Source: Bacteroidetes bacterium GWF2_35_48
GTDB taxonomy: Bacteria > Bacteroidota > Bacteroidia > Bacteroidales > GWF2-35-48
Assembly: GCA_001769125.1 (NCBI GenBank)
Contig: MEOG01000082.1
Coordinates: 18,747-82,746 of the forward strand
Direction of reading: 5' to 3'
Length of the DNA stretch: 64,000 bases
Shown: piece after piece, positions 1-64,000 of the stretch
Position numbering within the stretch: the first letter of the stretch is position 1
Layout: every line of letters starts with the position of its first letter
Notes under the pieces: generated by a model
Database searches by the model: none
What the model was told of the DNA's origin: nothing
What the model saw: only the letters and a program-made list of their open reading frames with translations
Position numbers and translations under genes: made by a program

Positions 1-501
1 AAGACTAGGGATATAATTGAGGCGGTCATAGACTGGTTATATATACCTTTCAGAAAATTAATACCACAGCAGACCTTCCGCTATGCATTATGTGGTGGGT
101 CAAATACAGTTTTAGATATTTTTCTTTATTTTCTTACCTATAATTTTATTTTGAAGAAACAGGTTTTTAATCTTGGGTTTATTGCAATTAGTCCGCATAT
201 AGCGTCTTTTCTGATTGTTTTCCCGATAACTTTTATTACCGGGTTTATGCTGTCAAAATATATTACTTTTACTGAATCCCAAATTCGCGGGCGCATTCAG
301 CTTTTCAGATATGGAGTAACCGTTTTTGTATGTATACTTCTAAATTATTTTCTACTCAAATTATTCGTGGAATTTTTTTTATTTTATCCAACACCTTCCA
401 AAATGCTAACAGCCGGAATTGTAGTTGTGTACAGCTATCTGTCGAATAAATATTACACATTTAAAATTAAGAAAGACAAACCAATCGTAAACAAGCAATG
501 A
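1..501 (+). CDS. GtrA family membrane protein (5' partial, open from window edge)
   Basis: Frame 1 is open from nt 1 with no Met upstream of the track start at 151. Translation ..QQTFRYALCGGSNTVLDIFLYFLTYNFIL.. plus several TM helices fits GtrA-like proteins. 4-nt ATGA overlap with the next gene. Confidence 0.7.
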   Translation, partial: KTRDIIEAVIDWLYIPFRKLIPQQTFRYALCGGSNTVLDIFLYFLTYNFILKKQVFNLGFIAISPHIASFLIVFPITFITGFMLSKYITFTESQIRGRIQLFRYGVTVFVCILLNYFLLKLFVEFFLFYPTPSKMLTAGIVVVYSYLSNKYYTFKIKKDKPIVNKQ

Positions 502-1898
502 AAACCAAAAAGATTTTCAGGCTTTCATTTATTGGTATTATTTCTTTAACCGGAGTTTTGCATGGTTTGCATTTTCTTACCGGAGGTCGTATTCCGGAAA
601 TGCTGCTTCTTATATTCAGGATTTTCGCATTGAGTGTATTTGTCTGGTATGCATTCAGAAAAAAATCACTTACTACCTGGATTCTTATAAGTATGCTTGC
701 TGGCGCAGAATTCGGACACGATTTGCCCCAAATAGCAGTGCATTTGCAGGTAATCAGCAAAGTTTTTCTCAATCTTATCAAAACAGTCATTGCGCCTTTA
801 CTTTTTGCAACATTAGTTGTTGGTATTGCGGGTCATTCGAATCTGAAGCAGGTAGGGCGTATGGGATGGAAATCCATTTTGTATTTTGAAGTAGTTTCAA
901 CCATAGCACTGGTTATAGGGCTGCTTGCAATTAACATCAGTCAGGCCGGAATAGGAGTGGAGGTGCCCATAGAGTTGGCTGCATCAGGCGGTCAGGAATT
1001 TAAAAAATTAACAACAGAAGAACTTATACTGCATGTATTTCCCGAAAATATTGCAAAATCAATATATGAGGGACAAATATTGCAAATAGTTGTATTCAGC
1101 ATTATCTTCGGAATAGCAGTAGCTTTGCTGAAAGACAAACATAAAGACCCGATGCTGCGATTTTCAGAGGGCTTGTCGGAAACCATGTTTAAGTTTACGG
1201 GATTGATTATGTATATCGCACCTTTGGCTGTATTTGCAGCAATTGCAGCAACAGTAGGACACATGGGGATTGATATTTTAAAAAATTTATTTCAGTTGCT
1301 GGCAACTCTCTACATTGCGCTGTTCGTTTTTATCCTGTGTGTATTCCTGCCCATAATGCTATATTTGAAAATTCCGATAAAGAATTTTATTTGCGCCGTG
1401 TCTGAACCTGCGACACTCGCCTTTGCAACAACAAGTTCAGAATCTGCATTGCCCCGCGCTATGGAAGCCATGGAAAAGTTTGGAGTGCCACGTAAAATTG
1501 TTGCTTTTGTTATGCCCATGGGTTACAGCTTTAATTTGGATGGAACAACGCTTTATTTATCCCTTGCAACAATTTTTGTTGCGCAGATTTCGGGCATACA
1601 TTTAGACTGGGATCAACAGATAATGATTGTTATAACCCTTATGCTTACAAGCAAAGGAGTAGCAGGTGTACCGCGAGCTTCGCTTGTGATTTTATTAGGA
1701 ACAGCAGCCCAGTTTGGATTGCCCTCCTGGCCGATTTTTATTATTCTTGGAATAGATGAATTGATGGACATGGCTCGCAGCACTGTAAACCTGACAGGAA
1801 ATTGTCTTGCCACGGCTGTAATTGCAAAATGGGAAAATGAGTTTGATGAGAAGAAAGCGAGAGAGAGTTTTGAAGAGAGAGAAGGAGAGGGGGAGTAA
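498..1898 (+). CDS. dicarboxylate/amino acid:cation symporter (DAACS / SDF family, GltP/DctA-like)
   Basis: 466 aa polytopic protein with motifs TSSESALPRAMEAME, GYSFNLDGTTLY and KGVAGVPRASLV, typical of sodium:dicarboxylate symporter family proteins. Confidence 0.9.
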   Translation: MKTKKIFRLSFIGIISLTGVLHGLHFLTGGRIPEMLLLIFRIFALSVFVWYAFRKKSLTTWILISMLAGAEFGHDLPQIAVHLQVISKVFLNLIKTVIAPLLFATLVVGIAGHSNLKQVGRMGWKSILYFEVVSTIALVIGLLAINISQAGIGVEVPIELAASGGQEFKKLTTEELILHVFPENIAKSIYEGQILQIVVFSIIFGIAVALLKDKHKDPMLRFSEGLSETMFKFTGLIMYIAPLAVFAAIAATVGHMGIDILKNLFQLLATLYIALFVFILCVFLPIMLYLKIPIKNFICAVSEPATLAFATTSSESALPRAMEAMEKFGVPRKIVAFVMPMGYSFNLDGTTLYLSLATIFVAQISGIHLDWDQQIMIVITLMLTSKGVAGVPRASLVILLGTAAQFGLPSWPIFIILGIDELMDMARSTVNLTGNCLATAVIAKWENEFDEKKARESFEEREGEGE

Positions 1899-2033
1899 AG
1901 AATTAATTGATTACGTCAAGCGTGAGATGCACTCGACTAAGTCGAGCACAAACAGAAGCGAGATACGAGCGCGAACAGGGGGATTTGTTTGAAGTGGAAT
2001 ATGATGATGTGATTTTGAGGGAAAATTAAATTC

Positions 2034-2073
2034 AAAAAAGGGACATTGAGCGTAGTCGAAATGTCCCTTTTTT
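2034..2073. terminator. bidirectional rho-independent terminator; hairpin loop carries the GAGCGTAGTCGAA motif
   Basis: A-run, stem GGGACAT (2040-2046) / ATGTCCC (2061-2067), then T-run. Lies between the convergent symporter and ygfK-like genes. Confidence 0.75.
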
Positions 2074-2074
2074 A

Positions 2075-5000
2075 TTACATCATCTTTTCTACAACGCTGA
2101 ACAACACTTGCATTTCAGATGCTCTCCTGAGGTTTGCTTCGCGAACATCTTCTTTAAAAAATTCTGCGCGCACGACCGAAAAATCTTTTTTTCTCAATTC
2201 AATAACATAGTCGGGATGCTCGTAAACCCAATGCTCAACATGGTCGGTAAGCGTTTCAACAATACTATTTTCTTTATGTATTAAAACTGTTTTTAAGGGC
2301 AGTTTACTCAAATAAAATCCATAATCGGAAGCTTTAAAACTTTCTAATGTTAAATGCACCTTGGGCTTATCTGCAAAAGGTTTTCCGCTGGTAGGACAAA
2401 ATGTAGTGCAGTTTCCACATTCATTGCAAAAATCGGCAATGTTCAGCACCTGATATTTTTGTGTGATTTTAAAAGATTCGTCTTGTTCATAAGCAATACT
2501 TCCATCAGTTTTTTTAATTATTTTTTGAAGAGGGATTTCGCAAAGTTCTGTTTCATAAGCAGTGTTCGCTCTATTTGGGCAAACTGTTACACAAACACTA
2601 CAAACATCATCGCAATAGAGGCATCTTTCTGCTTCTTCCACTGCCTGTTCTTTTGTTAATGGTAAAACTACAGCATTAAAGCCCACTCTCTTTTCAACAG
2701 CTATTTCATTCAAATGTATTCCATGTTTTCTGTAGCTTTTCCTGCTGATGTACTCATTAAAAGATAATCCTTTTTTGTTTTCCAAAGGCGCTGAGTTGAA
2801 TTGCTTTTCAGCTTTTTTAATTATTGCGTTGGCAACTTTTCTTCCATCAGCAACAGCTTTTATTACTGTAGCTCCGCCCCTCATTGCATCGCCGCCGATA
2901 AATACATTTTGAATTTTTGTTTCGTATAAATCCTGCGTATTTTCAATAAGAGAAGCATCGGTAAAATCTGCAACAACATCTTGTCCTAATGCAGGAATAA
3001 TTGTATCGCAGAAAATGTCAAAATCCGATCCTTCAATTTTTACGGGCTTCAATCTTCCTTTCGCATCTTTGCCGGAGAGGCTCATTTTGCTGCATCTCAA
3101 GCCTGCTACTTTTCCATTTTCAGGAATAATTTTTTCGGGCGCTGTCAGCTCAACCACAGGAATACCTTCTTCCAGTAATGCTTTTACTTCCTCAGGGTCT
3201 GCCGGCATTTCGTATCGCGTGCGACGATAAACAACCGAAACATTTCCGGGAGATATACGATTTGCTGTTCGTGCGACATCCATTGCAGTATTTCCTCCTC
3301 CAATCACTAAAATATTTTTGCCAAGATTTACATTTCTACCCTGTCTGACATCTGATAAAAATTTTAAAGAATCAATCACTCCGTGTGCATCTTCGTTTTC
3401 AATGCCTAAATCTTTTGCTTTCTGCGCTCCTACTGCAATGTAAACAAAATCATTTTCTTTTTGAATGGCTGCAAATTTTTCTTTACTTACCGGAATGTTG
3501 TACAGAATTTTTACTCCCAGATTTTGTATCCGGTCAATATCTTTTTTAATTGCATCAGCAGTGAGCCTGAACGAGGGAATCGCATCAGAAACCATACCTC
3601 CCGCTATATTTTTTGTTTCGTAAACAGTTACCTCAAATCCTGCAAGATTCAGAAAAAAAGCGCAGGAAAGACCCGACGGTCCCGCTCCTATTACAGCCAC
3701 TTTCAGTCCGTTTTTATTTTTTGGAACAAGCATCGCATCGCTGTTGTTTTGTTCTGAAATAAAGCGCTTGACTTCACGAATTAAAACAGGATTATCATAA
3801 TTTATTCGTGTGCATTTTGATTGACATTGATGATCGCACACCATACCCAAAACAGTAGGAAATGGATTAGTTCGTGTAATTACTTCCCACGCTTTCTGGA
3901 AATCGCCTTTTGCTGTATGATAAAGATACTCGGGAATGTCCTGATTCGTCGGGCAGGTATCAACACAGGGAGCATGAATGCAGTCAAAATGATGCAGTGG
4001 CCGCAAGTTCTTTATATTTGGCGAAGTAAACGGATCTCTTTTAAATAAAGAATTTTCAATTACAGAAACAGCATATTTATTCAAATATTCAAGCGACCCG
4101 TTTATGTCTGAAACGCTCAAGGTCTTCATTTCATCGCAATATTGTTTCAGACGACCATATCCTCCCGGTTTTAAAATATCGGAACACACTGTTACAGGGC
4201 GAAGTTCGCATTTTAAAATATCATTAATATTGAAACAATCGGCACCTGCAGAAAAAGAAATATCAAGAGCACCGCTGAATTCATTTTGCAATTTTGCAGC
4301 AAGATTAATACTTATCGGATGCAGTGCCCTGCCGCTCATATACATCATTTTCTCGTTCGGCGGAAAAACATCTTTGTTATTGACACTTTCAAGCGTATTT
4401 GTAAGTTTCAATCCGAAAAAAACATTATTTTTCTTAGCTGCTTCTGTAAGTGATTTTATTAATTTTAATGCGTCTGGGTATTTCAAATCGTGCGAGAATG
4501 CTTCATCAGGGACTTCTGTTTTAAAACCAAGATTTGTATTTAGTATATTTCGCAGCTCATCTTTCCCTAATAGAGTTGGATTTAACTTTATTGTTGTATG
4601 AAATTTTTTCTCGTCAATAAGATAAAGTCCGATTTTTTCAATTTCTTCGGGCGGACAACCATGCATGGTAGACAGCGTAATGGTATCTGAAATGCAATCG
4701 GGAATTTCAATTTTTAATATATCTGGATAAACAGACGCAAGCTGTTTAATTTTTTCTTCTTTTTCGATTTTGCAATTCTGCATTTTGCTGAAAAACCACT
4801 GAACATTTTCCTTAAGAATACCTTCAAGATTGTAACCAGCACTCATGTTAAATATACAGCCGACTTCTTCGCTCTTCCACCCGAATAAATCTTTTAAAAC
4901 ATGAATAATAATCCATGCATCAAGGTATTGATGAAAGGACTGGCATATCTTTAATTCCTGCGACCATTCACAGTTATAGCCTTCATCCTGCATGTCAATA

Positions 5001-5293
5001 CAGGGTTTGCTGACGTCAAGTTCATCAAGCGTCTGAATGGTTTTCAGCTCCATATAACGCGCCCCGCAAAGCCATGCGGAAATAATATTCTGCGACATTT
5101 GTGTGTGCGGGCCTGCTGCAACACCAATCGGCGTTTCTAAAACTTTTCCGAAACGTGTTAAACGAAACGAATCTGTAGCTTCCGGTTTAAAAAATAATTC
5201 TTTCGGAATGCCAAAGATATGGCCATGTTTATAATCTTTCAATATTATTGAAAGCAATTGCGCGGTCGGGATAATTGTAAATTTGTCTGACAT
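2075..5293 (-). CDS. ygfK: YgfK-type multidomain flavoprotein/Fe-S oxidoreductase (putative selenate reductase subunit YgfK family)
   Basis: 1072 aa. N-terminal dihydroorotate/dihydropyrimidine-dehydrogenase-like barrel (PIGVAAGPHTQ, TMHGCPPEE). Central GltD-like part (CIHAPCVDTCP, VAVIGAGPSGLSCA, LVIGGGNTAMDVAR). C-terminal 2x[4Fe-4S] (CLYCDDVCSVCVTVCP, CNECGNCTTFCP). Confidence 0.75.
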   Translation of the reverse strand: MSDKFTIIPTAQLLSIILKDYKHGHIFGIPKELFFKPEATDSFRLTRFGKVLETPIGVAAGPHTQMSQNIISAWLCGARYMELKTIQTLDELDVSKPCIDMQDEGYNCEWSQELKICQSFHQYLDAWIIIHVLKDLFGWKSEEVGCIFNMSAGYNLEGILKENVQWFFSKMQNCKIEKEEKIKQLASVYPDILKIEIPDCISDTITLSTMHGCPPEEIEKIGLYLIDEKKFHTTIKLNPTLLGKDELRNILNTNLGFKTEVPDEAFSHDLKYPDALKLIKSLTEAAKKNNVFFGLKLTNTLESVNNKDVFPPNEKMMYMSGRALHPISINLAAKLQNEFSGALDISFSAGADCFNINDILKCELRPVTVCSDILKPGGYGRLKQYCDEMKTLSVSDINGSLEYLNKYAVSVIENSLFKRDPFTSPNIKNLRPLHHFDCIHAPCVDTCPTNQDIPEYLYHTAKGDFQKAWEVITRTNPFPTVLGMVCDHQCQSKCTRINYDNPVLIREVKRFISEQNNSDAMLVPKNKNGLKVAVIGAGPSGLSCAFFLNLAGFEVTVYETKNIAGGMVSDAIPSFRLTADAIKKDIDRIQNLGVKILYNIPVSKEKFAAIQKENDFVYIAVGAQKAKDLGIENEDAHGVIDSLKFLSDVRQGRNVNLGKNILVIGGGNTAMDVARTANRISPGNVSVVYRRTRYEMPADPEEVKALLEEGIPVVELTAPEKIIPENGKVAGLRCSKMSLSGKDAKGRLKPVKIEGSDFDIFCDTIIPALGQDVVADFTDASLIENTQDLYETKIQNVFIGGDAMRGGATVIKAVADGRKVANAIIKKAEKQFNSAPLENKKGLSFNEYISRKSYRKHGIHLNEIAVEKRVGFNAVVLPLTKEQAVEEAERCLYCDDVCSVCVTVCPNRANTAYETELCEIPLQKIIKKTDGSIAYEQDESFKITQKYQVLNIADFCNECGNCTTFCPTSGKPFADKPKVHLTLESFKASDYGFYLSKLPLKTVLIHKENSIVETLTDHVEHWVYEHPDYVIELRKKDFSVVRAEFFKEDVREANLRRASEMQVLFSVVEKMM

Positions 5294-5389
5294 TTTTTGA
5301 TATTTATTTAGTTTATATATTGCTGCTTCACTTTAAACACTTTAAATTTTAACTTAATTTATACCATTGAATGTATAATTTATAAGTCA

Positions 5390-5686
5390 TTAATCTTTGA
5401 TCCTATTTTTCAAATCCATCTGTTCATGAAGAATTCTAATAATCTCTATGTTTTTTTTAACTTGTCGATAAAAAACAATGTGCATCCCGACTTTTAATCC
5501 TTGCAAGCAATCTAAAATATCAAAATAGTTTTTACCGATATTGGGGTTAAAAGATATTTCTTCAAAACTCGCGATCAGTAGTTGATAATAAATATCGGCT
5601 TGCTTTTCAGACCAATTTTCTAATGTATACAGCCAAATATCCGACAAATCCTCAACTGCTTTATTTGTCAAAAAAAATTTAGCCAT
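5390..5686 (-). CDS. parE: type II toxin-antitoxin system ParE/RelE family toxin
   Basis: 98 aa. Pattern A..DL..IW.Y....WS..QA..Y...L and the C-terminal ILHE.MD motif. 8-nt overlap with the upstream antitoxin gene. Confidence 0.8.
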   Translation of the reverse strand: MAKFFLTNKAVEDLSDIWLYTLENWSEKQADIYYQLLIASFEEISFNPNIGKNYFDILDCLQGLKVGMHIVFYRQVKKNIEIIRILHEQMDLKNRIKD

Positions 5687-5924
5687 TATTTTGAGATTTT
5701 AATAATTTTAAATGTCTCTCGGGATTAAAATTTTTAGCTATTCCACTATCTATCCCTTCTTGAATTGCTTCTTTCAACACATTCATTTTATTTTCCTCTT
5801 CTTCTAATAGCCTCAATCCAGCACGAATAACTTCACTTACATTATTGTAACGACCAGTTATTACTCGTCCCTGAACAAATTTGTCGAAATATGAACCTAA
5901 TGAGATTGACGTATTCCTATTCAT
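5679..5924 (-). CDS. parD: type II antitoxin, ParD/CopG ribbon-helix-helix family
   Basis: Start moved to the internal ATG (MNRNTSISLG...). Motifs YNNVSEVIRAGLRLLEEEE and a C-terminal dimerisation helix are typical of ParD. The track's longer ORF (to 6047) has no supporting features. Confidence 0.75.
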   Translation of the reverse strand: MNRNTSISLGSYFDKFVQGRVITGRYNNVSEVIRAGLRLLEEEENKMNVLKEAIQEGIDSGIAKNFNPERHLKLLKSQNNG

Positions 5925-6184
5925 AATATTAATTTTTTCAAATATACCAAAGATTGGTATTAATATCAAATTTAAAATCTGTTTTTTATAATCCCGCAAA
6001 ACTGTGAGCCTGCCTGTCGAAATTGTGTAACCTGTAACAAAGGGCATAAGTTTATGAATTAAATAAGTTAATTAACTCATATACAATAGCCGACAAAATA
6101 AAATACTGCAAATTGCTTTTTATTGTTAAGAAAATTTATTTAATTTGTACAAAATTTGAATTTTAAAACTAAAATATTAATAGT

Positions 6185-6913
6185 ATGAAAAAATTTATTA
6201 TTCTTCCTCTTGTGCTTATTTTTTGTGGTCAATTAATAGCACAGAATAAATTTTCAGGCGGTTTGTTTTTTGCTCCAGGAGTATCATGGATGGCTCCACA
6301 GAATAAAAAAGAAGCTGAAAGTACAGGAATGGGTTTTTCTTATAAAGTCGGAGCTGAACTTGATATTAATTTAGTGGAAAATTTTGCTTTTTGCATGGCA
6401 TTGCAATATGCTAAATACGGTGGGAAATTACAGTTTAATGATACTATTGCTGAATTTAAAACCAAAGATGAAACTTTTTTAAATATTCTACCTAAAAGTC
6501 AAATTAAATATAAAATTAATTATTTAGAAATACCGCTATCATTTAAAGGAAAGCAAAAAGTAAATTATATGACCTATTTTTTAAAGGCCGGAGGGCAACT
6601 TGGTATTGGTCTTATGTCTCAAACTTCAGATATGAAATGGACAATTGCTTCTACTGATTCTACAATTGTTCCAACAGAGACAGAAGTTACAGATGCTATC
6701 ATGGATAAACAAACCGGAATTTTTAATTTAGGATACCACTTGGGTGGAGGTATTGAATATGCAATTGCAGATAATACACGTTTACTTGTTGAATTTTTAT
6801 ATTGTGGTGGGTTTTACAACATTAATAATACTGAGATATTAATAAATGGCAAAAAAGACAACCCATTTGTAAAACTCGGCAATGTTGAGTTAAAAGTTGG
6901 TATCATGTTTTAA
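6185..6913 (+). CDS. outer membrane beta-barrel protein (porin family / OMP_b-brl_2-like)
   Basis: Signal peptide MKKFIILPLVLIFCGQLIAQ, alternating amphipathic beta-strands, C-terminal ..VELKVGIMF aromatic terminus. Confidence 0.65.
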   Translation: MKKFIILPLVLIFCGQLIAQNKFSGGLFFAPGVSWMAPQNKKEAESTGMGFSYKVGAELDINLVENFAFCMALQYAKYGGKLQFNDTIAEFKTKDETFLNILPKSQIKYKINYLEIPLSFKGKQKVNYMTYFLKAGGQLGIGLMSQTSDMKWTIASTDSTIVPTETEVTDAIMDKQTGIFNLGYHLGGGIEYAIADNTRLLVEFLYCGGFYNINNTEILINGKKDNPFVKLGNVELKVGIMF

Positions 6914-6931
6914 TTATTAAAAAATAGTTGA

Positions 6932-6968
6932 AGTCCCAATTCCTGCAAGAGTTGGGACTTTTTTTTTA
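6932..6968 (+). terminator. rho-independent terminator
   Basis: Stem AGTCCCAA (6932-6939) / TTGGGACT (6952-6959) followed by a T9 run. Confidence 0.75.
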
Positions 6969-6988
6969 TATCACAAACAAAAGAAAAA

Positions 6989-8641
6989 ATGAAAATTGCA
7001 CTCGCACAACTGAATTACCATATAGGAAATCTTAAAGAAAATTCAGAAAAAATAATTCATGCTATTAAGAATGCCGAAAAAGAAAAGGCAGATATAATAA
7101 TATTTTCAGAGCTGTGTGTGTGTGGCTATATCCCACAAGATTTACTTGAACAAAAAGATTTTATATCACGTTGCCTTGAGACAGTTAAAAAAATTGCGGC
7201 TTCCTGCACGCATATAACAGCAATAGTAGGCGCTCCCAGTATTAATAATGACAATAAAGGGAAAAAATTATATAATTCTGCATATATTCTGGCTGATGGA
7301 AAAATTCAATCTGTTTTTCATAAAACACTACTTCCAACGTATGATATTTTTGACGAATACCGCTATTTTGAACCGAATTCAGATTTTGGATTACTGGAAA
7401 TAAACAATAAAAAAATTGCAATTACAATTTGTGAAGATTTGTGGGACGAACAAAATTTTGATTATGATTTCGCACAGGGGAAACTGTACAAAACATCTCC
7501 CATGGAAAAGCTTTCAGCATTAAATCCCGATTTTATTATCAATATAGCGGCTTCCCCTTTTTCCTACAATCAGGATGATGTTAGAAAAAATATTTTGGTA
7601 TTAAATGCGAAAAAATACACGTGTCCGATTTTTTACGTCAATCAGATTGGCGCGCAAACAGAGCTCATTTTTGACGGAGGCTCTATGGTCATTAACAGCA
7701 GGGGTACTGTTTTTAAGCAAATGAAATTTTTTGAAGAAGACATTGCGGTAATTAATTCGGAAGATATTGAAAAAACAGAAAATGAAAACTTATCTGTTAA
7801 TCCTGTTGTAGAAAAAATGTACGATGCGCTTGTTCTTGGAATAAAAGATTACTTTGTTAAATCTTGCTTTAAACAAGCAGTATTAGGTCTATCAGGAGGA
7901 ATTGATTCTGCGCTTACATTAGTACTTGCTGTAAGAGCGCTGGGAAATGACAATGTCAGGGTGCTTCTGATGCCGTCTAAATATTCATCCGATCATTCTG
8001 TAGACGATGCGCTGCAACTCGCTCACAAATTAGAAGTTCGCTACGATGTCATAAACATCCAAAACAGTGTTGATACAACAGAACATGCGTTATTTCCGGT
8101 ATTTATGGGAAGAAAGGCAGATTTAACAGAAGAAAATATTCAGGCGCGAATTCGGGGTGTGCTGCTTATGGCTGTATCAAATAAATTTGGAACAATTTTG
8201 CTGAACACTTCCAATAAAAGCGAGGCAGCAACAGGCTACGGAACTTTGTATGGCGATATGTGCGGTGGTCTTTCCGTACTTGGAGATGTGTATAAAACAG
8301 ATGTGTATAAAATGGCTGAATTTATTAATAAAGACGAAGAAATAATTCCCTGGAACACTATCACGAAACCTCCATCAGCAGAGCTTCGTCCCGACCAGAA
8401 AGACTCCGATTCCTTGCCGGAATATGAAGTGTTAGATAAAATTCTTTTCAATTATATTGAAATGAAAAAATCACATTCAGAAATCGTAAGCATAGGCTTT
8501 GATGAAGCTATCGTGCGCAAAGTACTTCGCCTCGTAAATAGTAATGAATACAAAAGATTTCAAGCACCTCCGATATTAAGAGTTTCATCAAAAGCATTTG
8601 GATTTGGTCGAAGAATGCCTATTGTAGCGAGATTTGAGTGA
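6989..8641 (+). CDS. nadE: glutamine-dependent NAD+ synthetase
   Basis: 550 aa. N-terminal nitrilase/CN-hydrolase domain (FSEL, ICEDLW). C-terminal NAD synthetase domain with the PP-loop GLSGGIDSA. Confidence 0.95.
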   Translation: MKIALAQLNYHIGNLKENSEKIIHAIKNAEKEKADIIIFSELCVCGYIPQDLLEQKDFISRCLETVKKIAASCTHITAIVGAPSINNDNKGKKLYNSAYILADGKIQSVFHKTLLPTYDIFDEYRYFEPNSDFGLLEINNKKIAITICEDLWDEQNFDYDFAQGKLYKTSPMEKLSALNPDFIINIAASPFSYNQDDVRKNILVLNAKKYTCPIFYVNQIGAQTELIFDGGSMVINSRGTVFKQMKFFEEDIAVINSEDIEKTENENLSVNPVVEKMYDALVLGIKDYFVKSCFKQAVLGLSGGIDSALTLVLAVRALGNDNVRVLLMPSKYSSDHSVDDALQLAHKLEVRYDVINIQNSVDTTEHALFPVFMGRKADLTEENIQARIRGVLLMAVSNKFGTILLNTSNKSEAATGYGTLYGDMCGGLSVLGDVYKTDVYKMAEFINKDEEIIPWNTITKPPSAELRPDQKDSDSLPEYEVLDKILFNYIEMKKSHSEIVSIGFDEAIVRKVLRLVNSNEYKRFQAPPILRVSSKAFGFGRRMPIVARFE

Positions 8642-8681
8642 AAAAGCATGCTGTTCTGGCAAAATTTGATTCCAAATGTAC

Positions 8682-10106
8682 TTACTCAATTTCCTTCAAC
8701 TTCTTTTCTGCATCTGCTTTTCTTTTTCCATTTTTGGAAATGATATCCTGAAGCAATTTTTTGGCTTTTTCATTTTCATTTTTCTTAATATAAATTAAGG
8801 ACAGATAATAGCCGGCATCTTCTGTATACACAGAAACACTCATGTTTAAAAGTGCTTCAAACAGCTTTATGGATTTGTTTATTTTCTCTGCATTATAGAA
8901 TGAAAGTCCGCAGTAATAAATCGCTTTATTATTCGCAGGTTCATTTTTTATAATTTCTTCAAACAAATCTGCGGCTTTAGAATAATTTTTATTTTCAAAT
9001 GCCTGCATTGCCTCATCAATAGGAGCGGTACTGCCTGTTGTTGCGTCCTGAGAAATCATTATAGCACTAGCCGGCATTTCTTTATTTTTTTTATCTGCTT
9101 TTTTCCTTGCCTTACTTTCTCCGGAAGCCCTCTTTTGCTCTTCCTCTTTTTTTGCAGATTTTTCACGGTCTTTATCCGCTTTTTTCTTTTCGTCAAGTTC
9201 AATGTGGCGCTTTTTTTCTTTTGAAACCGTAGGCTCATCTTCATTCGCTGTTTTTCCTCCTGCTAACAAATTCCCTTCAACATTTAATTGCTCGTTTGCT
9301 GTCGCGTTATCTTTTTTGGAAACTATTTGTTTTTTCAATGTTTCATCATTATCAGACTTTGATGATTCAGACTTCATATCAAGAGCAATATCTGAAACTA
9401 TAAAAACTTTTTCTGCCGATTTTGTTACAGCCGCTTTTCCTGAGCCTGATCCTGCGCCATAAGCACTATTTTCACTTTTGCCATCTGCTTCTGCTTTTGA
9501 AAATTTTGTTTCAAGATTTTTATCTTCTTCTGAAAGAATTTCGCTCTCACTGTCTTCTACTATAGCATCTATAATTGTAGCTTTTGTCTTTTTTCCAGAG
9601 GCATTTTTTTCTTCAAGATAATCCGCCTTTTCAGTTTCTTCTTTTAGAGTTTTTTCTTCCTGCGGAAGTGGTTTTTTGTCATCTAAATGAGTTTCTTTTC
9701 GTGCTTTTAAATCTGAATTTGTATTTAGAGAAAGCAATGATTTTTCGGTTAATGAATTATTATTAATTATTAAATAGACAATAATGGATGTGACAAAAAG
9801 AAAAAGAATCGCGGCTGCAATTTTCAGATACATGGGAATATTTTTCTTTGCTGTTTCAGGAGACAGTTTTATTTGAATCTGTTGTTTCAGAAAAGTTACA
9901 TCTGCCTCAACTTTTTCAGGATTATTGATAAAAGCCATGCCGTCCACTTCATCAGAGCACATTTCACAGGATGCTAAATGTTCTTCAAGGGAACGAAGCT
10001 CTGTTCCGGAAAGCTTTCCCTGAACGTACTTGCGCAGCGTATCTCCGGGCGGACATTCCGAATGGCCAACTATTTTATTCAACTTTTCGTCCATAATTTT
10101 TTTCAA
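8682..10106 (-). CDS. anti-sigma factor (zf-HC2) with one TM helix, a long K/E/S-rich linker and a C-terminal TPR-like domain
   Basis: N-terminal HLASCEMCSDEV zinc-finger motif, TM segment IAAILFLFVTSIIVYLII, TPR-like C-terminus. Overlaps the stop of the upstream ECF sigma gene. Confidence 0.6.
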   Translation of the reverse strand: MKKIMDEKLNKIVGHSECPPGDTLRKYVQGKLSGTELRSLEEHLASCEMCSDEVDGMAFINNPEKVEADVTFLKQQIQIKLSPETAKKNIPMYLKIAAAILFLFVTSIIVYLIINNNSLTEKSLLSLNTNSDLKARKETHLDDKKPLPQEEKTLKEETEKADYLEEKNASGKKTKATIIDAIVEDSESEILSEEDKNLETKFSKAEADGKSENSAYGAGSGSGKAAVTKSAEKVFIVSDIALDMKSESSKSDNDETLKKQIVSKKDNATANEQLNVEGNLLAGGKTANEDEPTVSKEKKRHIELDEKKKADKDREKSAKKEEEQKRASGESKARKKADKKNKEMPASAIMISQDATTGSTAPIDEAMQAFENKNYSKAADLFEEIIKNEPANNKAIYYCGLSFYNAEKINKSIKLFEALLNMSVSVYTEDAGYYLSLIYIKKNENEKAKKLLQDIISKNGKRKADAEKKLKEIE

Positions 10107-10668
10107 TCAAAATTTTCAGGTTCCGTTTTCCATTTTGTATATAACTTTTTACCTTGTTTAAATCATAGCCGGTAATTAAGGTAATGTCGGCATAACTTTT
10201 ATCTTGAAGGTAGAATAATTCGATGCATTTTTTTTGTTCTGAATCAAGCTCTGTTATTGCCTCTTTCAGCAAATCAAGTTTAATATCAATGTCGTCGCTG
10301 TTATCATGATGCAAAATGTAATCGGTTTCCATAACAGAGGCAAGCTCTTTTTCATGATATTCTATTTTTGTTGCATTTCCTTTTGCGCTTCTTAGTTGCA
10401 TAAGGCAATGGTTTTTTGCAACCACATGCAGCCACGATTTGAAGTTTTGTGGTTCATGTTTGAGGAGGTCGTTCATTAATTTTTCTACAATCTGCATCAC
10501 GGCATCCTTACTTTTTTCTGTATCCTGAAGGTATTTAAGGCAAACGCAATACATAAAATGCGCATACCGGTCGAAAAGCTCTCCCAGACACTGATTATCC
10601 TGGGAAATTCTATATTTTTCGAGAAGTTCGTTATCGGAAAGGCTTTTTATGTAGCTTGTTTTTAGCAA
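10075..10668 (-). CDS. RNA polymerase ECF-type sigma-70 factor
   Basis: 197 aa with a region 2 (..FDRYAHFMYCVCLKYL..) and a region 4 HTH (..CIELFYLQDKSYADITLITGYDLNKVKSYIQNGKRNL). Confidence 0.85.
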   Translation of the reverse strand: MLKTSYIKSLSDNELLEKYRISQDNQCLGELFDRYAHFMYCVCLKYLQDTEKSKDAVMQIVEKLMNDLLKHEPQNFKSWLHVVAKNHCLMQLRSAKGNATKIEYHEKELASVMETDYILHHDNSDDIDIKLDLLKEAITELDSEQKKCIELFYLQDKSYADITLITGYDLNKVKSYIQNGKRNLKILIEKNYGRKVE

Positions 10669-10863
10669 GGTTTTTAATTGATTCTTAATTCAAATTATCT
10701 TGTAAAAAAAAATCTAAATCATTATTACGATACCGATGTAACGCATTTCATTCTTCATATTTTTTTATTGTTGACACTATTTACAATTTCGGATATTCGT
10801 TCTTTTTGATATCATCAAACAAATTATACCGCAAGATAATAATTTATAACAAAGTTAAAAATG

Positions 10864-10953
10864 CCACTAAAACACGAAAACTCAAAAACCCACAAAACAT
10901 TAATAATCAATCATGTTTTTTTTGTAAAATTTTGTGCTTTTGTGCTTTCGTGG
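10864..10953. repeat. inverted arrays of degenerate 8-nt units (AAAACAC/GAAAGCAC) forming an imperfect long hairpin
   Basis: Left arm CCACTAAAACACGAAAACTCAAAAACCCACAAAA. Right arm TTTTGTGCTTTTGTGCTTTCGTGG, reverse complement CCACGAAAGCACAAAAGCACAAAA. Confidence 0.6.
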
Positions 10954-10981
10954 CGAAATGATACTTTTCGGACTGGATTCT

Positions 10982-12061
10982 TCATTTATTAATTAAAAAA
11001 TATATTTCGGCTATTATTATATCTAATAATGCAACTGAATAAAATATGCTGATCAAAAATAAACTTTTTAATTGAAGTCTTTTTAAAATATTAAAACCAA
11101 ACAAAGGAGGAATAAATATTAAAATACACATTGACAAAAATAAAATAAAATACCTAAGCTGGGTAAAACATTTTACGCCAACCAGAACAAAACAGGATGT
11201 TATTAATAAAGGTATGAGCAATCTAAAATACTTATGCCATAAAAGCATAATGGTTTGTCTTAATGAAAGTTTTGATAATATATTTTTTTGAAACAATTGG
11301 AAAAATCCTTTCAGATATCTTCTTGATCTTTTGTAATTATACAATACATCAATACTGTCATCAACGATTTTACAATCTTCAAGAAAAATTACCTGATATT
11401 TTGGGAGAATATTTAAGGTTAAATACAAATCATCTAAAATAATATTCTTAGGAATTTCAACATAGCATTCTTTTTTAATAGCATACAAAGGACCATAGAC
11501 ACCCATTAAATTGCCTGTTTTAGCTTCTTTTTGCTTTATGAAATTTTCATGCGCCCTGATAAATGAATATTGATTTGTTTTATCATAATTTGAAATACAT
11601 GCCGAGACAATACCTGTTTTCTTATATTTCAAAGGTTCAATTAATTTTTTTATAATTCCGGGAGTTAAAGATTGCCTTTGATCACAAAAAATAATATTAT
11701 TATATTTTGCAACTTTTATACCCGTATTCATTGAATCAGGTATCCCTTTCGTTTCGTTATTATGAATTATGTTAAGATTATAATTCGTAAACTGTTTTAA
11801 AATTTCTAAACTATTATCATTGCTGTTGTCATCTATCACGATAAATTCATAATTTTCAAAGGCAGACATTTCATTTAAAATACACTGTAATTTTTGATAC
11901 AATAAATTTCCCCCGTTCTGAGATAAATAAATAACAGAAATATTATTTATATCCCGATCACTTGTTTCAGCACAAATATTATCATTCAATAAGCCAAGCC
12001 AAACAGGATACAGGAAGTAAATTAAAATAAAAACAGATGTTATTATTATTAAGGTAAGCAT
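10982..12061 (-). CDS. family 2 glycosyltransferase with C-terminal transmembrane domain
   Basis: N-terminal TM. GT-A fold motifs (FIVIDDNSNDNS, FCDQRQ). Three to four C-terminal TM helices. Very AT-rich. Confidence 0.75.
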   Translation of the reverse strand: MLTLIIITSVFILIYFLYPVWLGLLNDNICAETSDRDINNISVIYLSQNGGNLLYQKLQCILNEMSAFENYEFIVIDDNSNDNSLEILKQFTNYNLNIIHNNETKGIPDSMNTGIKVAKYNNIIFCDQRQSLTPGIIKKLIEPLKYKKTGIVSACISNYDKTNQYSFIRAHENFIKQKEAKTGNLMGVYGPLYAIKKECYVEIPKNIILDDLYLTLNILPKYQVIFLEDCKIVDDSIDVLYNYKRSRRYLKGFFQLFQKNILSKLSLRQTIMLLWHKYFRLLIPLLITSCFVLVGVKCFTQLRYFILFLSMCILIFIPPLFGFNILKRLQLKSLFLISIFYSVALLDIIIAEIYFLINK

Positions 12062-12070
12062 TATTGATTA

Positions 12071-13468
12071 TTATATGTTATTCTTTTTAATAACCTTAAT
12101 TTTATATATAGCCTTTAATACCTTATATACTTTTTCTCCAATTCCCGGGGGTAAAATACTTTGAATTTTACGAGATGTTTCCTTAGCAAAATCAAATAAA
12201 ATATTTTTGGTATCCTTATTACTATAAAACCCTTCTTTGGTAACCAACCGTATAGCTTCTAATCGGTCATTATAATTGAATTCAGGTGTTTCAAAAACTA
12301 TTCTTGGAGTAACCGTATGGCATTCGTGCGTAAAATTAAAATACATTTTCCCATGGTTTAAGACATAATCCCATTGAGGCGTATTTTTAAAAGGTAAAAC
12401 AGTATAGAAATTTGTATAATCACACCCGGATTTTTTAGCAAATGAGATAGATTCCTTTATTGTATCAAGAGTATCATAAGGGCTTCCGATTACATATTGA
12501 GCCATAATTTCAATACCCGCGCATTTAAGAATCTTAATACCTTCAGATATTTTTTCAATACTGGTTTTTTTTCCGATTTTCTCTAAAATGATATTATTTG
12601 CAGATTCAATTCCAATGGCAACATTAAAGCATCCGGATTTTCTCATTTTGCAGGCTATATCAGATGTAATCCGATCTGCGCGAATAGATGCAGACCATAA
12701 AATTTGTATGTTTTTTTCAATTATAAGATCACAAAAATCTTCAAGTCTTTTTAAATTTGTATTAAATGTATTATCTCCAAAAACGAATATTTTTTTTCCG
12801 TAATTTGCAATTAAACACTCTATTTCCGTAATAATTTTATTTGCACTCATTTCCTGATATCCATCTTTCCAAATTGAGCTTGAATTACACCATGCACAAG
12901 AGAATATACAACCACGGCTGGTTACAAGTCGGTGCAAGGGGTATCTTTCCATAGGAAAAATATCATAAGCAGGGAAAGGAAGACGATCCAAATCGTTAAT
13001 TCTCTGTCTGGGTGGGTTCGTAATAATTTTATTATTGTCTTTGTAAATTAAACCATCAATATTTGATAATTTTTCTTGACCTTTTAAATAGGAAATAAGT
13101 TGGGTAAAAGTGATTTCTCCTTCTCCAAATACAGCAAACTCTGCCGGGGTTTCAATAAAAATATCCTGCTTAATAGTGGTAACATACGGTCCACCTAAAC
13201 AAACAGGAGTATTATTTGCTTTCTTTTTTATTTGATGAAAAATTTCGATTACTTCAAAGTAAACAGGCGAGAATACAGTAATACCGATTAAATCAAAATG
13301 ATTTTTAAAAAAATTTCGTGTTTCATTTTTGCCTGCAACCCTTGTATCTAAAACCTCAAAATGCAAATCATTATGGTAAATACGCGCATAAGCAGCAATA
13401 GACGCAAGACCAAGATGCAATGTTTTATAACGCCTGTCTTTATTTGGAAAAATTAAACCAATTTTCAT
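12071..13468 (-). CDS. B12-binding domain-containing radical SAM protein (class B)
   Basis: N-terminal Rossmann-like cobalamin-binding region. Cluster motif SRGCIFSCAWC (CX3CX2C). Confidence 0.8.
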   Translation of the reverse strand: MKIGLIFPNKDRRYKTLHLGLASIAAYARIYHNDLHFEVLDTRVAGKNETRNFFKNHFDLIGITVFSPVYFEVIEIFHQIKKKANNTPVCLGGPYVTTIKQDIFIETPAEFAVFGEGEITFTQLISYLKGQEKLSNIDGLIYKDNNKIITNPPRQRINDLDRLPFPAYDIFPMERYPLHRLVTSRGCIFSCAWCNSSSIWKDGYQEMSANKIITEIECLIANYGKKIFVFGDNTFNTNLKRLEDFCDLIIEKNIQILWSASIRADRITSDIACKMRKSGCFNVAIGIESANNIILEKIGKKTSIEKISEGIKILKCAGIEIMAQYVIGSPYDTLDTIKESISFAKKSGCDYTNFYTVLPFKNTPQWDYVLNHGKMYFNFTHECHTVTPRIVFETPEFNYNDRLEAIRLVTKEGFYSNKDTKNILFDFAKETSRKIQSILPPGIGEKVYKVLKAIYKIKVIKKNNI

Positions 13469-13483
13469 TTGAGATTATCATTT

Positions 13484-14284
13484 TTACCAATTGATAATAT
13501 TTCTGTTTTGAAAAAATTTTCCTGTTGGTATTTCATCATTCATGGCAAGCCATACAGCAGTGTCTGCTCCTTCACTTACTGAAAGTGGTGCATCGGGACC
13601 GCCCATATCTGTTCTTACCCAGCCAGGACAAACTGCATTAACGTTTATTCCTGATGATTTTAATTCATTTGAAAACATAATTGTTAACGCATTTAAAGAT
13701 GATTTTGACAAACTATAAGCGGGGTAGAGACCTGATAGATTATTTAAGGATCCCATTCCACTGCTAATATTAATAATCCTACCATTATTGCTTTTTTGGA
13801 GCAAGGGAATAAAAGAATTAATCATTCTCCATGATCCGTAGAAATTAGTTTCCATAACAATTTTCACAGTATCCAATGATTCATTTTGAACTTTTATATT
13901 TTTATCCAAAAATTTAGTTTTTTCAAATAAGGGTTTTACTTTTTTTAAAATATTATATGTTCCCTGAAATTTATTTTTAATAATTTGTTTTGCATTATTT
14001 AGAATAATGTTTCCCTGAGTATTAGCACCGACACCAGCATTATTAATTAAAACATCCAGCTTACCGAATTTAACCGAGATAAACTCAACTAATTCCCTTA
14101 TGCTATCCTCTTTTGTAACATCAAGTCGGCAAACAATTGCGTTCTGACTTAAAAGGGAAGCCGCATTTAATCCCTTTTTCAAATCTCTTGAACATAAAAT
14201 GACCTGACATCCTTTTTCGTCTAATTGCCTTGATATTTCAAAGCCGATACCTCTGTTAGCACCTGTAATGAGAACGACTTTCAT
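13484..14284 (-). CDS. SDR family oxidoreductase (carbonyl-reductase-like)
   Basis: TGANRGIGFE cofactor motif, NNAG motif, catalytic YSLSK. Confidence 0.85.
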   Translation of the reverse strand: MKVVLITGANRGIGFEISRQLDEKGCQVILCSRDLKKGLNAASLLSQNAIVCRLDVTKEDSIRELVEFISVKFGKLDVLINNAGVGANTQGNIILNNAKQIIKNKFQGTYNILKKVKPLFEKTKFLDKNIKVQNESLDTVKIVMETNFYGSWRMINSFIPLLQKSNNGRIINISSGMGSLNNLSGLYPAYSLSKSSLNALTIMFSNELKSSGINVNAVCPGWVRTDMGGPDAPLSVSEGADTAVWLAMNDEIPTGKFFQNRNIINW

Positions 14285-15458
14285 ATTCTTTGATATATAG
14301 TTTTTTTAATATTATTGACAACAACCGATTAAATATTGATATAAATATAGTAATAAGAATTTTCCTGTTCGCAAATGGATATTGAAATGCTGATGCAATC
14401 ATATTTCTACTGAATTTATGGCAGCACCCGTTACAATAAATCGGATAATTAAAACTTTTTAAATCGGCTTTAAGTTTTTCGGTTGCATTTTCCCATTGAG
14501 TCAACAAATCTATAGATTTATTATCTTTTATACTCTTTTCGGCCTGTATTAAACCGCAAGGCTGAATTCCTCCATAATAATTTATTTCTATTACCGTAAA
14601 TATTTCTCTACAATAAAATTTGGGTAATACTTTGTGAAAGAAAAATGTATTTTTTTTATCGGGAATGATATTAATATATGACTCAATCCAGGGTAAAAGC
14701 CGATAAATATTTGTATTGATTTTATGCTTTCTTTCAAATAAATAAATTTTTTGTAATTCGCGAAATAAAATGTCAAATTGATCGGTAGATACATTTAATT
14801 CCTGTTTGTTTTTTATGACACTTATATTGGGAAAATTTGAATATTTTATTACAGGTTGATAAAGTACATTTGTAATTTTTAAACTGTGCGCATGGATTAA
14901 TGATTTATATAAATCATGATAATTGTATTTTGAGATGACTGATAGAATTATTACAGGAATATTATTTTCTTGAAGTTTTTGAATAGATTTTAACGCATTT
15001 TTTAGCGCAGAATCATTCCCTCTTGTTTGAATCTGAATCTCTTCATTAAATGAATCTACGGAAATATTTACTATCGTTTTACATTTTTTTAAAGTATGAA
15101 ATTCATTATCATTTAACTTATGGATGGTCATGCCATTGGAAGTAATATTACAAAAAACATTATTCTTCCAGGCAAATTCAACAACATCAATAATTCCTGA
15201 AAACAAAAAAGGCTCTCCTCCACACATTGACAATTTTTTTATTCTGAATTCAGCCATTTGTGTTATTATCCAGAATAAATCATCTTTTGTTAATAAATCA
15301 CTATTTTGCGATAGACAATTTTTTCCAATTTCACAGTATACACAACTTTGATTGCACTTATCGGTAAGATTTACTGATACATTTGAAGGTATTTTCCCTC
15401 CAAAAAATATTCTTTTGATTTCAGGAATATAATTTCTTATAAGCTTTGAAGTTATCAC
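14256..15458 (-). CDS. radical SAM protein with SPASM/twitch-like Cys-rich C-terminal domain
   Basis: Cluster motif CNQSCVYC (CX3CX2C). C-terminal cysteines (..IQPCG.., YCNGCCHKF). 29-nt overlap with the SDR gene. Confidence 0.75.
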   Translation of the reverse strand: MITSKLIRNYIPEIKRIFFGGKIPSNVSVNLTDKCNQSCVYCEIGKNCLSQNSDLLTKDDLFWIITQMAEFRIKKLSMCGGEPFLFSGIIDVVEFAWKNNVFCNITSNGMTIHKLNDNEFHTLKKCKTIVNISVDSFNEEIQIQTRGNDSALKNALKSIQKLQENNIPVIILSVISKYNYHDLYKSLIHAHSLKITNVLYQPVIKYSNFPNISVIKNKQELNVSTDQFDILFRELQKIYLFERKHKINTNIYRLLPWIESYINIIPDKKNTFFFHKVLPKFYCREIFTVIEINYYGGIQPCGLIQAEKSIKDNKSIDLLTQWENATEKLKADLKSFNYPIYCNGCCHKFSRNMIASAFQYPFANRKILITIFISIFNRLLSIILKKLYIKEYESRSHYRC

Positions 15459-15533
15459 TGTAATTGTTAATTCTTTCTCATTAATTTCGATTGAAGCCTT
15501 TCAAAAATTATTATTGAAGTATAATCCCAACGG

Positions 15534-16931
15534 TTATTGCCGAAAGCTGTTATCACTTACTTTTCCTTTTCTTTTTAAGAACATTCCCGTTACAGATGGT
15601 TTTATAAACTTGTCATCATCCCAAACAAGTTGACCTTTTACAAATACTTTTTCCGGCGCACCAGATACTTTTATCCCTTCGTAAATATTGGTATCGCAAT
15701 TCTGGTGGTGGGTTTTAGCAGAAATTACTTTAATTTTATCGGAATTCCAGAGGATAATATCTGCATCTGCACCTGTTTCAATGCTTCCCTTTTGGGGATA
15801 TAATCCGAATATTTTTGCAGGATTCGTACAATTTAATTCAACAAAACGGCTGGGAGATATTTTTCCAGTTCTCACGCCAAAATGCCACAAGAGGCTCAGG
15901 CGCTCTTCAAGACCGTTTCCGCCATTCGGCACTTTCGAGAAATCATTGATCCCAATATCTTTTTGCCCCTTGTTGTTAAAAGGACAATGATCTGTAGCTA
16001 CAACATCCAACCTGCCATTTTTCAATGCAGCCCAAAGATTTTGCTGATCTTTTTTAGTTCTTAAAGGAGGCGATAAAATATATGAAATGGCTTCACGAGA
16101 CGGTTTTTTATATTCTTCTTCCGTCAAAAGTAAATAATGCGGGCAGGTTTCAGCAAACACAGTCTGACCGGACTTTCGTGCCTGTTGAATTATTTTCATG
16201 GCAGCTCCGGAAGAAACATGCACAATATACAAGGGACAATTTAAAACTCCCGCAAGCGATATCATTCGGTTCACAGCTTCTGCTTCTGCCTCAACCGGAC
16301 GCGATAAAGCATGATACAGCGGACTTGTTTTTTTATTTTTTAAAAATGATTGCTGCAAAAATTTGATAAGGTCGCCATTTTCACAATGAGCCGTAAGGAG
16401 TGCATTATTTTTTGATATTACATCCATCAGCCGCACTACGACATCATCGTTAATGCCAATAACACCTTTGTATGCCAAATATATTTTAAATGAATTTATG
16501 CCCTCTTTTATGCACGCTTTAATTTCTTTTTCAGTATTATCGTTCCACCCGGTAACACTCATGTGAAAACTGTAGTCAATGTATGATTTTTCGGCCTCTT
16601 GTTTTCTGCTTTTTAGAGCCTGAAGCAAAGACTGACCAGAGAATGGAGTAACAAAATCAATAACGCTGGTTGTGCCACCTGCAATAGCAGCAATACTTCC
16701 CGATTGAAAATCATCACATGAATTTCCGGCAGGTGTGGGTAGTTGCAGGTGAACATGCGCATCAACAGCACCGGGAAGAACATACAAACCCTTTGCGTCA
16801 ACTGTTTTTATCCCTGAAAAAGAAATTTTTTCCCCAATAATTTTTATTCTTCCATTTTCAATATAAATATCAGATTTATATTCTCTGTCAGAAGACACGA
16901 TGATACCGTTTTTTATGATTATTGCGTCCAT
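15534..16931 (-). CDS. dihydropyrimidinase / D-hydantoinase (cyclic amidohydrolase)
   Basis: Motifs VDAHVHL, FKIYLAYKG, AHCENGD, ATDHCPF. Start set at ATG 16931 because a terminator hairpin for the upstream gene occupies 16935-16981 inside the longer track ORF. Confidence 0.85.
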   Translation of the reverse strand: MDAIIIKNGIIVSSDREYKSDIYIENGRIKIIGEKISFSGIKTVDAKGLYVLPGAVDAHVHLQLPTPAGNSCDDFQSGSIAAIAGGTTSVIDFVTPFSGQSLLQALKSRKQEAEKSYIDYSFHMSVTGWNDNTEKEIKACIKEGINSFKIYLAYKGVIGINDDVVVRLMDVISKNNALLTAHCENGDLIKFLQQSFLKNKKTSPLYHALSRPVEAEAEAVNRMISLAGVLNCPLYIVHVSSGAAMKIIQQARKSGQTVFAETCPHYLLLTEEEYKKPSREAISYILSPPLRTKKDQQNLWAALKNGRLDVVATDHCPFNNKGQKDIGINDFSKVPNGGNGLEERLSLLWHFGVRTGKISPSRFVELNCTNPAKIFGLYPQKGSIETGADADIILWNSDKIKVISAKTHHQNCDTNIYEGIKVSGAPEKVFVKGQLVWDDDKFIKPSVTGMFLKRKGKVSDNSFRQ

Positions 16932-16934
16932 AAT

Positions 16935-16981
16935 ATAAAAAAAATCCCGGTTGTCAGACACAATGCTGCAACCGGGATTTT
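16935..16981 (-). terminator. rho-independent terminator of the 16999-17454 gene
   Basis: Stem AAATCCCGGTT (16942-16952) / AACCGGGATTT (16970-16980), with a U-run on the minus strand. Confidence 0.7.
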
Positions 16982-16998
16982 TATAATTTTAATCTAAA

Positions 16999-17454
16999 TT
17001 ATTTTTGAATTTTATCTTCTTCGTTCATGAAACCAATCAAAACAGCGATGCATCCTTTTGCAATATCGCTTTGAAGCTGTTCAACTGTTTGCACCTGAAT
17101 AGCAATAATAAGCTGCTGACTTGATTCCAGCGTGAAATCCCAGGTTTTTGCAAAATCTTTTTCTTTATTGGTATAAAGAACTTTTCTTTTTGCATCCATA
17201 ATTTTAAACTCTACCTTAGGCATGTCAGCTTCTGCTACAACCGCGATTCTGTATTGCTGTCCGGAATAAAAAGTTTTATAAAGTTCAGCGGTTTCTCCTT
17301 CAGAGAGGACGGTCGCATTATATATTCCATCATGGATGAATGGAAGTAATTCGATTTTTGCTTTTTTTGCAAAATTTTTACATTGAGCATTTCCAATAAA
17401 TGGTATTACGGAAAGGGCTGCAACAATCAGGAATAACTGAAAAAATCTTTTCAT
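16999..17454 (-). CDS. hypothetical secreted protein
   Basis: Signal peptide MKRFFQLFLIVAALSVIPFIGNAQ. No recognisable domain. Confidence 0.5.
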   Translation of the reverse strand: MKRFFQLFLIVAALSVIPFIGNAQCKNFAKKAKIELLPFIHDGIYNATVLSEGETAELYKTFYSGQQYRIAVVAEADMPKVEFKIMDAKRKVLYTNKEKDFAKTWDFTLESSQQLIIAIQVQTVEQLQSDIAKGCIAVLIGFMNEEDKIQK

Positions 17455-17463
17455 AAGTTCAAC

Positions 17464-18381
17464 TTATTTAATAATACTATTTCTGAAATCTTCTATTTTA
17501 GCCACAAGTTTTTTAATGTCTTCGTCTTTATAAGAAATCTCGGTTTTGCCTTGTATTTTAGCAATTTTATCACCTTTTGTAACAACAGGATCAATATCTT
17601 CGTTGCTTACTTTAATAAGGTCAAAAATTGCTTTGATATCGCCAAGATCTTTTAATAAAGTTGTAATGTCTTCGTTAGGTATTTTATTTTCGTGCTCCAG
17701 CATGTTTATTAAAGTTCCTAAGGAAATTCTCTGGTCAATGATTCTAGAGGTAAGTTCCTTTGGGTTTTTGGTTGATTTAATCAACTGTGATGAAATATAA
17801 AGACCTTCAAGCCAACCACCGGCTAATATAATGGCTGCCGTCTGAGACCTGTTATTATCCTTTAGATACGAATTTGAGTTCATAAAGGTTTCAGAAATGA
17901 TCTCCATAATAGAGTCCCTGTTATTAACATTGTTTTCCAAACGATTAATAATAGACTGATCTATAGCACTTAAGATACCAAGTTTGTCTGCTAATTTTTT
18001 TGATGCAGCCATATATTTTATGGATGTCTGATTTTGATCATACAAACTAGCATAACTTAAATCAGCACTATAAACACCCAAATTTAATGCCATTTGTTTG
18101 TTTGTCGTGTACTTATTTATGTTTTCCAGCTTATTAAGAATTTCTTCATTATACTGCGCACCCGCTCTCTTTAAAAGCATAGCCGTTTCAATCGGAGAAG
18201 GTAATGAATACATTATCTGTTTAGCCTTGAAAATTTTAAAATCTGTTTCAAGATCTTCAGTGTTTCCCTGCTTGTCGTCACCTTCGGTGGTTGTTTCATT
18301 CGAGCAGCTAAATAATAATGAAGCTATCCCGACAAACATCACATACTGTAAATTTTTCAGTGTTAATAATCTAATAATCAT
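17464..18381 (-). CDS. hypothetical lipoprotein
   Basis: Lipobox-like ..IASLLFSCSNE near the N-terminus. The rest is helical with no recognisable domain. Confidence 0.5.
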   Translation of the reverse strand: MIIRLLTLKNLQYVMFVGIASLLFSCSNETTTEGDDKQGNTEDLETDFKIFKAKQIMYSLPSPIETAMLLKRAGAQYNEEILNKLENINKYTTNKQMALNLGVYSADLSYASLYDQNQTSIKYMAASKKLADKLGILSAIDQSIINRLENNVNNRDSIMEIISETFMNSNSYLKDNNRSQTAAIILAGGWLEGLYISSQLIKSTKNPKELTSRIIDQRISLGTLINMLEHENKIPNEDITTLLKDLGDIKAIFDLIKVSNEDIDPVVTKGDKIAKIQGKTEISYKDEDIKKLVAKIEDFRNSIIK

Positions 18382-18563
18382 AAACTTAATTGTTTAATTT
18401 TCATTTTTGAACAAGTAAAATTAAAACTATTTTTTAAAAGTACAAAAATAAATAAATATATCAATAATAAAAGGCTTGTATAATAATTTTCTATACTTGT
18501 TTTTTTCTTTTTGTGTTTATTTATTTTATTTCAATGTTTTATACATTTGCAAAAAACAAAATT

Positions 18564-19112
18564 ATGAATTCAAAAGCAGAAAAAGAAATACATGAAAGCC
18601 TTAATTCCTGCAATGATACTAAAATTACTGATGCAATTCAAAAAATTATCAAAAAAGATTTTTTTGTTTTCATTCCGAAACTTGCTACACTCTATGTAAC
18701 AACGCAGAATGAAGACATCAAAAGAATAATTGCAGATTCGTTTTATTGTTTAAAAAAACCGGATTCTATATTACATATTATATCCGTAATCAGTGATAAA
18801 TCGTTAGTTAAAGATAACAAAATGCTTATTGCATCATGTTGGAATACCGGTCTGGATTATGCTCCGCATTTAGAGTTTTTCACAAACCTTGTAGCTTCAA
18901 CAGAATATGAAACAGCAATTGAAGCTTTTACCGTGATTGAGGAAGCTATGCATTATGATAATATTGAAGAAACCTGTGCTTTGAATTGTATTGCCGGACT
19001 AAAAAGCAAGATAGAAATGAATAACCGAGAAAAAAGCTACCTGTACGTTGAATTGATTAAGGTTCTTGAAAAAAAATTACAACAGAAAAAATCAGCGGTC
19101 TCCGAAAATTAA
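18564..19112 (+). CDS. hypothetical protein (helical repeat-like)
   Basis: ORF with coding-like composition. Start is uncertain: the track gives 18513 (GTG), I prefer ATG 18564. 21-nt convergent overlap with the yggS-like gene. Confidence 0.4.
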   Translation: MNSKAEKEIHESLNSCNDTKITDAIQKIIKKDFFVFIPKLATLYVTTQNEDIKRIIADSFYCLKKPDSILHIISVISDKSLVKDNKMLIASCWNTGLDYAPHLEFFTNLVASTEYETAIEAFTVIEEAMHYDNIEETCALNCIAGLKSKIEMNNREKSYLYVELIKVLEKKLQQKKSAVSEN

Positions 19113-19760
19113 ACTTCCAACACGGACTAAAGTTGAGCCTTCTTTTATTGCGAGCAGATAGTCTCCCGACATTCCTATTGAAAGTTCGCAGAATTTTTGA
19201 TCTTCTTTAAAATAATTATTTTTTATTTCCTTAAAAAGAGAAGAAATATGCTGAAATTCTTTTTGCACCAAATTCATGTCTGAAGAAAAAGATGCCATTC
19301 CCATTAATCCGCAAATTGAAATATTTCTAAATGAACCATATTCCGGAGAAGTTATTAATTCAATAATTTCTTCTCTGTTCATTCCGAATTTTGTTTCTTC
19401 GGTTGCAATATGAACCTCGAGCAGACAAGAAATAACGCGCTTATTTTTTTCAGCTTCCTTGTTGATTTCCTTCAATAATTTAAGGCTGTCTACCGAATGT
19501 ATCAGAGAAATAAAGGGAGCTATGGATTTAACCTTATTTGTTTGCAGGTGACCGATAAAATGCCATTCAATATCTTTCGGAAGATGCTCATGTTTTACAA
19601 GCAGTTCCTGTACCTTGTTTTCTCCAAAAATTTTATGTCCTACATTATATAAATGTAAAATTTTTTCTTCGGTGTGTGTTTTTGAGACAGCAACAAGGCG
19701 TACACTTGCCGGAATTTCGGACTGGAGTTTTCTGAAATTTGATAAAATAGAATTTTCCAT
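19092..19760 (-). CDS. yggS: YggS family pyridoxal-phosphate-dependent protein (PLP homeostasis)
   Basis: VAVSKTH (PLP lysine) and GENKVQE motifs. Start set at ATG 19760 because the terminator of the DUF1015 gene lies at 19765-19790. Confidence 0.85.
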   Translation of the reverse strand: MENSILSNFRKLQSEIPASVRLVAVSKTHTEEKILHLYNVGHKIFGENKVQELLVKHEHLPKDIEWHFIGHLQTNKVKSIAPFISLIHSVDSLKLLKEINKEAEKNKRVISCLLEVHIATEETKFGMNREEIIELITSPEYGSFRNISICGLMGMASFSSDMNLVQKEFQHISSLFKEIKNNYFKEDQKFCELSIGMSGDYLLAIKEGSTLVRVGSLIFGDR

Positions 19761-19764
19761 AGGC

Positions 19765-19790
19765 AAAAAGAGCCGCATAAAGCGGCTCTT
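19765..19790 (-). terminator. rho-independent terminator of the DUF1015 gene
   Basis: Stem AAGAGCCGC / GCGGCTCTT with a U-run on the minus strand. Confidence 0.65.
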
Positions 19791-19798
19791 CATATTGA

Positions 19799-21046
19799 TT
19801 AATCTAATAAATGAACAACCAAACCGCTTCTGAGTTTTGGCTCAAACCAGGTTGTTTTCGGGGGCATAATATTTCCTGTATCTGCAATATTAATCAGTTG
19901 TTTCATTGAAACCGGATATAAAGCAAAGGCAAGTTTCATTTCTCCGCTGTCAACGCGCTTTTTAATTTCCCCGAGTCCACGGATTCCTCCAACAAAATCA
20001 ATACGTTTATCGGTACGAAGGTCTTTAATCCCTAATATTTCATCAAGAACAAGTTTTGATAAAATTGTTACATCTAAAACACCAATAGGATCGGCATCAT
20101 TAAAAGTGCCTGTTTTAGCAGTAAGGGAATACCATTTATTGTCAATATACATACTGAAATTATGCAATTTACCGGGTTTGTATATTTCAGCCCCTTTTTC
20201 CTGAATATCAAAAACCTGGTTTAATTTTTCAAAAAATTCGGCATTCGATAAGCCATTCAGTTCTTTAACAACCCGGTTGTAATCAATAATTGTAAGTTGA
20301 TTATCGGGAAAATGTACTGCAAGGAAAAAATTATATTCTTCATTGCCCGTGTGGTTCGGGTTGTTTTTCTTTTTCTCATTACCGACAAGAGCTGCTGAAG
20401 CCGTTCTGTGATGCCCGTCTGCAATATAGGTATAAGGAATTTTCGCAAAAAGACTGATAATTGTATCTATTATTTTTTTATCGCGAATTACCCAGAAATG
20501 ATGACCAAATCCATCAACTGAAGTAAAGTCATATTCAGGCTCATTTAATTTTACAAAATCAGTGACAATATCGTCAATTTCCTTAACGGCAGGATATGTA
20601 AAAAACACGGGCTCCATGTTTGCATTGGTAATACGCACATGCTTCATTCTGTCTTCCTCTTTATCTTTACGGGTAAGCTCATGTTTTTTAATGATATTAT
20701 TCATGTAATCTGTAACAGCAGCGCATCCTACAATTCCGTATTGTGTTTTGCCATTCATGGTTTGCGCATAAATGTAGAGATAATCTTCGGTATCCTGTAT
20801 CAACCATTCTGCTTTTCTGAATTTCTCTAAATTTTCCTTTGCTTTGGCATAGACTTCCGGCTCGTGCTCATCAATTCCGACAGGTAAATCAATTTCGGGT
20901 TTAATAATATGTAACAATGAGTACGGATTTCCCTTTGCTTCTTCTCTTGCTTCCGCAGAATTCAATACATCGTAGGGTCTTGATGCCAATTCCTTTGATA
21001 TACCTTTTGGTGGACGTAATCCTTTAAATGCTTTTAATATTGCCAT
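19799..21046 (-). CDS. DUF1015 domain-containing protein
   Basis: 415 aa. N-terminus MAILKAFKGLRPP......ASRPYDV is characteristic of DUF1015. Commonly linked to serA/serC in Bacteroidota. Confidence 0.8.
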   Translation of the reverse strand: MAILKAFKGLRPPKGISKELASRPYDVLNSAEAREEAKGNPYSLLHIIKPEIDLPVGIDEHEPEVYAKAKENLEKFRKAEWLIQDTEDYLYIYAQTMNGKTQYGIVGCAAVTDYMNNIIKKHELTRKDKEEDRMKHVRITNANMEPVFFTYPAVKEIDDIVTDFVKLNEPEYDFTSVDGFGHHFWVIRDKKIIDTIISLFAKIPYTYIADGHHRTASAALVGNEKKKNNPNHTGNEEYNFFLAVHFPDNQLTIIDYNRVVKELNGLSNAEFFEKLNQVFDIQEKGAEIYKPGKLHNFSMYIDNKWYSLTAKTGTFNDADPIGVLDVTILSKLVLDEILGIKDLRTDKRIDFVGGIRGLGEIKKRVDSGEMKLAFALYPVSMKQLINIADTGNIMPPKTTWFEPKLRSGLVVHLLD

Positions 21047-21078
21047 AATACAATTGAATTTAAAATTTACATAATAAA

Positions 21079-21106
21079 GAAACTCCGAAATTAATTCCGG
21101 AGTTTC
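21079..21106 (-). terminator. rho-independent terminator of the four-helix-bundle gene
   Basis: Stem GAAACTCCG / CGGAGTTTC followed by a T-rich tract on the minus strand. Confidence 0.6.
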
Positions 21107-21114
21107 TAAAAAAT

Positions 21115-21510
21115 TTAACTGTTAAAACCGGGAGCAACCGGAGCTCTTTCTTTATTCAAAATTGAAGTAATGAATCCGCTGAGCATTTTTGATAATTCAA
21201 TTAATCTTGCTCTTGATTCGTCTTCTGCTAATTCGCTGATAAGATTCTGCCTTTTAGCAATTGTAGTATAAACAACACATTCCCTTAATGCGCATTTGGC
21301 ATCTTTAAGTGTATTGATAAACTGTTGTTTGCTTTCGCCTGAACCCCCTGCAATGCTCAAAGCAATCTGGCTGGCAGAAATTTTAAACGGGGTAGAAATA
21401 TCATCCTGCGCAAAAGTTTTTGTTATTGAGACCACCCAATCAACATAATCCAAAGCCTTCTGATAAACTCTTAACTCTTCAAATCTGAAAATGCCTTCTT
21501 CTTTTTCCAT
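21115..21510 (-). CDS. four helix bundle protein (23S rRNA intervening-sequence protein family; bAvd-like fold)
   Basis: 131 aa. N-terminal FEELRVYQKALDYVDWV motif and ..IALSIAGGSGE.. are typical of this family. Confidence 0.8.
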   Translation of the reverse strand: MEKEEGIFRFEELRVYQKALDYVDWVVSITKTFAQDDISTPFKISASQIALSIAGGSGESKQQFINTLKDAKCALRECVVYTTIAKRQNLISELAEDESRARLIELSKMLSGFITSILNKERAPVAPGFNS

Positions 21511-21580
21511 AATTACGTTATTTTATATTCTACACAATAATCTTTCTTCTGCGTGTGGCTTCAGTTGTATAAATATTTTT

Positions 21581-21634
21581 GTTGCAGGTTGCAGGTTGCA
21601 GCCGTAGACTATCAGAGTCGAAGTCCAGGTTGCT
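21581..21634. repeat. GGTTGCA heptad words plus GAGTCGAAG-type hairpin element
   Basis: GTTGCAGGTTGCAGGTTGCAGCCGTAGACTATCAGAGTCGAAGTCCAGGTTGC, between the serA stop and the four-helix-bundle gene start. Confidence 0.8.
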
Positions 21635-21649
21635 ATTTAACAACAAAAA

Positions 21650-22570
21650 TTACTTATTTACCTGAAATGTTCTATCGCCATTTTTAAGAAATCCTACAAT
21701 TTGATTTGCAGCTGCAAGACCAGCATTGATGTTAGCTTCAGACGTTTCTGCTCCCTGTTTTTTGGGTGTTGCATAATATCTTTCATTGTATTGAAGCAAG
21801 TCTGCATGACAATCCGGCGCAATATCAGATGCATATTTAAAATCCGGACGTTCTGCAAACATTTTTTTCAAAGACTCTTCATCAATAACTTCTTTTCTCG
21901 CTGTATTAACTACGATTGCACCTTTCGGCATTTTAGACATCAATTCAAAATTAATTGATTTTTTTGTCTTTTCGTTTGCAGGAATGTTCACTGAAATATA
22001 ATCGCAGGAGCTGTATAGATTTTCTACACTCTGTGCGCAAATGAGTCCGTCTTTTACGATATCTCCCTGACAGGCATAAGGGTCATAAGCCCAAAGCTCC
22101 ATCCCAAAGCCCTTTGTTATTTTAGCCACACATTTCCCAACAGCGCCGTAAGCTTGAATGCCCAATTTTTTCCCTTTCAGTTCTGTTCCTGAAATTCCTT
22201 TAAACTGCCCGCGCGACATGAAAACCATCAATCCAAGCGCAAGTTCGGCTACAGCATTTGAATTCTGACCGGGAGTATTCATTGCGCAAATGCCTTTTTC
22301 TGTTGCTGCGGCAATATCAATATTGTCATAACCTGCCCCTGCGCGGACAATAATTTTTAAATTTTTAGCGGCTTCAATAACAGCATGCGTTGCTTTATCA
22401 CTTCGGATAATTAATGCATCTACGTCTGCTACTGCTTTGATAAGATCATTCGGGTCTGTGTATTTTTCGAGTAATACTGTTTCAAACCCTGCTTCTGTGA
22501 ATATTTTTTTAATACCGTCAACTGCAGCTTTTGCAAACGGTTTTTCTGTTGCTATTAATACTTTTGCCAT
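21650..22570 (-). CDS. serA: D-3-phosphoglycerate dehydrogenase (short D-2-hydroxyacid dehydrogenase type)
   Basis: 306 aa. NAD-binding GIQAYGAVGKCVA. Genomic linkage with serC. Confidence 0.8.
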   Translation of the reverse strand: MAKVLIATEKPFAKAAVDGIKKIFTEAGFETVLLEKYTDPNDLIKAVADVDALIIRSDKATHAVIEAAKNLKIIVRAGAGYDNIDIAAATEKGICAMNTPGQNSNAVAELALGLMVFMSRGQFKGISGTELKGKKLGIQAYGAVGKCVAKITKGFGMELWAYDPYACQGDIVKDGLICAQSVENLYSSCDYISVNIPANEKTKKSINFELMSKMPKGAIVVNTARKEVIDEESLKKMFAERPDFKYASDIAPDCHADLLQYNERYYATPKKQGAETSEANINAGLAAANQIVGFLKNGDRTFQVNK

Positions 22571-22589
22571 ATTTTTTGTGTTTTAGTTT

Positions 22590-22748
22590 TAATGTTACAA
22601 GTTGCAGGTTGCAGCCGTAGACTGAGCGGAGTCGAAGTCGAGGTTGCAGGTTGCAAGTTTGACCGTAGACTGAGCGGAGTCGAAGTCGAGGTTGCAGGTT
22701 GCAAGTTTGACCGTAGACTGAGCGGAGTCGAAGTCAAGGTTGCAAGTT
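22590..22748. repeat. tandem repeat, about 2.8 copies of a 48-bp unit (hairpin motif + GGTTGCA words)
   Basis: Unit CCGTAGACTGAGCGGAGTCGAAGTCGAGGTTGCAGGTTGCAAGTTTGA starts at 22615, 22663 and 22711. It fills the serC-serA spacer and abuts the serC stop codon. Confidence 0.95.
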
Positions 22749-23814
22749 ATGCTTTCATTTTTTCAAATTCTTTCATGCAATCAACAAGCGCTTGAACACT
22801 TTCCGTTGGAAGTGCGTTATAGCAAGAAGCGCGGAACCCTCCAACAGAGCGGTGTCCTTTAATTCCTACCATACCGTTTTTCTTTGCAAAATCCATAAAT
22901 TCATCTTCTAAAGCTATGTGTTTTTCATCCATTACAAAGCAAATATTCATTAAAGATCTGGCTTCTTTTTCTGCAGTTCCTTTAAAAAACGGGTTTCTGT
23001 CAATTTCATTATAAAGAAGGCTTGCTTTTGCTTCGTTAATTTTCTGCATTTCTGCAACACCACCAAGGCTCTTAACCCATTTCAGTGTTTCACGCATCAC
23101 ATAAATCGGAAAACATGGAGGAGTGTTGAACATAGAGCCTTCTTTGATATGTGTTCTGTAATCTATCATTGAAGGAAGAACTCTTGTAACTTTTCCAAGA
23201 ATATCTTCACGAACGATAACAAAAGTAACACCTGCGGGACCGACATTTTTCTGTGCTCCGCCGTAAATCATTCCATATTTTTTAACGTCAACAGGACGGC
23301 TCATAATGTCGGAAGACATATCTGCAATAAGTGTTACAGGGCAGTCAATATCTGTTTTAATTTCGGTTCCGTAAATTGTATTGTTTGTTGTGATGTGAAA
23401 ATAATCAACATCTGTAGGAATTGTATATTGTGGAATATATGTATAATTTTTATCTTTTGATGAAGCAACAACATTTACTTCGCCAAATAATTTAGCTTCT
23501 TTTATGGCTTTGTTTGCCCACACGCCTGTATCAAGATACGCTGCCCTTTTTTCTAACATATTAAAAGGAATCATACAGAACTGCATGCTAGCTCCTCCTC
23601 CAAGGAAAAGTACATGATAGCCATCGGGAATATTCAGAAGCTCTTTCCACAATGCTCTTGTTTCTTCTATGATTGCTTCGAATTCTTTACTCCTATGTGA
23701 AATTTCTATTAAGCCCATTCCGATTCCATCAAGGTCTAAAATAGCCTTGGATGCGTTTTCAATTGCTATTTTTGGAAGGATGCAAGGTCCGGCATTAAAA
23801 TTATGTTTTTTCAT
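22747..23814 (-). CDS. serC: phosphoserine aminotransferase
   Basis: 355 aa. N-terminal HNFNAGP, GGGAS, and a PLP-lysine region ..YGGAQKN... Confidence 0.95.
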
Positions 23815-23890
23815 GGTATGAAGTTTTAAAATTTAACGTAATTATTTTGCGACTAAAGTAAGAATAAAAAAAGATTTAGAGAATGTTATA

Positions 23891-23992
23891 GGGCAGATTG
23901 GGAGATGGTATTTGGTAATTGGTACGTAGAATCGTTCCATACTTCGACTTCGCTCAGCACAGGTGGAACGATTCTACAGTACAGTACAATGA
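23891..23992. repeat. GGTAATT-type word repeats flanking a 13-bp-stem hairpin whose loop carries the inverted GAGCGAAGTCGAA motif
   Basis: Stem TAGAATCGTTCCA (23927-23939) / TGGAACGATTCTA (23964-23976). The loop contains TTCGACTTCGCTCA. Confidence 0.85.
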
Positions 23993-24020
23993 CGTTGAAT
24001 GGGTTCGGCGCAATCAGCGA

Positions 24021-24737
24021 TTAAAAAGAATGATTTACAAGTACATTGTCTTTAAGAATAGGCAAAACGGGGGCAAGATTGAACGAAAGGCAATAAGGGA
24101 TGAGATGGCTCATGTGAAGATTTTGCAGTCTTCTTTTATGGGATGCTTTTTCAAGATAGGCAACAGGGTCTTTTTTACATAAGTTCCATAAATCTATTGC
24201 TGCGAGTGTAGCATCACATTGGGTTTGATGTATTCCTGATTCAAGCAAAGAGGAAGCAAGGGCTCCTGCAAAGACAGAATCTTCAAGATTAAATCGGTTT
24301 TTCCAACCTGAACAAAAAATAAGAACGGGTGCATTTTCGATAGTCAGCCAGCGGGTTAAAATATCAATATTAAGAAAAGAACCAATGACAAGTTTTTTTG
24401 CATTTTTTGCCATTGAAATTGCCTGTGTACCGTTTGTAGTACTGTAAGCGACTCTTTTTCCTGCAACAATTTCGGGAGTAAACAAATCTGGAGAATTTCC
24501 AATATCAGCAAAATCGGGTTTAATTCCATCACGTTCGGCTGCTACAACGTAGCCCTTGTCTTTCATCTGCCGCGCTTCTTCAATTGTTGCAACGGGAATC
24601 AGTTCTTTAACTCCATTGTGAAAAGCAGCACAAATAGAAGTGGTTGCTCTGAAAATATCTACAACAACAACAATGCTCTCATCGGTTTTATATAATGGGA
24701 ACAGAGCCGGAGAAAAGCAAGTTTCGATATCAGCCAT
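24021..24737 (-). CDS. comB: 2-phosphosulfolactate phosphatase family protein
   Basis: 238 aa. N-terminal ..VVVDIFRATTSI.. motif typical of the ComB family. Confidence 0.8.
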   Translation of the reverse strand: MADIETCFSPALFPLYKTDESIVVVVDIFRATTSICAAFHNGVKELIPVATIEEARQMKDKGYVVAAERDGIKPDFADIGNSPDLFTPEIVAGKRVAYSTTNGTQAISMAKNAKKLVIGSFLNIDILTRWLTIENAPVLIFCSGWKNRFNLEDSVFAGALASSLLESGIHQTQCDATLAAIDLWNLCKKDPVAYLEKASHKRRLQNLHMSHLIPYCLSFNLAPVLPILKDNVLVNHSF

Positions 24738-24765
24738 TTTATGTATGATTATTTTGTTGTTGAAA

Positions 24766-24805
24766 AAATCAGGTCGCAGAAGATAGAAAGCTACGACCTG
24801 ATTTT
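24766..24805 (-). terminator. rho-independent terminator of gcvT
   Basis: Stem AATCAGGTCG / CGACCTGATT with a U-run on the minus strand. Confidence 0.75.
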
Positions 24806-24809
24806 TGAA

Positions 24810-25898
24810 TTATCCTTTATAAAATGGAAATTTAACGACTTTAGCTTTTAGAGCTTTATCACGGATTTTAATAAGAATTTCTGTTCCGGGTTTTGATAGA
24901 GCAGCGGGTACATAACCCATTCCAATACCAATTTTCATCATGGGAGACATAGTGCCGGATGTTACGATACCAATTTTATTCCCGGCTTCGTTAACGATTT
25001 CATATTCATGGCGCGGAATTCCCCTGTCTATCATTTCAAAACCTACCAGCCTACGGCTTGTTCCCTGTTCTTTTTGATTAAGCCATAAATTTTTGTCAAT
25101 AAAATTTTTATGGGGAACAAATTTTGTTATCCAGCCTAATCCAGCTTCAATACCTGAAGTTGTGTCGTCAATATCGTTTCCATAAAGGCAGAAGCCCATT
25201 TCGAGGCGAAGGGTATCGCGGGCTGCCAAGCCAATTGGTTTGATACCAAACTCTGCGCCTGCTTCAAAAACTGCATTCCAGATATGTTCTGCATCTTTAT
25301 TTGTAAAGTAAATTTCACAACCACCAGCTCCTGTATAACCGGTTGTAGAAAAAATAACATCTTTTACTCCGGCAAAGTCTAATTTTTTAAATGTATAATA
25401 CTCCATATCCGTAACAGGAGTTGGAGTAAGCTTTTGCATAGCTTTCAATGCTAATGGTCCCTGCACGGCAAGTTGTGAAATTTCATCGGAAGCATTATAA
25501 AGAGCAGCTCCAACATCGTTCTGCTGATTGCACCAAGCCCAGTCTTTATCAATATTTGCTGCATTTACAACAAGCAGATAGGTTTCTGCATTAATTCGGT
25601 ACACCAGTAAATCGTCAACAATGCCACCTTTTCCATTTGGAAAGCAAGAATATTGAACTTTTCCGTCAACAAGTACAGATGCGTCATTTGAAGTTACTTT
25701 CTGAATGAAATCAAGAGCTTTTGATCCTTTTACCCAGAATTCGCCCATGTGCGAAACATCAAAAACGCCAATTTTTGTTCGTACTGTAACATGTTCTTCA
25801 ATGTCTCCGGTATATTTTATAGGCATGTAATAACCGGCAAATGGACTCATTTTAGCCCCTAATTTTTCATGAATGTGTGTAAATGCTGTGTTTTTCAT
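24810..25898 (-). CDS. gcvT: glycine cleavage system aminomethyltransferase T
   Basis: 362 aa. Motifs FDVSHMGEF and GYTGAGG. Architecture typical of GcvT. Confidence 0.95.
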
Positions 25899-26010
25899 TT
25901 TGAATAATTTTATAATGATTTATTAAAAATATTTACTGCTTATTGAAAACAAAAGTATAAAAAATATGCTTGCATGACTTTTTTAAATAAAAATGCTGAT
26001 ATGTTTTTAG

Positions 26011-26137
26011 GCAGGGGGTTGCAAGTAAGGGGTAAGTGGTAATGGGAGGGAGAGACGTTGCATTGCAACGTCTGTACCGCCGCAGCGGATTGTAAGCGGT
26101 AATAGGTAATTGGGTGTGGGAGGAGTTGCAGGGTAAT
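26011..26137. repeat. G/T-rich word repeats (GGTAAGT/GGTAATG/GGTAATT) flanking a 21-nt palindrome
   Basis: AGACGTTGCATTGCAACGTCT (26053-26073) plus CCGCCGCAGCGG. Lies in the divergent gcvT/csp spacer. Confidence 0.8.
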
Positions 26138-26327
26138 TATTATTGTGATTTGTAATTATTCAGCTTCATTTTCAAATGATTACAAGACAATTTCTTTGGT
26201 TTAATTTGATTCCACCGAGACGGATGATAATTTTTATTGCCTATAAAATCAAAAAAATCAAAAATAATAAGCTTTATTTCAATTATTTTTTTTATCTTGC
26301 GCCCATTAATTTTTAAAAAATAATATT

Positions 26328-26519
26328 GTGAACAACGGAAAAGTAAAATTTTTTGATGAAACGAAAGGTTTCGGATTTATCAAAGACGCAGATTCAGCTA
26401 AGGAATATTTTGTTCATTCCTCTGGTTTGAAAGACAAGATTAAAGAAAACGATGATGTAACTTTTGATCTTGAAGAAGGAAAAAAAGGATTAAATGCAGT
26501 AAATGTTAAACTCGCATAG
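26328..26519 (+). CDS. cold-shock protein (CspA family)
   Basis: 63 aa. KVKFFDETKGFGFI (RNP-1) and FVHSS (RNP-2). GTG is the only in-frame start after the upstream stop at 26307. Confidence 0.9.
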   Translation: MNNGKVKFFDETKGFGFIKDADSAKEYFVHSSGLKDKIKENDDVTFDLEEGKKGLNAVNVKLA

Positions 26520-26548
26520 TTTATTATTTATTCTAAATCATTTTGCCT

Positions 26549-26579
26549 GAAATCCCGCTTTTTAGCGGGATTTTTTTTT
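26549..26579 (+). terminator. rho-independent terminator of csp
   Basis: Stem AAATCCCGC / GCGGGATTT followed by a T9 run. Confidence 0.85.
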
Positions 26580-26581
26580 GC

Positions 26582-26625
26582 AAATGTTTATTACCCCGAG
26601 CTAAAGCTCGGGGTAATAAACATTT
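26582..26625. repeat. perfect 20-bp-stem hairpin (REP-like)
   Basis: AAATGTTTATTACCCCGAGC-TAAA-GCTCGGGGTAATAAACATTT. Confidence 0.9.
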
Positions 26626-26835
26626 CCCTCTCTGCGGGACAAGCTATTTGTGTGTAATGTTTTGTTAAAATATATTTTCTAAAACAGATTTGAAAAAAAA
26701 TAATAACCACAATTTTTGACGAATAAACAAAAAAAAATCAGGCTGAAGATTTTCTATATGTATAAAATTTTCTAAATTTCAAACCTTTGTTTATAGCACT
26801 TGATTTTTATGCACCCAAAAGAAATAACAGGTATT

Positions 26836-29800
26836 CTAAATTTTTATCCCGACAACGGTGATATCATCGGTTTGCTCAAAACAATTGCCATCTCCGAATT
26901 TCCAATCCTCAATTATTTTGTCCATAAATTCTTGTTGTTCCTGCATGGGCTTTTCATAAATTTCAACCAGCATTTGCTTGAAGCGTTTCGACATAAATTT
27001 TTTTCCTTTGGGACCACCGAACTGGTCGGCATAGCCATCGGAAAGCATATAAAATGCATCGCCTTTTTTCAATTGAAATTTCCTGCTTGAAAAATGCGAC
27101 ATGTTTTCATAAATTGCAATAGGCATTTTATCTGGTTTCAACTCTATTAGGCGTGCTCCGGCATGTTCGATGGCTGCTTCTTCTCCTTCAGTATCGGGAT
27201 GAGTTGTAATAATATAAAGCGGGTTGTTCGCACCGGAGAATTCAACAATATTCGTATCCAAATCCAATGCGCAGAATGATATATCCATTCCGTCTTTTTG
27301 CTCTCCCGGAACACCTTTCTGCTGCAAAGAAGTAATGATGCAATCCCTCAATTCATCAAGCACCCGGCTGGTTGATATAATTTCAGGGCGATTGACAATA
27401 TCATTCAGAAAAGAAAGTCCCAGCATACTCATAAAAGCTCCGGGAACGCCATGACCTGTACAATCGGCAGCCGTTACAAAAATGAAATTATTTTTCCTCA
27501 TCATCCAGTAAAAGTCGCCACTCACAATGTCTTTCGGCTTAAACAAAATAAAGAAATCCTGTACGGCATTTTGAATTAATTCAATGTTTGGCAATACGGC
27601 AGTTTGAATACGTCTTGCGTAACGAATACTGTCTGTTATTTCTTTATTTTTATCTTCTACGATGAGCTTCTGATTTTCAATTTCATTTCGTTGCGCAATA
27701 ATTTCCTCATTTTGCTGATGCAGTTCTTCATTCTTTTCAAGAATTTCCTTTTTCTGTACTTCCAGAACAACATTTTTTTCTGCTATTTCGCGGGTACGCA
27801 CTCTTACTTTTTCTTCAAGAATACGTTTGTCCCTGCGTAATTTTTGCAGGCGCAATCTTACAAAAAGAAAAAAGCCGAGAAAAACAAATACCACGCATGC
27901 GATATAAAACCATGTTGTTTTCCAGAATGGAGGCTTTATTACGAATGAAAAAATAATGGGTTCTTCATTCCATTTGCCGAATTTATTTACAGAGATTACT
28001 TTAAATTTATATTCGCCGTGAGGAAGTCCGGGATAAACAGCTTCTCCGTCCCGGCGTGCTGGCGACCAAGTGTTGTCGAGACCTTCGAGCATATACTTGT
28101 ATTGAACTTTATCCGGATTATAATACGAAATTCCGGCAAACTTAAAAGTGAAATGATTGTCTGCATGCCCAAGAATCAACTTAAAGGGCAAAGAAAACCA
28201 TGAAGAAACAGAGTCCACACGTTTTTTCCATTCTGTATTTTCAAAAAACAAATTAATGTTTGTAAGATGAATTTTTGGCTCAGCAAGGTTTGTTTTATCA
28301 AGAGACGGATTGTAGCAGGTAAGACCTTTAATCGTACCGAACCAAATTCGATTCTGATTATCCTTGCAAATAGCATTGCTATGATTTTCGATGCTTGTAA
28401 AGCCATCCGATTCATTAAAATTTATTACATTTATTACTTGTTGTTCTGCCCCAAGATAAACTTTGTCAAAGCCCTTGTCTGTTGCGACAATCAGCAGATT
28501 TTCATTCTCAAAAATAAGCGACGAAATATTATTAGAGCTGAGAAGACTGTCGTTAAGAACAGGAGTAATAGGTGTTTTTCCTTTATGATTGATGTCAAAT
28601 TTGAAAAGTCCGCTTCCGAAAGTACCTATCCAGATATTGCCATAGCGGTCTTCTGCAATACAGTTAATTTGTTTGTTAAGCAATCCTTCCGCGTCATCGT
28701 AATAAATAAATTGCAGATGATTATTTCTTCTAAGCCCGCCATAAGTACCATACCAGATCTCTCCCTTTTTATCTTCAAGAATTGTAAGCGTGTAATTAAA
28801 AAGTCCGTATTGGTCATCGTCCTGATATATGGGGAAAAAAACTTTTCCGTCGTAACGCAGCATTCCATCGCTTGTGCCAATCCACACGATACCCTTGGAG
28901 TCAACAAAAATACTTTTTGCAGGATTTGAAAGCATAGGAACGCTTAATTCATCATAATTGATAAATATATTTCCCACTTTTTTAGAAACTCCTTTTTCTG
29001 TTGCAATCCAAAGTGCTCCATCGTTTCCGAGGCACAGGTAATTAACAAAATTATCTACCAAACCATGCTGTGTTGTGTATTTTCTGAAAATCGGCTTTCC
29101 TTTATTGAAACTCATCTGCACCAAACCGCCTCCCTGTGTGCCAATCCAGAAGTGCCCGTTTTTATCCTGCACAACAGAAAGGATGTCTTTTGCCGGTAAG
29201 CCGTCTGTTTCATTATAATGAATAAAATTTTCTCCGAGAAATTGACACAAACCGCTGCCAAATGTCCCCATCCATATATTTTTTTCATTATCTTCAAATA
29301 GTTTATAAACCTGATTTCCTGCCAAACCGTTTTTAGTAGTAATATGCGTAAAACTATTCTCGGCAAATTTATTGATTCCGCCTTTATCTGTTGCAAACCA
29401 TAGCGTACCCTGACTATCGCAAAGAATATCCCAGACAGTTACATCATTCATTCCATTATTAGTGCTGTACGACACAACTTTTCCGGAATCTTTGCCCAGT
29501 ATATTTATCTTAAATGCGCCTGCATCCTGAGATCCGAACCAGAGATTTCCCTTTGTATCTTTTTCGATAGTGAGAATAAAATTTGAGGGAATATCTCCAT
29601 AAGCCTGATCGAGTTTTTTCAGAGAAGAAATTTCATCTCCCTTAAACGATAAAATATTAATACCTCCGTAAAGTGCCAACCACAAACGCTTTGAGCTATC
29701 TTCAAAAATATCAAAAACGTAGTTTGTCTGAATACGATCCTGATCTTTCGTGTAGGTTTTTATATTTACAGAATCGTCTTTGAAATACATTATACGGCTT

Positions 29801-30234
29801 AAGCCCCCACCCGCTGTTCCAACCCAGATTGTATTATCAGAATCTTCAAAAATCTTCAGTATAGGATATGCCGGCAGCCCTTTTGATTTATCAATTTTAT
29901 GAAAAGTCTTTCCATCATATATAGAAATACCGTCGTCTGTACCAAACCAGATATTCCCTTTTTTATCTTCATGCAGTGTACGTACAACATTTCCGATAAG
30001 ACCTTTTCTTTTATTAAATGTAACAAAGTTTTTCCCATCAAAACGCGAAGCACCTCCGCCTCCTGTGCCAAGCCATAAGTATCCTCTTGAATCCTGAATG
30101 ATACTATAGATTTCTGATTTAGATAAACCTTTTTCTACGGAATAAGTACGAATGTTGTATTGCTGTGAAAATGCAGGTTTTATCAATAATAAAACGAAGA
30201 CCAAATAGATATATTTATAGAAATATTTGCTCAT
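26836..30234 (-). CDS. sensor protein phosphatase: periplasmic two-component-regulator beta-propeller repeats + Y_Y_Y domain, TM, coiled coil, cytoplasmic PP2C/SpoIIE domain
   Basis: 1132 aa. Signal/TM at the N-terminus. More than 10 propeller repeats (..WFGT..GG..). Y_Y_Y motif (VQYKYMLEGLDNTWS). TM segment WFYIACVVFVFLGFFLFV. SpoIIE motifs (SGDFYW, DCTGHGVPGAF, LSDGYADQFGG). Confidence 0.85.
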   Translation of the reverse strand: MSKYFYKYIYLVFVLLLIKPAFSQQYNIRTYSVEKGLSKSEIYSIIQDSRGYLWLGTGGGGASRFDGKNFVTFNKRKGLIGNVVRTLHEDKKGNIWFGTDDGISIYDGKTFHKIDKSKGLPAYPILKIFEDSDNTIWVGTAGGGLSRIMYFKDDSVNIKTYTKDQDRIQTNYVFDIFEDSSKRLWLALYGGINILSFKGDEISSLKKLDQAYGDIPSNFILTIEKDTKGNLWFGSQDAGAFKINILGKDSGKVVSYSTNNGMNDVTVWDILCDSQGTLWFATDKGGINKFAENSFTHITTKNGLAGNQVYKLFEDNEKNIWMGTFGSGLCQFLGENFIHYNETDGLPAKDILSVVQDKNGHFWIGTQGGGLVQMSFNKGKPIFRKYTTQHGLVDNFVNYLCLGNDGALWIATEKGVSKKVGNIFINYDELSVPMLSNPAKSIFVDSKGIVWIGTSDGMLRYDGKVFFPIYQDDDQYGLFNYTLTILEDKKGEIWYGTYGGLRRNNHLQFIYYDDAEGLLNKQINCIAEDRYGNIWIGTFGSGLFKFDINHKGKTPITPVLNDSLLSSNNISSLIFENENLLIVATDKGFDKVYLGAEQQVINVINFNESDGFTSIENHSNAICKDNQNRIWFGTIKGLTCYNPSLDKTNLAEPKIHLTNINLFFENTEWKKRVDSVSSWFSLPFKLILGHADNHFTFKFAGISYYNPDKVQYKYMLEGLDNTWSPARRDGEAVYPGLPHGEYKFKVISVNKFGKWNEEPIIFSFVIKPPFWKTTWFYIACVVFVFLGFFLFVRLRLQKLRRDKRILEEKVRVRTREIAEKNVVLEVQKKEILEKNEELHQQNEEIIAQRNEIENQKLIVEDKNKEITDSIRYARRIQTAVLPNIELIQNAVQDFFILFKPKDIVSGDFYWMMRKNNFIFVTAADCTGHGVPGAFMSMLGLSFLNDIVNRPEIISTSRVLDELRDCIITSLQQKGVPGEQKDGMDISFCALDLDTNIVEFSGANNPLYIITTHPDTEGEEAAIEHAGARLIELKPDKMPIAIYENMSHFSSRKFQLKKGDAFYMLSDGYADQFGGPKGKKFMSKRFKQMLVEIYEKPMQEQQEFMDKIIEDWKFGDGNCFEQTDDITVVGIKI

Positions 30235-30329
30235 AATGTGTTAATTGTATTAATGCAAATATACCGTTAGTGAATTAAATTACCAAAAATTCATTCATCT
30301 GTATAAAATTTGAATTCTAAAGAGGGAAT

Positions 30330-30417
30330 GTTGCAAGTTTCGGATTTGCTTAACTTATCAGGTTGCAGGTTGCATAGTAACTGTGGGTTGAGCGAAGTCG
30401 AAACCCAGGTTGCAAGT
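30330..30417. repeat. GGTTGCA words plus hairpin with GAGCGAAGTCGAA loop
   Basis: GGTTGCAGGTTGCA..TGGGTT-GAGCGAAGTCGAA-AACCCA-GGTTGCAAG, between the queD stop and the phosphatase gene start. Confidence 0.85.
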
Positions 30418-30483
30418 AAAAAAGTTAAAATATCATATATTTACAGTATATAAAAACAAGCAAACCCGGCAAATTTCAGTATA

Positions 30484-30897
30484 TTAATCACCAAAATATT
30501 CTACAGAATTTTTATCTGTTTCTTCGAGACGAATACAATGCAATTGAACGCCCAGCACTTTAATATGTGGCTCTAATGTTTCCCAGATTGCAATGGCAAT
30601 ATTTTCTGAACTTGAAATTCGTCCTTTCATAAAATCCACATCTATATTGAAATTTTTATGATCGGCTTTTTCTACAATATACTCCTGAATAACCTTGCTG
30701 AGTGTTTTTAAATTAACAAGCACGCCTGTTTGTTTATCCACTTCGCCTTTAACAGTTACAATAAGATTGTAATTATGCCCGTGCCAGTTAGGATTGGCGC
30801 ATTTTCCAAAATATTTTTCATTTTCTTCGACAGACCAGTCGGGGCAATAAAGCCTGTGCGCTGCATTAAATTGTTCTTTTCTTGTTAAGTATATCAT
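30484..30897 (-). CDS. queD: 6-carboxy-5,6,7,8-tetrahydropterin synthase
   Basis: 137 aa. FNAAHRL, GKCANPNWHGHNY and catalytic-site spacing typical of the QueD/PTPS family. Confidence 0.9.
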   Translation of the reverse strand: MIYLTRKEQFNAAHRLYCPDWSVEENEKYFGKCANPNWHGHNYNLIVTVKGEVDKQTGVLVNLKTLSKVIQEYIVEKADHKNFNIDVDFMKGRISSSENIAIAIWETLEPHIKVLGVQLHCIRLEETDKNSVEYFGD

Positions 30898-31068
30898 AGG
30901 TGTTTTTTTTTAGTTTCTTTTATATCTGTAAATTTTTATTATCGGATTTTTTTCGCACTTGTTTCCAACAGTAGTATATTTAAAAACCTCTCAAATTTAC
31001 TAAATTTTAAACAAAACATGGTGTTGGAAATAAAAATCATTCCTGTATCTTCGTGTATTCAATATTTT

Positions 31069-33436
31069 ATGAATATATTTTTTTCTATATCTTTTTTCCT
31101 GATATTTTTCAATTTATATGCTCAGGATGTATTCCGACAAACAATACGCGGGCAGGTGCTTGATAAAAATTCTCAACAACCATTAGCAGGGGTAAATGTT
31201 GTTTTGCTGAATACGAATCCGCTTACGGGAACAACAACGGATGAAAATGGTTTTTATAAATTACAAAACATACCTGTTGGGAAATTCAATATAAGTTATA
31301 GTTTTATAGGTTATCATACAGTAGTGCTTCCGAATGTTGCTCTGAGCTCTGCAAAAGAAATGCTGCTGAAAATAGAGATGGAGGAACAAGTGGTAATGAC
31401 TGGCGAAGTAGTTGTTAAATCAGGGAATAGAAAAGATCAGCCCCTGAATAAAATGGCAGGCGTCAGCGCACGCTCTTTCACGGTTGAAGAAACAGAGCGT
31501 TTTGCCGGCACATGGTTCGATCCCGCGCGTATGGCTTGTAATTATGCCGGGGTAATGGCTGCAGGAGATCAGCAAAATGACATTATTATTCGCGGAAATT
31601 CGCCCATGGGAGTGCTATACAGGCTTGATGGTGTTAACATTCCCAACCCAAGCCATTTTGGTACACTTGGCACTACCGGAGGTCCCATAAGCATTCTGAA
31701 TAATAATCTTCTCGATAATTCCGATTTTTTTACCGGTGCTTTGCCTGCTGAATATGGCAATGCCCTCGCGGGTGTTTTCGATTTACAGATGCGCTCTGGC
31801 AATAACGAAAAACGCGAATATACAGCGCAAGCAGGATTAAATGGATTTGAGCTGGCTGCAGAAGGTCCGTTTGCAAAAGAGTACAAAAGGTCTTATCTTT
31901 TTAGTTACAGATATTCTACACTTGATTTTTTCAGAGTGCTGGGCATAAGTTTCGGAATTTCTGCCACACCTCAGTATCAAGATTTATCATACAAATTAAA
32001 TTTTCCTCTTGGGAAAAAGGGTACTATTTCTGTTTTTGGCGTTGGAGGCATCAGCTATACAGAAATTATAGCGAAAGAGCAGCGCCTGGATGGCTGGACA
32101 TTTGGACATGCGAACACAAATATACGTTTTGGTACGGCCATGGGATCTACAGGCATTTCTCATTCTGTTTTTCTTAAACCGGAAAATACTAATTCAGGAC
32201 GTTTCGTGTCAAGCATTGCCGTTTCTGGAAGCGAAACAAGTATCAAAGCAGATTTCGCGTTTAAAGAAAAAGCAGGTTTTCAGTATTACGGAAATAAAAG
32301 TCATGAGATCAAACTGTCGTTACCGGAGCAATACAGTAAAAAAATAAATGCGAAAAATTTTATATCTGCCGGTCTTAGTTCCGATATTATTTCTGCATAT
32401 TATGCAGATAGTATAATGATTCCAGAGCATGTATTTATTAAGCAAACCGATACCCGTGGGAAAAATGCAGCTTTAATACAATCCTATATGCAGGCGCAGC
32501 ATAAAATCAATGATAAGCATATTCTCAATACAGGAGCGCATTTCCAGTATTTTACACTTAATGGAGATTATGCCGTGGAACCCCGAATAAATTATAAATG
32601 GAAAATAAACTCTTTGCATTCCATAAGCCTTGGGTTCGGCTCTCACAGTTAGTTACAGCCCATGTTTTTTTATTTTATAGAAACTCTGGCATCCGATAAC
32701 TTATTTATTCAGACAATTAAAATATGAAATTTTCAAAAAGCAGGCAGGCAATTCTGGGATATGATTATCTTATTTCTGAAAATTTACGGCTAAAGTCAGA
32801 GGTGTATTACCAACAGCTTTCTCAAATTCCGGTGGAACAAAAAAATTCAACATTTTCAATTATAAATTATGGAAGTGAATTTTATCAAAGCCGGGTAGAC
32901 AGCCTTGTAAATAAAGGGAAAGGAAAGAATTATGGCATTGAGATTACATTCGAACATTTTCTGACAAAAAACTATTATTATCTTCTTACAAGTTCTCTTT
33001 TTGAGTCTAAATATACAGCAGGAGACGGGAAAGAGAGAAACACTCTTTTTAATGGGAATTATGTTGTAAATGCATTAGGTGGATATAAATTCAAAGTTGG
33101 CAACTATCATACATTGTCTTTGATATAAAAATTGTTTCTGCGGGTGGAAAAAGATATATACCTATAGATACAGTGCTGTCGAAGCTGGCGCATGAGGCAG
33201 TTTACGACTTTTCACAAGCTTATGAAAAACGTTATCCCGATTATTTTAGAATTGATGCAAGAGCTGGCATGAAGTTTAATTTCAGGAAATTTAATATGGA
33301 ACCTGGCTTTGATGTGCAAAACATAACAAACCACAGGAATGTATTTTTAGAAGCTTATAATGTAGAAAGAAATACCGTGAGTTATGATTACCAGCTTGGG
33401 CTTTTATATATTTTTCTTTTGCGTTTTCAGTTTTAA
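31069..33436 (+). pseudogene. TonB-dependent receptor (CarboxypepD_reg + plug + barrel), disrupted
   Basis: Three consecutive ORFs (31018-32652, 32724-33128, 33173-33436) in three frames read as one receptor. In-frame TAG at 32650 (..GSHS*LQP..). Apparent 1-nt loss in an A-run near 32719-32722 and in a T-run near 33118-33121. Confidence 0.75.
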
Positions 33437-33520
33437 GGTGTCAGGTTGAGGCGTGGAGTGTTAGATAGCGGGTAATTGGCATGTCGGAAGCGGACAAAAA
33501 AGAAAACAATAATATTATAA

Positions 33521-33541
33521 AAAAAGCCGCTAAAGCGGCTT
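33521..33541. terminator. bidirectional terminator hairpin
   Basis: AAAAAGCCGCTAAAGCGGCTT, between convergent genes. Confidence 0.6.
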
Positions 33542-33548
33542 CTCTGCA

Positions 33549-34355
33549 TTAAAATCTTTGCTTAAGAGTGTCAACATAGGATATGTTATTTCCAAATGAA
33601 TGCGTGTTAGAATCATATTTAGAAATCAGATATTTTATTATTAATAATTTTCTTCCACTTACAGTATCTTCGACATAAGATTCGGGAAAGCTTTCAGTAC
33701 CTAAATCTTTAATTCTATACCTGACGGGATAAGTATTTATTTGATTCGAAATCAATGGAAAAACTTTTATTCCAACGGTATCTTGTGTTGGAATAAAAAT
33801 TTTTGTCTCACCAATAAATTTTGCTTTGATTTTTATTCCTAATTCACCCCCTATAGGAAGTGATATATATGTATTTTCAGTCTTATTAGTAGTAATTTTA
33901 TATTTTTTTGGCGTTCTCAAAGGATTTGCTCCGTATTGAGCTCCAATAGAATCATTACCAGAAACCTTTTTCCTATAAAGCATATAGTCAACTTCATAAG
34001 GCCATGCCCAATTTCTTACAACAACATTCCTTGTTGCAATAGCCTGATTCCCGGCTTTATCCGTTACACTATAATTAAATAAAAACGATCCTGTTCTTGA
34101 AGTTACAGAGTCTCCCAAATAAGGTTTCATTGGGATATTATGTCCATAGGAAATAGAAGAAGTAATGGATCCATCCAGATTGTCTTCTGCAATAGCACCG
34201 GGATCATAAAAAGTTTTTTCAAGTTCTGTATTAATAGTTTCATTACCATTTATAAATATTTTTGGCGCAAATTTATCTTTATCCTTGCACGAAGAAAATG
34301 TAAATACAAGAGTGCTGATGATGATTAAACTGCTATAAATGCCTGCTTTTCTCAT
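33549..34355 (-). CDS. lipoprotein with Ig-like (DUF5011-type) domain
   Basis: Lipobox ..FTFSSCKD. The segment F.DPGA.AEDN.DGSIT resembles DUF5011/HYR-like Ig domains. Confidence 0.45.
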   Translation of the reverse strand: MRKAGIYSSLIIISTLVFTFSSCKDKDKFAPKIFINGNETINTELEKTFYDPGAIAEDNLDGSITSSISYGHNIPMKPYLGDSVTSRTGSFLFNYSVTDKAGNQAIATRNVVVRNWAWPYEVDYMLYRKKVSGNDSIGAQYGANPLRTPKKYKITTNKTENTYISLPIGGELGIKIKAKFIGETKIFIPTQDTVGIKVFPLISNQINTYPVRYRIKDLGTESFPESYVEDTVSGRKLLIIKYLISKYDSNTHSFGNNISYVDTLKQRF

Positions 34356-34506
34356 TTTATTTAAAATTTGATTTTATCAACTTGTAAAATTAATAAAATT
34401 TTGTAATGAACAAGTAAATAGGTTTATTTTTTTATTTTTTAACGTATTTTTGCTGTAACTCAGATTTAATAAATAATTTCGCAAATAAATTAAATTAATC
34501 ATTGTT

Positions 34507-34917
34507 ATGAACGTATCACACATTGAACACATTGGAATAGCGGTAAAAAACATCGAAGAGAGTATTTGTTATTATGAAAATACTTTTGGGTTAAAATGTT
34601 ATGCTGTTGAAGAAGTAAAGGAACAAAAAGTAAAAACAGCTTTTTTTATGGTGGGACAAACAAAGATAGAACTACTGGAATCAACAGATCCGGAAGGTCC
34701 TGTTGGAAAATTCATCGAGAAAAAAGGAGAGGGAGTTCATCATATTGCTTTTGCTGTAAAAAATATTGAAGAATGCCTTTCAGAAGCAGAAAGCAAAGGA
34801 GTAAATTTGATAGACAAAACCCCGCGCAAAGGAGCAGAAGGGTTGGAAATAGCGTTTTTACATCCGAAATCAACCTTTGGAGTGCTGACAGAAATCTGTG
34901 AGAATAAAAATAAGTAG
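34507..34917 (+). CDS. mce: methylmalonyl-CoA epimerase (VOC family)
   Basis: 136 aa. IEHIGIAVKNIE.. and GEGVHHIAF.. motifs. Confidence 0.85.
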   Translation: MNVSHIEHIGIAVKNIEESICYYENTFGLKCYAVEEVKEQKVKTAFFMVGQTKIELLESTDPEGPVGKFIEKKGEGVHHIAFAVKNIEECLSEAESKGVNLIDKTPRKGAEGLEIAFLHPKSTFGVLTEICENKNK

Positions 34918-34928
34918 GATTTTTTTTA

Positions 34929-35612
34929 ATGAAATTAAACGGATTTACCTACATTATTGGAGATATTCACGGATGCGCGGAAACATTTCGCTACATGGTG
35001 GAAACCAAACTGAATCTTACGAAAAATGATGAGTTGTATCTTTTGGGAGATTATATTAACCGTGGACCGGACAGCAAGGGGGTTATTGATTTTATTTTGC
35101 ATTTGATTGAAGAAGGATTTCAAGTTTTTCCCTTACGTGGAAATCATGAAGAAATGCTGTTAAATTCTTCACGAAAAAATGATTTTTTTGAAATTTGGTT
35201 GAATGATGCTGTCGGACTCAAAAAAGAAGACAAAGAAAAATTTTCGGTAAAATATTTACAATTTTTCAAACAACTCCCGCTGTTTATCCATCTGAAAGAA
35301 CGGGGGCTTTTACTTGTGCATGCCGGTGTTGATTTCAATAAGAAAAATCCGCTTCAAAACGCAGATACTATTCTTTGGACACGCGTTTCAAAATTTAATG
35401 ACACTTTTCCAAAAAACACAATTCTTGTACACGGACACACACCTGTTCCGCTTGATAATGTTGAGAAAAATCTGAAAGAAAATCCTCTGGTAGAAATAAA
35501 TCTCGATGGTGGATGTGTGTATAAAAACAGAAAAGGACAAGGAAATCTTATTGCCCTGAATTTTGAAAAAATGGAATTAATTGTTGTCCCAAACAGAGGA
35601 GAAACCGTTTAG
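34929..35612 (+). CDS. metallophosphoesterase (Ser/Thr phosphatase 1 / ApaH-like)
   Basis: GDIHGC, GDYINRGPDS, GNHE, VHGHT motifs. Confidence 0.85.
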   Translation: MKLNGFTYIIGDIHGCAETFRYMVETKLNLTKNDELYLLGDYINRGPDSKGVIDFILHLIEEGFQVFPLRGNHEEMLLNSSRKNDFFEIWLNDAVGLKKEDKEKFSVKYLQFFKQLPLFIHLKERGLLLVHAGVDFNKKNPLQNADTILWTRVSKFNDTFPKNTILVHGHTPVPLDNVEKNLKENPLVEINLDGGCVYKNRKGQGNLIALNFEKMELIVVPNRGETV

Positions 35613-35980
35613 CGGTATTCGATAAAATTAAATTCCACATCAAGCAAAGACTGGTAATAATGTCCGGTATCGTGAATATCCTGCTCATCGTAGTACCAGT
35701 TAAATTTTACGCATTTTTTATTGTGATGATATGTAGCAAGCATTTGAAGGATTTTTAATATCCATTTTGAACTGCTGGTATTCAGATAATCAAACTGCAA
35801 ATTAATAGTTATAGAAGGAGGGAATAGCGCAATGTATTCTTCCACCCATGATAAAAGTGGCTGATAAAATTTATGAGAATCTTCCGGAATAGAGGAGCCT
35901 TTGATTTCCAATAAACCCTTTAATGGATCAAAAGAAACCATTGGAGTAGTTTTGTCTCTGTTAAGTGTAAATTCTTTCAT
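35609..35980 (-). CDS. DUF1987 / SiaC-like regulatory protein
   Basis: ..TPMVSFDPLKGLLEIKGSSIPEDSHKFYQPLLSWVEEY.., ..FDYLNTSSSKWI.. and W.YDE.D pattern. ATG at 35980 preferred over the TTG at 36007. Confidence 0.7.
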   Translation of the reverse strand: MKEFTLNRDKTTPMVSFDPLKGLLEIKGSSIPEDSHKFYQPLLSWVEEYIALFPPSITINLQFDYLNTSSSKWILKILQMLATYHHNKKCVKFNWYYDEQDIHDTGHYYQSLLDVEFNFIEYR

Positions 35981-36050
35981 TTCAAAAATATTGGTAACGT
36001 TCTGCAAATATATATAAAGAAAATGTAGTTATTTGTTAAAAAAAGTGACT

Positions 36051-37127
36051 TTAATCATTTTTTTTAAGCTTCTTGTCATAATTGCCTGATTTTATATTTT
36101 TTACAAGCTGCCCACATGCTGCTGCAATATCTTGTCCCCTGCTTCTTCTTACCTGAACCAGCATATTTTTGTTCTTTAAAAAATCTTCAAATGCAAGAAC
36201 ATCTTCCGGTTTTGATCGCTTAAACTCTGAGTTTTCAGTTTCATTATATTCAATAAGATTAATTTTTACCGGAAACTTTTTACAAAAAACAGCTAATTGC
36301 TGCGCATCCGTTAATTGGTCGTTAAAACCGCCCAGTAAAAGATATTCAAAGGTTACCCGAATACCTGTTTTCTCATGAAAATATTCTATTGCTTTTGATA
36401 TTTCATCAAGGGGGTGTGTGCTATTAACAGGCATAAGCCTATTTCTTTTCATATCATTCGCCGAGTGAAGCGAAACAGAAAGGTTAAATTTTATTTTATC
36501 ATCTGCCAGTTTTCGTATCATTTCAGGAATTCCGGCTGTGGAAAGGGTTATTCGATCGGGAGACATGCCCAATCCACTGGGGCTTGTGATTCCTTTTATC
36601 GCGATGAGCGTATTTTTATAATTCAACAAAGGTTCGCCCATTCCCATTACCACAATATTTGTTAAAGACAGGCGGTACGCTTCTTTTGCAAGTTTTGATA
36701 ACAGTACAACCTGGTCGAAAATTTCACCAGCGCTCAGATTTCTCAGATAACCCATACTCCCTGTAGCGCAAAAAACACATTTCAGGGGACAGCCTACCTG
36801 TGTAGATATGCACGCAGTAACACGGGTTGATGTTGGAATTAAAACTCCTTCAACCAAAGCTTCATCAAAAAGACTGAAAACGGTTTTGAGGGTTTTGTCT
36901 TTACTTTTATGCTTTTCTGTAATTATGGCTTTATGAAAGAAGAAATTTTCTTCGAGAAAAAGCCTGAGAGATTTAGACAGATTCGTCATTTCATCAAAAG
37001 AAACGGCTCCCTTCTTCCATATCCATTCATAAACCTGCGTAGCGCGAAATTTTTTTTCTCCGGCTTTTTCAAAATAAAGAACCAATTCTTCAAGGCTCAA
37101 CTGACGTATGTCTTTTTTTTCCTGCAT
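36051..37127 (-). CDS. rlmN: 23S rRNA (adenine2503-C2)-methyltransferase
   Basis: ..FRATQVYEWIW.., cluster GCPLKCVFCATG, MGMGEPL. Start at ATG 37127. The track's N-terminal extension only translates two palindromic repeats. Confidence 0.9.
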   Translation of the reverse strand: MQEKKDIRQLSLEELVLYFEKAGEKKFRATQVYEWIWKKGAVSFDEMTNLSKSLRLFLEENFFFHKAIITEKHKSKDKTLKTVFSLFDEALVEGVLIPTSTRVTACISTQVGCPLKCVFCATGSMGYLRNLSAGEIFDQVVLLSKLAKEAYRLSLTNIVVMGMGEPLLNYKNTLIAIKGITSPSGLGMSPDRITLSTAGIPEMIRKLADDKIKFNLSVSLHSANDMKRNRLMPVNSTHPLDEISKAIEYFHEKTGIRVTFEYLLLGGFNDQLTDAQQLAVFCKKFPVKINLIEYNETENSEFKRSKPEDVLAFEDFLKNKNMLVQVRRSRGQDIAAACGQLVKNIKSGNYDKKLKKND

Positions 37128-37176
37128 TTTTTTGATTTTATAATTGAGAGATTTTTCCCTTCTCCCGATATGACAC

Positions 37177-37229
37177 AATCGCTCCATGGAGCGATTCTCC
37201 AGATAGCATCGTTCCATGGAACGATGCTA
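37177..37229. repeat. two adjacent perfect palindromes centred on CCATGG
   Basis: AATCGCTCCATGGAGCGATT (37177-37196) and TAGCATCGTTCCATGGAACGATGCTA (37204-37229). The second contains the TAG stop of the 37227-38123 gene. Confidence 0.95.
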
Positions 37230-38123
37230 CAATCCTCTCTCCCATTCATTCCTCAATCCTGCCATATCGGGATTATCAATTGCAAATTTTAATTTTTCCA
37301 ATAAACTGTTTTTATCTTTTGATAACACTCCCTCTAAATTCAAATAATTTGACGCATGATTGCTTCTATATATTGTGGATTTTAATTCGGTGTGTTCAAT
37401 AAACATTTTCATCTCATGAAGCAGCTCTGATACTGACATAGAGATATATTCTCCATGAAAGCGATCCTGATATTTTTTCTCTCCAAAAGGAAAACTTAAA
37501 ATAAGCGAAGACGCAAATTCAGGTTGAATGACATTTAAAACCTTTGCAGAATTTACAGCATGTTGTTCAGAATATTTTTTTCCACCAAGTCCATTTAAAA
37601 TAATAACAGAGAGCTTCATGCCTGCTTCTTTTGCTTTTAGCAATCCTTCTACAGTAGAATCAAAAGTTTCACTTTTTTGCACGCGGGCTAACACTTCGTC
37701 ATCACCCGATTCTATTCCAACATATAATTGTTTTAATCCTGCTTCTTTAAGCATTCTTAATTCTTCATTTGTTTTTGATAGAATATTATGAGGCAAAGCA
37801 TACGTTGATATACGTGTAAATTTAGGGAAATAATGTTTTATATTTTTCAGAACAAAAAGTAATTTTTCTGTTGAAAGCACCATCGGATTTCCGTCTGCTA
37901 GAAATATTTTTCGCACATCAGGAAATATTTTTGCCGCTGTTTGAATATCTTTTAAAATATCTTCTTCGTTTATTATTCTGAATTTTTTTGATGTGTACAT
38001 TTCGCAAAACGCACAACGATTCCATGAGCAACCGAGCGTAATCTGAAATATCAATGAGTTTGCTTCACTGGGTGGCCTGAACAAAGGTTCGTCGTATTCT
38101 ATGGGGAAAAAATTGAAAAACAT
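37227..38123 (-). CDS. radical SAM protein, function unknown
   Basis: 298 aa. TIM-barrel-like rSAM core. Cluster motif reads GCSWNRCAFC (CX4CX2C spacing). Confidence 0.7.
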   Translation of the reverse strand: MFFNFFPIEYDEPLFRPPSEANSLIFQITLGCSWNRCAFCEMYTSKKFRIINEEDILKDIQTAAKIFPDVRKIFLADGNPMVLSTEKLLFVLKNIKHYFPKFTRISTYALPHNILSKTNEELRMLKEAGLKQLYVGIESGDDEVLARVQKSETFDSTVEGLLKAKEAGMKLSVIILNGLGGKKYSEQHAVNSAKVLNVIQPEFASSLILSFPFGEKKYQDRFHGEYISMSVSELLHEMKMFIEHTELKSTIYRSNHASNYLNLEGVLSKDKNSLLEKLKFAIDNPDMAGLRNEWERGL

Positions 38124-38155
38124 TGTGTTGTAGTGAGTTTATAATTATATTATTT

Positions 38156-38205
38156 GGTTGCAAGTTACAGGTTGCAGGGTGATTGAGCGGAGTCGAAATC
38201 ACCCT
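38156..38205. repeat. GGTTGCA words plus hairpin with GAGCGGAGTCGAA loop
   Basis: GGTTGCAAGTTACAGGTTGCA-GGGTGAT-TGAGCGGAGTCGAA-ATCACCC. The last stem base overlaps the stop codon of the 38204-39013 gene. Confidence 0.9.
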
Positions 38206-39013
38206 ATGATATTGCAGCATTCTCCAACTCATTAATTTTTTCCATGGCTACAGCGCCTGCAACAACAGAAACAATTGCAGCAAAAGGAGCGAGCAGTGTT
38301 CCTATTCCACAAAGAGGCATTATTATCAACAACGAAAGAACCATGCCATTTCCAATTACCACCCATTTATATTTTCTAAGGATTCTTACACTCTGCGAAA
38401 TATTTCTTTTTCTTCTTTCATTACTGTAATCCATAAATGAGAAACCGTAAAAATAAGATGTAATAAAGAAAATAATTATCGGGCTGATGATTGCAATGAG
38501 CCATCCCAAAACAGGAATGATTGAAAGCAAAAGCAGTCCAAGCACAATAGATAATTGAATTAGCAAATTACGGATCGCAATAAGAACGCCACGTACAACA
38601 TCGCGCATTAATTGATTAATGTTAAAGGGATAATTTTTTTCGGTACTAATTTTTTCGGTTTTTTCTGATAAAAATGCAAGAACCGGAGACATTATTATAA
38701 GAATAATAAATCCACCGAAATAAGAAAACAGGAAAAAGAAAATGAATTTAAAAATTATCCAGAGAACGCCGGTCATAACGCTTTTGAGAATTCCGGAGCC
38801 CCAGAATGTTGCATTTTCGATATTTGTTGCCTGAAAAATTTCGGTTTTAACCCAATCTGTAAGAATTTCAATCGAGCTAAAACCTGCAGCAAATAGTGCT
38901 ATCAATAACAATAGTGGAAAGAGAAAAGCCCACCAGAGACTTTTTGAGAAGATAATAGAAAAAGCATTTCCATAAGTAGAAAAACCTAATCCTAATTGTG
39001 AGAAAAATTTCAT
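38204..39013 (-). CDS. EI24/CysZ-like domain membrane protein
   Basis: 269 aa, about 6 TM. Central ..IMSPVLAFLSEKTEK.. motif resembles the EI24 domain. Confidence 0.55.
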   Translation of the reverse strand: MKFFSQLGLGFSTYGNAFSIIFSKSLWWAFLFPLLLLIALFAAGFSSIEILTDWVKTEIFQATNIENATFWGSGILKSVMTGVLWIIFKFIFFFLFSYFGGFIILIIMSPVLAFLSEKTEKISTEKNYPFNINQLMRDVVRGVLIAIRNLLIQLSIVLGLLLLSIIPVLGWLIAIISPIIIFFITSYFYGFSFMDYSNERRKRNISQSVRILRKYKWVVIGNGMVLSLLIIMPLCGIGTLLAPFAAIVSVVAGAVAMEKINELENAAIS

Positions 39014-39087
39014 GTGGTATTTTTATTTACAAATTTAAGAATTTTTTATGATTTTGTATTTTATCTGAAAAAATGTATTGAGGAGAT

Positions 39088-39292
39088 ACTCAATAGATTT
39101 ACAATTGTTGGTTCAATAGATGTTCGGTAGATGTACAATAGATGTTCGATAGTGCAACGATAGATGTACAATTGTTTATTCGATAGGTGTACAATTGCTT
39201 CTTCAATAGATGTACAATAGATATTCAATAGAGGTACAATTGTATTTCTATCGAATTCCTATTGTATTCCTATTGAACATCTATTCCATTCC
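39088..39292. repeat. array of about 18 degenerate 11-nt units (..CAATAGATG / GTACAATTG..); the last units are inverted
   Basis: Direct reading: GTTCGGTAGAT GTACAATAGAT GTTCGATAGTG CAACGATAGAT GTACAATTGTT ... then TTCCTATTGTA TTCCTATTGAA CATCTATTCCA. Shares an identical 22-mer with 57519-57540. Confidence 0.85.
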
Positions 39293-39405
39293 GCATAATT
39301 CATATATTTTACGATATCATTTTTCATACCTATATTACGAATTTATTATAATTTCATTTTATTGAAACGCATTTTTACTAATTTAGCAGACAAAAAAATA
39401 CAACT

Positions 39406-40749
39406 ATGCAAAAAGCAAATCTAATGGCAATATCGCCTGTTGACGGCAGGTATAAAAAACAAGTAACGGAGCTTGAAGAATATTTTTCGGAATTTGGCCT
39501 CATCAAGTACAGAGTGATGGTTGAGGTGGAGTATTTTATTTTTCTCTGCAAAATTCCCCTTCCACAATTAAAAAATTTTTCTTCAAAAAATTTCGATAAA
39601 CTTCAAAATATTTATCTTGATTTTTCTCCTGAGCAAGCAATACAAATTAAAGAAATAGAACGCACAACAAATCATGATGTAAAAGCGGTTGAATATTTTC
39701 TTAAAGAACAATTTGATGAGCTTGAGCTAAAGGAATACAAAGAATTCATACATTTTGGACTCACATCTCAGGATATTAATAATACGGCTATTCCTTATAC
39801 TTTAAAACAAGCTGTAACTAAATCTTACTATCCGTTATTATCACATATAATCGGGAAATTGAATGCTCTTGCTGAAGATTGGAAAGACATTCCAATGCTT
39901 GCAAGAACACATGGGCAACCGGCTTCTCCCACGCGACTTGGCAAAGAAATCGCTGTTTTTGTAGAACGGCTCGAAAAACAATTTACTTCTCTTAAACAAA
40001 TTCCTTATGCAGCAAAATTCGGCGGTGCTACAGGAAATTTCAACGCACATCATGTGGCTTATCCTGAAATAAACTGGGTAAAATTCGGAAATACGTTTGT
40101 GAACGATGTTCTTGGACTGAGCCGTTCGCAGCTTACAACTCAAATAGAACATTACGATTATATGGCGGCTTTATTTGATAATCTCAAACGCATTAACACC
40201 ATTTTAATTGACCTTAACCGCGATTTTTGGACATATATTTCTATGGATTACTTTAAACAGAAAATCGCTCAAAACGAAGTCGGATCGTCTGCTATGCCAC
40301 ATAAAGTAAATCCAATTGATTTTGAAAATTCTGAAGGAAATCTGGGAATGGCAAATGCAATATATGAGCATTTGTCAGCAAAATTACCAGTTTCAAGATT
40401 GCAGCGTGACCTTACAGATTCTACTGTTACAAGAAATATTGGAGTTCCGGTTGCACATTCAATTATTGCCATGAAGTCGCTTTTAAAAGGACTAGAAAAA
40501 GTTGTTTTAAATGAACCCGCGATTCATGCTGATCTTGAAAAAAACTGGGTGGTTGTTGCAGAAGCAATTCAAACTGTTTTACGACGAGAGGGATATCCAA
40601 ATCCGTATGAAGCATTGAAACAGCTTACACGAAAAAACGAAGCGATTACAAAGAATTCTATTCATGAATTTATTCAGCAATTACAAATTAAAGATGATTT
40701 AAAACAGGAACTGATGAATATTACACCGTGGAATTATACGGGTATTTAA
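39406..40749 (+). CDS. purB: adenylosuccinate lyase
   Basis: 447 aa. ISPVDGRY, GLTSQDINN and signature GSSAMPHKVNP. Confidence 0.95.
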   Translation: MQKANLMAISPVDGRYKKQVTELEEYFSEFGLIKYRVMVEVEYFIFLCKIPLPQLKNFSSKNFDKLQNIYLDFSPEQAIQIKEIERTTNHDVKAVEYFLKEQFDELELKEYKEFIHFGLTSQDINNTAIPYTLKQAVTKSYYPLLSHIIGKLNALAEDWKDIPMLARTHGQPASPTRLGKEIAVFVERLEKQFTSLKQIPYAAKFGGATGNFNAHHVAYPEINWVKFGNTFVNDVLGLSRSQLTTQIEHYDYMAALFDNLKRINTILIDLNRDFWTYISMDYFKQKIAQNEVGSSAMPHKVNPIDFENSEGNLGMANAIYEHLSAKLPVSRLQRDLTDSTVTRNIGVPVAHSIIAMKSLLKGLEKVVLNEPAIHADLEKNWVVVAEAIQTVLRREGYPNPYEALKQLTRKNEAITKNSIHEFIQQLQIKDDLKQELMNITPWNYTGI

Positions 40750-40817
40750 AGTGTGTGTAAATACGAGGCATTGCCTCGTATCAACACACATAGATTCTAA
40801 TTTTAAATTTCAAACCT

Positions 40818-41612
40818 ATGCTAAAACCCATATTTATAATTCCCCTGATTTTATCATTCTTCACAATTCCTTTTTTGAAGAAAAAAGAGGTACTTCCTCC
40901 GGGTTGTGTGAAAATCGAAGAAAATGTTTTCATAGACCAGACAGAGGTTAGAAATGTGGATTACCGTGAATTCATGCACTGGTTAAAACGTAAGCACGGA
41001 GAGCGTTCTGACGAATACCAAACCATGCTGCCTGATACAAATTTATGGGTAATTTTTAAAGCACATAAAATAAGTTATTTTAGAAGTGGTGCATATCATT
41101 TTTATCCCGTGGTAGGCGTTTCGTATGATCAAGCTGTAGCTTATTGTAAATGGAGATCCGACCGTGTAAATGAATATTTTTATCTGAATGAAAACAAATT
41201 TTCTTTTAAAGTTCTTGACACTTTAAAAATTGAAAATGTCCCCCGGATTTTTGAATACAGATTGCCAACACGTAAGGAATGGGAACAAGTGGCAAAGACA
41301 GAATACGATCCCAAAGAATTGAAAAAAATTGAAAGAAAAAAACTCGAAACAGGTCAGTTTTTCGATCCAAACCGTACAAAAAGAAGTGATGTGAAAGTTG
41401 TGATAGCCAAATGTGGAGTCTTTCCTCCTAATGCATTACAAGTGTTTGAGATTTTTGGAAATGTTGCAGAAATGATTGATGAAAAAGGCATTGCAAAAGG
41501 TGGAAGCTGGAAACATCCCAAAGAAGAATGTACGGTAGAAAAAGATTTTACGTATGATATTCCAAATAATTGGCTCGGATTTCGCTGCGCCTGTAATAAA
41601 GTGGGACTGTAG
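40818..41612 (+). CDS. formylglycine-generating-enzyme family (SUMF1/EgtB/PvdO) protein
   Basis: N-terminal signal/anchor. ..YPVVGVSYDQAVAYCKWR.., YRLPTRKEWE, GNVAEM...KGGSW. Confidence 0.75.
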   Translation: MLKPIFIIPLILSFFTIPFLKKKEVLPPGCVKIEENVFIDQTEVRNVDYREFMHWLKRKHGERSDEYQTMLPDTNLWVIFKAHKISYFRSGAYHFYPVVGVSYDQAVAYCKWRSDRVNEYFYLNENKFSFKVLDTLKIENVPRIFEYRLPTRKEWEQVAKTEYDPKELKKIERKKLETGQFFDPNRTKRSDVKVVIAKCGVFPPNALQVFEIFGNVAEMIDEKGIAKGGSWKHPKEECTVEKDFTYDIPNNWLGFRCACNKVGL

Positions 41613-41613
41613 G

Positions 41614-41631
41614 CTTGTCCCATGGGACAAG
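41614..41631. repeat. perfect 18-nt palindrome centred on CCATGG
   Basis: CTTGTCCCATGGGACAAG, 2 nt after the stop of the FGE-like gene. Confidence 0.9.
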
Positions 41632-41662
41632 CGTACCAGCCCCAAAAATTTTATTAAAAAAC

Positions 41663-43288
41663 ATGAAACAAATAAATCAAAAAATTCGCACTTTCATTCC
41701 TGAAGATTTTTCTCAGGTAAATGAACTCTGGTCGCAAACCGGAATGGGCGGCGCACACAGGGGAGATAATCTTGAAATTATTCAGCAAACAATTGAAAGT
41801 GGAGGAAAGCTTTTGGTAATGGAAGAAATATCCACCCAGAAAATCATCGGCACCTCATGGCTCACAAACGACAAACGCAGAATTTATCTACATCATTTTG
41901 GAATTCTTCCCGAATATCAGGATAAGGGTTTATCAAAACCACTTATGATTGAATCCATGAAATTTGCCAAAGAAACAGGGCTTCAGGTAAAGCTTGAAGT
42001 ACACCGTGACAATTCACGCGCAATAAATCTCTACGAAAAAATGGGTTTTAAATACCTGGGCGATTATGATGTGTATATTGTTAGAGATATCGAGAAGAAT
42101 GTATCATCGCCCCATGGGGCGATGCTTACACTTCTTCTCTTTCTATTCATTACAATCAACTCTCTATCTTTCGCACAGGAAATCCCCTTCATAAAAAACG
42201 ATTGGCAAAAGGCCGTTGATGAGGCAAAAAAACGAAACAAATATTTATTTCTGGATGCATACACAGACTGGTGTGGATGGTGCAAAACAATGGATAAAGA
42301 AACTTTTGCTGACAAAAATGTTGCAGAATTTATGAATGCAAATTTTATCCCTTTGAAAATGGAAATGGAAAGCGGTTATGGCATAAATTTATCTATGAAA
42401 TACCGTATCAGCGGATTTCCGACATTTCTTGTATTCAATCCTGAAGGGCAATACGTGTATCAGATAGTAGGTTTTAAAAAGCCCGGACCTTTTCTCGAAG
42501 AACTGAAAAAGTCGTTGGATAAAAATAATCAGAGCATACGCAAAGGCGTTTCAACGAAAGTAGATTTAGAATATCCTGAGTTTTACAAATTATCTTTTGG
42601 AAAAGGGAAAGAACGTAAAATGCCTGATACGGCTACTGTAAACAAATTTCTTGCTTCGCAGGCAGACTTGTTTTCTGAAATCAGCTGGGCGGTTTATTGC
42701 AGGTTTCAATGCGCTCCCAAATATCATTTTCATTTTCTGGAAAATATGAAAAAGTATGAGGAAAATTTTGGTAAAGATGATGTAAAGGCGCAACTCGACC
42801 ACCTGCTGAATATTGAGCTACAGTCATGCATTAAAACAAAAAATAAAAAGCAATTTGATCAGATTATTTTGATAATTGATAAGTATGTAAATGATGACAA
42901 AGAAAAAACAAAACTGTTTTACAAAATTGCATATCATCAGGGCATGAAAGAATGGGAAGAATATGCAAAAACCGCTGACCAGCTTATAAGCTCCGGAGGC
43001 ATTACTGACGAAGGCTATATAAATCAGTACAGTTGGATTATCTATGAAAATTCCGATAATAAAATCGCCATTGAAACCGCTATCAAATGGATGAAAAAAA
43101 TAATTGAACAAAAAGATTACTGGGCATTTTTCGATACGTATGCAGCACTGCTTTTTAAAAACAAACAGTACGATGAAGCAGAAAAATGGATAAATGAAGC
43201 TATTGAAAAAGGAAAAGCAGAAAATCAAAATGTAAAAGAATCGGAAGAATTATTGGTGAAGATTATAGAGGCTAAAAAAAAACAGTAA
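41663..43288 (+). CDS. single ORF joining a GNAT N-acetyltransferase domain to a signal-peptide-bearing thioredoxin-like (WCGWC) + TPR-like protein
   Basis: aa 1-~150: GNAT motifs (HHFGILPEYQDKGLSKPL, INLYEKMGF). Then SSPHGAM, encoded by palindrome 42105-42124. Then MLTLLLFLFITINSLSFAQ signal peptide, a thioredoxin-fold YTDWCGWCK and a helical repeat tail. An alternative second start is ATG 42122. Confidence 0.7.
   Translation: MKQINQKIRTFIPEDFSQVNELWSQTGMGGAHRGDNLEIIQQTIESGGKLLVMEEISTQKIIGTSWLTNDKRRIYLHHFGILPEYQDKGLSKPLMIESMKFAKETGLQVKLEVHRDNSRAINLYEKMGFKYLGDYDVYIVRDIEKNVSSPHGAMLTLLLFLFITINSLSFAQEIPFIKNDWQKAVDEAKKRNKYLFLDAYTDWCGWCKTMDKETFADKNVAEFMNANFIPLKMEMESGYGINLSMKYRISGFPTFLVFNPEGQYVYQIVGFKKPGPFLEELKKSLDKNNQSIRKGVSTKVDLEYPEFYKLSFGKGKERKMPDTATVNKFLASQADLFSEISWAVYCRFQCAPKYHFHFLENMKKYEENFGKDDVKAQLDHLLNIELQSCIKTKNKKQFDQIILIIDKYVNDDKEKTKLFYKIAYHQGMKEWEEYAKTADQLISSGGITDEGYINQYSWIIYENSDNKIAIETAIKWMKKIIEQKDYWAFFDTYAALLFKNKQYDEAEKWINEAIEKGKAENQNVKESEELLVKIIEAKKKQ
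42105..42124. repeat. perfect 20-nt palindrome centred on CCATGG, inside the ORF
   Basis: CATCGCCCCATGGGGCGATG. The 3' arm supplies the ATG at 42122. Confidence 0.95.
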
Positions 43289-43326
43289 GTTTTTTCATCT
43301 AAAAATATTCTGTAAAAAGTTAAACA

Positions 43327-43620
43327 ATGGACAGATTAGAAGAAATTCCAATCAACATATTTCAACTAAATATTCTTTTAGATGAAAATGAAAAAGACGG
43401 TTTTGAATATATAAAAAACAATAATGTTTATTGTGTTACATGTAAGAAAATGTGCGTAAAAGGAATCGAAATAAAAGAAATGTATTTAACATCTCTGAAC
43501 GATATTAAAATTTGTGGTATTTGTAATAAATGCAAGAACAAAGTAACACGAATACTTGAATTTGGAGAGAATAAAAGGTTTTTCAATAACGCAAATAAAT
43601 TCAGAAAATCTATACAATGA
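43327..43620 (+). CDS. small Cys-rich hypothetical protein (putative zinc ribbon)
   Basis: 97 aa with CVTCKKMC ... CGICNKCKNK. 4-nt overlap with the downstream peptidase gene. Confidence 0.45.
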   Translation: MDRLEEIPINIFQLNILLDENEKDGFEYIKNNNVYCVTCKKMCVKGIEIKEMYLTSLNDIKICGICNKCKNKVTRILEFGENKRFFNNANKFRKSIQ

Positions 43621-45416
43621 TGAAACACAAATTTCTTCAATTTGCGCTGTTTTTTTTAATAGTTTCAACATCCAGTATACATGCGCAAACACAACAGTTT
43701 TCACCAGATATTCAGTCGAAAGATCTGAAACATATTGTATCGTTTCTTGCTTCCGATGAGCTTAAAGGAAGAATGACTGGCAGCGCCGAAGATTTGAAAG
43801 CGGCAGAATACATACGGGATTACATGCGTAATGCAAAGCTAAAGCCATTGGCAGAGGGCGGGTTTCAACACTTTTATGCAATAACAGATGTAAAACCCGG
43901 GAAAAACAATTCGTTATCTGCTGAGAATTTCGTTGGTAAGCTGGGTGTTGATTTCAACCCGGTTTCTTTTTCTGCAAACGCAAGTTTAGAGGCAGGTCTT
44001 GTATTTGTGGGCTATGGCTACAATATAAATAAAGACAGTCTTCAATGGAACGATTATAAAAATGTGGATGTAAAAGGCAAATGGGTAATGATTATGAGAG
44101 GCGATCCGGAGCCGGATAATATGGCAAGCCCCTATATGGAATACAGTCAGGAACGCTTTAAAGTGAATGTTGCAAAAGAACAAGGCGCTGCCGGAGTTAT
44201 TTTCATAACCGGAAGAATACAGCAAAATGAAGATAAGTTACCATCTGTATTCTTTGATAAAACCTTATCTGATGCGGGAATCCCGGTAATCAGCGTAACA
44301 AGGGGTGTTGCAGAAAAACTATTTGAAAAATACGGCAAATCATTTATTGAAACGGAGGTTACGATAAGCAATTTCAAACAACAAATCTCTTTTGAAACAG
44401 GATATACAGTTAAAGCGCAAGCAGACGTAGAGCATACAAAAGTTCGTACACAAAATGTTTGTTTTTTACTTGAAGGAAATGATTCTTTGCTGAAAAAAGA
44501 ATACCTTGTAATCGGAGCGCATTTTGATCATCTGGGCATGGGAGGAAAAGGAAGCGGGTCGCGTATGCCCGATACCGTTGCAGTACATAACGGAGCAGAT
44601 GACAATGCAAGCGGTGTAGCAGCTATAATGGAGCTTGCCTCAGCTTTTTCTTTTGATAAAAAAGCATTGAAACGGAGTATTATTTTTGTGGCTTTTTCAG
44701 GAGAAGAAATGGGCATGCTGGGCTCTAAAGAATTTATTAAAAACTCTCCCGTTCCTTTACCACAAATAAAAGCCATGATTAATTTTGATATGATAGGCAG
44801 ACTGCGAAACGACTCGAAAAGTGTTTCTATCAGTGGTACAGGAACAGCAAAAGAATGGGAAGAAATTTTAAACAAATACAAAACAAATTCTGTATTCGAT
44901 ATCAGCTTCAGCCCCGATGGCTACGGTCCTTCTGATCATGCGCCTTTCTATGCAGAAAATATTCCGGTACTTTTTATCACAACTGGCGCACACGAAGACT
45001 ATCACACACCTTTTGACGATACCGAAAAATTAGATTTCAAAAGTATGGAAGGAATTATTTCATACGCTAAAAATGTTATTACGCATATAACAGATGCTCC
45101 TGCTGCTCTAACTTTTCAGGAGTCGGGAACTAAAGAAAAAAACCGCATGAGAGGTCGTCTAAAAGTAACATTAGGAATTATTCCCGATGTAGCAGGTACG
45201 ACAAAAAATGGCTTAGGTGTGGATGGCGTAAAAAAAGACGGTCCAGCAGAAAAAGGCGGTATGAAAAAAGGCGATGTTATAATTGCTATGGATGGACATA
45301 AAATCGGCAATGTATATGATTATATGTTTCAACTTTCAAAATTAGAATCTGGAAAAATAACAATTGTGGAAGTACTGCGCAATGGGAAAAAAGAGGTATT
45401 GCTGGTGCAGCCGTAA
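43617..45416 (+). CDS. M28 family metallopeptidase with PA domain and C-terminal PDZ domain
   Basis: Signal peptide. GAHFDHLG, NGADDNASG, FSGEEMGMLGS, NFDMIG. C-terminal ..GGMKKGDVIIAMDG... Confidence 0.85.
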   Translation: MMKHKFLQFALFFLIVSTSSIHAQTQQFSPDIQSKDLKHIVSFLASDELKGRMTGSAEDLKAAEYIRDYMRNAKLKPLAEGGFQHFYAITDVKPGKNNSLSAENFVGKLGVDFNPVSFSANASLEAGLVFVGYGYNINKDSLQWNDYKNVDVKGKWVMIMRGDPEPDNMASPYMEYSQERFKVNVAKEQGAAGVIFITGRIQQNEDKLPSVFFDKTLSDAGIPVISVTRGVAEKLFEKYGKSFIETEVTISNFKQQISFETGYTVKAQADVEHTKVRTQNVCFLLEGNDSLLKKEYLVIGAHFDHLGMGGKGSGSRMPDTVAVHNGADDNASGVAAIMELASAFSFDKKALKRSIIFVAFSGEEMGMLGSKEFIKNSPVPLPQIKAMINFDMIGRLRNDSKSVSISGTGTAKEWEEILNKYKTNSVFDISFSPDGYGPSDHAPFYAENIPVLFITTGAHEDYHTPFDDTEKLDFKSMEGIISYAKNVITHITDAPAALTFQESGTKEKNRMRGRLKVTLGIIPDVAGTTKNGLGVDGVKKDGPAEKGGMKKGDVIIAMDGHKIGNVYDYMFQLSKLESGKITIVEVLRNGKKEVLLVQP

Positions 45417-45508
45417 GGATGTTTAATATTCAACAACAAAAGAAAAAACACTGTAAATGATTGTTAGTTATTAATCATTACAAAAATAAATAAATAACCT
45501 GTTAAACT

Positions 45509-47056
45509 ATGAAAAATTTTACTACAATATTGATCATACTTGCGATAAACTTTTCTATTTTTTCCCAAGCCCCCGGAACTCCTGATGCCTCTTTTGGAAT
45601 TAACGGAACTGTGATATCAACAATAGGCAATGGGCTTTCATGGTGTAATTCAATTCAAATTCAAAATGATGAAAAAATAATTGCAGCAGGACATTCATTG
45701 AATAATGGATATACTGTAAACACACTGGTAAGATACAATGCTGATGGGAGTATGGATAATAGTTTTGGAACGAATGGCATTGTTACTTTTTTCGTTGGGC
45801 AACAATCGTGGATTAATGACATTGTTTTAAGGAATGATGGAAAAATTCTGACTGCAGGAGTATCTAAAATTAATGATTCAACATACAACTGGACTGTTTC
45901 CAGATATTATACAGATGGAGCACCCGATCTGACTTTTGGCAATAATGGATGCGCATTTGTCAATGTTGAGAATTCTTCACTTTTATATAATATGGAAACG
46001 CAAAGCAATGGTAAAATTGTTGTTACAGGTTATTCAACAAATGGAGTTCAAATGGGGATTTCCTGCGCACGTTTTCTTTCAGATGGTTCACTTGATTCAG
46101 ATTTTGGAAATGGAGGAATATCAATCGTAAAATATCCTGAAAGCCCTGATGTAGAAGCCTGGGCAATGAAACTCGATGCTTCTGATCGTATTGTAACAAC
46201 AGGCATGTTTGCTGATTTGGGCATGGGGCGAAATAAAATTGCTGTAAATCGTTTTTTATCAACAGGTATTCCTGATTCTACATTCGGATTAAATGGCATG
46301 GTTGTTACATCTCTTGGGAACACCGATGATTTTGGAAATGCTCTTGCAATACAGAATGACGGAAAAATTGTTATTGCTGCGAGTTCAATGAATAGGGCTG
46401 TTATAATCAGATATGAAAATAACGGAACATTGGATTCTTCATTTGGGAATAATGGAATAATTATCACTAATTTCGAAACAGGTGAAAATGCAGAAGCGTA
46501 TGGAATAGCAATTCAGCAGGATGGGAAAATAATTGTAACCGGAGTGAGTGGCCCTAATGCGCAAAATGCAAATGGAAATTATGGAATAATAAGACTGAAT
46601 GCAGATGGAACGTTTGATAATTCTTTTGGTACAGAAGGTAAAACAGTTACAGACATCAGCAATGGACATAATGATGTTGCCTTTTCTGTGTTAGAACAAA
46701 ATGATGGGAAAATTGTTGCAGCAGGTATTTCACACAATGGAATCTGTTATAATATTTCTCTTGCACGTTATCATGGGACAGCAACGGGACAGGACATGCT
46801 AAATAGCAAAAACCTTTTTACGGTTTATCCAAATCCTGCAAGTAAATTTATTGTTATTGAAGCTGAGAGCGATTTTTTAATAAATACAAAAATTGAGGTT
46901 ATAAGCCTGATGGGAGAAATTATTATTTCATGCTTTATGAAAAATGAAAATTTTAAAATAGATATTTCAAATTTGGAAGATGGGGTTTATTTTTTGAAGA
47001 CACATTTTTTAAACAAAAATAAAATTCAAAAAATAGTGGTTCAAAACGAGAAATGA
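45509..47056 (+). CDS. delta-60 repeat protein with T9SS C-terminal sorting domain
   Basis: Repeated (P)D.SFG.NG motifs about every 55-60 aa. C-terminal ..FTVYPNPAS...GVYFLK... sorting tail. Confidence 0.8.
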   Translation: MKNFTTILIILAINFSIFSQAPGTPDASFGINGTVISTIGNGLSWCNSIQIQNDEKIIAAGHSLNNGYTVNTLVRYNADGSMDNSFGTNGIVTFFVGQQSWINDIVLRNDGKILTAGVSKINDSTYNWTVSRYYTDGAPDLTFGNNGCAFVNVENSSLLYNMETQSNGKIVVTGYSTNGVQMGISCARFLSDGSLDSDFGNGGISIVKYPESPDVEAWAMKLDASDRIVTTGMFADLGMGRNKIAVNRFLSTGIPDSTFGLNGMVVTSLGNTDDFGNALAIQNDGKIVIAASSMNRAVIIRYENNGTLDSSFGNNGIIITNFETGENAEAYGIAIQQDGKIIVTGVSGPNAQNANGNYGIIRLNADGTFDNSFGTEGKTVTDISNGHNDVAFSVLEQNDGKIVAAGISHNGICYNISLARYHGTATGQDMLNSKNLFTVYPNPASKFIVIEAESDFLINTKIEVISLMGEIIISCFMKNENFKIDISNLEDGVYFLKTHFLNKNKIQKIVVQNEK

Positions 47057-47075
47057 AATTAAAATTTATAAAATT

Positions 47076-47627
47076 TTAAAGTAAGTTCACCATAAACCAC
47101 AACTTAAAGCGAACATTAAATCTATTGCAATAATTAACCATATCCATTCTTACCTTTTCAAGCCAAACAGATTCTTCGTCTTTTGAGGGTTTTGGTTTTA
47201 CAAAAATATTTTTACCCAAGCTCTTCTTGCCATAGCGCATTCCTTTCGCAATATGATTAAAATCGGAAACAGATACTATCATAATTTTTTTCTGAAATTC
47301 AATCTTAATATTATAGTGAATGCTTCCATGAACCTGACCTACATACGTTTTATTTAAAAAAGCATCTGTTGTATCAAAGTTAATATTATGATTGTATAGA
47401 AAAAATCCTTTGCCGGAAAAAATATTTTTATCTTCCGTTTCCTCAATTTTTAATGTATCAGAGGGCTGAATCTTCTTTAATTTCCCTTTAAATATTTTAT
47501 AAACATCATTCTTCGAAAGTTTCCACTTGGAATAAGAAACCGTATCAGAAAAAATATTTGATTGAGAATATGTTTTACTAAAACTAAATAAACAAAATAA
47601 AGCAATTACTAAATATTTTATATTCAT
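47076..47627 (-). CDS. hypothetical secreted protein
   Basis: Signal peptide MNIKYLVIALFCLFSFSKTYSQ. No recognisable domain. Confidence 0.45.
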   Translation of the reverse strand: MNIKYLVIALFCLFSFSKTYSQSNIFSDTVSYSKWKLSKNDVYKIFKGKLKKIQPSDTLKIEETEDKNIFSGKGFFLYNHNINFDTTDAFLNKTYVGQVHGSIHYNIKIEFQKKIMIVSVSDFNHIAKGMRYGKKSLGKNIFVKPKPSKDEESVWLEKVRMDMVNYCNRFNVRFKLWFMVNLL

Positions 47628-47867
47628 AATAAAAAAAATTCGGCTTGGTGGGGGATTTCAAAATTACGATTTAAATGTATTTATTTTTAAAAAGGATATT
47701 GTTTTTATTAACATTCTATTGTTCAAGTAAAGATATAAAGATGTTTTTGGGATGATGAAAAATCAAAACAAAAAAATAATTAACAACCCAGTGTTTATTA
47801 AAATTCGTTTAGGAATAATATCCATTTGTTTTTTTCCTATCTTTGAAAACAAAAAATCAATAAAATT

Positions 47868-48944
47868 ATGAAAACGCTTATTCATTTATGTATTATCGGG
47901 ACTATCGTCCTGCTTCTATCCTGTGTTTCTCAAAATGTCCATAAAGACATGAAGGAAAAAAAACAAAAATGCGAAACAGAAAGAGACCGCTTAAAAGGGG
48001 TCAACGATTCGCTTTCGACAAAAATTAATGAGATGCAGGCAGAATACGAGAAATTGAAAAAACAAATAACACCATTGATAGACGATACAACTATTCGCGG
48101 AAGGGCTTTTCGTACTCTTACAACTCAGTACAATCAGGTTGAAGCGCAATACGAACTTATTTACAAGAATTTCGAACGCCTGAAAAAAGAACACGATGAT
48201 CAGGAGAAAAAAATATCCAACAAATTATTCAATACTCAAGATGATTTACTGAAAAAAGAAGATGATTTGAAAAAACTCGAAGCCAGTCTGACCGACCAGA
48301 AAAATAAATTAGAAACTTTAAAACGCGACCTCGACAATAAAGATATTGATTTAAAAACAAAAGATTTTGAATTAAAAAAACAAAGCAATCTTATTGAAGA
48401 AAAAAATAAAAAACTACAGGAACTCACAGCCATCCTTACTAAAAAAGATTCCGTTACCAAAGCCTTGAAAGATAAAGTATCTAACGCGCTTACAGGCTTT
48501 ATTAATGATGGTCTTACCGTTGAAATGAAAAATGGAAAAATTTATGTTTCTTTGGATGAAAAACTACTTTTCAAATCTGCAAAATGGGAAGTGGATGCAA
48601 GAGGAAAAGAGGCTCTGAAAAAACTGGCACTACTTCTTTCTCAAAATACAGATATTAATGTAATGATAGAAGGGCATACAGACAATGTACCCTATTCTTC
48701 AAAAGTAAATACGGGCGTTGAAGATAACTGGGATTTAAGCGTAAAACGTGCAACGTCTATAGTGAAAATACTACTTAACAGTGGCGTGTCTATTGATCCG
48801 AAACGCATCATTCCAGCGGGTAGAAGCGAGTTTGTACCTGTTGATTTCGGAAAAACGCCCGAAGCGCGCCAGAAGAACCGCAGGATAGAAGTAATTTTGA
48901 CACCAAAACTCGACGAGTTATTTAAAGTGCTTGAAACAAACTAG
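47868..48944 (+). CDS. OmpA family protein with N-terminal lipoprotein signal and long coiled coil
   Basis: LLLSCVSQ lipobox. K/E-rich coiled coil. C-terminal OmpA motifs (IEGHTDNVP, NWDLSVKRA, NRRIEVIL). Confidence 0.85.
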   Translation: MKTLIHLCIIGTIVLLLSCVSQNVHKDMKEKKQKCETERDRLKGVNDSLSTKINEMQAEYEKLKKQITPLIDDTTIRGRAFRTLTTQYNQVEAQYELIYKNFERLKKEHDDQEKKISNKLFNTQDDLLKKEDDLKKLEASLTDQKNKLETLKRDLDNKDIDLKTKDFELKKQSNLIEEKNKKLQELTAILTKKDSVTKALKDKVSNALTGFINDGLTVEMKNGKIYVSLDEKLLFKSAKWEVDARGKEALKKLALLLSQNTDINVMIEGHTDNVPYSSKVNTGVEDNWDLSVKRATSIVKILLNSGVSIDPKRIIPAGRSEFVPVDFGKTPEARQKNRRIEVILTPKLDELFKVLETN

Positions 48945-48961
48945 CACAATGTCTCTATTCA

Positions 48962-49978
48962 ATGAATATTATTTTCAGCTACAAAGCCTGGGTTCTGGAT
49001 TTTTCCAGCATCATCTGTAAAGCAGGTTATAAAAAAATATTAAATTACGCCCGCCTAAAAACGGGCTTTCTTTTTTATAGTTTATTCCATTTATATATAC
49101 ACAAAGGAAGACCTGTAAGTATAACCGTAGAGCCGTGCAATGTCTGTAATCTGAAATGCACAGAATGTCCATCCGGACAAGGAAATTTATCACGCAAAAA
49201 TGGTCGTATGTCGTTTTCTGTTTTTAATAAAATAGTTGAAGATATTTATCCGTATTGTGCGTATCTGAATATGTATTTTCAGGGCGAACCCTTGCTTAAC
49301 AATCATATATTTGATTTTATCAAAACAGCTTCTGAAAAAAATATTTATACTTCGCTTTCAACAAATGCGCAATTATTAGATGATGAAGCGTTACAAAAAA
49401 TTATAGATAACAAACTTGACAGAATCATCATTTCAATGGATGGAGCAACACAAGAGATTTACGAGAAATACAGGGTTTCGGGATCGCTTGAGCTTGTTAA
49501 GGAATCTGTTAAAAAAATAATACTTTTTAAAAAACAAAAACAAACATCAAAGCCTTTTGTAATAGTGCAGTTTCTTGTAACACGACAAAACGAAAATCAG
49601 ATTTCAGAAATAAAAACATTTTGCAAAAACTCCGGTGTAGATATGCTTACGCTGAAATCTATTCAACTTACAAATCCTGAAAAAGAGTCTGAATTACTTC
49701 CATCAAACCAGTATTTTTCACGTTATAAAAAATCTTCCGATGGAAAAATTATTTTGAAAAAACAAATAAAATATTGCTGGCGTTCCTGGAGTTCTGCAGT
49801 TATCACATGGGATGGAAATGTACTTCCCTGTTGTTTTGATAAAGATGCAAAACATATAATGGGAAATATTTCTGAAAAAAATATCACAGAAATTTTCTCG
49901 GAAGAAAAATTTCATGCTTTCAGAAAAAACGCTGGAAGTGTAAAGGCGCACTTTGGTATCTGTAAAAATTGTATTTAA
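48962..49978 (+). CDS. radical SAM/SPASM domain protein
   Basis: Cluster CNLKCTEC (CX3CX2C). C-terminal ..LPCCFD.. and ..GICKNCI cysteines. Confidence 0.75.
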   Translation: MNIIFSYKAWVLDFSSIICKAGYKKILNYARLKTGFLFYSLFHLYIHKGRPVSITVEPCNVCNLKCTECPSGQGNLSRKNGRMSFSVFNKIVEDIYPYCAYLNMYFQGEPLLNNHIFDFIKTASEKNIYTSLSTNAQLLDDEALQKIIDNKLDRIIISMDGATQEIYEKYRVSGSLELVKESVKKIILFKKQKQTSKPFVIVQFLVTRQNENQISEIKTFCKNSGVDMLTLKSIQLTNPEKESELLPSNQYFSRYKKSSDGKIILKKQIKYCWRSWSSAVITWDGNVLPCCFDKDAKHIMGNISEKNITEIFSEEKFHAFRKNAGSVKAHFGICKNCI

Positions 49979-49988
49979 TAACATCAAC

Positions 49989-50483
49989 ATGGTGCAAGTA
50001 TTTTTACTACTAGGAAGTAATATCGGAGACAGAAAAAAAACGTTGGAAACAGCCTGTAATGCTATCAATACAGAAGCGGGAGAAATTCTGAAAATGTCTG
50101 CCATTTATGAAACCGAGCCATGGGGGTATCAAAGCGAATTAAAATATCTTAATCAGGTTATACAAATCAACACAAATCTATCTCCAATTGAGTTGCTTCA
50201 GAAAATTCATAAAATCGAAGAGGATATGGGAAGAATCCGTAAAGCTGGAGCATATTCTGATCGTACAATAGATATAGATATTTTATTTTACGATGATATT
50301 ATTATTTCAGATAAAGAGCTTCAGATTCCTCACCCCCGGCTGCATGAAAGGAAATTTACATTAATTCCGCTTTATGAAATTGCCCCTGATTTTATCCATC
50401 CTGTCTTTAAAAAAAGAATAGAAGAATTGATTCTTGTTTGCAAAGACAAATCTTTTATTAAAAAAACATTTAAGACGAATTAA
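49989..50483 (+). CDS. folK: 2-amino-4-hydroxy-6-hydroxymethyldihydropteridine diphosphokinase
   Basis: VFLLLGSNIGDR, ..YETEPWG.., RTIDIDILFY, PHPR..ERKF. Start at ATG 49989, avoiding overlap with the upstream gene. Confidence 0.9.
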   Translation: MVQVFLLLGSNIGDRKKTLETACNAINTEAGEILKMSAIYETEPWGYQSELKYLNQVIQINTNLSPIELLQKIHKIEEDMGRIRKAGAYSDRTIDIDILFYDDIIISDKELQIPHPRLHERKFTLIPLYEIAPDFIHPVFKKRIEELILVCKDKSFIKKTFKTN

Positions 50484-50492
50484 TATATCATT

Positions 50493-50537
50493 AAAATTGT
50501 TATTTTTTTTTTGCAGAAAATAACAATTTTTTATTTT
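50493..50537 (+). terminator. rho-independent terminator of folK
   Basis: Stem AAAATTGTTATTT / AAATAACAATTTT followed by a T-run. Confidence 0.65.
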
Positions 50538-50597
50538 TGCATACGTTTTTTTTAATCGAAAAAATTTACAAAGTTTTAACTTTTATTCATTCTTTAT

Positions 50598-51527
50598 ATG
50601 GACATTGTAGTTGAAAATTTAACGAAAACTTATGGTCCGCAAAGAGCTGTAGACAACATCAGTTTTCAGGTAAAAACCGGAGAGGTGCTTGGATTTCTTG
50701 GTCCGAACGGAGCAGGAAAAACTACAACCATGAAGGCAATAACCTGCTTTCTTTCTCCCACTGACGGAGACATTAAGGTTGGCGGTAATTCTGTACTGAG
50801 TAATCCTGACAAAGTAAAAAAGCTTATCGGCTATCTTCCAGAAATGAATCCTTTGTATGTAGAAATGCCTGTTATAGATTATCTGAAGTTTGTTGCAGAA
50901 TTGCAGGGCATACATAAAAACAAAATCAGGGAACGGATTAAAGAAATGGTTACTATTTGTGGGCTTGAAGGAGAAAAACACAAAAAAATCTCGGAACTTT
51001 CAAAAGGATACAGGCAACGCGTGGGGCTTGCACAGGCCCTTATTCACGATCCTGAAGTTCTTGTGCTTGACGAACCTACTGCTGGTCTTGACCCAAATCA
51101 GATTGCAGAAATCCGCGCACTGATTCGCAGCATCGGAAGATCAAAAACAGTAGTGCTTAGTTCGCATATTCTTGCAGAAGTAGAAGCTACCTGCGACCGT
51201 ATTCTAATTATCAACAAAGGAAAAATTGTTGCTGACGGAACAGCAGACGATCTTCGTAAACGTGCGCATAACAGGGAGGTTTTACGGATTTCAATTGAAG
51301 GAGCTGATTCAAATACGGCATTTCAGGCCTTGCGGGCTGTTGATACCATTGACCTTATTGATCCGCTCCCAATGAAAGAATGTAGCTTTGAAATTCATAG
51401 TAAAAATGATGCTACATCAAGAAAAGCAATTTTCTCGCTATGCGTTGAAAAAGGATGGTTTCTCACAGAAATGACCCCAATAGAAACAAAACTGGAGGAT
51501 ATTTTCAGAGAATTAACTGTAAATTAA
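50598..51527 (+). CDS. gldA: gliding-motility-associated ABC transporter ATP-binding subunit
   Basis: Walker A GPNGAGKTT, signature LSKGYRQR, Walker B LVLDEP. Followed by gldF/gldG-type genes. Confidence 0.8.
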   Translation: MDIVVENLTKTYGPQRAVDNISFQVKTGEVLGFLGPNGAGKTTTMKAITCFLSPTDGDIKVGGNSVLSNPDKVKKLIGYLPEMNPLYVEMPVIDYLKFVAELQGIHKNKIRERIKEMVTICGLEGEKHKKISELSKGYRQRVGLAQALIHDPEVLVLDEPTAGLDPNQIAEIRALIRSIGRSKTVVLSSHILAEVEATCDRILIINKGKIVADGTADDLRKRAHNREVLRISIEGADSNTAFQALRAVDTIDLIDPLPMKECSFEIHSKNDATSRKAIFSLCVEKGWFLTEMTPIETKLEDIFRELTVN

Positions 51528-51564
51528 TACATGAGATTATAAAATTTTGGAAATGTTTTTTAAA

Positions 51565-51691
51565 GTCGGCAATCGGAAAAGTCGGCAGTCGGCAGTCAGA
51601 GAGTCGGCAGTCGGCAGTCGGCAGTCAGAGAGTCGGCAGTCGGCAGTCGGATTAAGTAAGACTGTAGACTGAAGACTGAAGACTGAAGACT
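51565..51691. repeat. heptad arrays: (GTCGGCA)n with GTCAGAG interruptions, then (AGACTGA)n, forming imperfect inverted arms
   Basis: GTCGGCAGTCGGCAGTCAGAGA x2.. followed by AGACTGTAGACTGAAGACTGAAGACTGAAGAC. Lies inside the gldA-gldF spacer. Confidence 0.9.
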
Positions 51692-51736
51692 AAAAAACAT
51701 CCCCATAACATTAACTAATAAAAAAATATCATACAC

Positions 51737-52462
51737 ATGAAACAAATCTGGATAATAACAAAAAGAGAATTAAAAGCTTTTTTTGATTCGCTGATGGCTT
51801 ATATAATGATTGTTGCTTTTCTCGGATTCACGGGCTTTTTCACATGGTTGTACGGAGCCGATGTTTTCTTTATCAATCAGGCAAGCCTGCAATCTTTTTT
51901 CAGTATTTCCTATTGGACACTATTCTTTTTTATTCCTGCATTAACCATGCGATTAATTGCCGAAGAAAATAAATCCGGTACCATTGAATTATTGCTCACA
52001 AAGCCTGTAAACGACTGGCAGGTGGTAATGGGAAAATTTCTTGGAACATTGCTGTTGATACTTATCGCGCTGGCAATGACAATTCCCTATTACTTTACGG
52101 TAAGCAGTATCGGAAAAATAGATCATGGAGCTGTATGGTCAGGCTACTTGGGATTAATTCTGATGAGCGCAACCTACATCAGCATCGGGCTCTTTGCAAG
52201 CAGCATCACAAGCAATCAGATTATTGCCTTTTTACTCGCGATATTCATCGGAATAATTTTCCATATTATTTTCGATGTGCTGGCCTCAAGTTTTACAGGT
52301 TTATTAGGTGGAATCTTCAGCTATCTGAGCATTAACTCCCATTACGAATCAATTTCAAGAGGTGTAATAGACAGCAAAGACCTGATATATTTTTTATCGC
52401 TAACATTCATCTGTTTGTTTTCTACAGAGGCTTTTCTTGCAAAAAGAAATTTGTCTAAATGA
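51737..52462 (+). CDS. gldF: gliding-motility-associated ABC transporter permease
   Basis: 241 aa ABC-2 type permease, 6 TM. N-terminus ..ITKRELKAFFDS... Confidence 0.8.
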   Translation: MKQIWIITKRELKAFFDSLMAYIMIVAFLGFTGFFTWLYGADVFFINQASLQSFFSISYWTLFFFIPALTMRLIAEENKSGTIELLLTKPVNDWQVVMGKFLGTLLLILIALAMTIPYYFTVSSIGKIDHGAVWSGYLGLILMSATYISIGLFASSITSNQIIAFLLAIFIGIIFHIIFDVLASSFTGLLGGIFSYLSINSHYESISRGVIDSKDLIYFLSLTFICLFSTEAFLAKRNLSK

Positions 52463-52520
52463 TAAAGTATATTTTGTTAAATGAAATTTGAAAATAAATA
52501 AAACACGAAAAATATAAAAT

Positions 52521-54041
52521 ATGAAAACAAAAAAATCAATCCTCTATTACATTGCGGTTGTAATTGGAATATTGGTTCTCATAAATATTCTGGCCGATAA
52601 ATTTTTCTTCCGCCTTGACTTTACGGAAGACAATCGTTATACATTGAGCAACGCAACAAAAGATATTCTTGTCGGCATCAATGAAACAGTAACCATTCAG
52701 GCCTACTTTTCAGAAGATCTTCCTCCGGATATTGCCAAAACAAAAAGAGATTTTAAGGAATTGCTTGTTGAATATGCTTCACGCGCAAATGGAAAAATTG
52801 TATTTGAATTTATCAATCCGAATGTTGATGAAGCTACAGAACAAAAGGCAATGCAGTCTGGCGTGCAGCCTGTGGTAATCAATGTTCGTGATAAAGATCA
52901 GATGAAGCAGCAGAAAGCGTATCTAGGCGCGGTAATTCAAATGGGAGAGCAAAGCGATGTGATTCCTTTTATGCAACCGGGCTCTGCAATGGAATATTCG
53001 CTTTCTTCAAGCCTGAAAAAATTATCTGTTCAGGATAAACCTTCTATCGGATTTTTGCAGGGACACGGAGAACCAAATTTGAGAGCTATGCAGCAGGTGA
53101 TGGGCGCTTTAACAATTTTATACAATGCGCAACCTGTAACACAAAATGATACAGTCAATGAATTAGATAAGTTTACAACCCTAGCAATTGTCGCTCCAAC
53201 AGACTCATTTCCCGCAATACATTTACAGCAACTCGAAGAATTTTTATCCAAAGGAAAAAATCTTGTTATTGCTTTAAATAGAGTGAAAGGAGATTTTCAG
53301 ACATTAGCCGGTAGCGCAGTAAATACAGGAATTGAAAGCTGGCTTGCATCCAAAGGGCTAATTGTTGAAGAAAATTTTCTGGTAGATGCAAACTGCGGAA
53401 CAGTAGGTGTAACGCAGCAACAGGGTATGTTTTCTTATCAGACACAAATGAAATTTCATTACCTGCCTGCAATTACGAATTTCATGGAACACCCCGTTAC
53501 CAAAGGGCTGGAGTCCGTATTAATGGCTTTTGCAAGTCCTATTCAATTTAAAGGAGGCACGCAAGGAGTAAGCTATACCCCGCTTGCAAAAAGCTCTGCA
53601 AAATCGGGAACTGTTCCCGCGCAAACTTATTTTGACATTCGTAAACAATGGACAGATCGTGATTTCACAATGCCCGGACAGGTTGTAGCAGCATTACTTT
53701 CAGGTAAAATTTCCGGCGACAGAGATTCAAGAATAATACTTATTTCTGACGGAGATTTTGCTGTAAACGGCGAAGAAAGACAGGCCATGCAACAGCAACC
53801 TGATAATATTTCGCTTCTTGTAAATTCCATTGACTGGCTTTCAGATCAGACAGGTTTGATTGAATTGCGCACCAAAGGAGTAACATCACGACCCATTGAC
53901 CAAATGGAAGACGGAACAAAAACTTTGCTCAAATGGATTAATTTTCTGATACCAATTTTACTGATTATAATATTTGGATTTATACGCTTCCAGCGCAACA
54001 GAAATTTAAGAATAAAAAGAATGCAGGAGGGATATATTTAA
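52521..54041 (+). CDS. gldG: GldG family ABC transporter-associated protein
   Basis: 506 aa. N- and C-terminal TM anchors with a large periplasmic domain. Positioned after gldF. Confidence 0.75.
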   Translation: MKTKKSILYYIAVVIGILVLINILADKFFFRLDFTEDNRYTLSNATKDILVGINETVTIQAYFSEDLPPDIAKTKRDFKELLVEYASRANGKIVFEFINPNVDEATEQKAMQSGVQPVVINVRDKDQMKQQKAYLGAVIQMGEQSDVIPFMQPGSAMEYSLSSSLKKLSVQDKPSIGFLQGHGEPNLRAMQQVMGALTILYNAQPVTQNDTVNELDKFTTLAIVAPTDSFPAIHLQQLEEFLSKGKNLVIALNRVKGDFQTLAGSAVNTGIESWLASKGLIVEENFLVDANCGTVGVTQQQGMFSYQTQMKFHYLPAITNFMEHPVTKGLESVLMAFASPIQFKGGTQGVSYTPLAKSSAKSGTVPAQTYFDIRKQWTDRDFTMPGQVVAALLSGKISGDRDSRIILISDGDFAVNGEERQAMQQQPDNISLLVNSIDWLSDQTGLIELRTKGVTSRPIDQMEDGTKTLLKWINFLIPILLIIIFGFIRFQRNRNLRIKRMQEGYI

Positions 54042-54117
54042 TTAGTGTTTGTCCATAATGTCCGACCTGCTTGCAGGCAAGTTTCTGCGTTCCTCTCGAA
54101 TTGAAAAGCAATCATGT

Positions 54118-55032
54118 ACGATTAAAAATATGCAGGAAGGATATATTTAATTAAAAAAATAATACCGCTCCTATCTACGGAGCTGTATCCTGATAAAAAG
54201 ATTTTTTGTACCATAATTTCGTGCCTCTGGCAATCATAAAAATAGTTCCGTAGGAACAACATTACGATAGCCCTGTAAGGGCGACATTACGATAGTTCTA
54301 TTATAAAAACGTCATAAAATGAATTGTGAAACAAATTGCAATTAAATATTTAAAACAATATATATACTAATCTAAACAAATAACAAATGCCAAACACATA
54401 TACACAAATAAATATTCATGCAGTTTTTGCTGTAAAACATCGTGAAAACATCATTACCCGTAATTATAGAGATGAATTGCACAAATATATTTCAGGCATA
54501 CTCACGAATTTAAAACAATATCCCCTTGCTGTAAATGGGTGGAAAGATCATGTGCATATTTTTTTTGAAATGCAGCCAACATCAAACCTGTCAGATATAT
54601 TACAAATAGTAAAAGCAAATTCATCAAAATGGATTAATACAAATAATTTTGTAAAGGGTAAATTTAACTGGCAAAATGGTTTTGGAGGATTTTCTTATTC
54701 AAAATCTCAAAGAGCCAATGTAATCAGATATATTGTCAATCAGGAACAGCATCATGAAGGCATTTCATTTAAAAAAGAGTACCTGAATTTGTTGGAGAAA
54801 TTTGAAATTGATTTTAAAGATCAGTATTTATTTGAATTTTATGAATAATAATAAATACCGCTCCTATTGAGTAGGTAGCTCCATAGGAACTACGATTAAA
54901 AATATGCAGGAAGGATATATTTAATTTAAAAAATAATGCCGCTCCCACGGAGCTGTATCCTGATAAAAAGGCGATATTACGGTAGCCCTGTAAGGGCGAT
55001 ATTACGGTAGTTCCATAGGAACGACATTATCG
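54118..55032 (+). mobile_element. RAYT island: IS200-like Y1 transposase gene bracketed by direct repeat blocks rich in small hairpins
   Basis: Blocks 54118-54200 and 54892-54970 share an identical first 35 nt and the rest is near-identical with a 4-nt indel. Blocks 54242-54298 and 54971-55032 share GTTCCNTAGGAAC and GCCCTGTAAGGGC hairpins with GAYATTACGRTA spacers. Confidence 0.7.
54387..54848 (+). CDS. REP-associated tyrosine transposase (RAYT; IS200/IS605 TnpA-like Y1 HUH enzyme)
   Basis: 153 aa. QINIHAVFAVKHRE N-terminus, HUH motif HVHIFF, catalytic-Tyr helix RYIVNQEQHH. No tnpB partner. Confidence 0.85.
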   Translation: MPNTYTQINIHAVFAVKHRENIITRNYRDELHKYISGILTNLKQYPLAVNGWKDHVHIFFEMQPTSNLSDILQIVKANSSKWINTNNFVKGKFNWQNGFGGFSYSKSQRANVIRYIVNQEQHHEGISFKKEYLNLLEKFEIDFKDQYLFEFYE

Positions 55033-55078
55033 TTATAAATAATTACAATACAATAAAAAACATAAAACCATTACAATT

Positions 55079-56029
55079 ATGGCAAAAAAAATAAATATGA
55101 AAACGCTGGCAATTATTTTTATCGTGTTGCTATCATTGGTAATTTTCAAAACCGTTTATGATAACAATCGTGGAGAAAAAACATTCAAAAGCGATATAGC
55201 AACCATTGATACTGCGAACGTAACAAACATTACCTTTTTCCCTAAAGCAGAAAAAAAAGGAATTTCCCTGAAAAAATCTGCAAATACATGGCAGCTTTTA
55301 GCAAATGGAAAAACATACAAACCCGACATAAATATTATTCAGAATATTTTGTCTTCAATAGCTGTAATTAAAGCCGAACGTGTTGCCGGTACTGATAAAT
55401 CACAATGGCAGAATTTTGAAGTTTCAGATACAAGCGGTACAAAAATGATTATTGAAGTATCGGGAAAAGTAGTTTCTGAGCTTATTATCGGAAAATTTTC
55501 GTACAAACAAACCGGCGGTGGCTTTTCAATTTCTACCTATATCAGACCTGTGGGTGAAGAAACAACATATTCCGTACAAAGCCAGCTTACCATGCTTATC
55601 AACCGCGACCTGAATGCTTTTCGTGATAAAACAATATCTAAAATTGAAAAGGAAAATCTTAGCAGCATATCCTTCTCTTATCCGGGAGACAGTTCTTTCA
55701 CTTTATCCAAAACAGAAAATGGCTGGCTTGTAAACAATGAAGCTACGGACAGCAACAGCATACAAAGCTATCTGAATACAATTGCCAATTGCTCGGGTTA
55801 CGAATTTGATGATAATGCAACCAACACAACGCTTACTCCTGTATATAAAATAAAGGCACAAGGAAACAACATGCAGACCGTTGAAATAAATGCTATTCCT
55901 TCAGATTCGCTGAAACAATTTATTATTACTTCCTCTCAAAACGAAGGTATAAATTTCATTAGCGGAAAATCTAAACTGGCAGACAAAATTTTTATCTCTA
56001 AGAAAAATTTAATGGTTGGGAAAAAATAA
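55079..56029 (+). CDS. DUF4340 domain protein (usual downstream partner of gldG-type genes)
   Basis: 316 aa. N-terminal TM anchor, beta-rich. Call rests on position and size. Confidence 0.55.
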   Translation: MAKKINMKTLAIIFIVLLSLVIFKTVYDNNRGEKTFKSDIATIDTANVTNITFFPKAEKKGISLKKSANTWQLLANGKTYKPDINIIQNILSSIAVIKAERVAGTDKSQWQNFEVSDTSGTKMIIEVSGKVVSELIIGKFSYKQTGGGFSISTYIRPVGEETTYSVQSQLTMLINRDLNAFRDKTISKIEKENLSSISFSYPGDSSFTLSKTENGWLVNNEATDSNSIQSYLNTIANCSGYEFDDNATNTTLTPVYKIKAQGNNMQTVEINAIPSDSLKQFIITSSQNEGINFISGKSKLADKIFISKKNLMVGKK

Positions 56030-56122
56030 AATAATCAAAGAAATATTTCCTGATACCGATTGATTAAAATGTTATCTTGTCCTAAAATTTTGCTTCCGTT
56101 TATTTTGAATAAAAAATTCCTG

Positions 56123-57052
56123 ATGGTTAATAAAAAACATCCACATTTCAAGGTTATTCCTAATATATTATTTTGTTTCTGTTGCCTTATATTGCTTAAT
56201 TCATGCCATAAAGATGATTACAAAATAACAACAATTCCTTTTTCCATTATTAAAAACCGAATGCTTATTAAAGCGGTAGTTAATGGAACAGACACTTTGA
56301 ACTTTATTTTTGATACGGGTTGTGAAAAAGCAAATTTGGATTCTGCCTACATTGTAAAAAGAAAAATTAAACCCTATTCTTTTTCAAAAATATTTTGCCC
56401 GCATGGAGAAATCATAAATCCAATAGTTAAATGTGTACTTACCGTAAACAATTTATCATATAATTTAGATACGTGTTATACGCTATCAACAAATAAATTG
56501 TCTGAACAATCAGGCATTAAAATAAATGGCGTTATAGGCAGAGATTTGTATAAAAACTATATTTTAAAAATTGACTTTGTAAACAGGTTGCTTGTTTTAT
56601 ACAAAAAAGAATATGTGGTGAATCAAAATGATTACGACTGTTTAAATCTATATAACAGTGCTTCAATTTATGCAAAGGCAATACTTCAAAATGAAAAAAT
56701 TATTGAGGGTCAATTTCTGATTGATTCTGGCAGCGGTTCTGATATTTCTTTATATTTTCCAAAAAAAGATTCTACAGATGTAAAATTATTGATTGGAGAA
56801 TATTCTGAAAAAAAATTATCGGATTTATGTGGAAATAAAAAAAAAGGCTACATGGGACAAATAAAAAGCATAAAAATTGGGAACTTTAATATAGATAGTG
56901 TTAAAGGAAAATTAACGTTTGCTAATAACAGTAATTATTCTGGATTAATCGGTTTTCTCTTACTACGCAAATTCGATATTATAATTGATATTAAAAAATC
57001 CAAGTTATATCTTAAACCGAATCACTATTGTCCGACAAAATTTGTTATATAG
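56123..57052 (+). CDS. retropepsin-like aspartyl protease lipoprotein (two-lobed)
   Basis: Lipobox ILLNSC. Two catalytic-type motifs, FIFDTGC and FLIDSGSG. Start at ATG 56123 preferred to the track start at 56060. Confidence 0.6.
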   Translation: MVNKKHPHFKVIPNILFCFCCLILLNSCHKDDYKITTIPFSIIKNRMLIKAVVNGTDTLNFIFDTGCEKANLDSAYIVKRKIKPYSFSKIFCPHGEIINPIVKCVLTVNNLSYNLDTCYTLSTNKLSEQSGIKINGVIGRDLYKNYILKIDFVNRLLVLYKKEYVVNQNDYDCLNLYNSASIYAKAILQNEKIIEGQFLIDSGSGSDISLYFPKKDSTDVKLLIGEYSEKKLSDLCGNKKKGYMGQIKSIKIGNFNIDSVKGKLTFANNSNYSGLIGFLLLRKFDIIIDIKKSKLYLKPNHYCPTKFVI

Positions 57053-57092
57053 TGTCAGCAAGAAAACTCATGTTTTTTGCTCACAATGTATG

Positions 57093-57214
57093 TGCCTGAT
57101 AAGAAAACATCAAGTTCAAGGCTTGCGAAGACCTGAAAATTAGGAGTGTACTAATGTACATGACTACTTTTCAGGTCAAGCGTAACGATGAAATTGATGT
57201 TTTCTTGCAGGCAC
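57093..57214. repeat. about 120-nt extended imperfect hairpin
   Basis: Outer arms TGCCTGATAAGAAAACATCAA / TTGATGTTTTCTTGCAGGCA. Inner arms GACCTGAAAA (57130-57139) / TTTTCAGGTC (57168-57177). Confidence 0.8.
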
Positions 57215-57363
57215 TATATAGCTTTACCTTTTCATTACAACTCGTATTATAAACAGGGCACTCCCATGGAACTTCCATATTTTTATATTTTTTTTTATGG
57301 TTGGGAAACAATAATTACTTGCAAAAAACAAAAGATCTATTTGAAAAATTTGCGCTATGACAG

Positions 57364-57580
57364 ACGTACAATAGATGTACAATTGTATTCCTACCGTATT
57401 CCTATCGAATTCCTAATTTCTATTTTGATGTTCAATAGTGCAACAATAGATGTTCAATTGTTCCTTCGATAGATGTTCAGTAGATATTCAATAGTGCTAC
57501 AATTGATGTTCGGTAGATGTACAATTGTATTTCTATCGAACACCTATTGAATTCCTACTGTATTCCTAATTCCTACATCT
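57364..57580. repeat. second locus of the 11-nt periodic GTACAATTG / CAATAGATG repeat family (two sub-arrays with inverted tails)
   Basis: ..GTACAATAGATGTACAATTGTATTCCTACCGTATTCCTATCGAATTCC.. and ..GTTCAATAGTGCAACAATAGATGTTCAATTG..GTACAATTGTATTTCTATCGAA... Confidence 0.85.
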
Positions 57581-57961
57581 TAATTTCTTAAATTTTCAAT
57601 CTACATTAATATTATAGTTTATCTTAATTTGCACTTTCTTTATAATTAAATTTTCAATACAACAAAAATTTTAACGCTTATTTTTCATTTTTTCTTCAAA
57701 TCCTTTTTAACATCAAATTGTTGAAAAATCAATTGACCTCTGATTTAAAGGCGTTTTATCTTTTTGTATTTTTGATAAACAAAATCCAATTTTTTGAATA
57801 AGAATGATATACGCTTTCCAGTTTTTAATCCTGTTAATTGCGTGTTAAAAACTAAATTGATTTTTATCAATAACAAGTAGTAATTTCAAAATCCAATTTT
57901 GAGGAAAATATTTTTGTCTTATCATACCAAAAATTAACTCTTTATTAAAAACAATACGCAA

Positions 57962-60520
57962 ATGTTAATAGAAGAAATGGCCGTAAAACAGAAAGAAGAA
58001 ATAAAAAGGTACACTTACAATGAAGCAGTAAAAAACGCATTGAAGTATTTTAAAGGTGATGAACTTGCAGCAACAGTGTGGGTTAATAAATACGCCCTGA
58101 AAGATTCTCAGGGAAATATTTATGAATTATCTCCCGAAGATATGCACAGACGTATCGCACGCGAGATTGTCCGCATTGAAAACAAGTATCCGAACCCAAT
58201 GACTGAAGAACTTGTTTTCGATTTATTGAAAGATTTTAAATATATTGTTCCACAGGGAAGCCCCATGGCAGGTATCGGAAATAATTTCCAGATCGGCTCA
58301 TTGTCCAATTGCTTTGTAATAGGACAAGAGCGACCTGCAGATTCGTATGGCGGTATTATCCGTACAGACGAAGAACAGGTGCAGCTTATGAAGCGGCGCG
58401 GTGGAGTAGGTCACGACCTCTCTCATATTCGCCCTTCTGGAAGCCCGGTGTTGAACAGTGCGCTTACATCAACGGGAATCGTTCCCTTTATGGAACGCTA
58501 TTCCAACTCTACCCGCGAAGTTGCACAGGACGGAAGAAGAGGTGCTCTCATGCTCAGTATCTCTGTCAAGCATCCCGATGCAGAAAGTTTTATTGATGCA
58601 AAAATGACCTCTGGAAAAGTTACCGGAGCAAATGTATCTGTAAAGATTGACGATGAATTTATGCAGGCTGTTACCGATGGTACTCCCTATAAACAATGTT
58701 ACCCTATTGATGCAAAAGATCCCAAGTATGATAAAGATACGGATGCGAGAAAATTATGGAATAAAATAATTCACAACGCATGGAAATCTGCTGAACCCGG
58801 TATTCTTTTCTGGGATACCATTATTCGTGAGTCTGTTGCAGATTGTTATGCTGATATAGGTTTTAAAACCGTTTCCACCAATCCCTGCGGAGAGATTCCG
58901 CTCTGCCCCTACGATAGTTGCAGGTTGCTTGCTGTTAATTTATTCAGCTATGTGGAAAATCCGTTTACACCCGAAGCAAAATTCAATTTCGATCTTTTCA
59001 AAAAACACATCATCTATGCACAGCGGATGATGGACAATCTTATTGATCTTGAACTTGAAAAAATTGACGCCATCATTGCAAAAATTAACGGTGACCCCGA
59101 AGATCCGGATATTAAAAGAGTAGAACGCCGTTTGTGGGAAAATATCAAAACAAAAGCCCGCGAAGGAAGAAGAACCGGTCTCGGCACAACAGGAGAAGGA
59201 GATATGCTTGCCGCATTAGGTCTTACTTATGGAACCGAAGAAGCAATTGATTTTTCTGTAGAAGTACATAAAACACTTGCAGTAGAAGCATATCGCTCAT
59301 CTGTAGAAATGGCTAAGGAAAGAGGTTCTTTTGAAATTTTTGATTCTATCAGAGAAAAAAATAACCCTTTTCTTCAAAGAATAAAAAGAGCAGATGAAAG
59401 TCTCTTTAAAGAAATGATGAAATACGGAAGAAGAAATATTTCTTTACTCACCATTGCTCCTACAGGTACTACCAGCATGATGACGCAGACAACTTCCGGT
59501 ATTGAACCCGTATTTTCTCCTGTTTACAAAAGAAGAAGAAAAGTGAATCCAAATGAAAAAGATAGCAAGGTTGACTTTGTAGATGAAATGGGCGACTCAT
59601 GGGAAGAATATAATGTATTCCATCACAAATTTCTTACCATGCTTCAAATTAATGGGCATGATGCAGAAAAAGTAAAAAAGTACGATGACAAACTTATTCA
59701 GGAACTCGTTCAGTTATCGCCTTACTACAAGGCTACGGCTAATGATGTAGACTGGGTTATGAAAGTAAAAATGCAGGGCGCAATACAAAAGTGGGTTGAC
59801 CACTCGATAAGTGTTACAGTAAATTTACCCAACGAAGTTACTGAAGATTTAGTTGCTCAGGTTTATATGACTGCATGGCAACACGGATGCAAAGGTGTTA
59901 CTGTTTACAGGGACGGCTCCAGATCGGGTGTACTTATTTCCAAAAAGAATGAAGCAGAAAAAGCTGTAACAGGAGGTAAAAAACGTCCGAAAATGCTCGA
60001 AGCTGACGTTATCAAATTCAACAATAACAACGAAAAATGGGTAGCTGTTGTTGGTGTTCTCGATGGCAGACCTTATGAGATTTTTACAGGGATGGAAGAC
60101 GAAGAAGTTCTTTATATTCCTAAAGTCGTGAAAAAAGGATACATTATTAAAAATGTTGATGAAAACGGTGTTAAACGCTACGATTTCCAATATGTAGACA
60201 AACACGGCTATAAAACCACGTTTGAAGGTCTTTCCCGTATGTTCGACAAAGAATACTGGAATTATGCGAAACTTATTTCAAGCGTTCTTCGTTATGGAAT
60301 GCCTATTCCGGATGTTGTGAATCTTATTGGTTCATTACAACTTGACAGTGAAAATATCAACACATGGAAAAACGGTGTGGAACGCGCATTAAAAAGATAT
60401 ATTCCTAACGGTACAAAACCGAAAAAAGGAATTATTTGTGAAAAATGCGGACAAGATACACTTGTGTACGAAGAGGGTTGCCTCAACTGTAAAAGCTGCG
60501 GTCATTCCAAGTGCGGATAA
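57962..60520 (+). CDS. nrdJ: adenosylcobalamin-dependent (class II) ribonucleotide reductase
   Basis: 852 aa. ..SNCFV.., NPCGEIPL, TIAPTGTTS motifs. C-terminal zinc-ribbon CEKCG..CLNCKSCGHSKCG. Confidence 0.9.
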   Translation: MLIEEMAVKQKEEIKRYTYNEAVKNALKYFKGDELAATVWVNKYALKDSQGNIYELSPEDMHRRIAREIVRIENKYPNPMTEELVFDLLKDFKYIVPQGSPMAGIGNNFQIGSLSNCFVIGQERPADSYGGIIRTDEEQVQLMKRRGGVGHDLSHIRPSGSPVLNSALTSTGIVPFMERYSNSTREVAQDGRRGALMLSISVKHPDAESFIDAKMTSGKVTGANVSVKIDDEFMQAVTDGTPYKQCYPIDAKDPKYDKDTDARKLWNKIIHNAWKSAEPGILFWDTIIRESVADCYADIGFKTVSTNPCGEIPLCPYDSCRLLAVNLFSYVENPFTPEAKFNFDLFKKHIIYAQRMMDNLIDLELEKIDAIIAKINGDPEDPDIKRVERRLWENIKTKAREGRRTGLGTTGEGDMLAALGLTYGTEEAIDFSVEVHKTLAVEAYRSSVEMAKERGSFEIFDSIREKNNPFLQRIKRADESLFKEMMKYGRRNISLLTIAPTGTTSMMTQTTSGIEPVFSPVYKRRRKVNPNEKDSKVDFVDEMGDSWEEYNVFHHKFLTMLQINGHDAEKVKKYDDKLIQELVQLSPYYKATANDVDWVMKVKMQGAIQKWVDHSISVTVNLPNEVTEDLVAQVYMTAWQHGCKGVTVYRDGSRSGVLISKKNEAEKAVTGGKKRPKMLEADVIKFNNNNEKWVAVVGVLDGRPYEIFTGMEDEEVLYIPKVVKKGYIIKNVDENGVKRYDFQYVDKHGYKTTFEGLSRMFDKEYWNYAKLISSVLRYGMPIPDVVNLIGSLQLDSENINTWKNGVERALKRYIPNGTKPKKGIICEKCGQDTLVYEEGCLNCKSCGHSKCG

Positions 60521-60562
60521 AAAATAACAACCAGCGATCATCTTTTTGATTGCGAATAAAAG

Positions 60563-60595
60563 GCGTGGTATTTGGGGTATCACGCTTTTTTTTTT
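60563..60595 (+). terminator. rho-independent terminator of nrdJ
   Basis: Stem GCGTGGTAT / GTATCACGC (with G-U pairs) followed by a T10 run. Confidence 0.75.
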
Positions 60596-60652
60596 GAAAA
60601 TTATTTGTTTTCTAATTTATTCTTTTAACTTTGCGGCTCAAAGTACTTTTAT

Positions 60653-61303
60653 ATGACAGAAAATAACGAACATTTAAAAAACCTGAGTGAGATACGTTCC
60701 ATCATGGAGCGCTCTTCGAGATTTATTTCACTGAGCGGTCTTTCGGGTATATTCGCCGGACTTATAGCATTGCTTGGTGCAGCTGCTGTTTACTTCTATT
60801 TTAACGAATATTATAATCCCCGTTATTATAATATGGGAGTGTTTACGAAAAGTGAACTTATGAGAGATCGGGAGCTTTATTTGTTTATCTTGTTTCTGCT
60901 TTGTGATGGCATTATCGTTCTTGCGTTGTCTCTTGCTGCGGCAGTATTTTTTACAACACGGAATGCAAGAAAAAAAGGACTGAAAGTCTGGGACAATACT
61001 GCAAAACGTACTCTCATAAATTTATTCATTCCTTTAGTTGCTGGTGGTTTCTTCTGCATGGCATTATTATTTCATGGAAAAATTTACTTAATTGCGCCTA
61101 CTACACTTGTATTTTATGGTCTGGCCTTAATAAATGCAAGTAAATATACACTCAATGATATTCGTTACCTTGGAATAAGTGAATTGATTCTTGGAGTTAT
61201 TGCATCCTTTTTTGTGGGATACGGATTAATTGCATGGGCAATTGGCTTCGGGTTATTACACATTGTTTACGGTATTATAATGTATACGAAATACGAGCGA
61301 TGA
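60653..61303 (+). CDS. hypothetical membrane protein (5-6 TM)
   Basis: 216 aa polytopic protein. ATGA overlap with the downstream regulator gene. Confidence 0.55.
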   Translation: MTENNEHLKNLSEIRSIMERSSRFISLSGLSGIFAGLIALLGAAAVYFYFNEYYNPRYYNMGVFTKSELMRDRELYLFILFLLCDGIIVLALSLAAAVFFTTRNARKKGLKVWDNTAKRTLINLFIPLVAGGFFCMALLFHGKIYLIAPTTLVFYGLALINASKYTLNDIRYLGISELILGVIASFFVGYGLIAWAIGFGLLHIVYGIIMYTKYER

Positions 61304-61602
61304 AAAATCCCATTCAAAACATAAATAAAAATTTTGAAAGCCGGATTCGTTTAGGAATTATGTCAATTCTTATGGTCAATGAGCATGTGGATTTTAACTA
61401 TCTGAAAACCGTTCTGGATATTACTGACGGAAATCTGGCAAGCCACATTAAAGCATTGGAAAAAGAAGGGTATATTGATGTGTACAAACAATTCATCGGG
61501 AAAAAACCAAATACGGTTTATACGGCATCAAAAGCAGGAAAGAAAGCATTTACGCAACATCTCGATGCTTTGGAAAAATTATTGAAATCGAACAATACAT
61601 AA
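61300..61602 (+). CDS. winged-helix transcriptional regulator (HTH_34-like)
   Basis: ..RIRLGIMSILMVNEHVDFNYLKTVLDITDGNLASHIKALEKEGYI.. Start at ATG 61300, overlapping the upstream stop. Confidence 0.75.
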   Translation: MKNPIQNINKNFESRIRLGIMSILMVNEHVDFNYLKTVLDITDGNLASHIKALEKEGYIDVYKQFIGKKPNTVYTASKAGKKAFTQHLDALEKLLKSNNT

Positions 61603-61683
61603 TTTTTTTTATCGTTTTACTTTGAAACACAAAGTACTTTTAATTATGAAAAAATATTATACTAATTATGGAATTGTTGTTGA

Positions 61684-61740
61684 AGTCGGCAGTCAAAAGA
61701 GTCGGCAGTCATGAAGACTGAGGACTGAGGACTGTAGACG
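61684..61740. repeat. short copy of the GTCGGCA / GACTGAG heptad element
   Basis: GTCGGCAGTCAAAAGAGTCGGCAGTCATGAAGACTGAGGACTGAGGACTGTAGAC. Confidence 0.85.
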
Positions 61741-61796
61741 AACGTATAAACAATAGAACAACACCATTATATTTAACTAAAATTTTTATAATTATT

Positions 61797-62513
61797 ATGA
61801 TACCGTATATGCTAATAAAAAAAGGAATCTGGTTATTTATTTTCTCAGTATCCATGGGCTTTTTCGAAAGCTCTGTTGTTGTATATCTGCGGGAGCTTTA
61901 TTATCCTGAGGGCTTCTCGCTTCCCATCAAAACAATGGCGACGTATCTTGCATTAACCGAATTATTCAGAGAAGCAGCAACACTTATAATGCTCATCGCA
62001 ATAGCTGCAATAACAGGAAAAACTTTTGTGGAAAAATTCTCGGCATTCCTGTTTTCATTCGCTGTATGGGATATCTTTTACTATATTTTTCTGAAATTAA
62101 TTCTGAATTGGCCTGAGTCATTTTTTACATGGGACATTTTATTTCTGATACCAATGCTGTGGGCTTCCCCTGTATTAGCGCCAATAATAATTTCTTTTAT
62201 TATGATTTTTTTCGCTGTGGCAATAATGTATTTCAGATTTCATGGAAAAGATATTATTATTCAGTGGTACGAATGGGTACTGCTCATAACAGGATCTGTA
62301 ATTGTAATCTTTTCCTTTACTCGCGACTCATGGATGTTTTTCTGGTGTGATGCGCTTAATTTTGAGAATGCACCCAATTATCTTGAATTTATAAGCTTCT
62401 ACCGTCCTTATGATTTCTCATGGCTGATATTTGGCTTCGGTGCATTGATTATTATTTCTGCTATCGAAGTATTTTATTTTAGGAACAAAATATCAAAAAA
62501 TAGTATTAACTAA
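61797..62513 (+). CDS. hypothetical membrane protein (about 7 TM)
   Basis: 238 aa, strongly hydrophobic. No recognised motif. Confidence 0.5.
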   Translation: MIPYMLIKKGIWLFIFSVSMGFFESSVVVYLRELYYPEGFSLPIKTMATYLALTELFREAATLIMLIAIAAITGKTFVEKFSAFLFSFAVWDIFYYIFLKLILNWPESFFTWDILFLIPMLWASPVLAPIIISFIMIFFAVAIMYFRFHGKDIIIQWYEWVLLITGSVIVIFSFTRDSWMFFWCDALNFENAPNYLEFISFYRPYDFSWLIFGFGALIIISAIEVFYFRNKISKNSIN

Positions 62514-62525
62514 ATTTTAAAAATT

Positions 62526-63848
62526 ATGACAACGCAAAATGAAAAAACCGCAGGAAAGCATTCAGTGATGCTAAAAATCACTGTAATAGTAATTTTAATT
62601 ATGGTTCTTCTTCTTCCCTCTTTGTTAATTTTGGAATTGGTGCAGGAGCGCAAACAAAGACAAACAGAGGCAATTCACGAGGTAAGCAGTAAATGGGGCA
62701 ATGATCAGATAATTTGTGGTCCAGTTTTAACGGTTCCTTATCTTGAATACACAAAAACCCGAAACAACGACAGCGCAATGTATACAAAAAAGTATGCTTA
62801 TTTTCTACCTGAAAATTTAAACATTTCCGGAAAAGTGAACAGCAGTATAAGATACAGAGGTATTTTTGAAGTAGCCGTTTTTAATGCAGACATGAAATTT
62901 TCGGGAAAATTTAATTTTCCGGATTTTACAAAATGGAACATCCCAGAGCATCTTATACAGTGGAATGAAGCGTTTCTAACCTTAGGAATTAGCGATATGC
63001 GCGGAATTAAAGAATCTATTAATTTCAACTGGGCAGGACAAACAATAGAGTGCGATCCCGGTTCAATGATTGGCAACTTTATCAATTCGGGTGTTACGAT
63101 AAAAATAAACAATCTTGCAGCGCAAAAAGAAATGCCTTTAGCGTATAGCTTTAATCTTGTGTTAAACGGAAGTCGAAATTTGAGCTTTGCTCCGCTTGGA
63201 AAAGAAACAGTAACAGAAATCAGTTCGCCATGGAAAGACCCGAAATTCGACGGCGCATTTCTCCCTAAAAGAGAAATTTCAGAAACCGGGTTTAAAGCAT
63301 CATGGAAAATTCTTCATCTGAACAGAAACATACCGCAACAATGGATTAATGAGATGCCCGATTATTATAGCTCTGTTTTTGGAATTACTTTTTTTATGCC
63401 TGCTGATAATTATCTTAAATCAGAGCGCTCTGCTAAATACGCCATTTTATTTATTACTCTTACCTTTCTTGTTTTCTTCTTCATTGAAATTCTTAACAAG
63501 CTCAGAGTACATCCGGTGCAATATGCGCTGGTTGGATTGGGTCTTTGCCTTTTCTATCTTCTTCTGATTTCTTTGTCTGAACAAATCGGATTTTTATGGG
63601 CTTATGTGATTGCAAGCATTGGAATAATAAGCCTGATTGTGCTGTATGCCGCAAGTGTTTTCAAAAATAAAAAAGTAGTCGGCATTGTTGCATCTGTACT
63701 GATATTGCTATATTCATACATCTATGTACTGCTTCAACTCGAAGACTATGCGCTGTTAATGGGAAGTCTTGGTTTATTTGTAGTACTGGCTGTTATCATG
63801 TATTTATCACGCAAAGTAAATTGGTACGAACTGGGGAAAGAGAATTAA
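62526..63848 (+). CDS. creD: cell envelope integrity protein CreD
   Basis: 440 aa. N-terminal TM followed by ..ELVQERKQRQ.EA..EVSSKWG..Q...GPVL.VPY. Large periplasmic domain and 5 C-terminal TM helices. Confidence 0.8.
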   Translation: MTTQNEKTAGKHSVMLKITVIVILIMVLLLPSLLILELVQERKQRQTEAIHEVSSKWGNDQIICGPVLTVPYLEYTKTRNNDSAMYTKKYAYFLPENLNISGKVNSSIRYRGIFEVAVFNADMKFSGKFNFPDFTKWNIPEHLIQWNEAFLTLGISDMRGIKESINFNWAGQTIECDPGSMIGNFINSGVTIKINNLAAQKEMPLAYSFNLVLNGSRNLSFAPLGKETVTEISSPWKDPKFDGAFLPKREISETGFKASWKILHLNRNIPQQWINEMPDYYSSVFGITFFMPADNYLKSERSAKYAILFITLTFLVFFFIEILNKLRVHPVQYALVGLGLCLFYLLLISLSEQIGFLWAYVIASIGIISLIVLYAASVFKNKKVVGIVASVLILLYSYIYVLLQLEDYALLMGSLGLFVVLAVIMYLSRKVNWYELGKEN

Positions 63849-63877
63849 TAATGAATTTAGCTCCCTGCATTTACAAA

Positions 63878-63908
63878 AGAAGGCGGATAATATCCGCCTT
63901 CTTTTGTT
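63878..63908. terminator. bidirectional terminator hairpin
   Basis: AAAAGAAGGCGGATAATATCCGCCTTCTTTT, between convergent genes. Confidence 0.75.
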
Positions 63909-63925
63909 TTCAGATATCTGCGCAT

Positions 63926-64000
63926 TTATTTTATCACAATAATTTTTTCAGTACTTATTGTTTTTTGCCCTGCAATAATTTTACAGAAATAAGTTCCTGC
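63926..64000 (-). CDS. 3' end of a protein with a T9SS C-terminal sorting domain (partial, continues beyond the window)
   Basis: Minus-strand translation ..AGTYFCKIIAGQKTISTEKIIVIK* ends at TAA (63926-63928). This is the typical last beta-strands of a Por secretion tail. Too short for the ORF track. Confidence 0.45.
   Translation of the reverse strand, partial: AGTYFCKIIAGQKTISTEKIIVIK

What the first reader, a model, noticed from the sequence alone, without database searches (positions are those of the whole stretch)
38156..38205. Hairpin family with an invariant 13-nt loop (GAGCGNAGTCGAA) and co-varying stems, at least 8 copies in 64 kb
The same loop sequence sits on different but always self-complementary stems:
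- GGGACAT/ATGTCCC (2040-2067).
- TGGGTT/AACCCA (30384-30407).
- GGGTGAT/ATCACCC (38177-38204).
- A 13-bp stem TAGAATCGTTCCA/TGGAACGATTCTA with the motif inverted in the loop (23927-23976).
- Weaker-stem versions at 21601-21630 and three times in 22615-22748.

A conserved loop with compensatory stem changes indicates selection on a structure, either an RNA or an ssDNA hairpin recognised by a protein. It is not simply a duplicated sequence.

Most copies lie directly 3' of minus-strand genes, and two touch the stop codon (38204, 22747). They are flanked by 7-nt word repeats (GGTTGCA or GGTAATT). The orientation relative to transcription is not fixed, because the 23.9-kb copy is inverted. That argues for a DNA-level element or a bidirectional terminator rather than a strand-specific riboregulator.
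Basis: seen in the sequence. Interest (0 to 1): 0.65.

Follow-up and report, generated by a model that had tools for sequence, protein, structure and literature searches.

The report
REP-like hairpin repeat, conserved cap
The hairpins are real: they belong to a short intergenic DNA palindrome family (like the REP repeats of E. coli) whose 14-base centre is identical in bacteria from many phyla and probably folds into a very stable mini-hairpin, while how it spreads is still unknown.

Summary
TGAGCGNAGTCGAA occurs 7 times exactly (0 expected), plus one degenerate paralogue. All copies are intergenic and the flanking arms are complementary but differ between copies.

The family is not specific to this Bacteroidota MAG. 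The same 14-mer, flanked by 3-4 co-varying base pairs and often a 5' (T/C)GTCA tag, is found in isolates and MAGs of more than 10 phyla. There it occurs as single copies, inverted doublets and tandem arrays. A covariance model built only from foreign copies recovers exactly the 7 window copies.

The "loop" is probably a structured cap: a T-A pair, tandem G·A pairs, G-C, C-G and a GNA triloop. N frequencies (A>G>C>T) follow the published stability order of GCGNAGC DNA mini-hairpins.

Copies are not kept at four of five spacers compared in a relative, tandem copy number varies between assemblies of the same species, and orientation relative to genes is unbiased across taxa. An IS110-family element inserts exactly at the core edge in another phylum.

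Best reading: a REP/BIME-type DNA palindrome, closest to the GTAG- and CGTC-tagged REP superfamilies, and not a strand-specific riboregulator. The RAYT at 54387 has different REPs of its own. No mobilising enzyme was found. No Rfam family and no paper in the searched library matches the motif.

The parts
2034..2073 (+). Copy 1: A6, GGGACAT, TGAGCGTAGTCGAA, ATGTCCC, T6. It lies between the convergent genes 498..1898(+) and 2075..5293(-, ygfK-like). It is the only copy that also has the shape of a bidirectional intrinsic terminator.
   Evidence: Covariance model R1 gives 29.8 bits, E 2e-7. Folded as DNA, -12 kcal/mol, z -6.3.
21587..21633 (+). Degenerate paralogue of the tandem unit: GGTTGCA x2, CCGTAGACT, ATCAG, AGTCGAAGTCCAGG, TTGC. 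The 5' half of the cap is replaced.
   Evidence: Repeat family D8 links 21566-21610 to 22579-22623 at 82% identity. R1 does not recover it.
22600..22746 (+). Tandem array of the 48-nt unit CCGTAGAC-TGAGCGGAGTCGAA-GTCGAGG-GGTTGCA-heptamers, with cores at 22623, 22671 and 22719. It fills the serC-serA spacer and ends 2 nt from the serC stop codon. Each unit carries a GTAG tag 5' of a 3-bp inner stem (GAC/GTC).
   Evidence: D5; 2.8 copies, 97% matches. Copy number is 2, 3 or at least 4 in other assemblies of the same species.
23927..23976 (-). Copy in reverse orientation. It has a 13-bp outer stem TAGAATCGTTCCA/TGGAACGATTCTA, a 5' CC bulge, an inner stem TGC/GTA and the core TGAGCGAAGTCGAA. TGGTAAT heptamers lie beside it at 23906-23924.
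   Evidence: R1 gives 28.3 bits. Fold -15.5 kcal/mol, z -6.8.
30361..30414 (+). Copy with stem TGGGT/ACCCA around TGAGCGAAGTCGAA. GGTTGCA x2 lies upstream and GGTTGCA x1 downstream. It sits in the spacer between 26836..30234(-) and 30484..30897(-).
   Evidence: R1 gives 29.7 bits.
38156..38204 (+). The flagged copy: GGTTGCA, AGTTACA, GGTTGCA, then GGGTGAT-TGAGCGGAGTCGAA-ATCACCC. The last stem base overlaps the stop codon of 38204..39013(-).
   Evidence: R1 gives 29.7 bits. The sequence is identical in six other assemblies of the species.

Best explanation
These are copies of a REP/BIME-type repeat: a short extragenic DNA palindrome.

Shown here:
- Each copy has a variable stem around an invariant 14-nt centre, TGAGCGNAGTCGAA.
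- The same module is found in many bacterial phyla, where it usually also has an unpaired 5' tag (T/C)GTCA and a 3-bp inner stem YYC/GRR.

Inferred:
- On the strand written above, the centre folds into a compact cap. The pairs are T-A, sheared G·A and A·G, G-C, and C-G closing a GNA triloop, with one bulged T. This is a version of the extraordinarily stable GCGNAGC DNA mini-hairpin.
- The cap makes the hairpin form whenever that strand is single-stranded.
- The elements are gained, lost and amplified at the DNA level. The likely route is the one used by REPs and REPINs: a trans-acting enzyme that handles single-stranded DNA hairpins (RAYT/IS200-like), followed by local slippage or unequal recombination that builds tandem arrays and the flanking heptamer runs.
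- They are tolerated just downstream of genes. There some copies, clearly 2040-2067, can also act as terminators or as hairpins at mRNA 3' ends.

The mobilising enzyme was not identified.
For: 1. The family is real and sharply defined. There are 7 exact cores against 0 expected and none at 1-2 mismatches. All lie in the 10.7% of the window that is noncoding.
2. The same core occurs across phyla. Of 172 copies, 132 have 4 or more consecutive flanking pairs. Among viral-contig hits the figure is 59%, against about 5% expected.
3. Pair counts on 146 foreign copies show about 88% pairing at the three flanking positions, with 20-73 double changes per pair. None of 500 shuffles reaches this, and slid controls fall to 33-45%.
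4. A covariance model built only from foreign copies finds exactly the 7 window copies, at E about 1e-7. The next hit has E 1.2.
5. Support for the cap structure. The only variable position is the triloop apex. Its frequencies are A .38, G .33, C .16, T .14. This is the same rank order as the measured Tm of GCGNAGC mini-hairpins, A>G>C>T (PMC13037366). Both TGAG and CGAA fit the pyrimidine-GA-purine context that favours sheared tandem G·A pairs (own knowledge).
6. REP-like genomic behaviour. Copies are mostly intergenic (93 against 39 by crude ORF calls). Orientation shows no bias: ++26, --23, convergent 28, divergent 17. Inverted doublets occur in Sphingomonas and many MAGs. Tandem arrays have periods of 24-160 nt.
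7. Turnover. In a relative with identical gene order (SerC 85% identical, YgfK 66%), copies are missing from four of the five spacers compared (comB-serC, serC-serA, serA-PF05635 and PF05635-DUF1015). It has a variant copy where the window has none. The 48-nt unit is present 2, 3 or at least 4 times in assemblies of the same species.
8. RAYT-associated REPs with the same cap type are published. The Coxiella REP is GTAG-GTTGGGC-TGAGCTTGCGAA-GCCCAAC, and Enterobacter REP loops read AAGCGgAGCGC (PMC2817692 Table 1).
9. An IS110-family element (PF01548 and PF02371) is inserted exactly at GTCATC-CT-GAGCGG, with CT at both junctions. The complete IS is seen at three loci of a Cloacimonadales genome, and one junction is seen at a fourth. 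IS110/IS621-type elements use REPs in the same way (own knowledge).
Against: - No transposase or other gene was found flanked by these elements. phmmer with the window RAYT against 14,170 ORFs near about 330 copies gave one weak hit that does not flank a copy.
- The RAYT in this window carries different REPs.
- Di Nocera et al. likewise found no dedicated transposase for the most similar tagged REPs.
- No clean filled-site versus empty-site pair in near-identical flanks was obtained, so mobility is inferred from turnover only.
- Four of the six window loci lack any 5' tag, and the window holds no inverted doublet.
- One locus (3' of ygfK) holds a copy with the same orientation and the same N in a relative whose YgfK is only 66% identical. 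This could mean long-term retention under selection rather than turnover.
- The cap structure is argued from sequence and literature. The nearest-neighbour folding used here treats it as an open 12-nt loop and gives the two strands nearly equal energies.
- The invariance of the core across taxa is partly by construction, because the scans required the exact core. However, non-ascertained copies in the same loci are 54 exact against 13 with one mismatch.
Confidence: 0.55

Rival explanations
1. RNA-level element. The hairpins act in transcripts as terminators, 3'-end stabilisers or processing sites, and the conserved centre is a binding site for an RNA-binding protein. Stems drift under selection for pairing.
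For: - All window copies lie 0-111 nt downstream of a stop codon, and two touch it.
- Copy 2040-2067 has A6 and T6 flanks typical of a bidirectional terminator.
- A copy is present 3' of ygfK in both the window and a relative whose YgfK is 66% identical.
- REPs are known to stabilise upstream mRNA and to affect translation when close to stop codons (own knowledge).
Against: - Across taxa there is no orientation bias relative to flanking genes (26 against 23).
- No T-run enrichment is seen downstream in the position profile.
- In this window 5 of 6 loci put the complement UUCGACUNCGCUCA in the mRNA. That strand cannot form the cap and leaves a 12-nt loop.
- No Rfam family matches, even at E up to 10.
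- Copies are not kept at four of five spacers compared.
Confidence: 0.15
2. Core-only 'nano-element'. Only the roughly 14-20-nt core moves or is written into pre-existing palindromes and heptamer arrays by an unknown mechanism. Stems are then perfected by template switching at the stable cap (quasi-palindrome correction). This would resemble the small dispersed repeats described in Nostoc.
For: - The core is identical while the flanks are unrelated.
- Removing the 14-mer from copies 2040, 30384 and 38177 leaves perfect palindromes: GGGACAT|ATGTCCC, TGGGT|ACCCA and GGGTGAT|ATCACCC.
- Copies sit inside heptamer arrays here and in other Bacteroidota, for example L133, L156 and L200.
- The spectrum is sharply peaked on the exact core.
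Against: - No empty palindrome orthologous to a filled one was found.
- The pan-bacterial consensus has an asymmetric 5' tag and a preferred inner stem YYC/GRR. This suggests that a unit larger than 14 nt is conserved.
- The Nostoc paper could not be read, so the comparison rests on memory.
Confidence: 0.2
3. tRNA-derived sequence. The reverse complement TTCGACTNCGCTCA is a T-loop plus T-stem plus the start of the acceptor stem, so the copies would be relics of tRNA 3' ends such as integrase att sites or tRNA-like retro-copies.
For: Several viral-contig hits are genuine tRNA 3' halves ending in CCA that carry this exact 14-mer on the other strand.
Against: - ARAGORN finds no tRNA in the window.
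- The 5' T-stem partner is absent.
- The position equivalent to the universally conserved C61 is the one variable base.
- The flanks pair with each other, not as a T-arm.
Confidence: 0.03

Closest known systems
REP / BIME / REPIN elements with RAYT (Y1 HUH) transposases, as in E. coli, Pseudomonas, Stenotrophomonas and Coxiella
   Same: - Short extragenic imperfect palindromes, many per genome, mostly 3' of genes.
- They occur as single copies, inverted doublets and clustered arrays, with an unpaired 5' tetranucleotide next to the hairpin.
- The Coxiella RAYT REP (GTAGGTTGGGC-TGAGCTTGCGAA-GCCCAAC) has the same TGAGC...GCGAA cap, and enterobacterial REP loops contain GCGNAGC.
- They are used as targets by IS110-family elements.
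   Different: - Classical REP families conserve the stem and are specific to a species or genus. Here the cap is conserved across phyla and the stem is free.
- The commonest tag is (T/C)GTCA, not GTAG.
- No RAYT flanked by these elements was found, and the RAYT in this window has different REPs.
CGTC/TGTC-tagged REP superfamily (Di Nocera, De Gregorio and Rocco 2013, PMC3733652)
   Same: - An unpaired CGTC or TGTC tag at one end, often followed by AT.
- Found in Bacteroidetes, Chlorobi and Alphaproteobacteria among others.
- Mostly doublets and single copies between co-directional or convergent genes.
- No dedicated transposase.
   Different: - The peptides encoded by their families CGTC-1 to CGTC-4 (VIPAKAGI, VIAGLDPAIH, VIPWLDHGI, RHSELVSGS) imply different cores. 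None corresponds to TGAGCGNAGTCGAA.
- No CCA tail is seen here.
- The window copies mostly lack the tag.
Extraordinarily stable DNA mini-hairpins GCGNAGC / C-GNA-G (Hirao and colleagues; review PMC13037366)
   Same: - The core contains C-GNA-G closed by G-C, with N free.
- The observed N usage A>G>C>T equals the published stability order.
   Different: - Here one T is bulged between the two closing pairs, and tandem G·A pairs extend the helix.
- The stability of this exact variant has not been measured.
Small dispersed repeats and heptamer (STRR) arrays of Nostoc (Elhai et al. 2008, recalled from memory; the paper is not held)
   Same: Very short conserved sequences embedded in hairpin contexts and in tandem heptamer arrays, scattered through intergenic regions, with no coding capacity.
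   Different: Those are described as lineage-specific cyanobacterial families. Sequence identity to this core could not be checked.

Membership tests
REP/REPIN-RAYT system | Short (20-40 nt) imperfect palindrome, extragenic, many copies | tested here: met
   Seven exact copies plus one degenerate copy in 64 kb, all in the 10.7% that is noncoding. Hairpins of 28-50 nt.
REP/REPIN-RAYT system | Conserved unpaired 5' tetranucleotide head (GTAG/GTGG) | tested here: inconclusive
   GTAG precedes only the tandem and degenerate copies. The four other loci have no tag. The cross-phylum consensus tag is (T/C)GTCA.
REP/REPIN-RAYT system | Family-specific conserved stem sequence | tested here: not met
   Stems differ in every independent copy, and the centre is what is conserved.
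REP/REPIN-RAYT system | A cognate RAYT gene flanked by the same REPs | tested here: not met
   The RAYT at 54387..54848 (PF01797) is flanked by GTAGCCCTGTAAGGGCGA and GTAGTTCCATAGGAACGA types. No RAYT lies next to copies in about 2 Mb of other loci. The whole genome was not available.
REP/REPIN-RAYT system | Inverted doublets (REPINs) | tested here: inconclusive
   None in the window. Common in other genomes: Sphingomonas, the L260 relative and many MAGs.
REP/REPIN-RAYT system | Evidence of mobility (insertion or excision polymorphism) | tested here: inconclusive
   Copies are absent from four of five spacers compared in a relative, and present at another spacer. Tandem copy number is 2, 3 or at least 4 between assemblies. 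No clean filled/empty pair was found. The closest relative (96%) could not be retrieved.
CGTC/TGTC-tagged REP superfamily | Unpaired CGTC/TGTC tag followed by a stem starting with AT | tested here: inconclusive
   Met by the cross-phylum consensus: -8 T/G/C, -7 G .47, -6 T .64, -5 C .60, -4 A .51. Not met by the window copies.
CGTC/TGTC-tagged REP superfamily | Stem of 8-9 bp, loop of 4-5 nt, CCA tail, cores of families 1-4 | tested here: not met
   No CCA tail. The nominal loop is 6 nt even if the G·A pairs are counted as stem. Published family peptides imply other cores.
Intrinsic (Rho-independent) terminator | G+C-rich stem with a short loop, followed by a T run | tested here: inconclusive
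   Met only at 2034-2073, which has A6 and T6 flanks. The other copies have no T run, and there is no T enrichment downstream in 160 copies.
Described structured RNA families (Rfam 15) | Match to a curated covariance model | tested here: not met
   No hit at gathering thresholds over the window. No relevant hit at E up to 10 over 21500-24100.
tRNA or tRNA-like element | Cloverleaf or at least a T-arm with conserved G53-C61 | tested here: not met
   ARAGORN finds none. The C61-equivalent position is the variable N, and no T-stem partner is present.
Nostoc small dispersed repeats (SDR) | Sequence identity to SDR1-8 and their insertion contexts | not testable with these tools
   The paper is not held. 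Text searches for the motif found nothing relevant.

The most novel reading that the evidence does not exclude
One 14-nt DNA mini-hairpin cap is kept letter-for-letter in more than 10 bacterial phyla because a conserved and still unidentified protein reads it on single-stranded DNA. That protein could be a mobilising HUH-type enzyme or a host replication or repair factor. If so, this family is the handle for finding the missing mobilisation system of the 'orphan' tagged REPs. It would also be a natural, cross-phylum landing pad for IS110/bridge-RNA recombinases.
Probability: 0.15. Interest if true: 0.8.

Novelty: new variant of a known kind. Interest (0 to 1): 0.5.

Why it matters
REP-type repeats are usually treated as lineage-specific sequences defined by their stems. 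Here the centre is fixed and the stems are free, and the same centre recurs from Bacteroidota to Proteobacteria, Cyanobacteria and candidate phyla.

This suggests that recognition or stability resides in a mini-hairpin cap. It gives a simple, testable structural hypothesis: a GNA triloop plus tandem G·A pairs on one DNA strand only.

It also offers a search key for the enzyme that spreads 'orphan' REPs, an open question since 2013.

On the practical side, these elements break assemblies, create spurious small ORFs (peptides such as LSEVEG or FDFAQ), and serve as insertion sites for IS110-family elements.

Tried and rejected
- Rfam at gathering thresholds and at E up to 10 gave no family.
- Text searches of about 8 million papers for the core and its common flanks found nothing relevant.
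- The Elhai 2008 paper could not be read.
- BLAST of a 30-nt consensus against plasmids, to look for filled and empty sites, mostly gave chance matches inside genes of Rhizobium and Sinorhizobium. Only the Sphingomonas replicons hold real copies.
- The same approach on cultured phages gave nothing real. The many IMG/VR hits are therefore environmental or host-derived contigs.
- Association with the PF05635 four-helix-bundle gene next to the 21.6-kb copy was rejected. No homologues lie near copies elsewhere.
- Association with RAYT genes in cis was not seen.
- The closest relative of ygfK (96% identical) could not be located on any contig, so no near-identical empty site was obtained.
- Hammerhead, K-turn and tRNA T-arm readings of the core were considered and dropped, because required positions do not fit.
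- GC skew follows gene strand in this window, so it says nothing independent about replication direction.

Full report
**1. What is in the window**

The motif GAGCGNAGTCGAA occurs 7 times exactly: 2048+, 22624+, 22672+, 22720+, 23943-, 30390+ and 38185+. Dinucleotide-preserving shuffles give none. Allowing up to two mismatches adds no further site, so within this genome the core is all-or-none. A T always precedes the motif, and this T can pair with the last A. The unit is therefore T-GAGCGNAGTCGA-A.

The three copies at 22.6 kb are a 48-nt tandem repeat. The 21.6-kb element is a paralogue of that unit with GAGCGG replaced by ATCAG.

GGTTGCA heptamers are enriched (22 against 6.9 expected) and flank most copies. 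All copies lie in the 10.7% of the window that is noncoding, in 6 of the 35 spacers of 40 nt or more. They sit 0-111 nt downstream of minus-strand stop codons (0-82 nt for the copy of each locus nearest the stop). Neighbouring genes are ordinary metabolic genes: serC, serA, comB-like, ygfK-like, PTPS and cysZ-like.

**2. Source organism**

The window comes from contig MEPE01000016.1 of GCA_001769395.1, a groundwater Bacteroidota MAG.

**3. The family is not local**

The exact 14-mer with N=G occurs in more than 120 IMG/VR contigs with 31-69% G+C. Of these hits, 59% have 4 or more consecutive flanking pairs, against about 5% expected by chance. A subset without such arms are genuine tRNA 3' halves on the opposite strand.

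They come from Bacteroidota, Cloacimonadales, Chloroflexi, Cyanobacteria, Acidobacteria, Alpha-, Beta- and Gammaproteobacteria, Eremiobacterota, Paceibacteria, Planctomycetes, Myxococcales, Clostridia and others. Isolates such as Lacibacter, Pedobacter, Algoriphagus, Chryseobacterium, Flavobacterium, Dyadobacter and Rasiella are included.

Those loci hold 172 copies. Copies with flanking stems are mostly noncoding. Stemless matches are mostly inside ORFs and are probably chance.

The profile of 160 unique copies is t-G-T-C-A-y-y-C | TGAGCGNAGTCGAA | G-r-r-y. This describes an unpaired 5' tag, a 3-bp inner stem and the core. About 18% of copies also have an outer stem of 5 bp or more beyond a bulge, against about 3% in a shuffled control.

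**4. Covariation**

On 146 foreign copies, the three pairs next to the core are about 88% paired, with 20, 73 and 71 double changes. None of 500 shuffles reaches the observed score, and sliding the partner drops pairing to 33-45%.

A covariance model built from these foreign copies finds exactly the 7 window copies (28-30 bits, E about 1e-7) and nothing else below E=1.

**5. The "loop" is probably a cap**

Written T0 G1 A2 G3 C4 G5 N6 A7 G8 T9 C10 G11 A12 A13, the core allows these pairs: T0-A13, sheared G1·A12 and A2·G11, G3-C10, and C4-G8 closing a G5-N6-A7 triloop. T9 is bulged.

C-GNA-G and GCGNAGC are the published extraordinarily stable DNA mini-hairpins. N may be any base, with stability A>G>C>T (PMC13037366).

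The one variable position of the core is that apex, and its usage is A .38, G .33, C .16, T .14. The complementary strand has no such structure. The folding programs treat the centre as an open 12-nt loop and give both strands similar energies. The cap is therefore an inference from sequence and literature, not a computed result.

**6. Behaviour in genomes**

Across 94 intergenic copies, contexts are ++26, --23, convergent 28 and divergent 17. There is no orientation preference relative to transcription. No T-run enrichment is seen downstream.

Inverted doublets 20-100 nt apart are frequent. An example is the Sphingomonas parapaucimobilis doublet between bfr and der. Tandem arrays with periods of 24-160 nt also occur.

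Relative GCA_016212695.1 (SerC 85% identical, YgfK 66%) has the same gene order gcvT-comB-serC-serA-PF05635-DUF1015. It has none of the window's copies in those spacers, and it holds a variant copy in a spacer where the window has a plain terminator.

There is one exception. 3' of the ygfK orthologue the relative has an inverted doublet, and its first copy shares orientation and N with window copy 2048, although the arms are unrelated.

The 48-nt unit is present 2, 3 or at least 4 times in different assemblies of the same species, and contigs break there.

In loci ascertained by one exact copy, the additional copies are 54 exact against 13 with one mismatch.

**7. Links to mobile-element biology**

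The RAYT-like protein at 54387 is a Y1 transposase (PF01797). Its flanks carry different GTAG/ATAG-tagged palindromes, GTAG-CCCT-GTA-AGGG-CGA and GTAG-TTCC-ATA-GGAA-CGA. Only the tandem and degenerate copies of the present family carry a GTAG tag (GTAG-AC-TGAGCGG).

No RAYT or PF05635 homologue is enriched near copies elsewhere.

Published RAYT-flanking REPs include one with the same cap type (Coxiella, GTAGGTTGGGC-TGAGCTTGCGAA-GCCCAAC) and enterobacterial ones with GCGNAGC in the loop (PMC2817692).

Di Nocera et al. (PMC3733652) defined GTAG- and CGTC/TGTC-tagged REP superfamilies. The latter occur in Bacteroidetes, Chlorobi and Alphaproteobacteria and have no dedicated transposase. Their four CGTC families have other cores, judging from the peptides they encode.

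In a Cloacimonadales genome a 1377-bp IS110-family element (PF01548 and PF02371) is inserted exactly between GTCATC and GAGCGG, with CT at both junctions. The complete IS is seen at three loci and one junction at a fourth, and intact doublets occur elsewhere in the same genome. This matches the way IS110/IS621-type elements use REPs (own knowledge).

**8. Interpretation**

Shown:
- A sharply defined palindromic module occurs across phyla.
- Its arms co-vary.
- It lies in intergenic regions.
- Its orientation relative to genes is unbiased.
- It forms doublets and arrays.
- It turns over between related species, and copy number varies between assemblies.
- It is used as an IS110 target.

Inferred:
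- Spread by a mechanism acting on single-stranded DNA hairpins, as for REPs.
- Secondary use as terminators or mRNA 3' hairpins, which is plausible for 2034-2073.

Not found:
- The enzyme that moves the element.
- A clean empty site.

The RNA-riboregulator reading is disfavoured by the lack of orientation bias, and by the fact that in this window the mRNAs mostly carry the strand that cannot form the cap. A core-only insertion or templated-mutation model stays open. A tRNA origin is essentially excluded.

**9. Novelty**

The kind (REP/BIME-like repeats) is known. This family is not in Rfam, and its sequence does not appear in the searchable literature.

It differs from described REP families in two ways. 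It conserves the cap rather than the stem, and it shares one core across many phyla. I rate it a new variant of a known kind, of moderate interest.

Noticed in passing
window 54012-55025: The RAYT-like Y1 transposase gene (54387..54848, PF01797) is bracketed by its own small GTAG/ATAG-tagged palindromes (GTTCCGTAGGAAC, GCCCTGTAAGGGC, GTTCCATAGGAAC) and by duplicated 55-nt blocks at 54117-54171 and 54891-54945. This looks like a classical 'REPtron' unrelated to the GAGCG family.
   Followed up: partly
window 39090-39292 and 57343-57577: Long arrays of 11-mers (CAATAGATGTA-like) are followed by arrays of a roughly complementary 11-mer (ATTGTATTCCT). They form large imperfect hairpins in two spacers 18 kb apart.
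   Followed up: no
window 51562-51691 and 61636-61734: An AGTCGGC heptamer array (about 10 copies) is followed by AAGACTG x5. A related block with AGTCGGC and TGAGGAC heptamers lies 10 kb away. This is another heptamer-array type that occupies the plus-strand gene half of the window, where no GAGCG copies occur.
   Followed up: no
window 26017-26140: In the 937-nt spacer, a G-rich heptamer region (GTAAGGG-like, GGTAATT) surrounds a perfect 10-bp palindrome, AGACGTTGCA-T-TGCAACGTCT (26053-26073).
   Followed up: no
window 21115-21510; L243 6210-6605: A PF05635 (23S rRNA intervening-sequence / four-helix-bundle) gene lies between serA and DUF1015. It is kept at the same position in a relative whose SerC is 85% identical. 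No link to the hairpin family was found elsewhere.
   Followed up: partly
window 22615-22758; L247-L254: The 48-nt tandem unit is present 2, 3 or at least 4 times in different assemblies of the same species, and two contigs end inside it. This is either real copy-number variation or assembly collapse.
   Followed up: partly
L129 4916-6308, L131, L231 (Cloacimonadales CAXXPU01): A 1377-bp IS110-family insertion sequence is inserted exactly at GTCATC-CT-GAGCGG of the hairpin core, with CT at both junctions. The same genome also holds many intact inverted doublets of the hairpin.
   Followed up: yes
L260 5755-5835 (GCA_016212695.1): 3' of the ygfK orthologue, the relative carries an inverted doublet of the family with typical GTCAT tags. 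Its first copy has the same orientation and the same N as window copy 2048, but unrelated arms. This could be long-term retention of the core at one site.
   Followed up: partly
L002, L010, L041, L051, L057, L066, L080, L102 (IMG/VR contigs): Phage-contig tRNA genes carry the same 14-mer on the opposite strand, as T-loop, 3' T-stem and the start of the acceptor stem, ending in CCA. This explains the stemless matches in the viral scan.
   Followed up: partly
window about 39000: Gene orientation switches from minus to plus at the 39.0-39.4 kb spacer, and GC and AT skew change sign there. Skew tracks gene strand, so it is unclear whether this marks a replication origin.
   Followed up: no

Follow-up and report, generated by a model that had tools for sequence, protein, structure and literature searches.

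A single-copy subclass 1.2 Y1 nuclease gene with candidate cognate hairpin-tail units in a probable insertion between gldG and a DUF4340 gene of a Bacteroidetes bacterium

We consider it fairly probable that positions ~54045-55078 of the window (the whole stretch of 64,000 nt of DNA from Bacteroidetes bacterium GWF2_35_48 analysed here) represent a ~1,035-nt insertion in an ancestrally overlapping gldG-stop/DUF4340-start junction, and that the insertion carries a single-copy Y1 HUH nuclease gene of TnpA-Y1 subclass 1.2 together with its cognate 25-nt units. The upstream neighbour is GldG (PF09822/DUF7088; TIGR03521 scored under its cutoff) and the downstream neighbour is a DUF4340 protein (MAKKINMKTL.., 55079-56029, + strand), whose displaced gene was recognized from its ORF, a domain match and its relatives. 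In two relatives (L139 and L158) the genes overlap by 8 nt, the DUF4340 start codon lying inside the gldG stop region, and in a third (L140) they are called 4 nt apart with an overlapping in-frame ATG present too. These three junctions indicate that the window holds an insert, in agreement with the initial annotation of this DNA, which had proposed that a transposase gene separates gldG from its usual partner. The true gldG 3' end (..KRMQEGYI*; 54012-54044, + strand), called S0 below, was placed by its sequence and by orthologues, and the C-terminus KRM[EQ]EGY[VI]* common to L139, L140 and L158 indicates that this end is ancestral. The locus is a worked example of operon remodelling in which translationally coupled genes now stand about 1 kb apart. 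Ten assemblies proved to be of the same strain and showed no polymorphism among them, so that no polymorphism marks the dynamic parts of the locus.

The Y1 gene itself (54387-54848, + strand) is intact and encodes a protein of 153 aa, as evidenced by its ORF, Pfam and NCBIfam matches and alignment. The hallmarks of a Y1 HUH nuclease read earlier from the sequence (KDHVHIFF and RYIVNQEQHH) were borne out by the Pfam model Y1_Tnp (PF01797), which matched over profile positions 2-121 of 121 with 82.3 bits against a cutoff of 23 (E = 4e-23). The key residues are the HUH motif D54-H55-V56-H57, W95-Q96 and the catalytic Y115 within YIVNQEQHH; the HUH motif and Y115 align with the HUH motif and tyrosine of IS608 TnpA. 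In an alignment of 25 members with 56-75% identity to the query the HUH motif, WQ, the catalytic tyrosine, the glutamine, HH and a C-terminal block (F128, E131, Y132, Y147, F149 and F151) are invariant, and the mean column identity of the family is 72%.

The protein had been taken for a domesticated REP-associated tyrosine transposase (RAYT) rather than an IS200 copy. What stands of this is a lone Y1 HUH nuclease at one locus only, with no tnpB among the ORFs and domain matches of its neighbourhood. What does not stand is a canonical RAYT: the NCBIfam REP_Tyr_transpos profile (NF047646) reached 22 bits where 80 are required, YIVNQE is not a Y motif of the YIxxNP type, and the E. coli TnpA-REP chain was absent among PDB sequence matches at E < 0.01, the nearest solved structures being the TnpA proteins of IS608 and ISDra2. 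The NCBIfam IS200 model NF033573 was passed with 66.6 bits against a cutoff of 55, and this model evidently has no power to separate subclass 1.2 from subclass 1.1. By its sequence the protein fits the IS200-like, non-IS subclass 1.2 of TnpA-Y1 proteins of Quentin et al. 2018 (BMC Genomics 19:475, PMC6006769), reported from Bacteroidetes or Cyanobacteria: its DHVH, WQ and YIVNQEQHH agree with the motifs in Table 1 of that study (DH[IV]H, WQ, Y---Q--HH), and its length of 153 aa and C-terminal block, judged from the published description (~148 aa), are alike, as are its low copy number, its source (a Bacteroidetes MAG) and its nearness to IS200 without the behaviour of an IS. Subclass 2.6 (Group 5 of Bertels et al.) is likewise found in Bacteroidetes but is distinguished by NH[LIV]H, YIH[QN]NP, a length of about 179 aa and an alphaC-beta4 insertion, none of which the window protein has.

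The closeness to IS200 raises the alternative that the locus holds an ordinary autonomous IS200-group element of ~0.75 kb with tnpA only, single-copy by chance, whose left and right ends would be the hairpins described below and whose solo ends or MITE-like derivatives would form scattered clusters elsewhere. The model match and the solved relatives speak for it, a 153-aa protein and the 774-bp repeat period described below are IS200-like, and homologues lie in genomic contexts that differ between lineages, showing that the gene has moved. We nevertheless regard this alternative as unlikely. No second copy was seen: the window has one Y1 gene, and all 23 contigs with the exact protein have it in the gldG-Y1-DUF4340 position, as expected from the earlier description of a single gene at gldG and at odds with an ordinary multi-copy IS200 pattern. 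Plasmids and phages are essentially free of homologues (none at >=60% identity in 72,556 plasmids or in 50,697 phages), so that neither the contigs carrying the exact protein nor these collections show the multiple copies and plasmid carriage of IS200/IS605 elements. The Y motif is Y---Q--HH as opposed to the Y[IV]ENQ of subclass 1.1, conservation within the family is high, and a genomic context is shared by two lineages with proteins of 74-75% identity to that of the window.

The DNA around the gene is built of small units and bears out the earlier reading of a REP-like hairpin cluster. The initial annotation had noted hairpins separated by spacers in both flanks; the hairpins are there, but hairpin and "spacer" are not two separate parts and together form a single 25-nt unit, a 13-nt hairpin (5-bp stem, 3-nt loop) with a conserved 12-nt 3' tail that reads GAYATTACGRTA at the source locus and approximately GACATTATGGTA in most relatives. 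Within the window GTTCCNTAGGAAC has 3 local matches (0.13 expected by chance), GCCCTGTAAGGGC has 2 (0.01 expected) and GAYATTACGRTAG has 4 (0.11 expected), and a match to GTTCCNTAGGAAC with one mismatch at 17714 was taken to be due to chance. The units occur in both orientations. Directly after the gldG stop an inverted unit (54052-54077, - strand) consists of the tail reverse complement TCCATAATGTC and the hairpin CCTGC-TT-GCAGG, arranged as inverted units are at the loci of homologues. Upstream of the Y1 gene, block B (54245-54301, + strand) has the forward units GTTCC-GTA-GGAAC with tail AACATTACGATA and GCCCT-GTA-AGGGC with tail GACATTACGATA (54245-54294) as well as a degenerate third unit. 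Segment C (54849-54890, + strand) opens directly after the Y1 stop codon with a truncated inverted unit, AATAAATACC-GCTCC-TAT.., and ends with the forward hairpin GCTCC-ATA-GGAAC (54878-54890). Further downstream, block B' (54971-55034, + strand) begins with a tail and continues with the forward units GCCCT-GTA-AGGGC with tail GATATTACGGTA and GTTCC-ATA-GGAAC with tail GACATTATCGTT.

With forward units upstream and an inverted unit after its stop codon, the Y1 gene lies between inverted units, as RAYT genes do, and is single-copy like them. The same layout is present in L094, L115, L155-L157 and L159, and in homologues the first inverted unit likewise directly follows the stop codon. This arrangement is the RAYT pattern and differs from the same-strand ends of IS200/IS605 elements. 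Same-strand forward hairpins do stand on both sides of the Y1 gene, as the two ends of an autonomous IS200-group element would, but they belong to multi-unit arrays mixed with inverted units, and no unique pair of IS ends can be drawn.

The flanks are also related to each other by duplication. As described before, they contain direct repeats, which we place at 54117-54200 (A, + strand) and 54891-54970 (A', + strand). The identity of their first part was confirmed, its length being 36 nt and not the 35 nt given earlier (extra T at 54117/54891); beyond it the copies differ by 3 substitutions and a 4-nt indel, the latter in the loop of the GCTCC hairpin. In repeat A, TACGAT, which resembles a tail, is followed by a pseudo-copy of the gldG stop region (core 54130-54153), then by an inverted unit with ATAATACC ahead of the hairpin GCTCC-TATCTAC-GGAGC (54167-54183), and finally by TGTATCCTGATAAAAAG; as single-stranded DNA it has a folding z of -3.1. 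Repeat A' has the second gldG-stop pseudo-copy (core 54904-54926) and an inverted unit with the hairpin GCTCC-CAC-GGAGC (54941-54953). The gldG stop region is therefore present three times, as claimed: the S0 end matches the copies at 29 of 33 positions and its core (54021-54044) at 23 of 24, with a BLAST E value of 1.8e-5 in a search within the window. A 72-nt segment (54045-54116) parts S0 from the copy in A. A second repeat block, absent from the earlier account, is 90% identical between 54261-54301 and 54976-55016, and the left flank has 51 extra nt between the two repeat blocks, which include an inverted unit of TACCATAATTTC and the imperfect hairpin GTGCC-TCT-GGCAA (54209-54233, - strand). 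Elsewhere in the 64 kb no flank motif or other part of the flanks recurs above noise level. Both A and A' keep the GAA codon of the outgroup where the live gldG now has GAG, which indicates that the copies were made from the gldG of their own lineage. We also considered whether the gldG end has a fourth, degenerate copy immediately before the DUF4340 ATG, but the alignment shares only AATAAAAA and TTATG and is unconvincing. For the A-rich stretch that follows the stop codon in A and A', two origins agree equally well with the sequence, former 5' coding sequence of DUF4340 or the ATAATRYC motif belonging to the element, and its complexity is too low to favour either.

Direct repeats flank the Y1 gene in 13 of 22 family loci, and a direct-repeat bracket is thus not peculiar to the gldG locus. 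In one locus (L073) a full Y1 gene precedes a partial second copy of 337 nt that is 97% identical to it, another (L094) has an upstream module with a 17-nt remnant of the Y1 gene's own 3' end, and a third (L011) has a tandem duplication of ~320 nt. The direct repeats are best read as the remnant of a local tandem duplication. At the gldG locus the bracket of A+B and A'+B' would be what is left of a duplication with a 774-bp period, the second gene copy having later been lost. An older duplication would already have copied the last ~33 nt of gldG, and some copying of this kind was needed for both genes to be whole because gldG stop and DUF4340 start overlapped; the two are intact only since the shared stop/start region was copied. 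We infer this order of events from the sequence as a reconstruction. The boundary of A and A' lies at the tail-like TACGAT, and we also considered that an enzyme had made it at a specific site; this was dropped, since the joint of hairpin and TACGAT at 54890/54891 lacks 5 nt of the normal tail and is not a clean site-specific joint, and the boundary was treated as microhomology.

Three copies of a gene end in direct order could also come about by site-specific integration of small circles into the gldG 3' end, with the Y1 gene as cargo; integrases typically leave direct repeats in which the 3' end of the target gene is restored. We find this highly improbable: no integrase or recombinase gene is present within or adjoining the insert, the putative cargo would measure merely 72 nt and about 740 nt, the repeats reach well past the gldG core, taking in element sequence, and indels set them apart, and other family loci have duplicated the Y1 gene's own end and not that of a host gene. 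Local tandem duplication accounts for the repeats better in our view.

The association of the units with the gene extends beyond the source organism. In all seven contexts sampled by the protein alone (the window, L011/L014, L018, L155, L156, L157 and L159) units are found within about 300 nt, and the tail variant shifts with the protein lineage. When representative genomes were scanned for the unit, at least 119 blocks were found, all in genomes other than that of the source, where roughly 4 were expected, the expectation being our own estimate from pattern information and the counts per genome being lower bounds. Among the matches listed, a Y1 homologue adjoins the unit in 20 of the 119 unit-bearing 8-kb blocks, compared to ~0.2% of blocks expected, by our own estimate, to hold a single-copy gene. 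Several genomes have units on at least 4-11 separate contigs, and JALVEG01 and CAWGGG01 have the Y1 gene as well as separate unit blocks; copy number elsewhere looks low, with a few clusters per genome (e.g. 1-2 blocks per megabase-sized contig) among the matches listed. Units are also present in cultured organisms: Pedobacter jeongneungensis H1ai carries the Y1 gene with four units adjoining it upstream, and Polluticaenibacter yanchengensis LY-5 carries units. When units were defined by their tail, 75 of 150 had a perfect 5-bp stem, with fifteen different stem sequences, whereas none of 150 slid controls had even 4 pairs. ORFs of at least 120 aa contain only 4 of 171 units as opposed to 79% of random positions. 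Periodicities of about 50 nt and 25 nt mark the arrays, and units also stand in "- - + +" clusters. At the level of the family the units are repetitive, extragenic and palindromic, as are elements of the REP/BIME type.

It might be argued that the hairpins are host elements, terminators or RNA-stability elements duplicated by slippage, and that the Y1 protein is unrelated to them, being there by accident or inactive. Three hairpins do score as terminator-like on the minus strand, and the window has no units elsewhere. The presence of units in 7/7 sampled contexts and of the gene in so many more unit blocks than the estimated chance level is not in accordance with this explanation, and neither is the joint change of tail variants and protein lineage or the intact, invariant set of catalytic residues; we judge it very unlikely. 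Rfam, searched at a permissive threshold over 51400-55300, yielded one chance-level match only (RT-1, 22 vs 106 bits), so that no Rfam family supports a host element. A sigma-70 promoter scan, which is unsuited to Bacteroidota promoters, remained at shuffle level. Outside the locus, units were found neither in the remaining ~63 kb of the window nor in the added sequence of L002 and L004, which makes their spread through the source genome no more than a possibility. A metagenome scan with the source-type tail AGYYCYNNNRGRRCRAYATTACGRTA returned 14 single matches; the source locus was not among them, which means that the collection does not hold the source organism, and the scan has no bearing on the source genome. 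BLAST of a Bernardetia unit against its own 602-kb plasmid found local copies only, 25-nt matches with mismatches being sub-threshold at the database size of 7.3 Gb.

A subclass 1.2 nuclease with units of its own departs from published accounts. Quentin et al. (PMC6006769) list subclass 1.2 without REPs; here each sampled member is flanked by the 25-nt unit, which is also found away from the gene. The same authors state that Bertels et al. left subclass 1.2 unseparated from subclass 1.1. The description of "IS200 Group 3" by Bertels et al. 2017 (PMC5581495), which is RAYT-like, has no duplicates, is not on plasmids and has flanking 16-mers that recur about 21 times per replicon, matches what we see; the comparison is one of descriptions, the main text giving no motifs or taxa. 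The gammaproteobacterial REP/RAYT and REPIN systems (Nunvar 2010; Bertels & Rainey 2011, PMC3116915; Ton-Hoang 2012; Messing 2012, PMC3479197) similarly have a single-copy Y1 gene between inverted palindromic units, off plasmids and with no tnpB, and their units lie in clusters outside genes, often paired head to head. They differ in that the protein is of class 2 and not class 1 (IS200-like), in that their units are much larger than the one described here with its 5-bp stem and have a 5' GTAG head in place of a conserved 3' tail, in occurring in hundreds where we see an apparent handful of clusters per genome, and in being species-specific, while our unit keeps one consensus, A-GCCCC-GTA-GGGGC-GACATTATGGTA-G, in different orders of a phylum. 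IS200, IS608 and ISDra2 (subclass 1.1) share with our system small hairpins near the gene, the HMM match and the closest structures, but not the single copy and different Y motif, the absence from plasmids or the arrays with inverted units, which take the place of a single left and a single right end.

Taken together these comparisons lead us to propose, tentatively and as a possibility that falls somewhat short of our confidence in the insertion itself, that subclass 1.2 Y1 nucleases supply the protein component of a REP/RAYT-like system, second to and independent of the known one, in Bacteroidota, Ignavibacteriota and Chlorobi, whose DNA partner would be the 25-nt unit in a few extragenic clusters per genome. 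By analogy to IS608 TnpA and E. coli TnpA-REP, the Y1 protein may attach to the hairpin of single-stranded DNA and carry out cutting and rejoining within the tail or beside it. The stretch conserved some 12 nt 3' of the hairpin recalls the position of the right-end cleavage site in IS608. Such cutting and rejoining could seed and rearrange clusters of units while the Y1 gene itself would move rarely. If the proposal were correct, the pairing of a domesticated Y1 nuclease and dispersed hairpins of its own would reach from the proteobacterial class 2 to an IS200-like clade in another phylum, which bears on whether domestication took place once or several times. The subclass 1.2 clade would then be a living intermediate between IS200 and RAYT, as Bertels et al. 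speculated, and the slow evolution of both protein and unit would point to a role at the level of the host and not to selfish spread. Subclass 1.2, on record without cognate repeats, in any case gains a concrete and testable candidate DNA partner, and as the unit is short and sharply defined, binding and cleavage assays are straightforward. We also observed that cas operons enclose two of the seven sampled contexts of Y1 homologues, a placement possibly related to the proposed second REP/RAYT-like system.

The ORF at 54387-54848 (+) encodes a 153-aa protein with KDHVHIFF and RYIVNQEQHH, the HUH hallmarks noted in the initial annotation, and it matched the Pfam Y1_Tnp profile at 4e-23. That annotation had described a lone domesticated REP-associated tyrosine transposase (RAYT) in a REP-like cluster splitting gldG from its DUF4340 partner. 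The outline stands but the family label does not: the protein scored 22 bits against the NCBIfam RAYT model, far below the cutoff of 80, and passed the IS200 model instead (66.6 bits, cutoff 55). The closest solved structures found by sequence search were the TnpA proteins of IS608 and ISDra2 (E ~4e-4). The protein shares the motif set defining TnpA-Y1 subclass 1.2, DH[IV]H, WQ and Y---Q--HH (Quentin et al. 2018, PMC6006769), a subclass near IS200 yet without IS properties that is characterised by ~148 aa, a specific C-terminal domain, low copy number, occurrence in Bacteroidetes/Cyanobacteria and the entry 'REP: no'. On sequence grounds it is an IS200-like member of subclass 1.2 and not a canonical RAYT. 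A 'RAYT-like IS200 Group 3', which is free of duplicates and plasmid copies and shows ~21 recurrences of the 16-mers flanking its genes (Bertels et al. 2017, PMC5581495), may coincide with subclass 1.2. A large protein collection yielded more than 1,650 homologues; the best 120 of these are nearly all 153 aa long, share 63-75% identity and come mostly from MAGs of Bacteroidales or other Bacteroidota, and also from Chlorobi. The catalytic motif set is intact, D54/H55/H57, W95/Q96, Y115, Q119 and H123 being invariant in a 25-member alignment together with a C-terminal block (F128, E131, Y132, Y147, F149, F151).

The gene is associated with a defined sequence unit. All homologue loci that we reached via the protein alone carry one unit, made up of a 13-nt hairpin, with a 5-bp stem and a 3-nt loop, and a conserved 3' tail of 12-13 nt, and in addition the reverse complement of this unit (tail complement, then hairpin). 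The tail reads GATATTATGGTA in L011/L014, GACCNTTTGGTA in L018, GTAAGTATGGTAG in L155/L156, ATTATGGTA in L157 (Chlorobi) and GTAATATTTGTAG in L159 (Bernardetia; protein 46% identical); in the window it is the 'spacer' GAYATTACGRTA. The small hairpins and spacers reported earlier in both flanks are indeed far above chance in the 64-kb window and confined to the Y1 locus, with inverted units at 54052-54077 and 54209-54233 and further ones within the repeats A and A' and in segment C (54849-54890). Forward units usually lie 5' of the gene and an inverted unit immediately 3' of the stop codon, so that the gene sits between inverted units, as RAYT genes likewise do. In Pedobacter jeongneungensis H1ai (L115 1690-1870) four forward units end ~10 nt before the homologue ATG. 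A higher-order array lies downstream of homologue P0010 (L018 4460-5200; contig of 4.16 Mb): after three inverted units spaced 25 nt apart comes a ~120-nt composite repeat, which has two hairpins and is present in at least 4 tandem copies. Two contigs start with Illumina adapter-like sequence (GTGACTGGAGTTCAGACGTGTGCTCTTCCGATCT; L014 1-50, L138 1-50), an assembly artefact at contig ends.

Scanning 185,579 representative genomes with the unit pattern GYYCYNTARGRRCRAYATTAYGRTA (38 bits, for which we estimate ~4 chance matches) gave matches in at least 119 8-kb blocks, almost all from Bacteroidota or Ignavibacteriota. In 20 of these blocks a homologue (55-71% identity) adjoins the units, often in arrays of 4-9, and in ~99 the units occur without a homologue in the block. 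Units were scattered over at least 11 contigs or scaffolds in Bact_23, at least 7 in Polluticaenibacter yanchengensis LY-5 (L021, L032, L065, L075, L097, L116, L121) and at least 6 in BP8.bin14; judged by megabase-sized contigs, the data suggest few clusters per genome. The consensus (n=335) reads A-GCCCC-GTA-GGGGC-GACATTATGGTA-G, and 97% of units have A at position -1. Clusters are mainly same-strand arrays with a ~50-nt period, 25 nt as in the window being rarer, and '- - + +' is a frequent form. When units were set by the tail alone and those meeting the scan pattern removed (n=150), the stem was perfect in 75/150 and had 4/5 pairs in 25/150, whereas slid controls reached at least 4 pairs in 0/150. 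These stems comprise fifteen different sequences and thus covary, the hairpin structure being kept while its sequence varies. The units are extragenic, with only 4/171 in ORFs of at least 120 aa as against 79% of random 25-mers. On one Polluticaenibacter scaffold (L121), four units form an array with a period of 266 nt. A few matches are from MAGs whose labels are Proteobacteria, Methylacidiphilales and Bifidobacterium (L068, L098, L102) and may represent chance, binning contamination or genuine occurrence outside Bacteroidota.

No Rfam family matched the unit, and the tail sequence in this sense was not found in the literature searched, where the link between the family and a defined, phylum-wide hairpin-tail unit appears to be undescribed. 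It is this link that gives the subclass 1.2 family its main interest, the window locus itself being an ordinary member. On the model of IS608 TnpA and E. coli TnpA-REP, two enzymes whose action is established, the Y1 protein most likely recognises the unit hairpin on single-stranded DNA, and would most likely cut and rejoin in or beside the tail; any part in making arrays or duplications is likewise inferred. The Pedobacter and Polluticaenibacter carriers are cultured isolates and thus candidates for experiments.

The exact Y1 protein occurs on 23 contigs of several assemblies, every time in the order gldG-Y1-DUF4340. These assemblies represent one strain; nine agree over the whole 1.1-kb region, and one departs from them at three neighbouring bases. 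By tblastn there is no second copy in the window, and neither 72,556 plasmids nor 50,697 phage records contain a homologue of at least 60% identity, full-length plasmid matches being restricted to two ~0.6-Mb non-mobilizable Bacteroidota replicons. Context varies between lineages; a single context is found in two of them, in which the protein has 75% and 74% identity to that of the window. The gene therefore moves over long time scales, and its behaviour is not that of a multiplying IS. Among seven protein-sampled contexts, the nearest called gene lies on the Y1-gene strand upstream in 7/7 and downstream in 6/7. Two of the seven (L156 2501-2962, L157 2501-2965) lie within cas operons; P0054 is flanked by DevR/Cas7-like genes and Cas4-Cas1, and P0049 (Chlorobi) by Cas3 and Cas4.

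The proposed comparison of the gldG-DUF4340 junction, made via a search for DUF4340 orthologues, recovered empty sites. The two genes overlap by 8 nt in L139 and L158 (..GGTTATGTTTAA..), and 4 nt separate the called genes in L140, where the same overlapping ATG is also present. Since the junction is overlapping or near-contiguous in these relatives, the window carries an insert of ~1,035 nt (54045-55078). It contains no terminator-like site on the + strand, which makes read-through from the gld operon plausible. The GldG C-terminus KRM[EQ]EGY[VI]-stop is conserved, so that the stop region in the window is ancestral, the source from which A and A' were copied; both copies retain the outgroup codon GAA where the live gldG now has GAG, which fits copying within the window lineage.

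The flanks are direct repeats, as first described. A/A' (84/80 nt, with 3 substitutions and, in a loop, a 4-nt indel between the copies) was recovered by repeat search in two parts, 54117-54171/54891-54945 (96% identity) and 54177-54200/54947-54970 (100%), and B/B' lies at 54261-54301/54976-55016 (90%). Between A and B are 51 nt without a counterpart on the right side. The gldG stop region does occur three times, S0 (the true gldG end, 54012-54044) being the third copy (29/33 overall, 23/24 in the core); beyond these repeats, nothing in the flanks is significantly matched elsewhere in the 64-kb window. Direct repeats stand on both sides of the gene at 13/22 family loci. How they arise can be seen where a full gene is followed by a 337-nt 5'-truncated second copy of 97% identity (L073), where an upstream module retains a 17-nt piece of the 3' end of that same gene (L094) and where the upstream module is tandemly duplicated (~320 nt; L011). 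By this precedent A+B and A'+B' would stem from a tandem duplication (period 774 bp) followed by deletion of the second gene copy, and S0/A probably from an older one that included the gldG end. As the stop of gldG and the start of DUF4340 overlapped, presumably only insertions copying that region would spare both genes. The A/A' boundary coincides with a tail-like TACGAT, and unit arrays may thus supply microhomology or enzyme sites, though the joint is not clean.

A second intergenic expansion of the same operon is the gldA|gldF spacer (51528-51736), 209 nt long as against 17-53 nt in L139 and L140. It is microsatellite-like and partly self-complementary, with tandem heptamers (AGTCGGC)n at ~51565-51650 and then (GACTGAA)n at ~51660-51692. 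Further downstream, three same-strain assemblies diverge right after TTGCAGGCACTA at 57216-57222 (L002 ~12830, L004 ~12836), between a 10-bp-stem hairpin (GACCTGAAAA..TTTTCAGGTC, 57131-57178) and repeated TAGATGT(A/T)CAAT motifs (57360-57560); recombination at a hot spot, heterogeneity within the strain or a break in the assembly may account for it.
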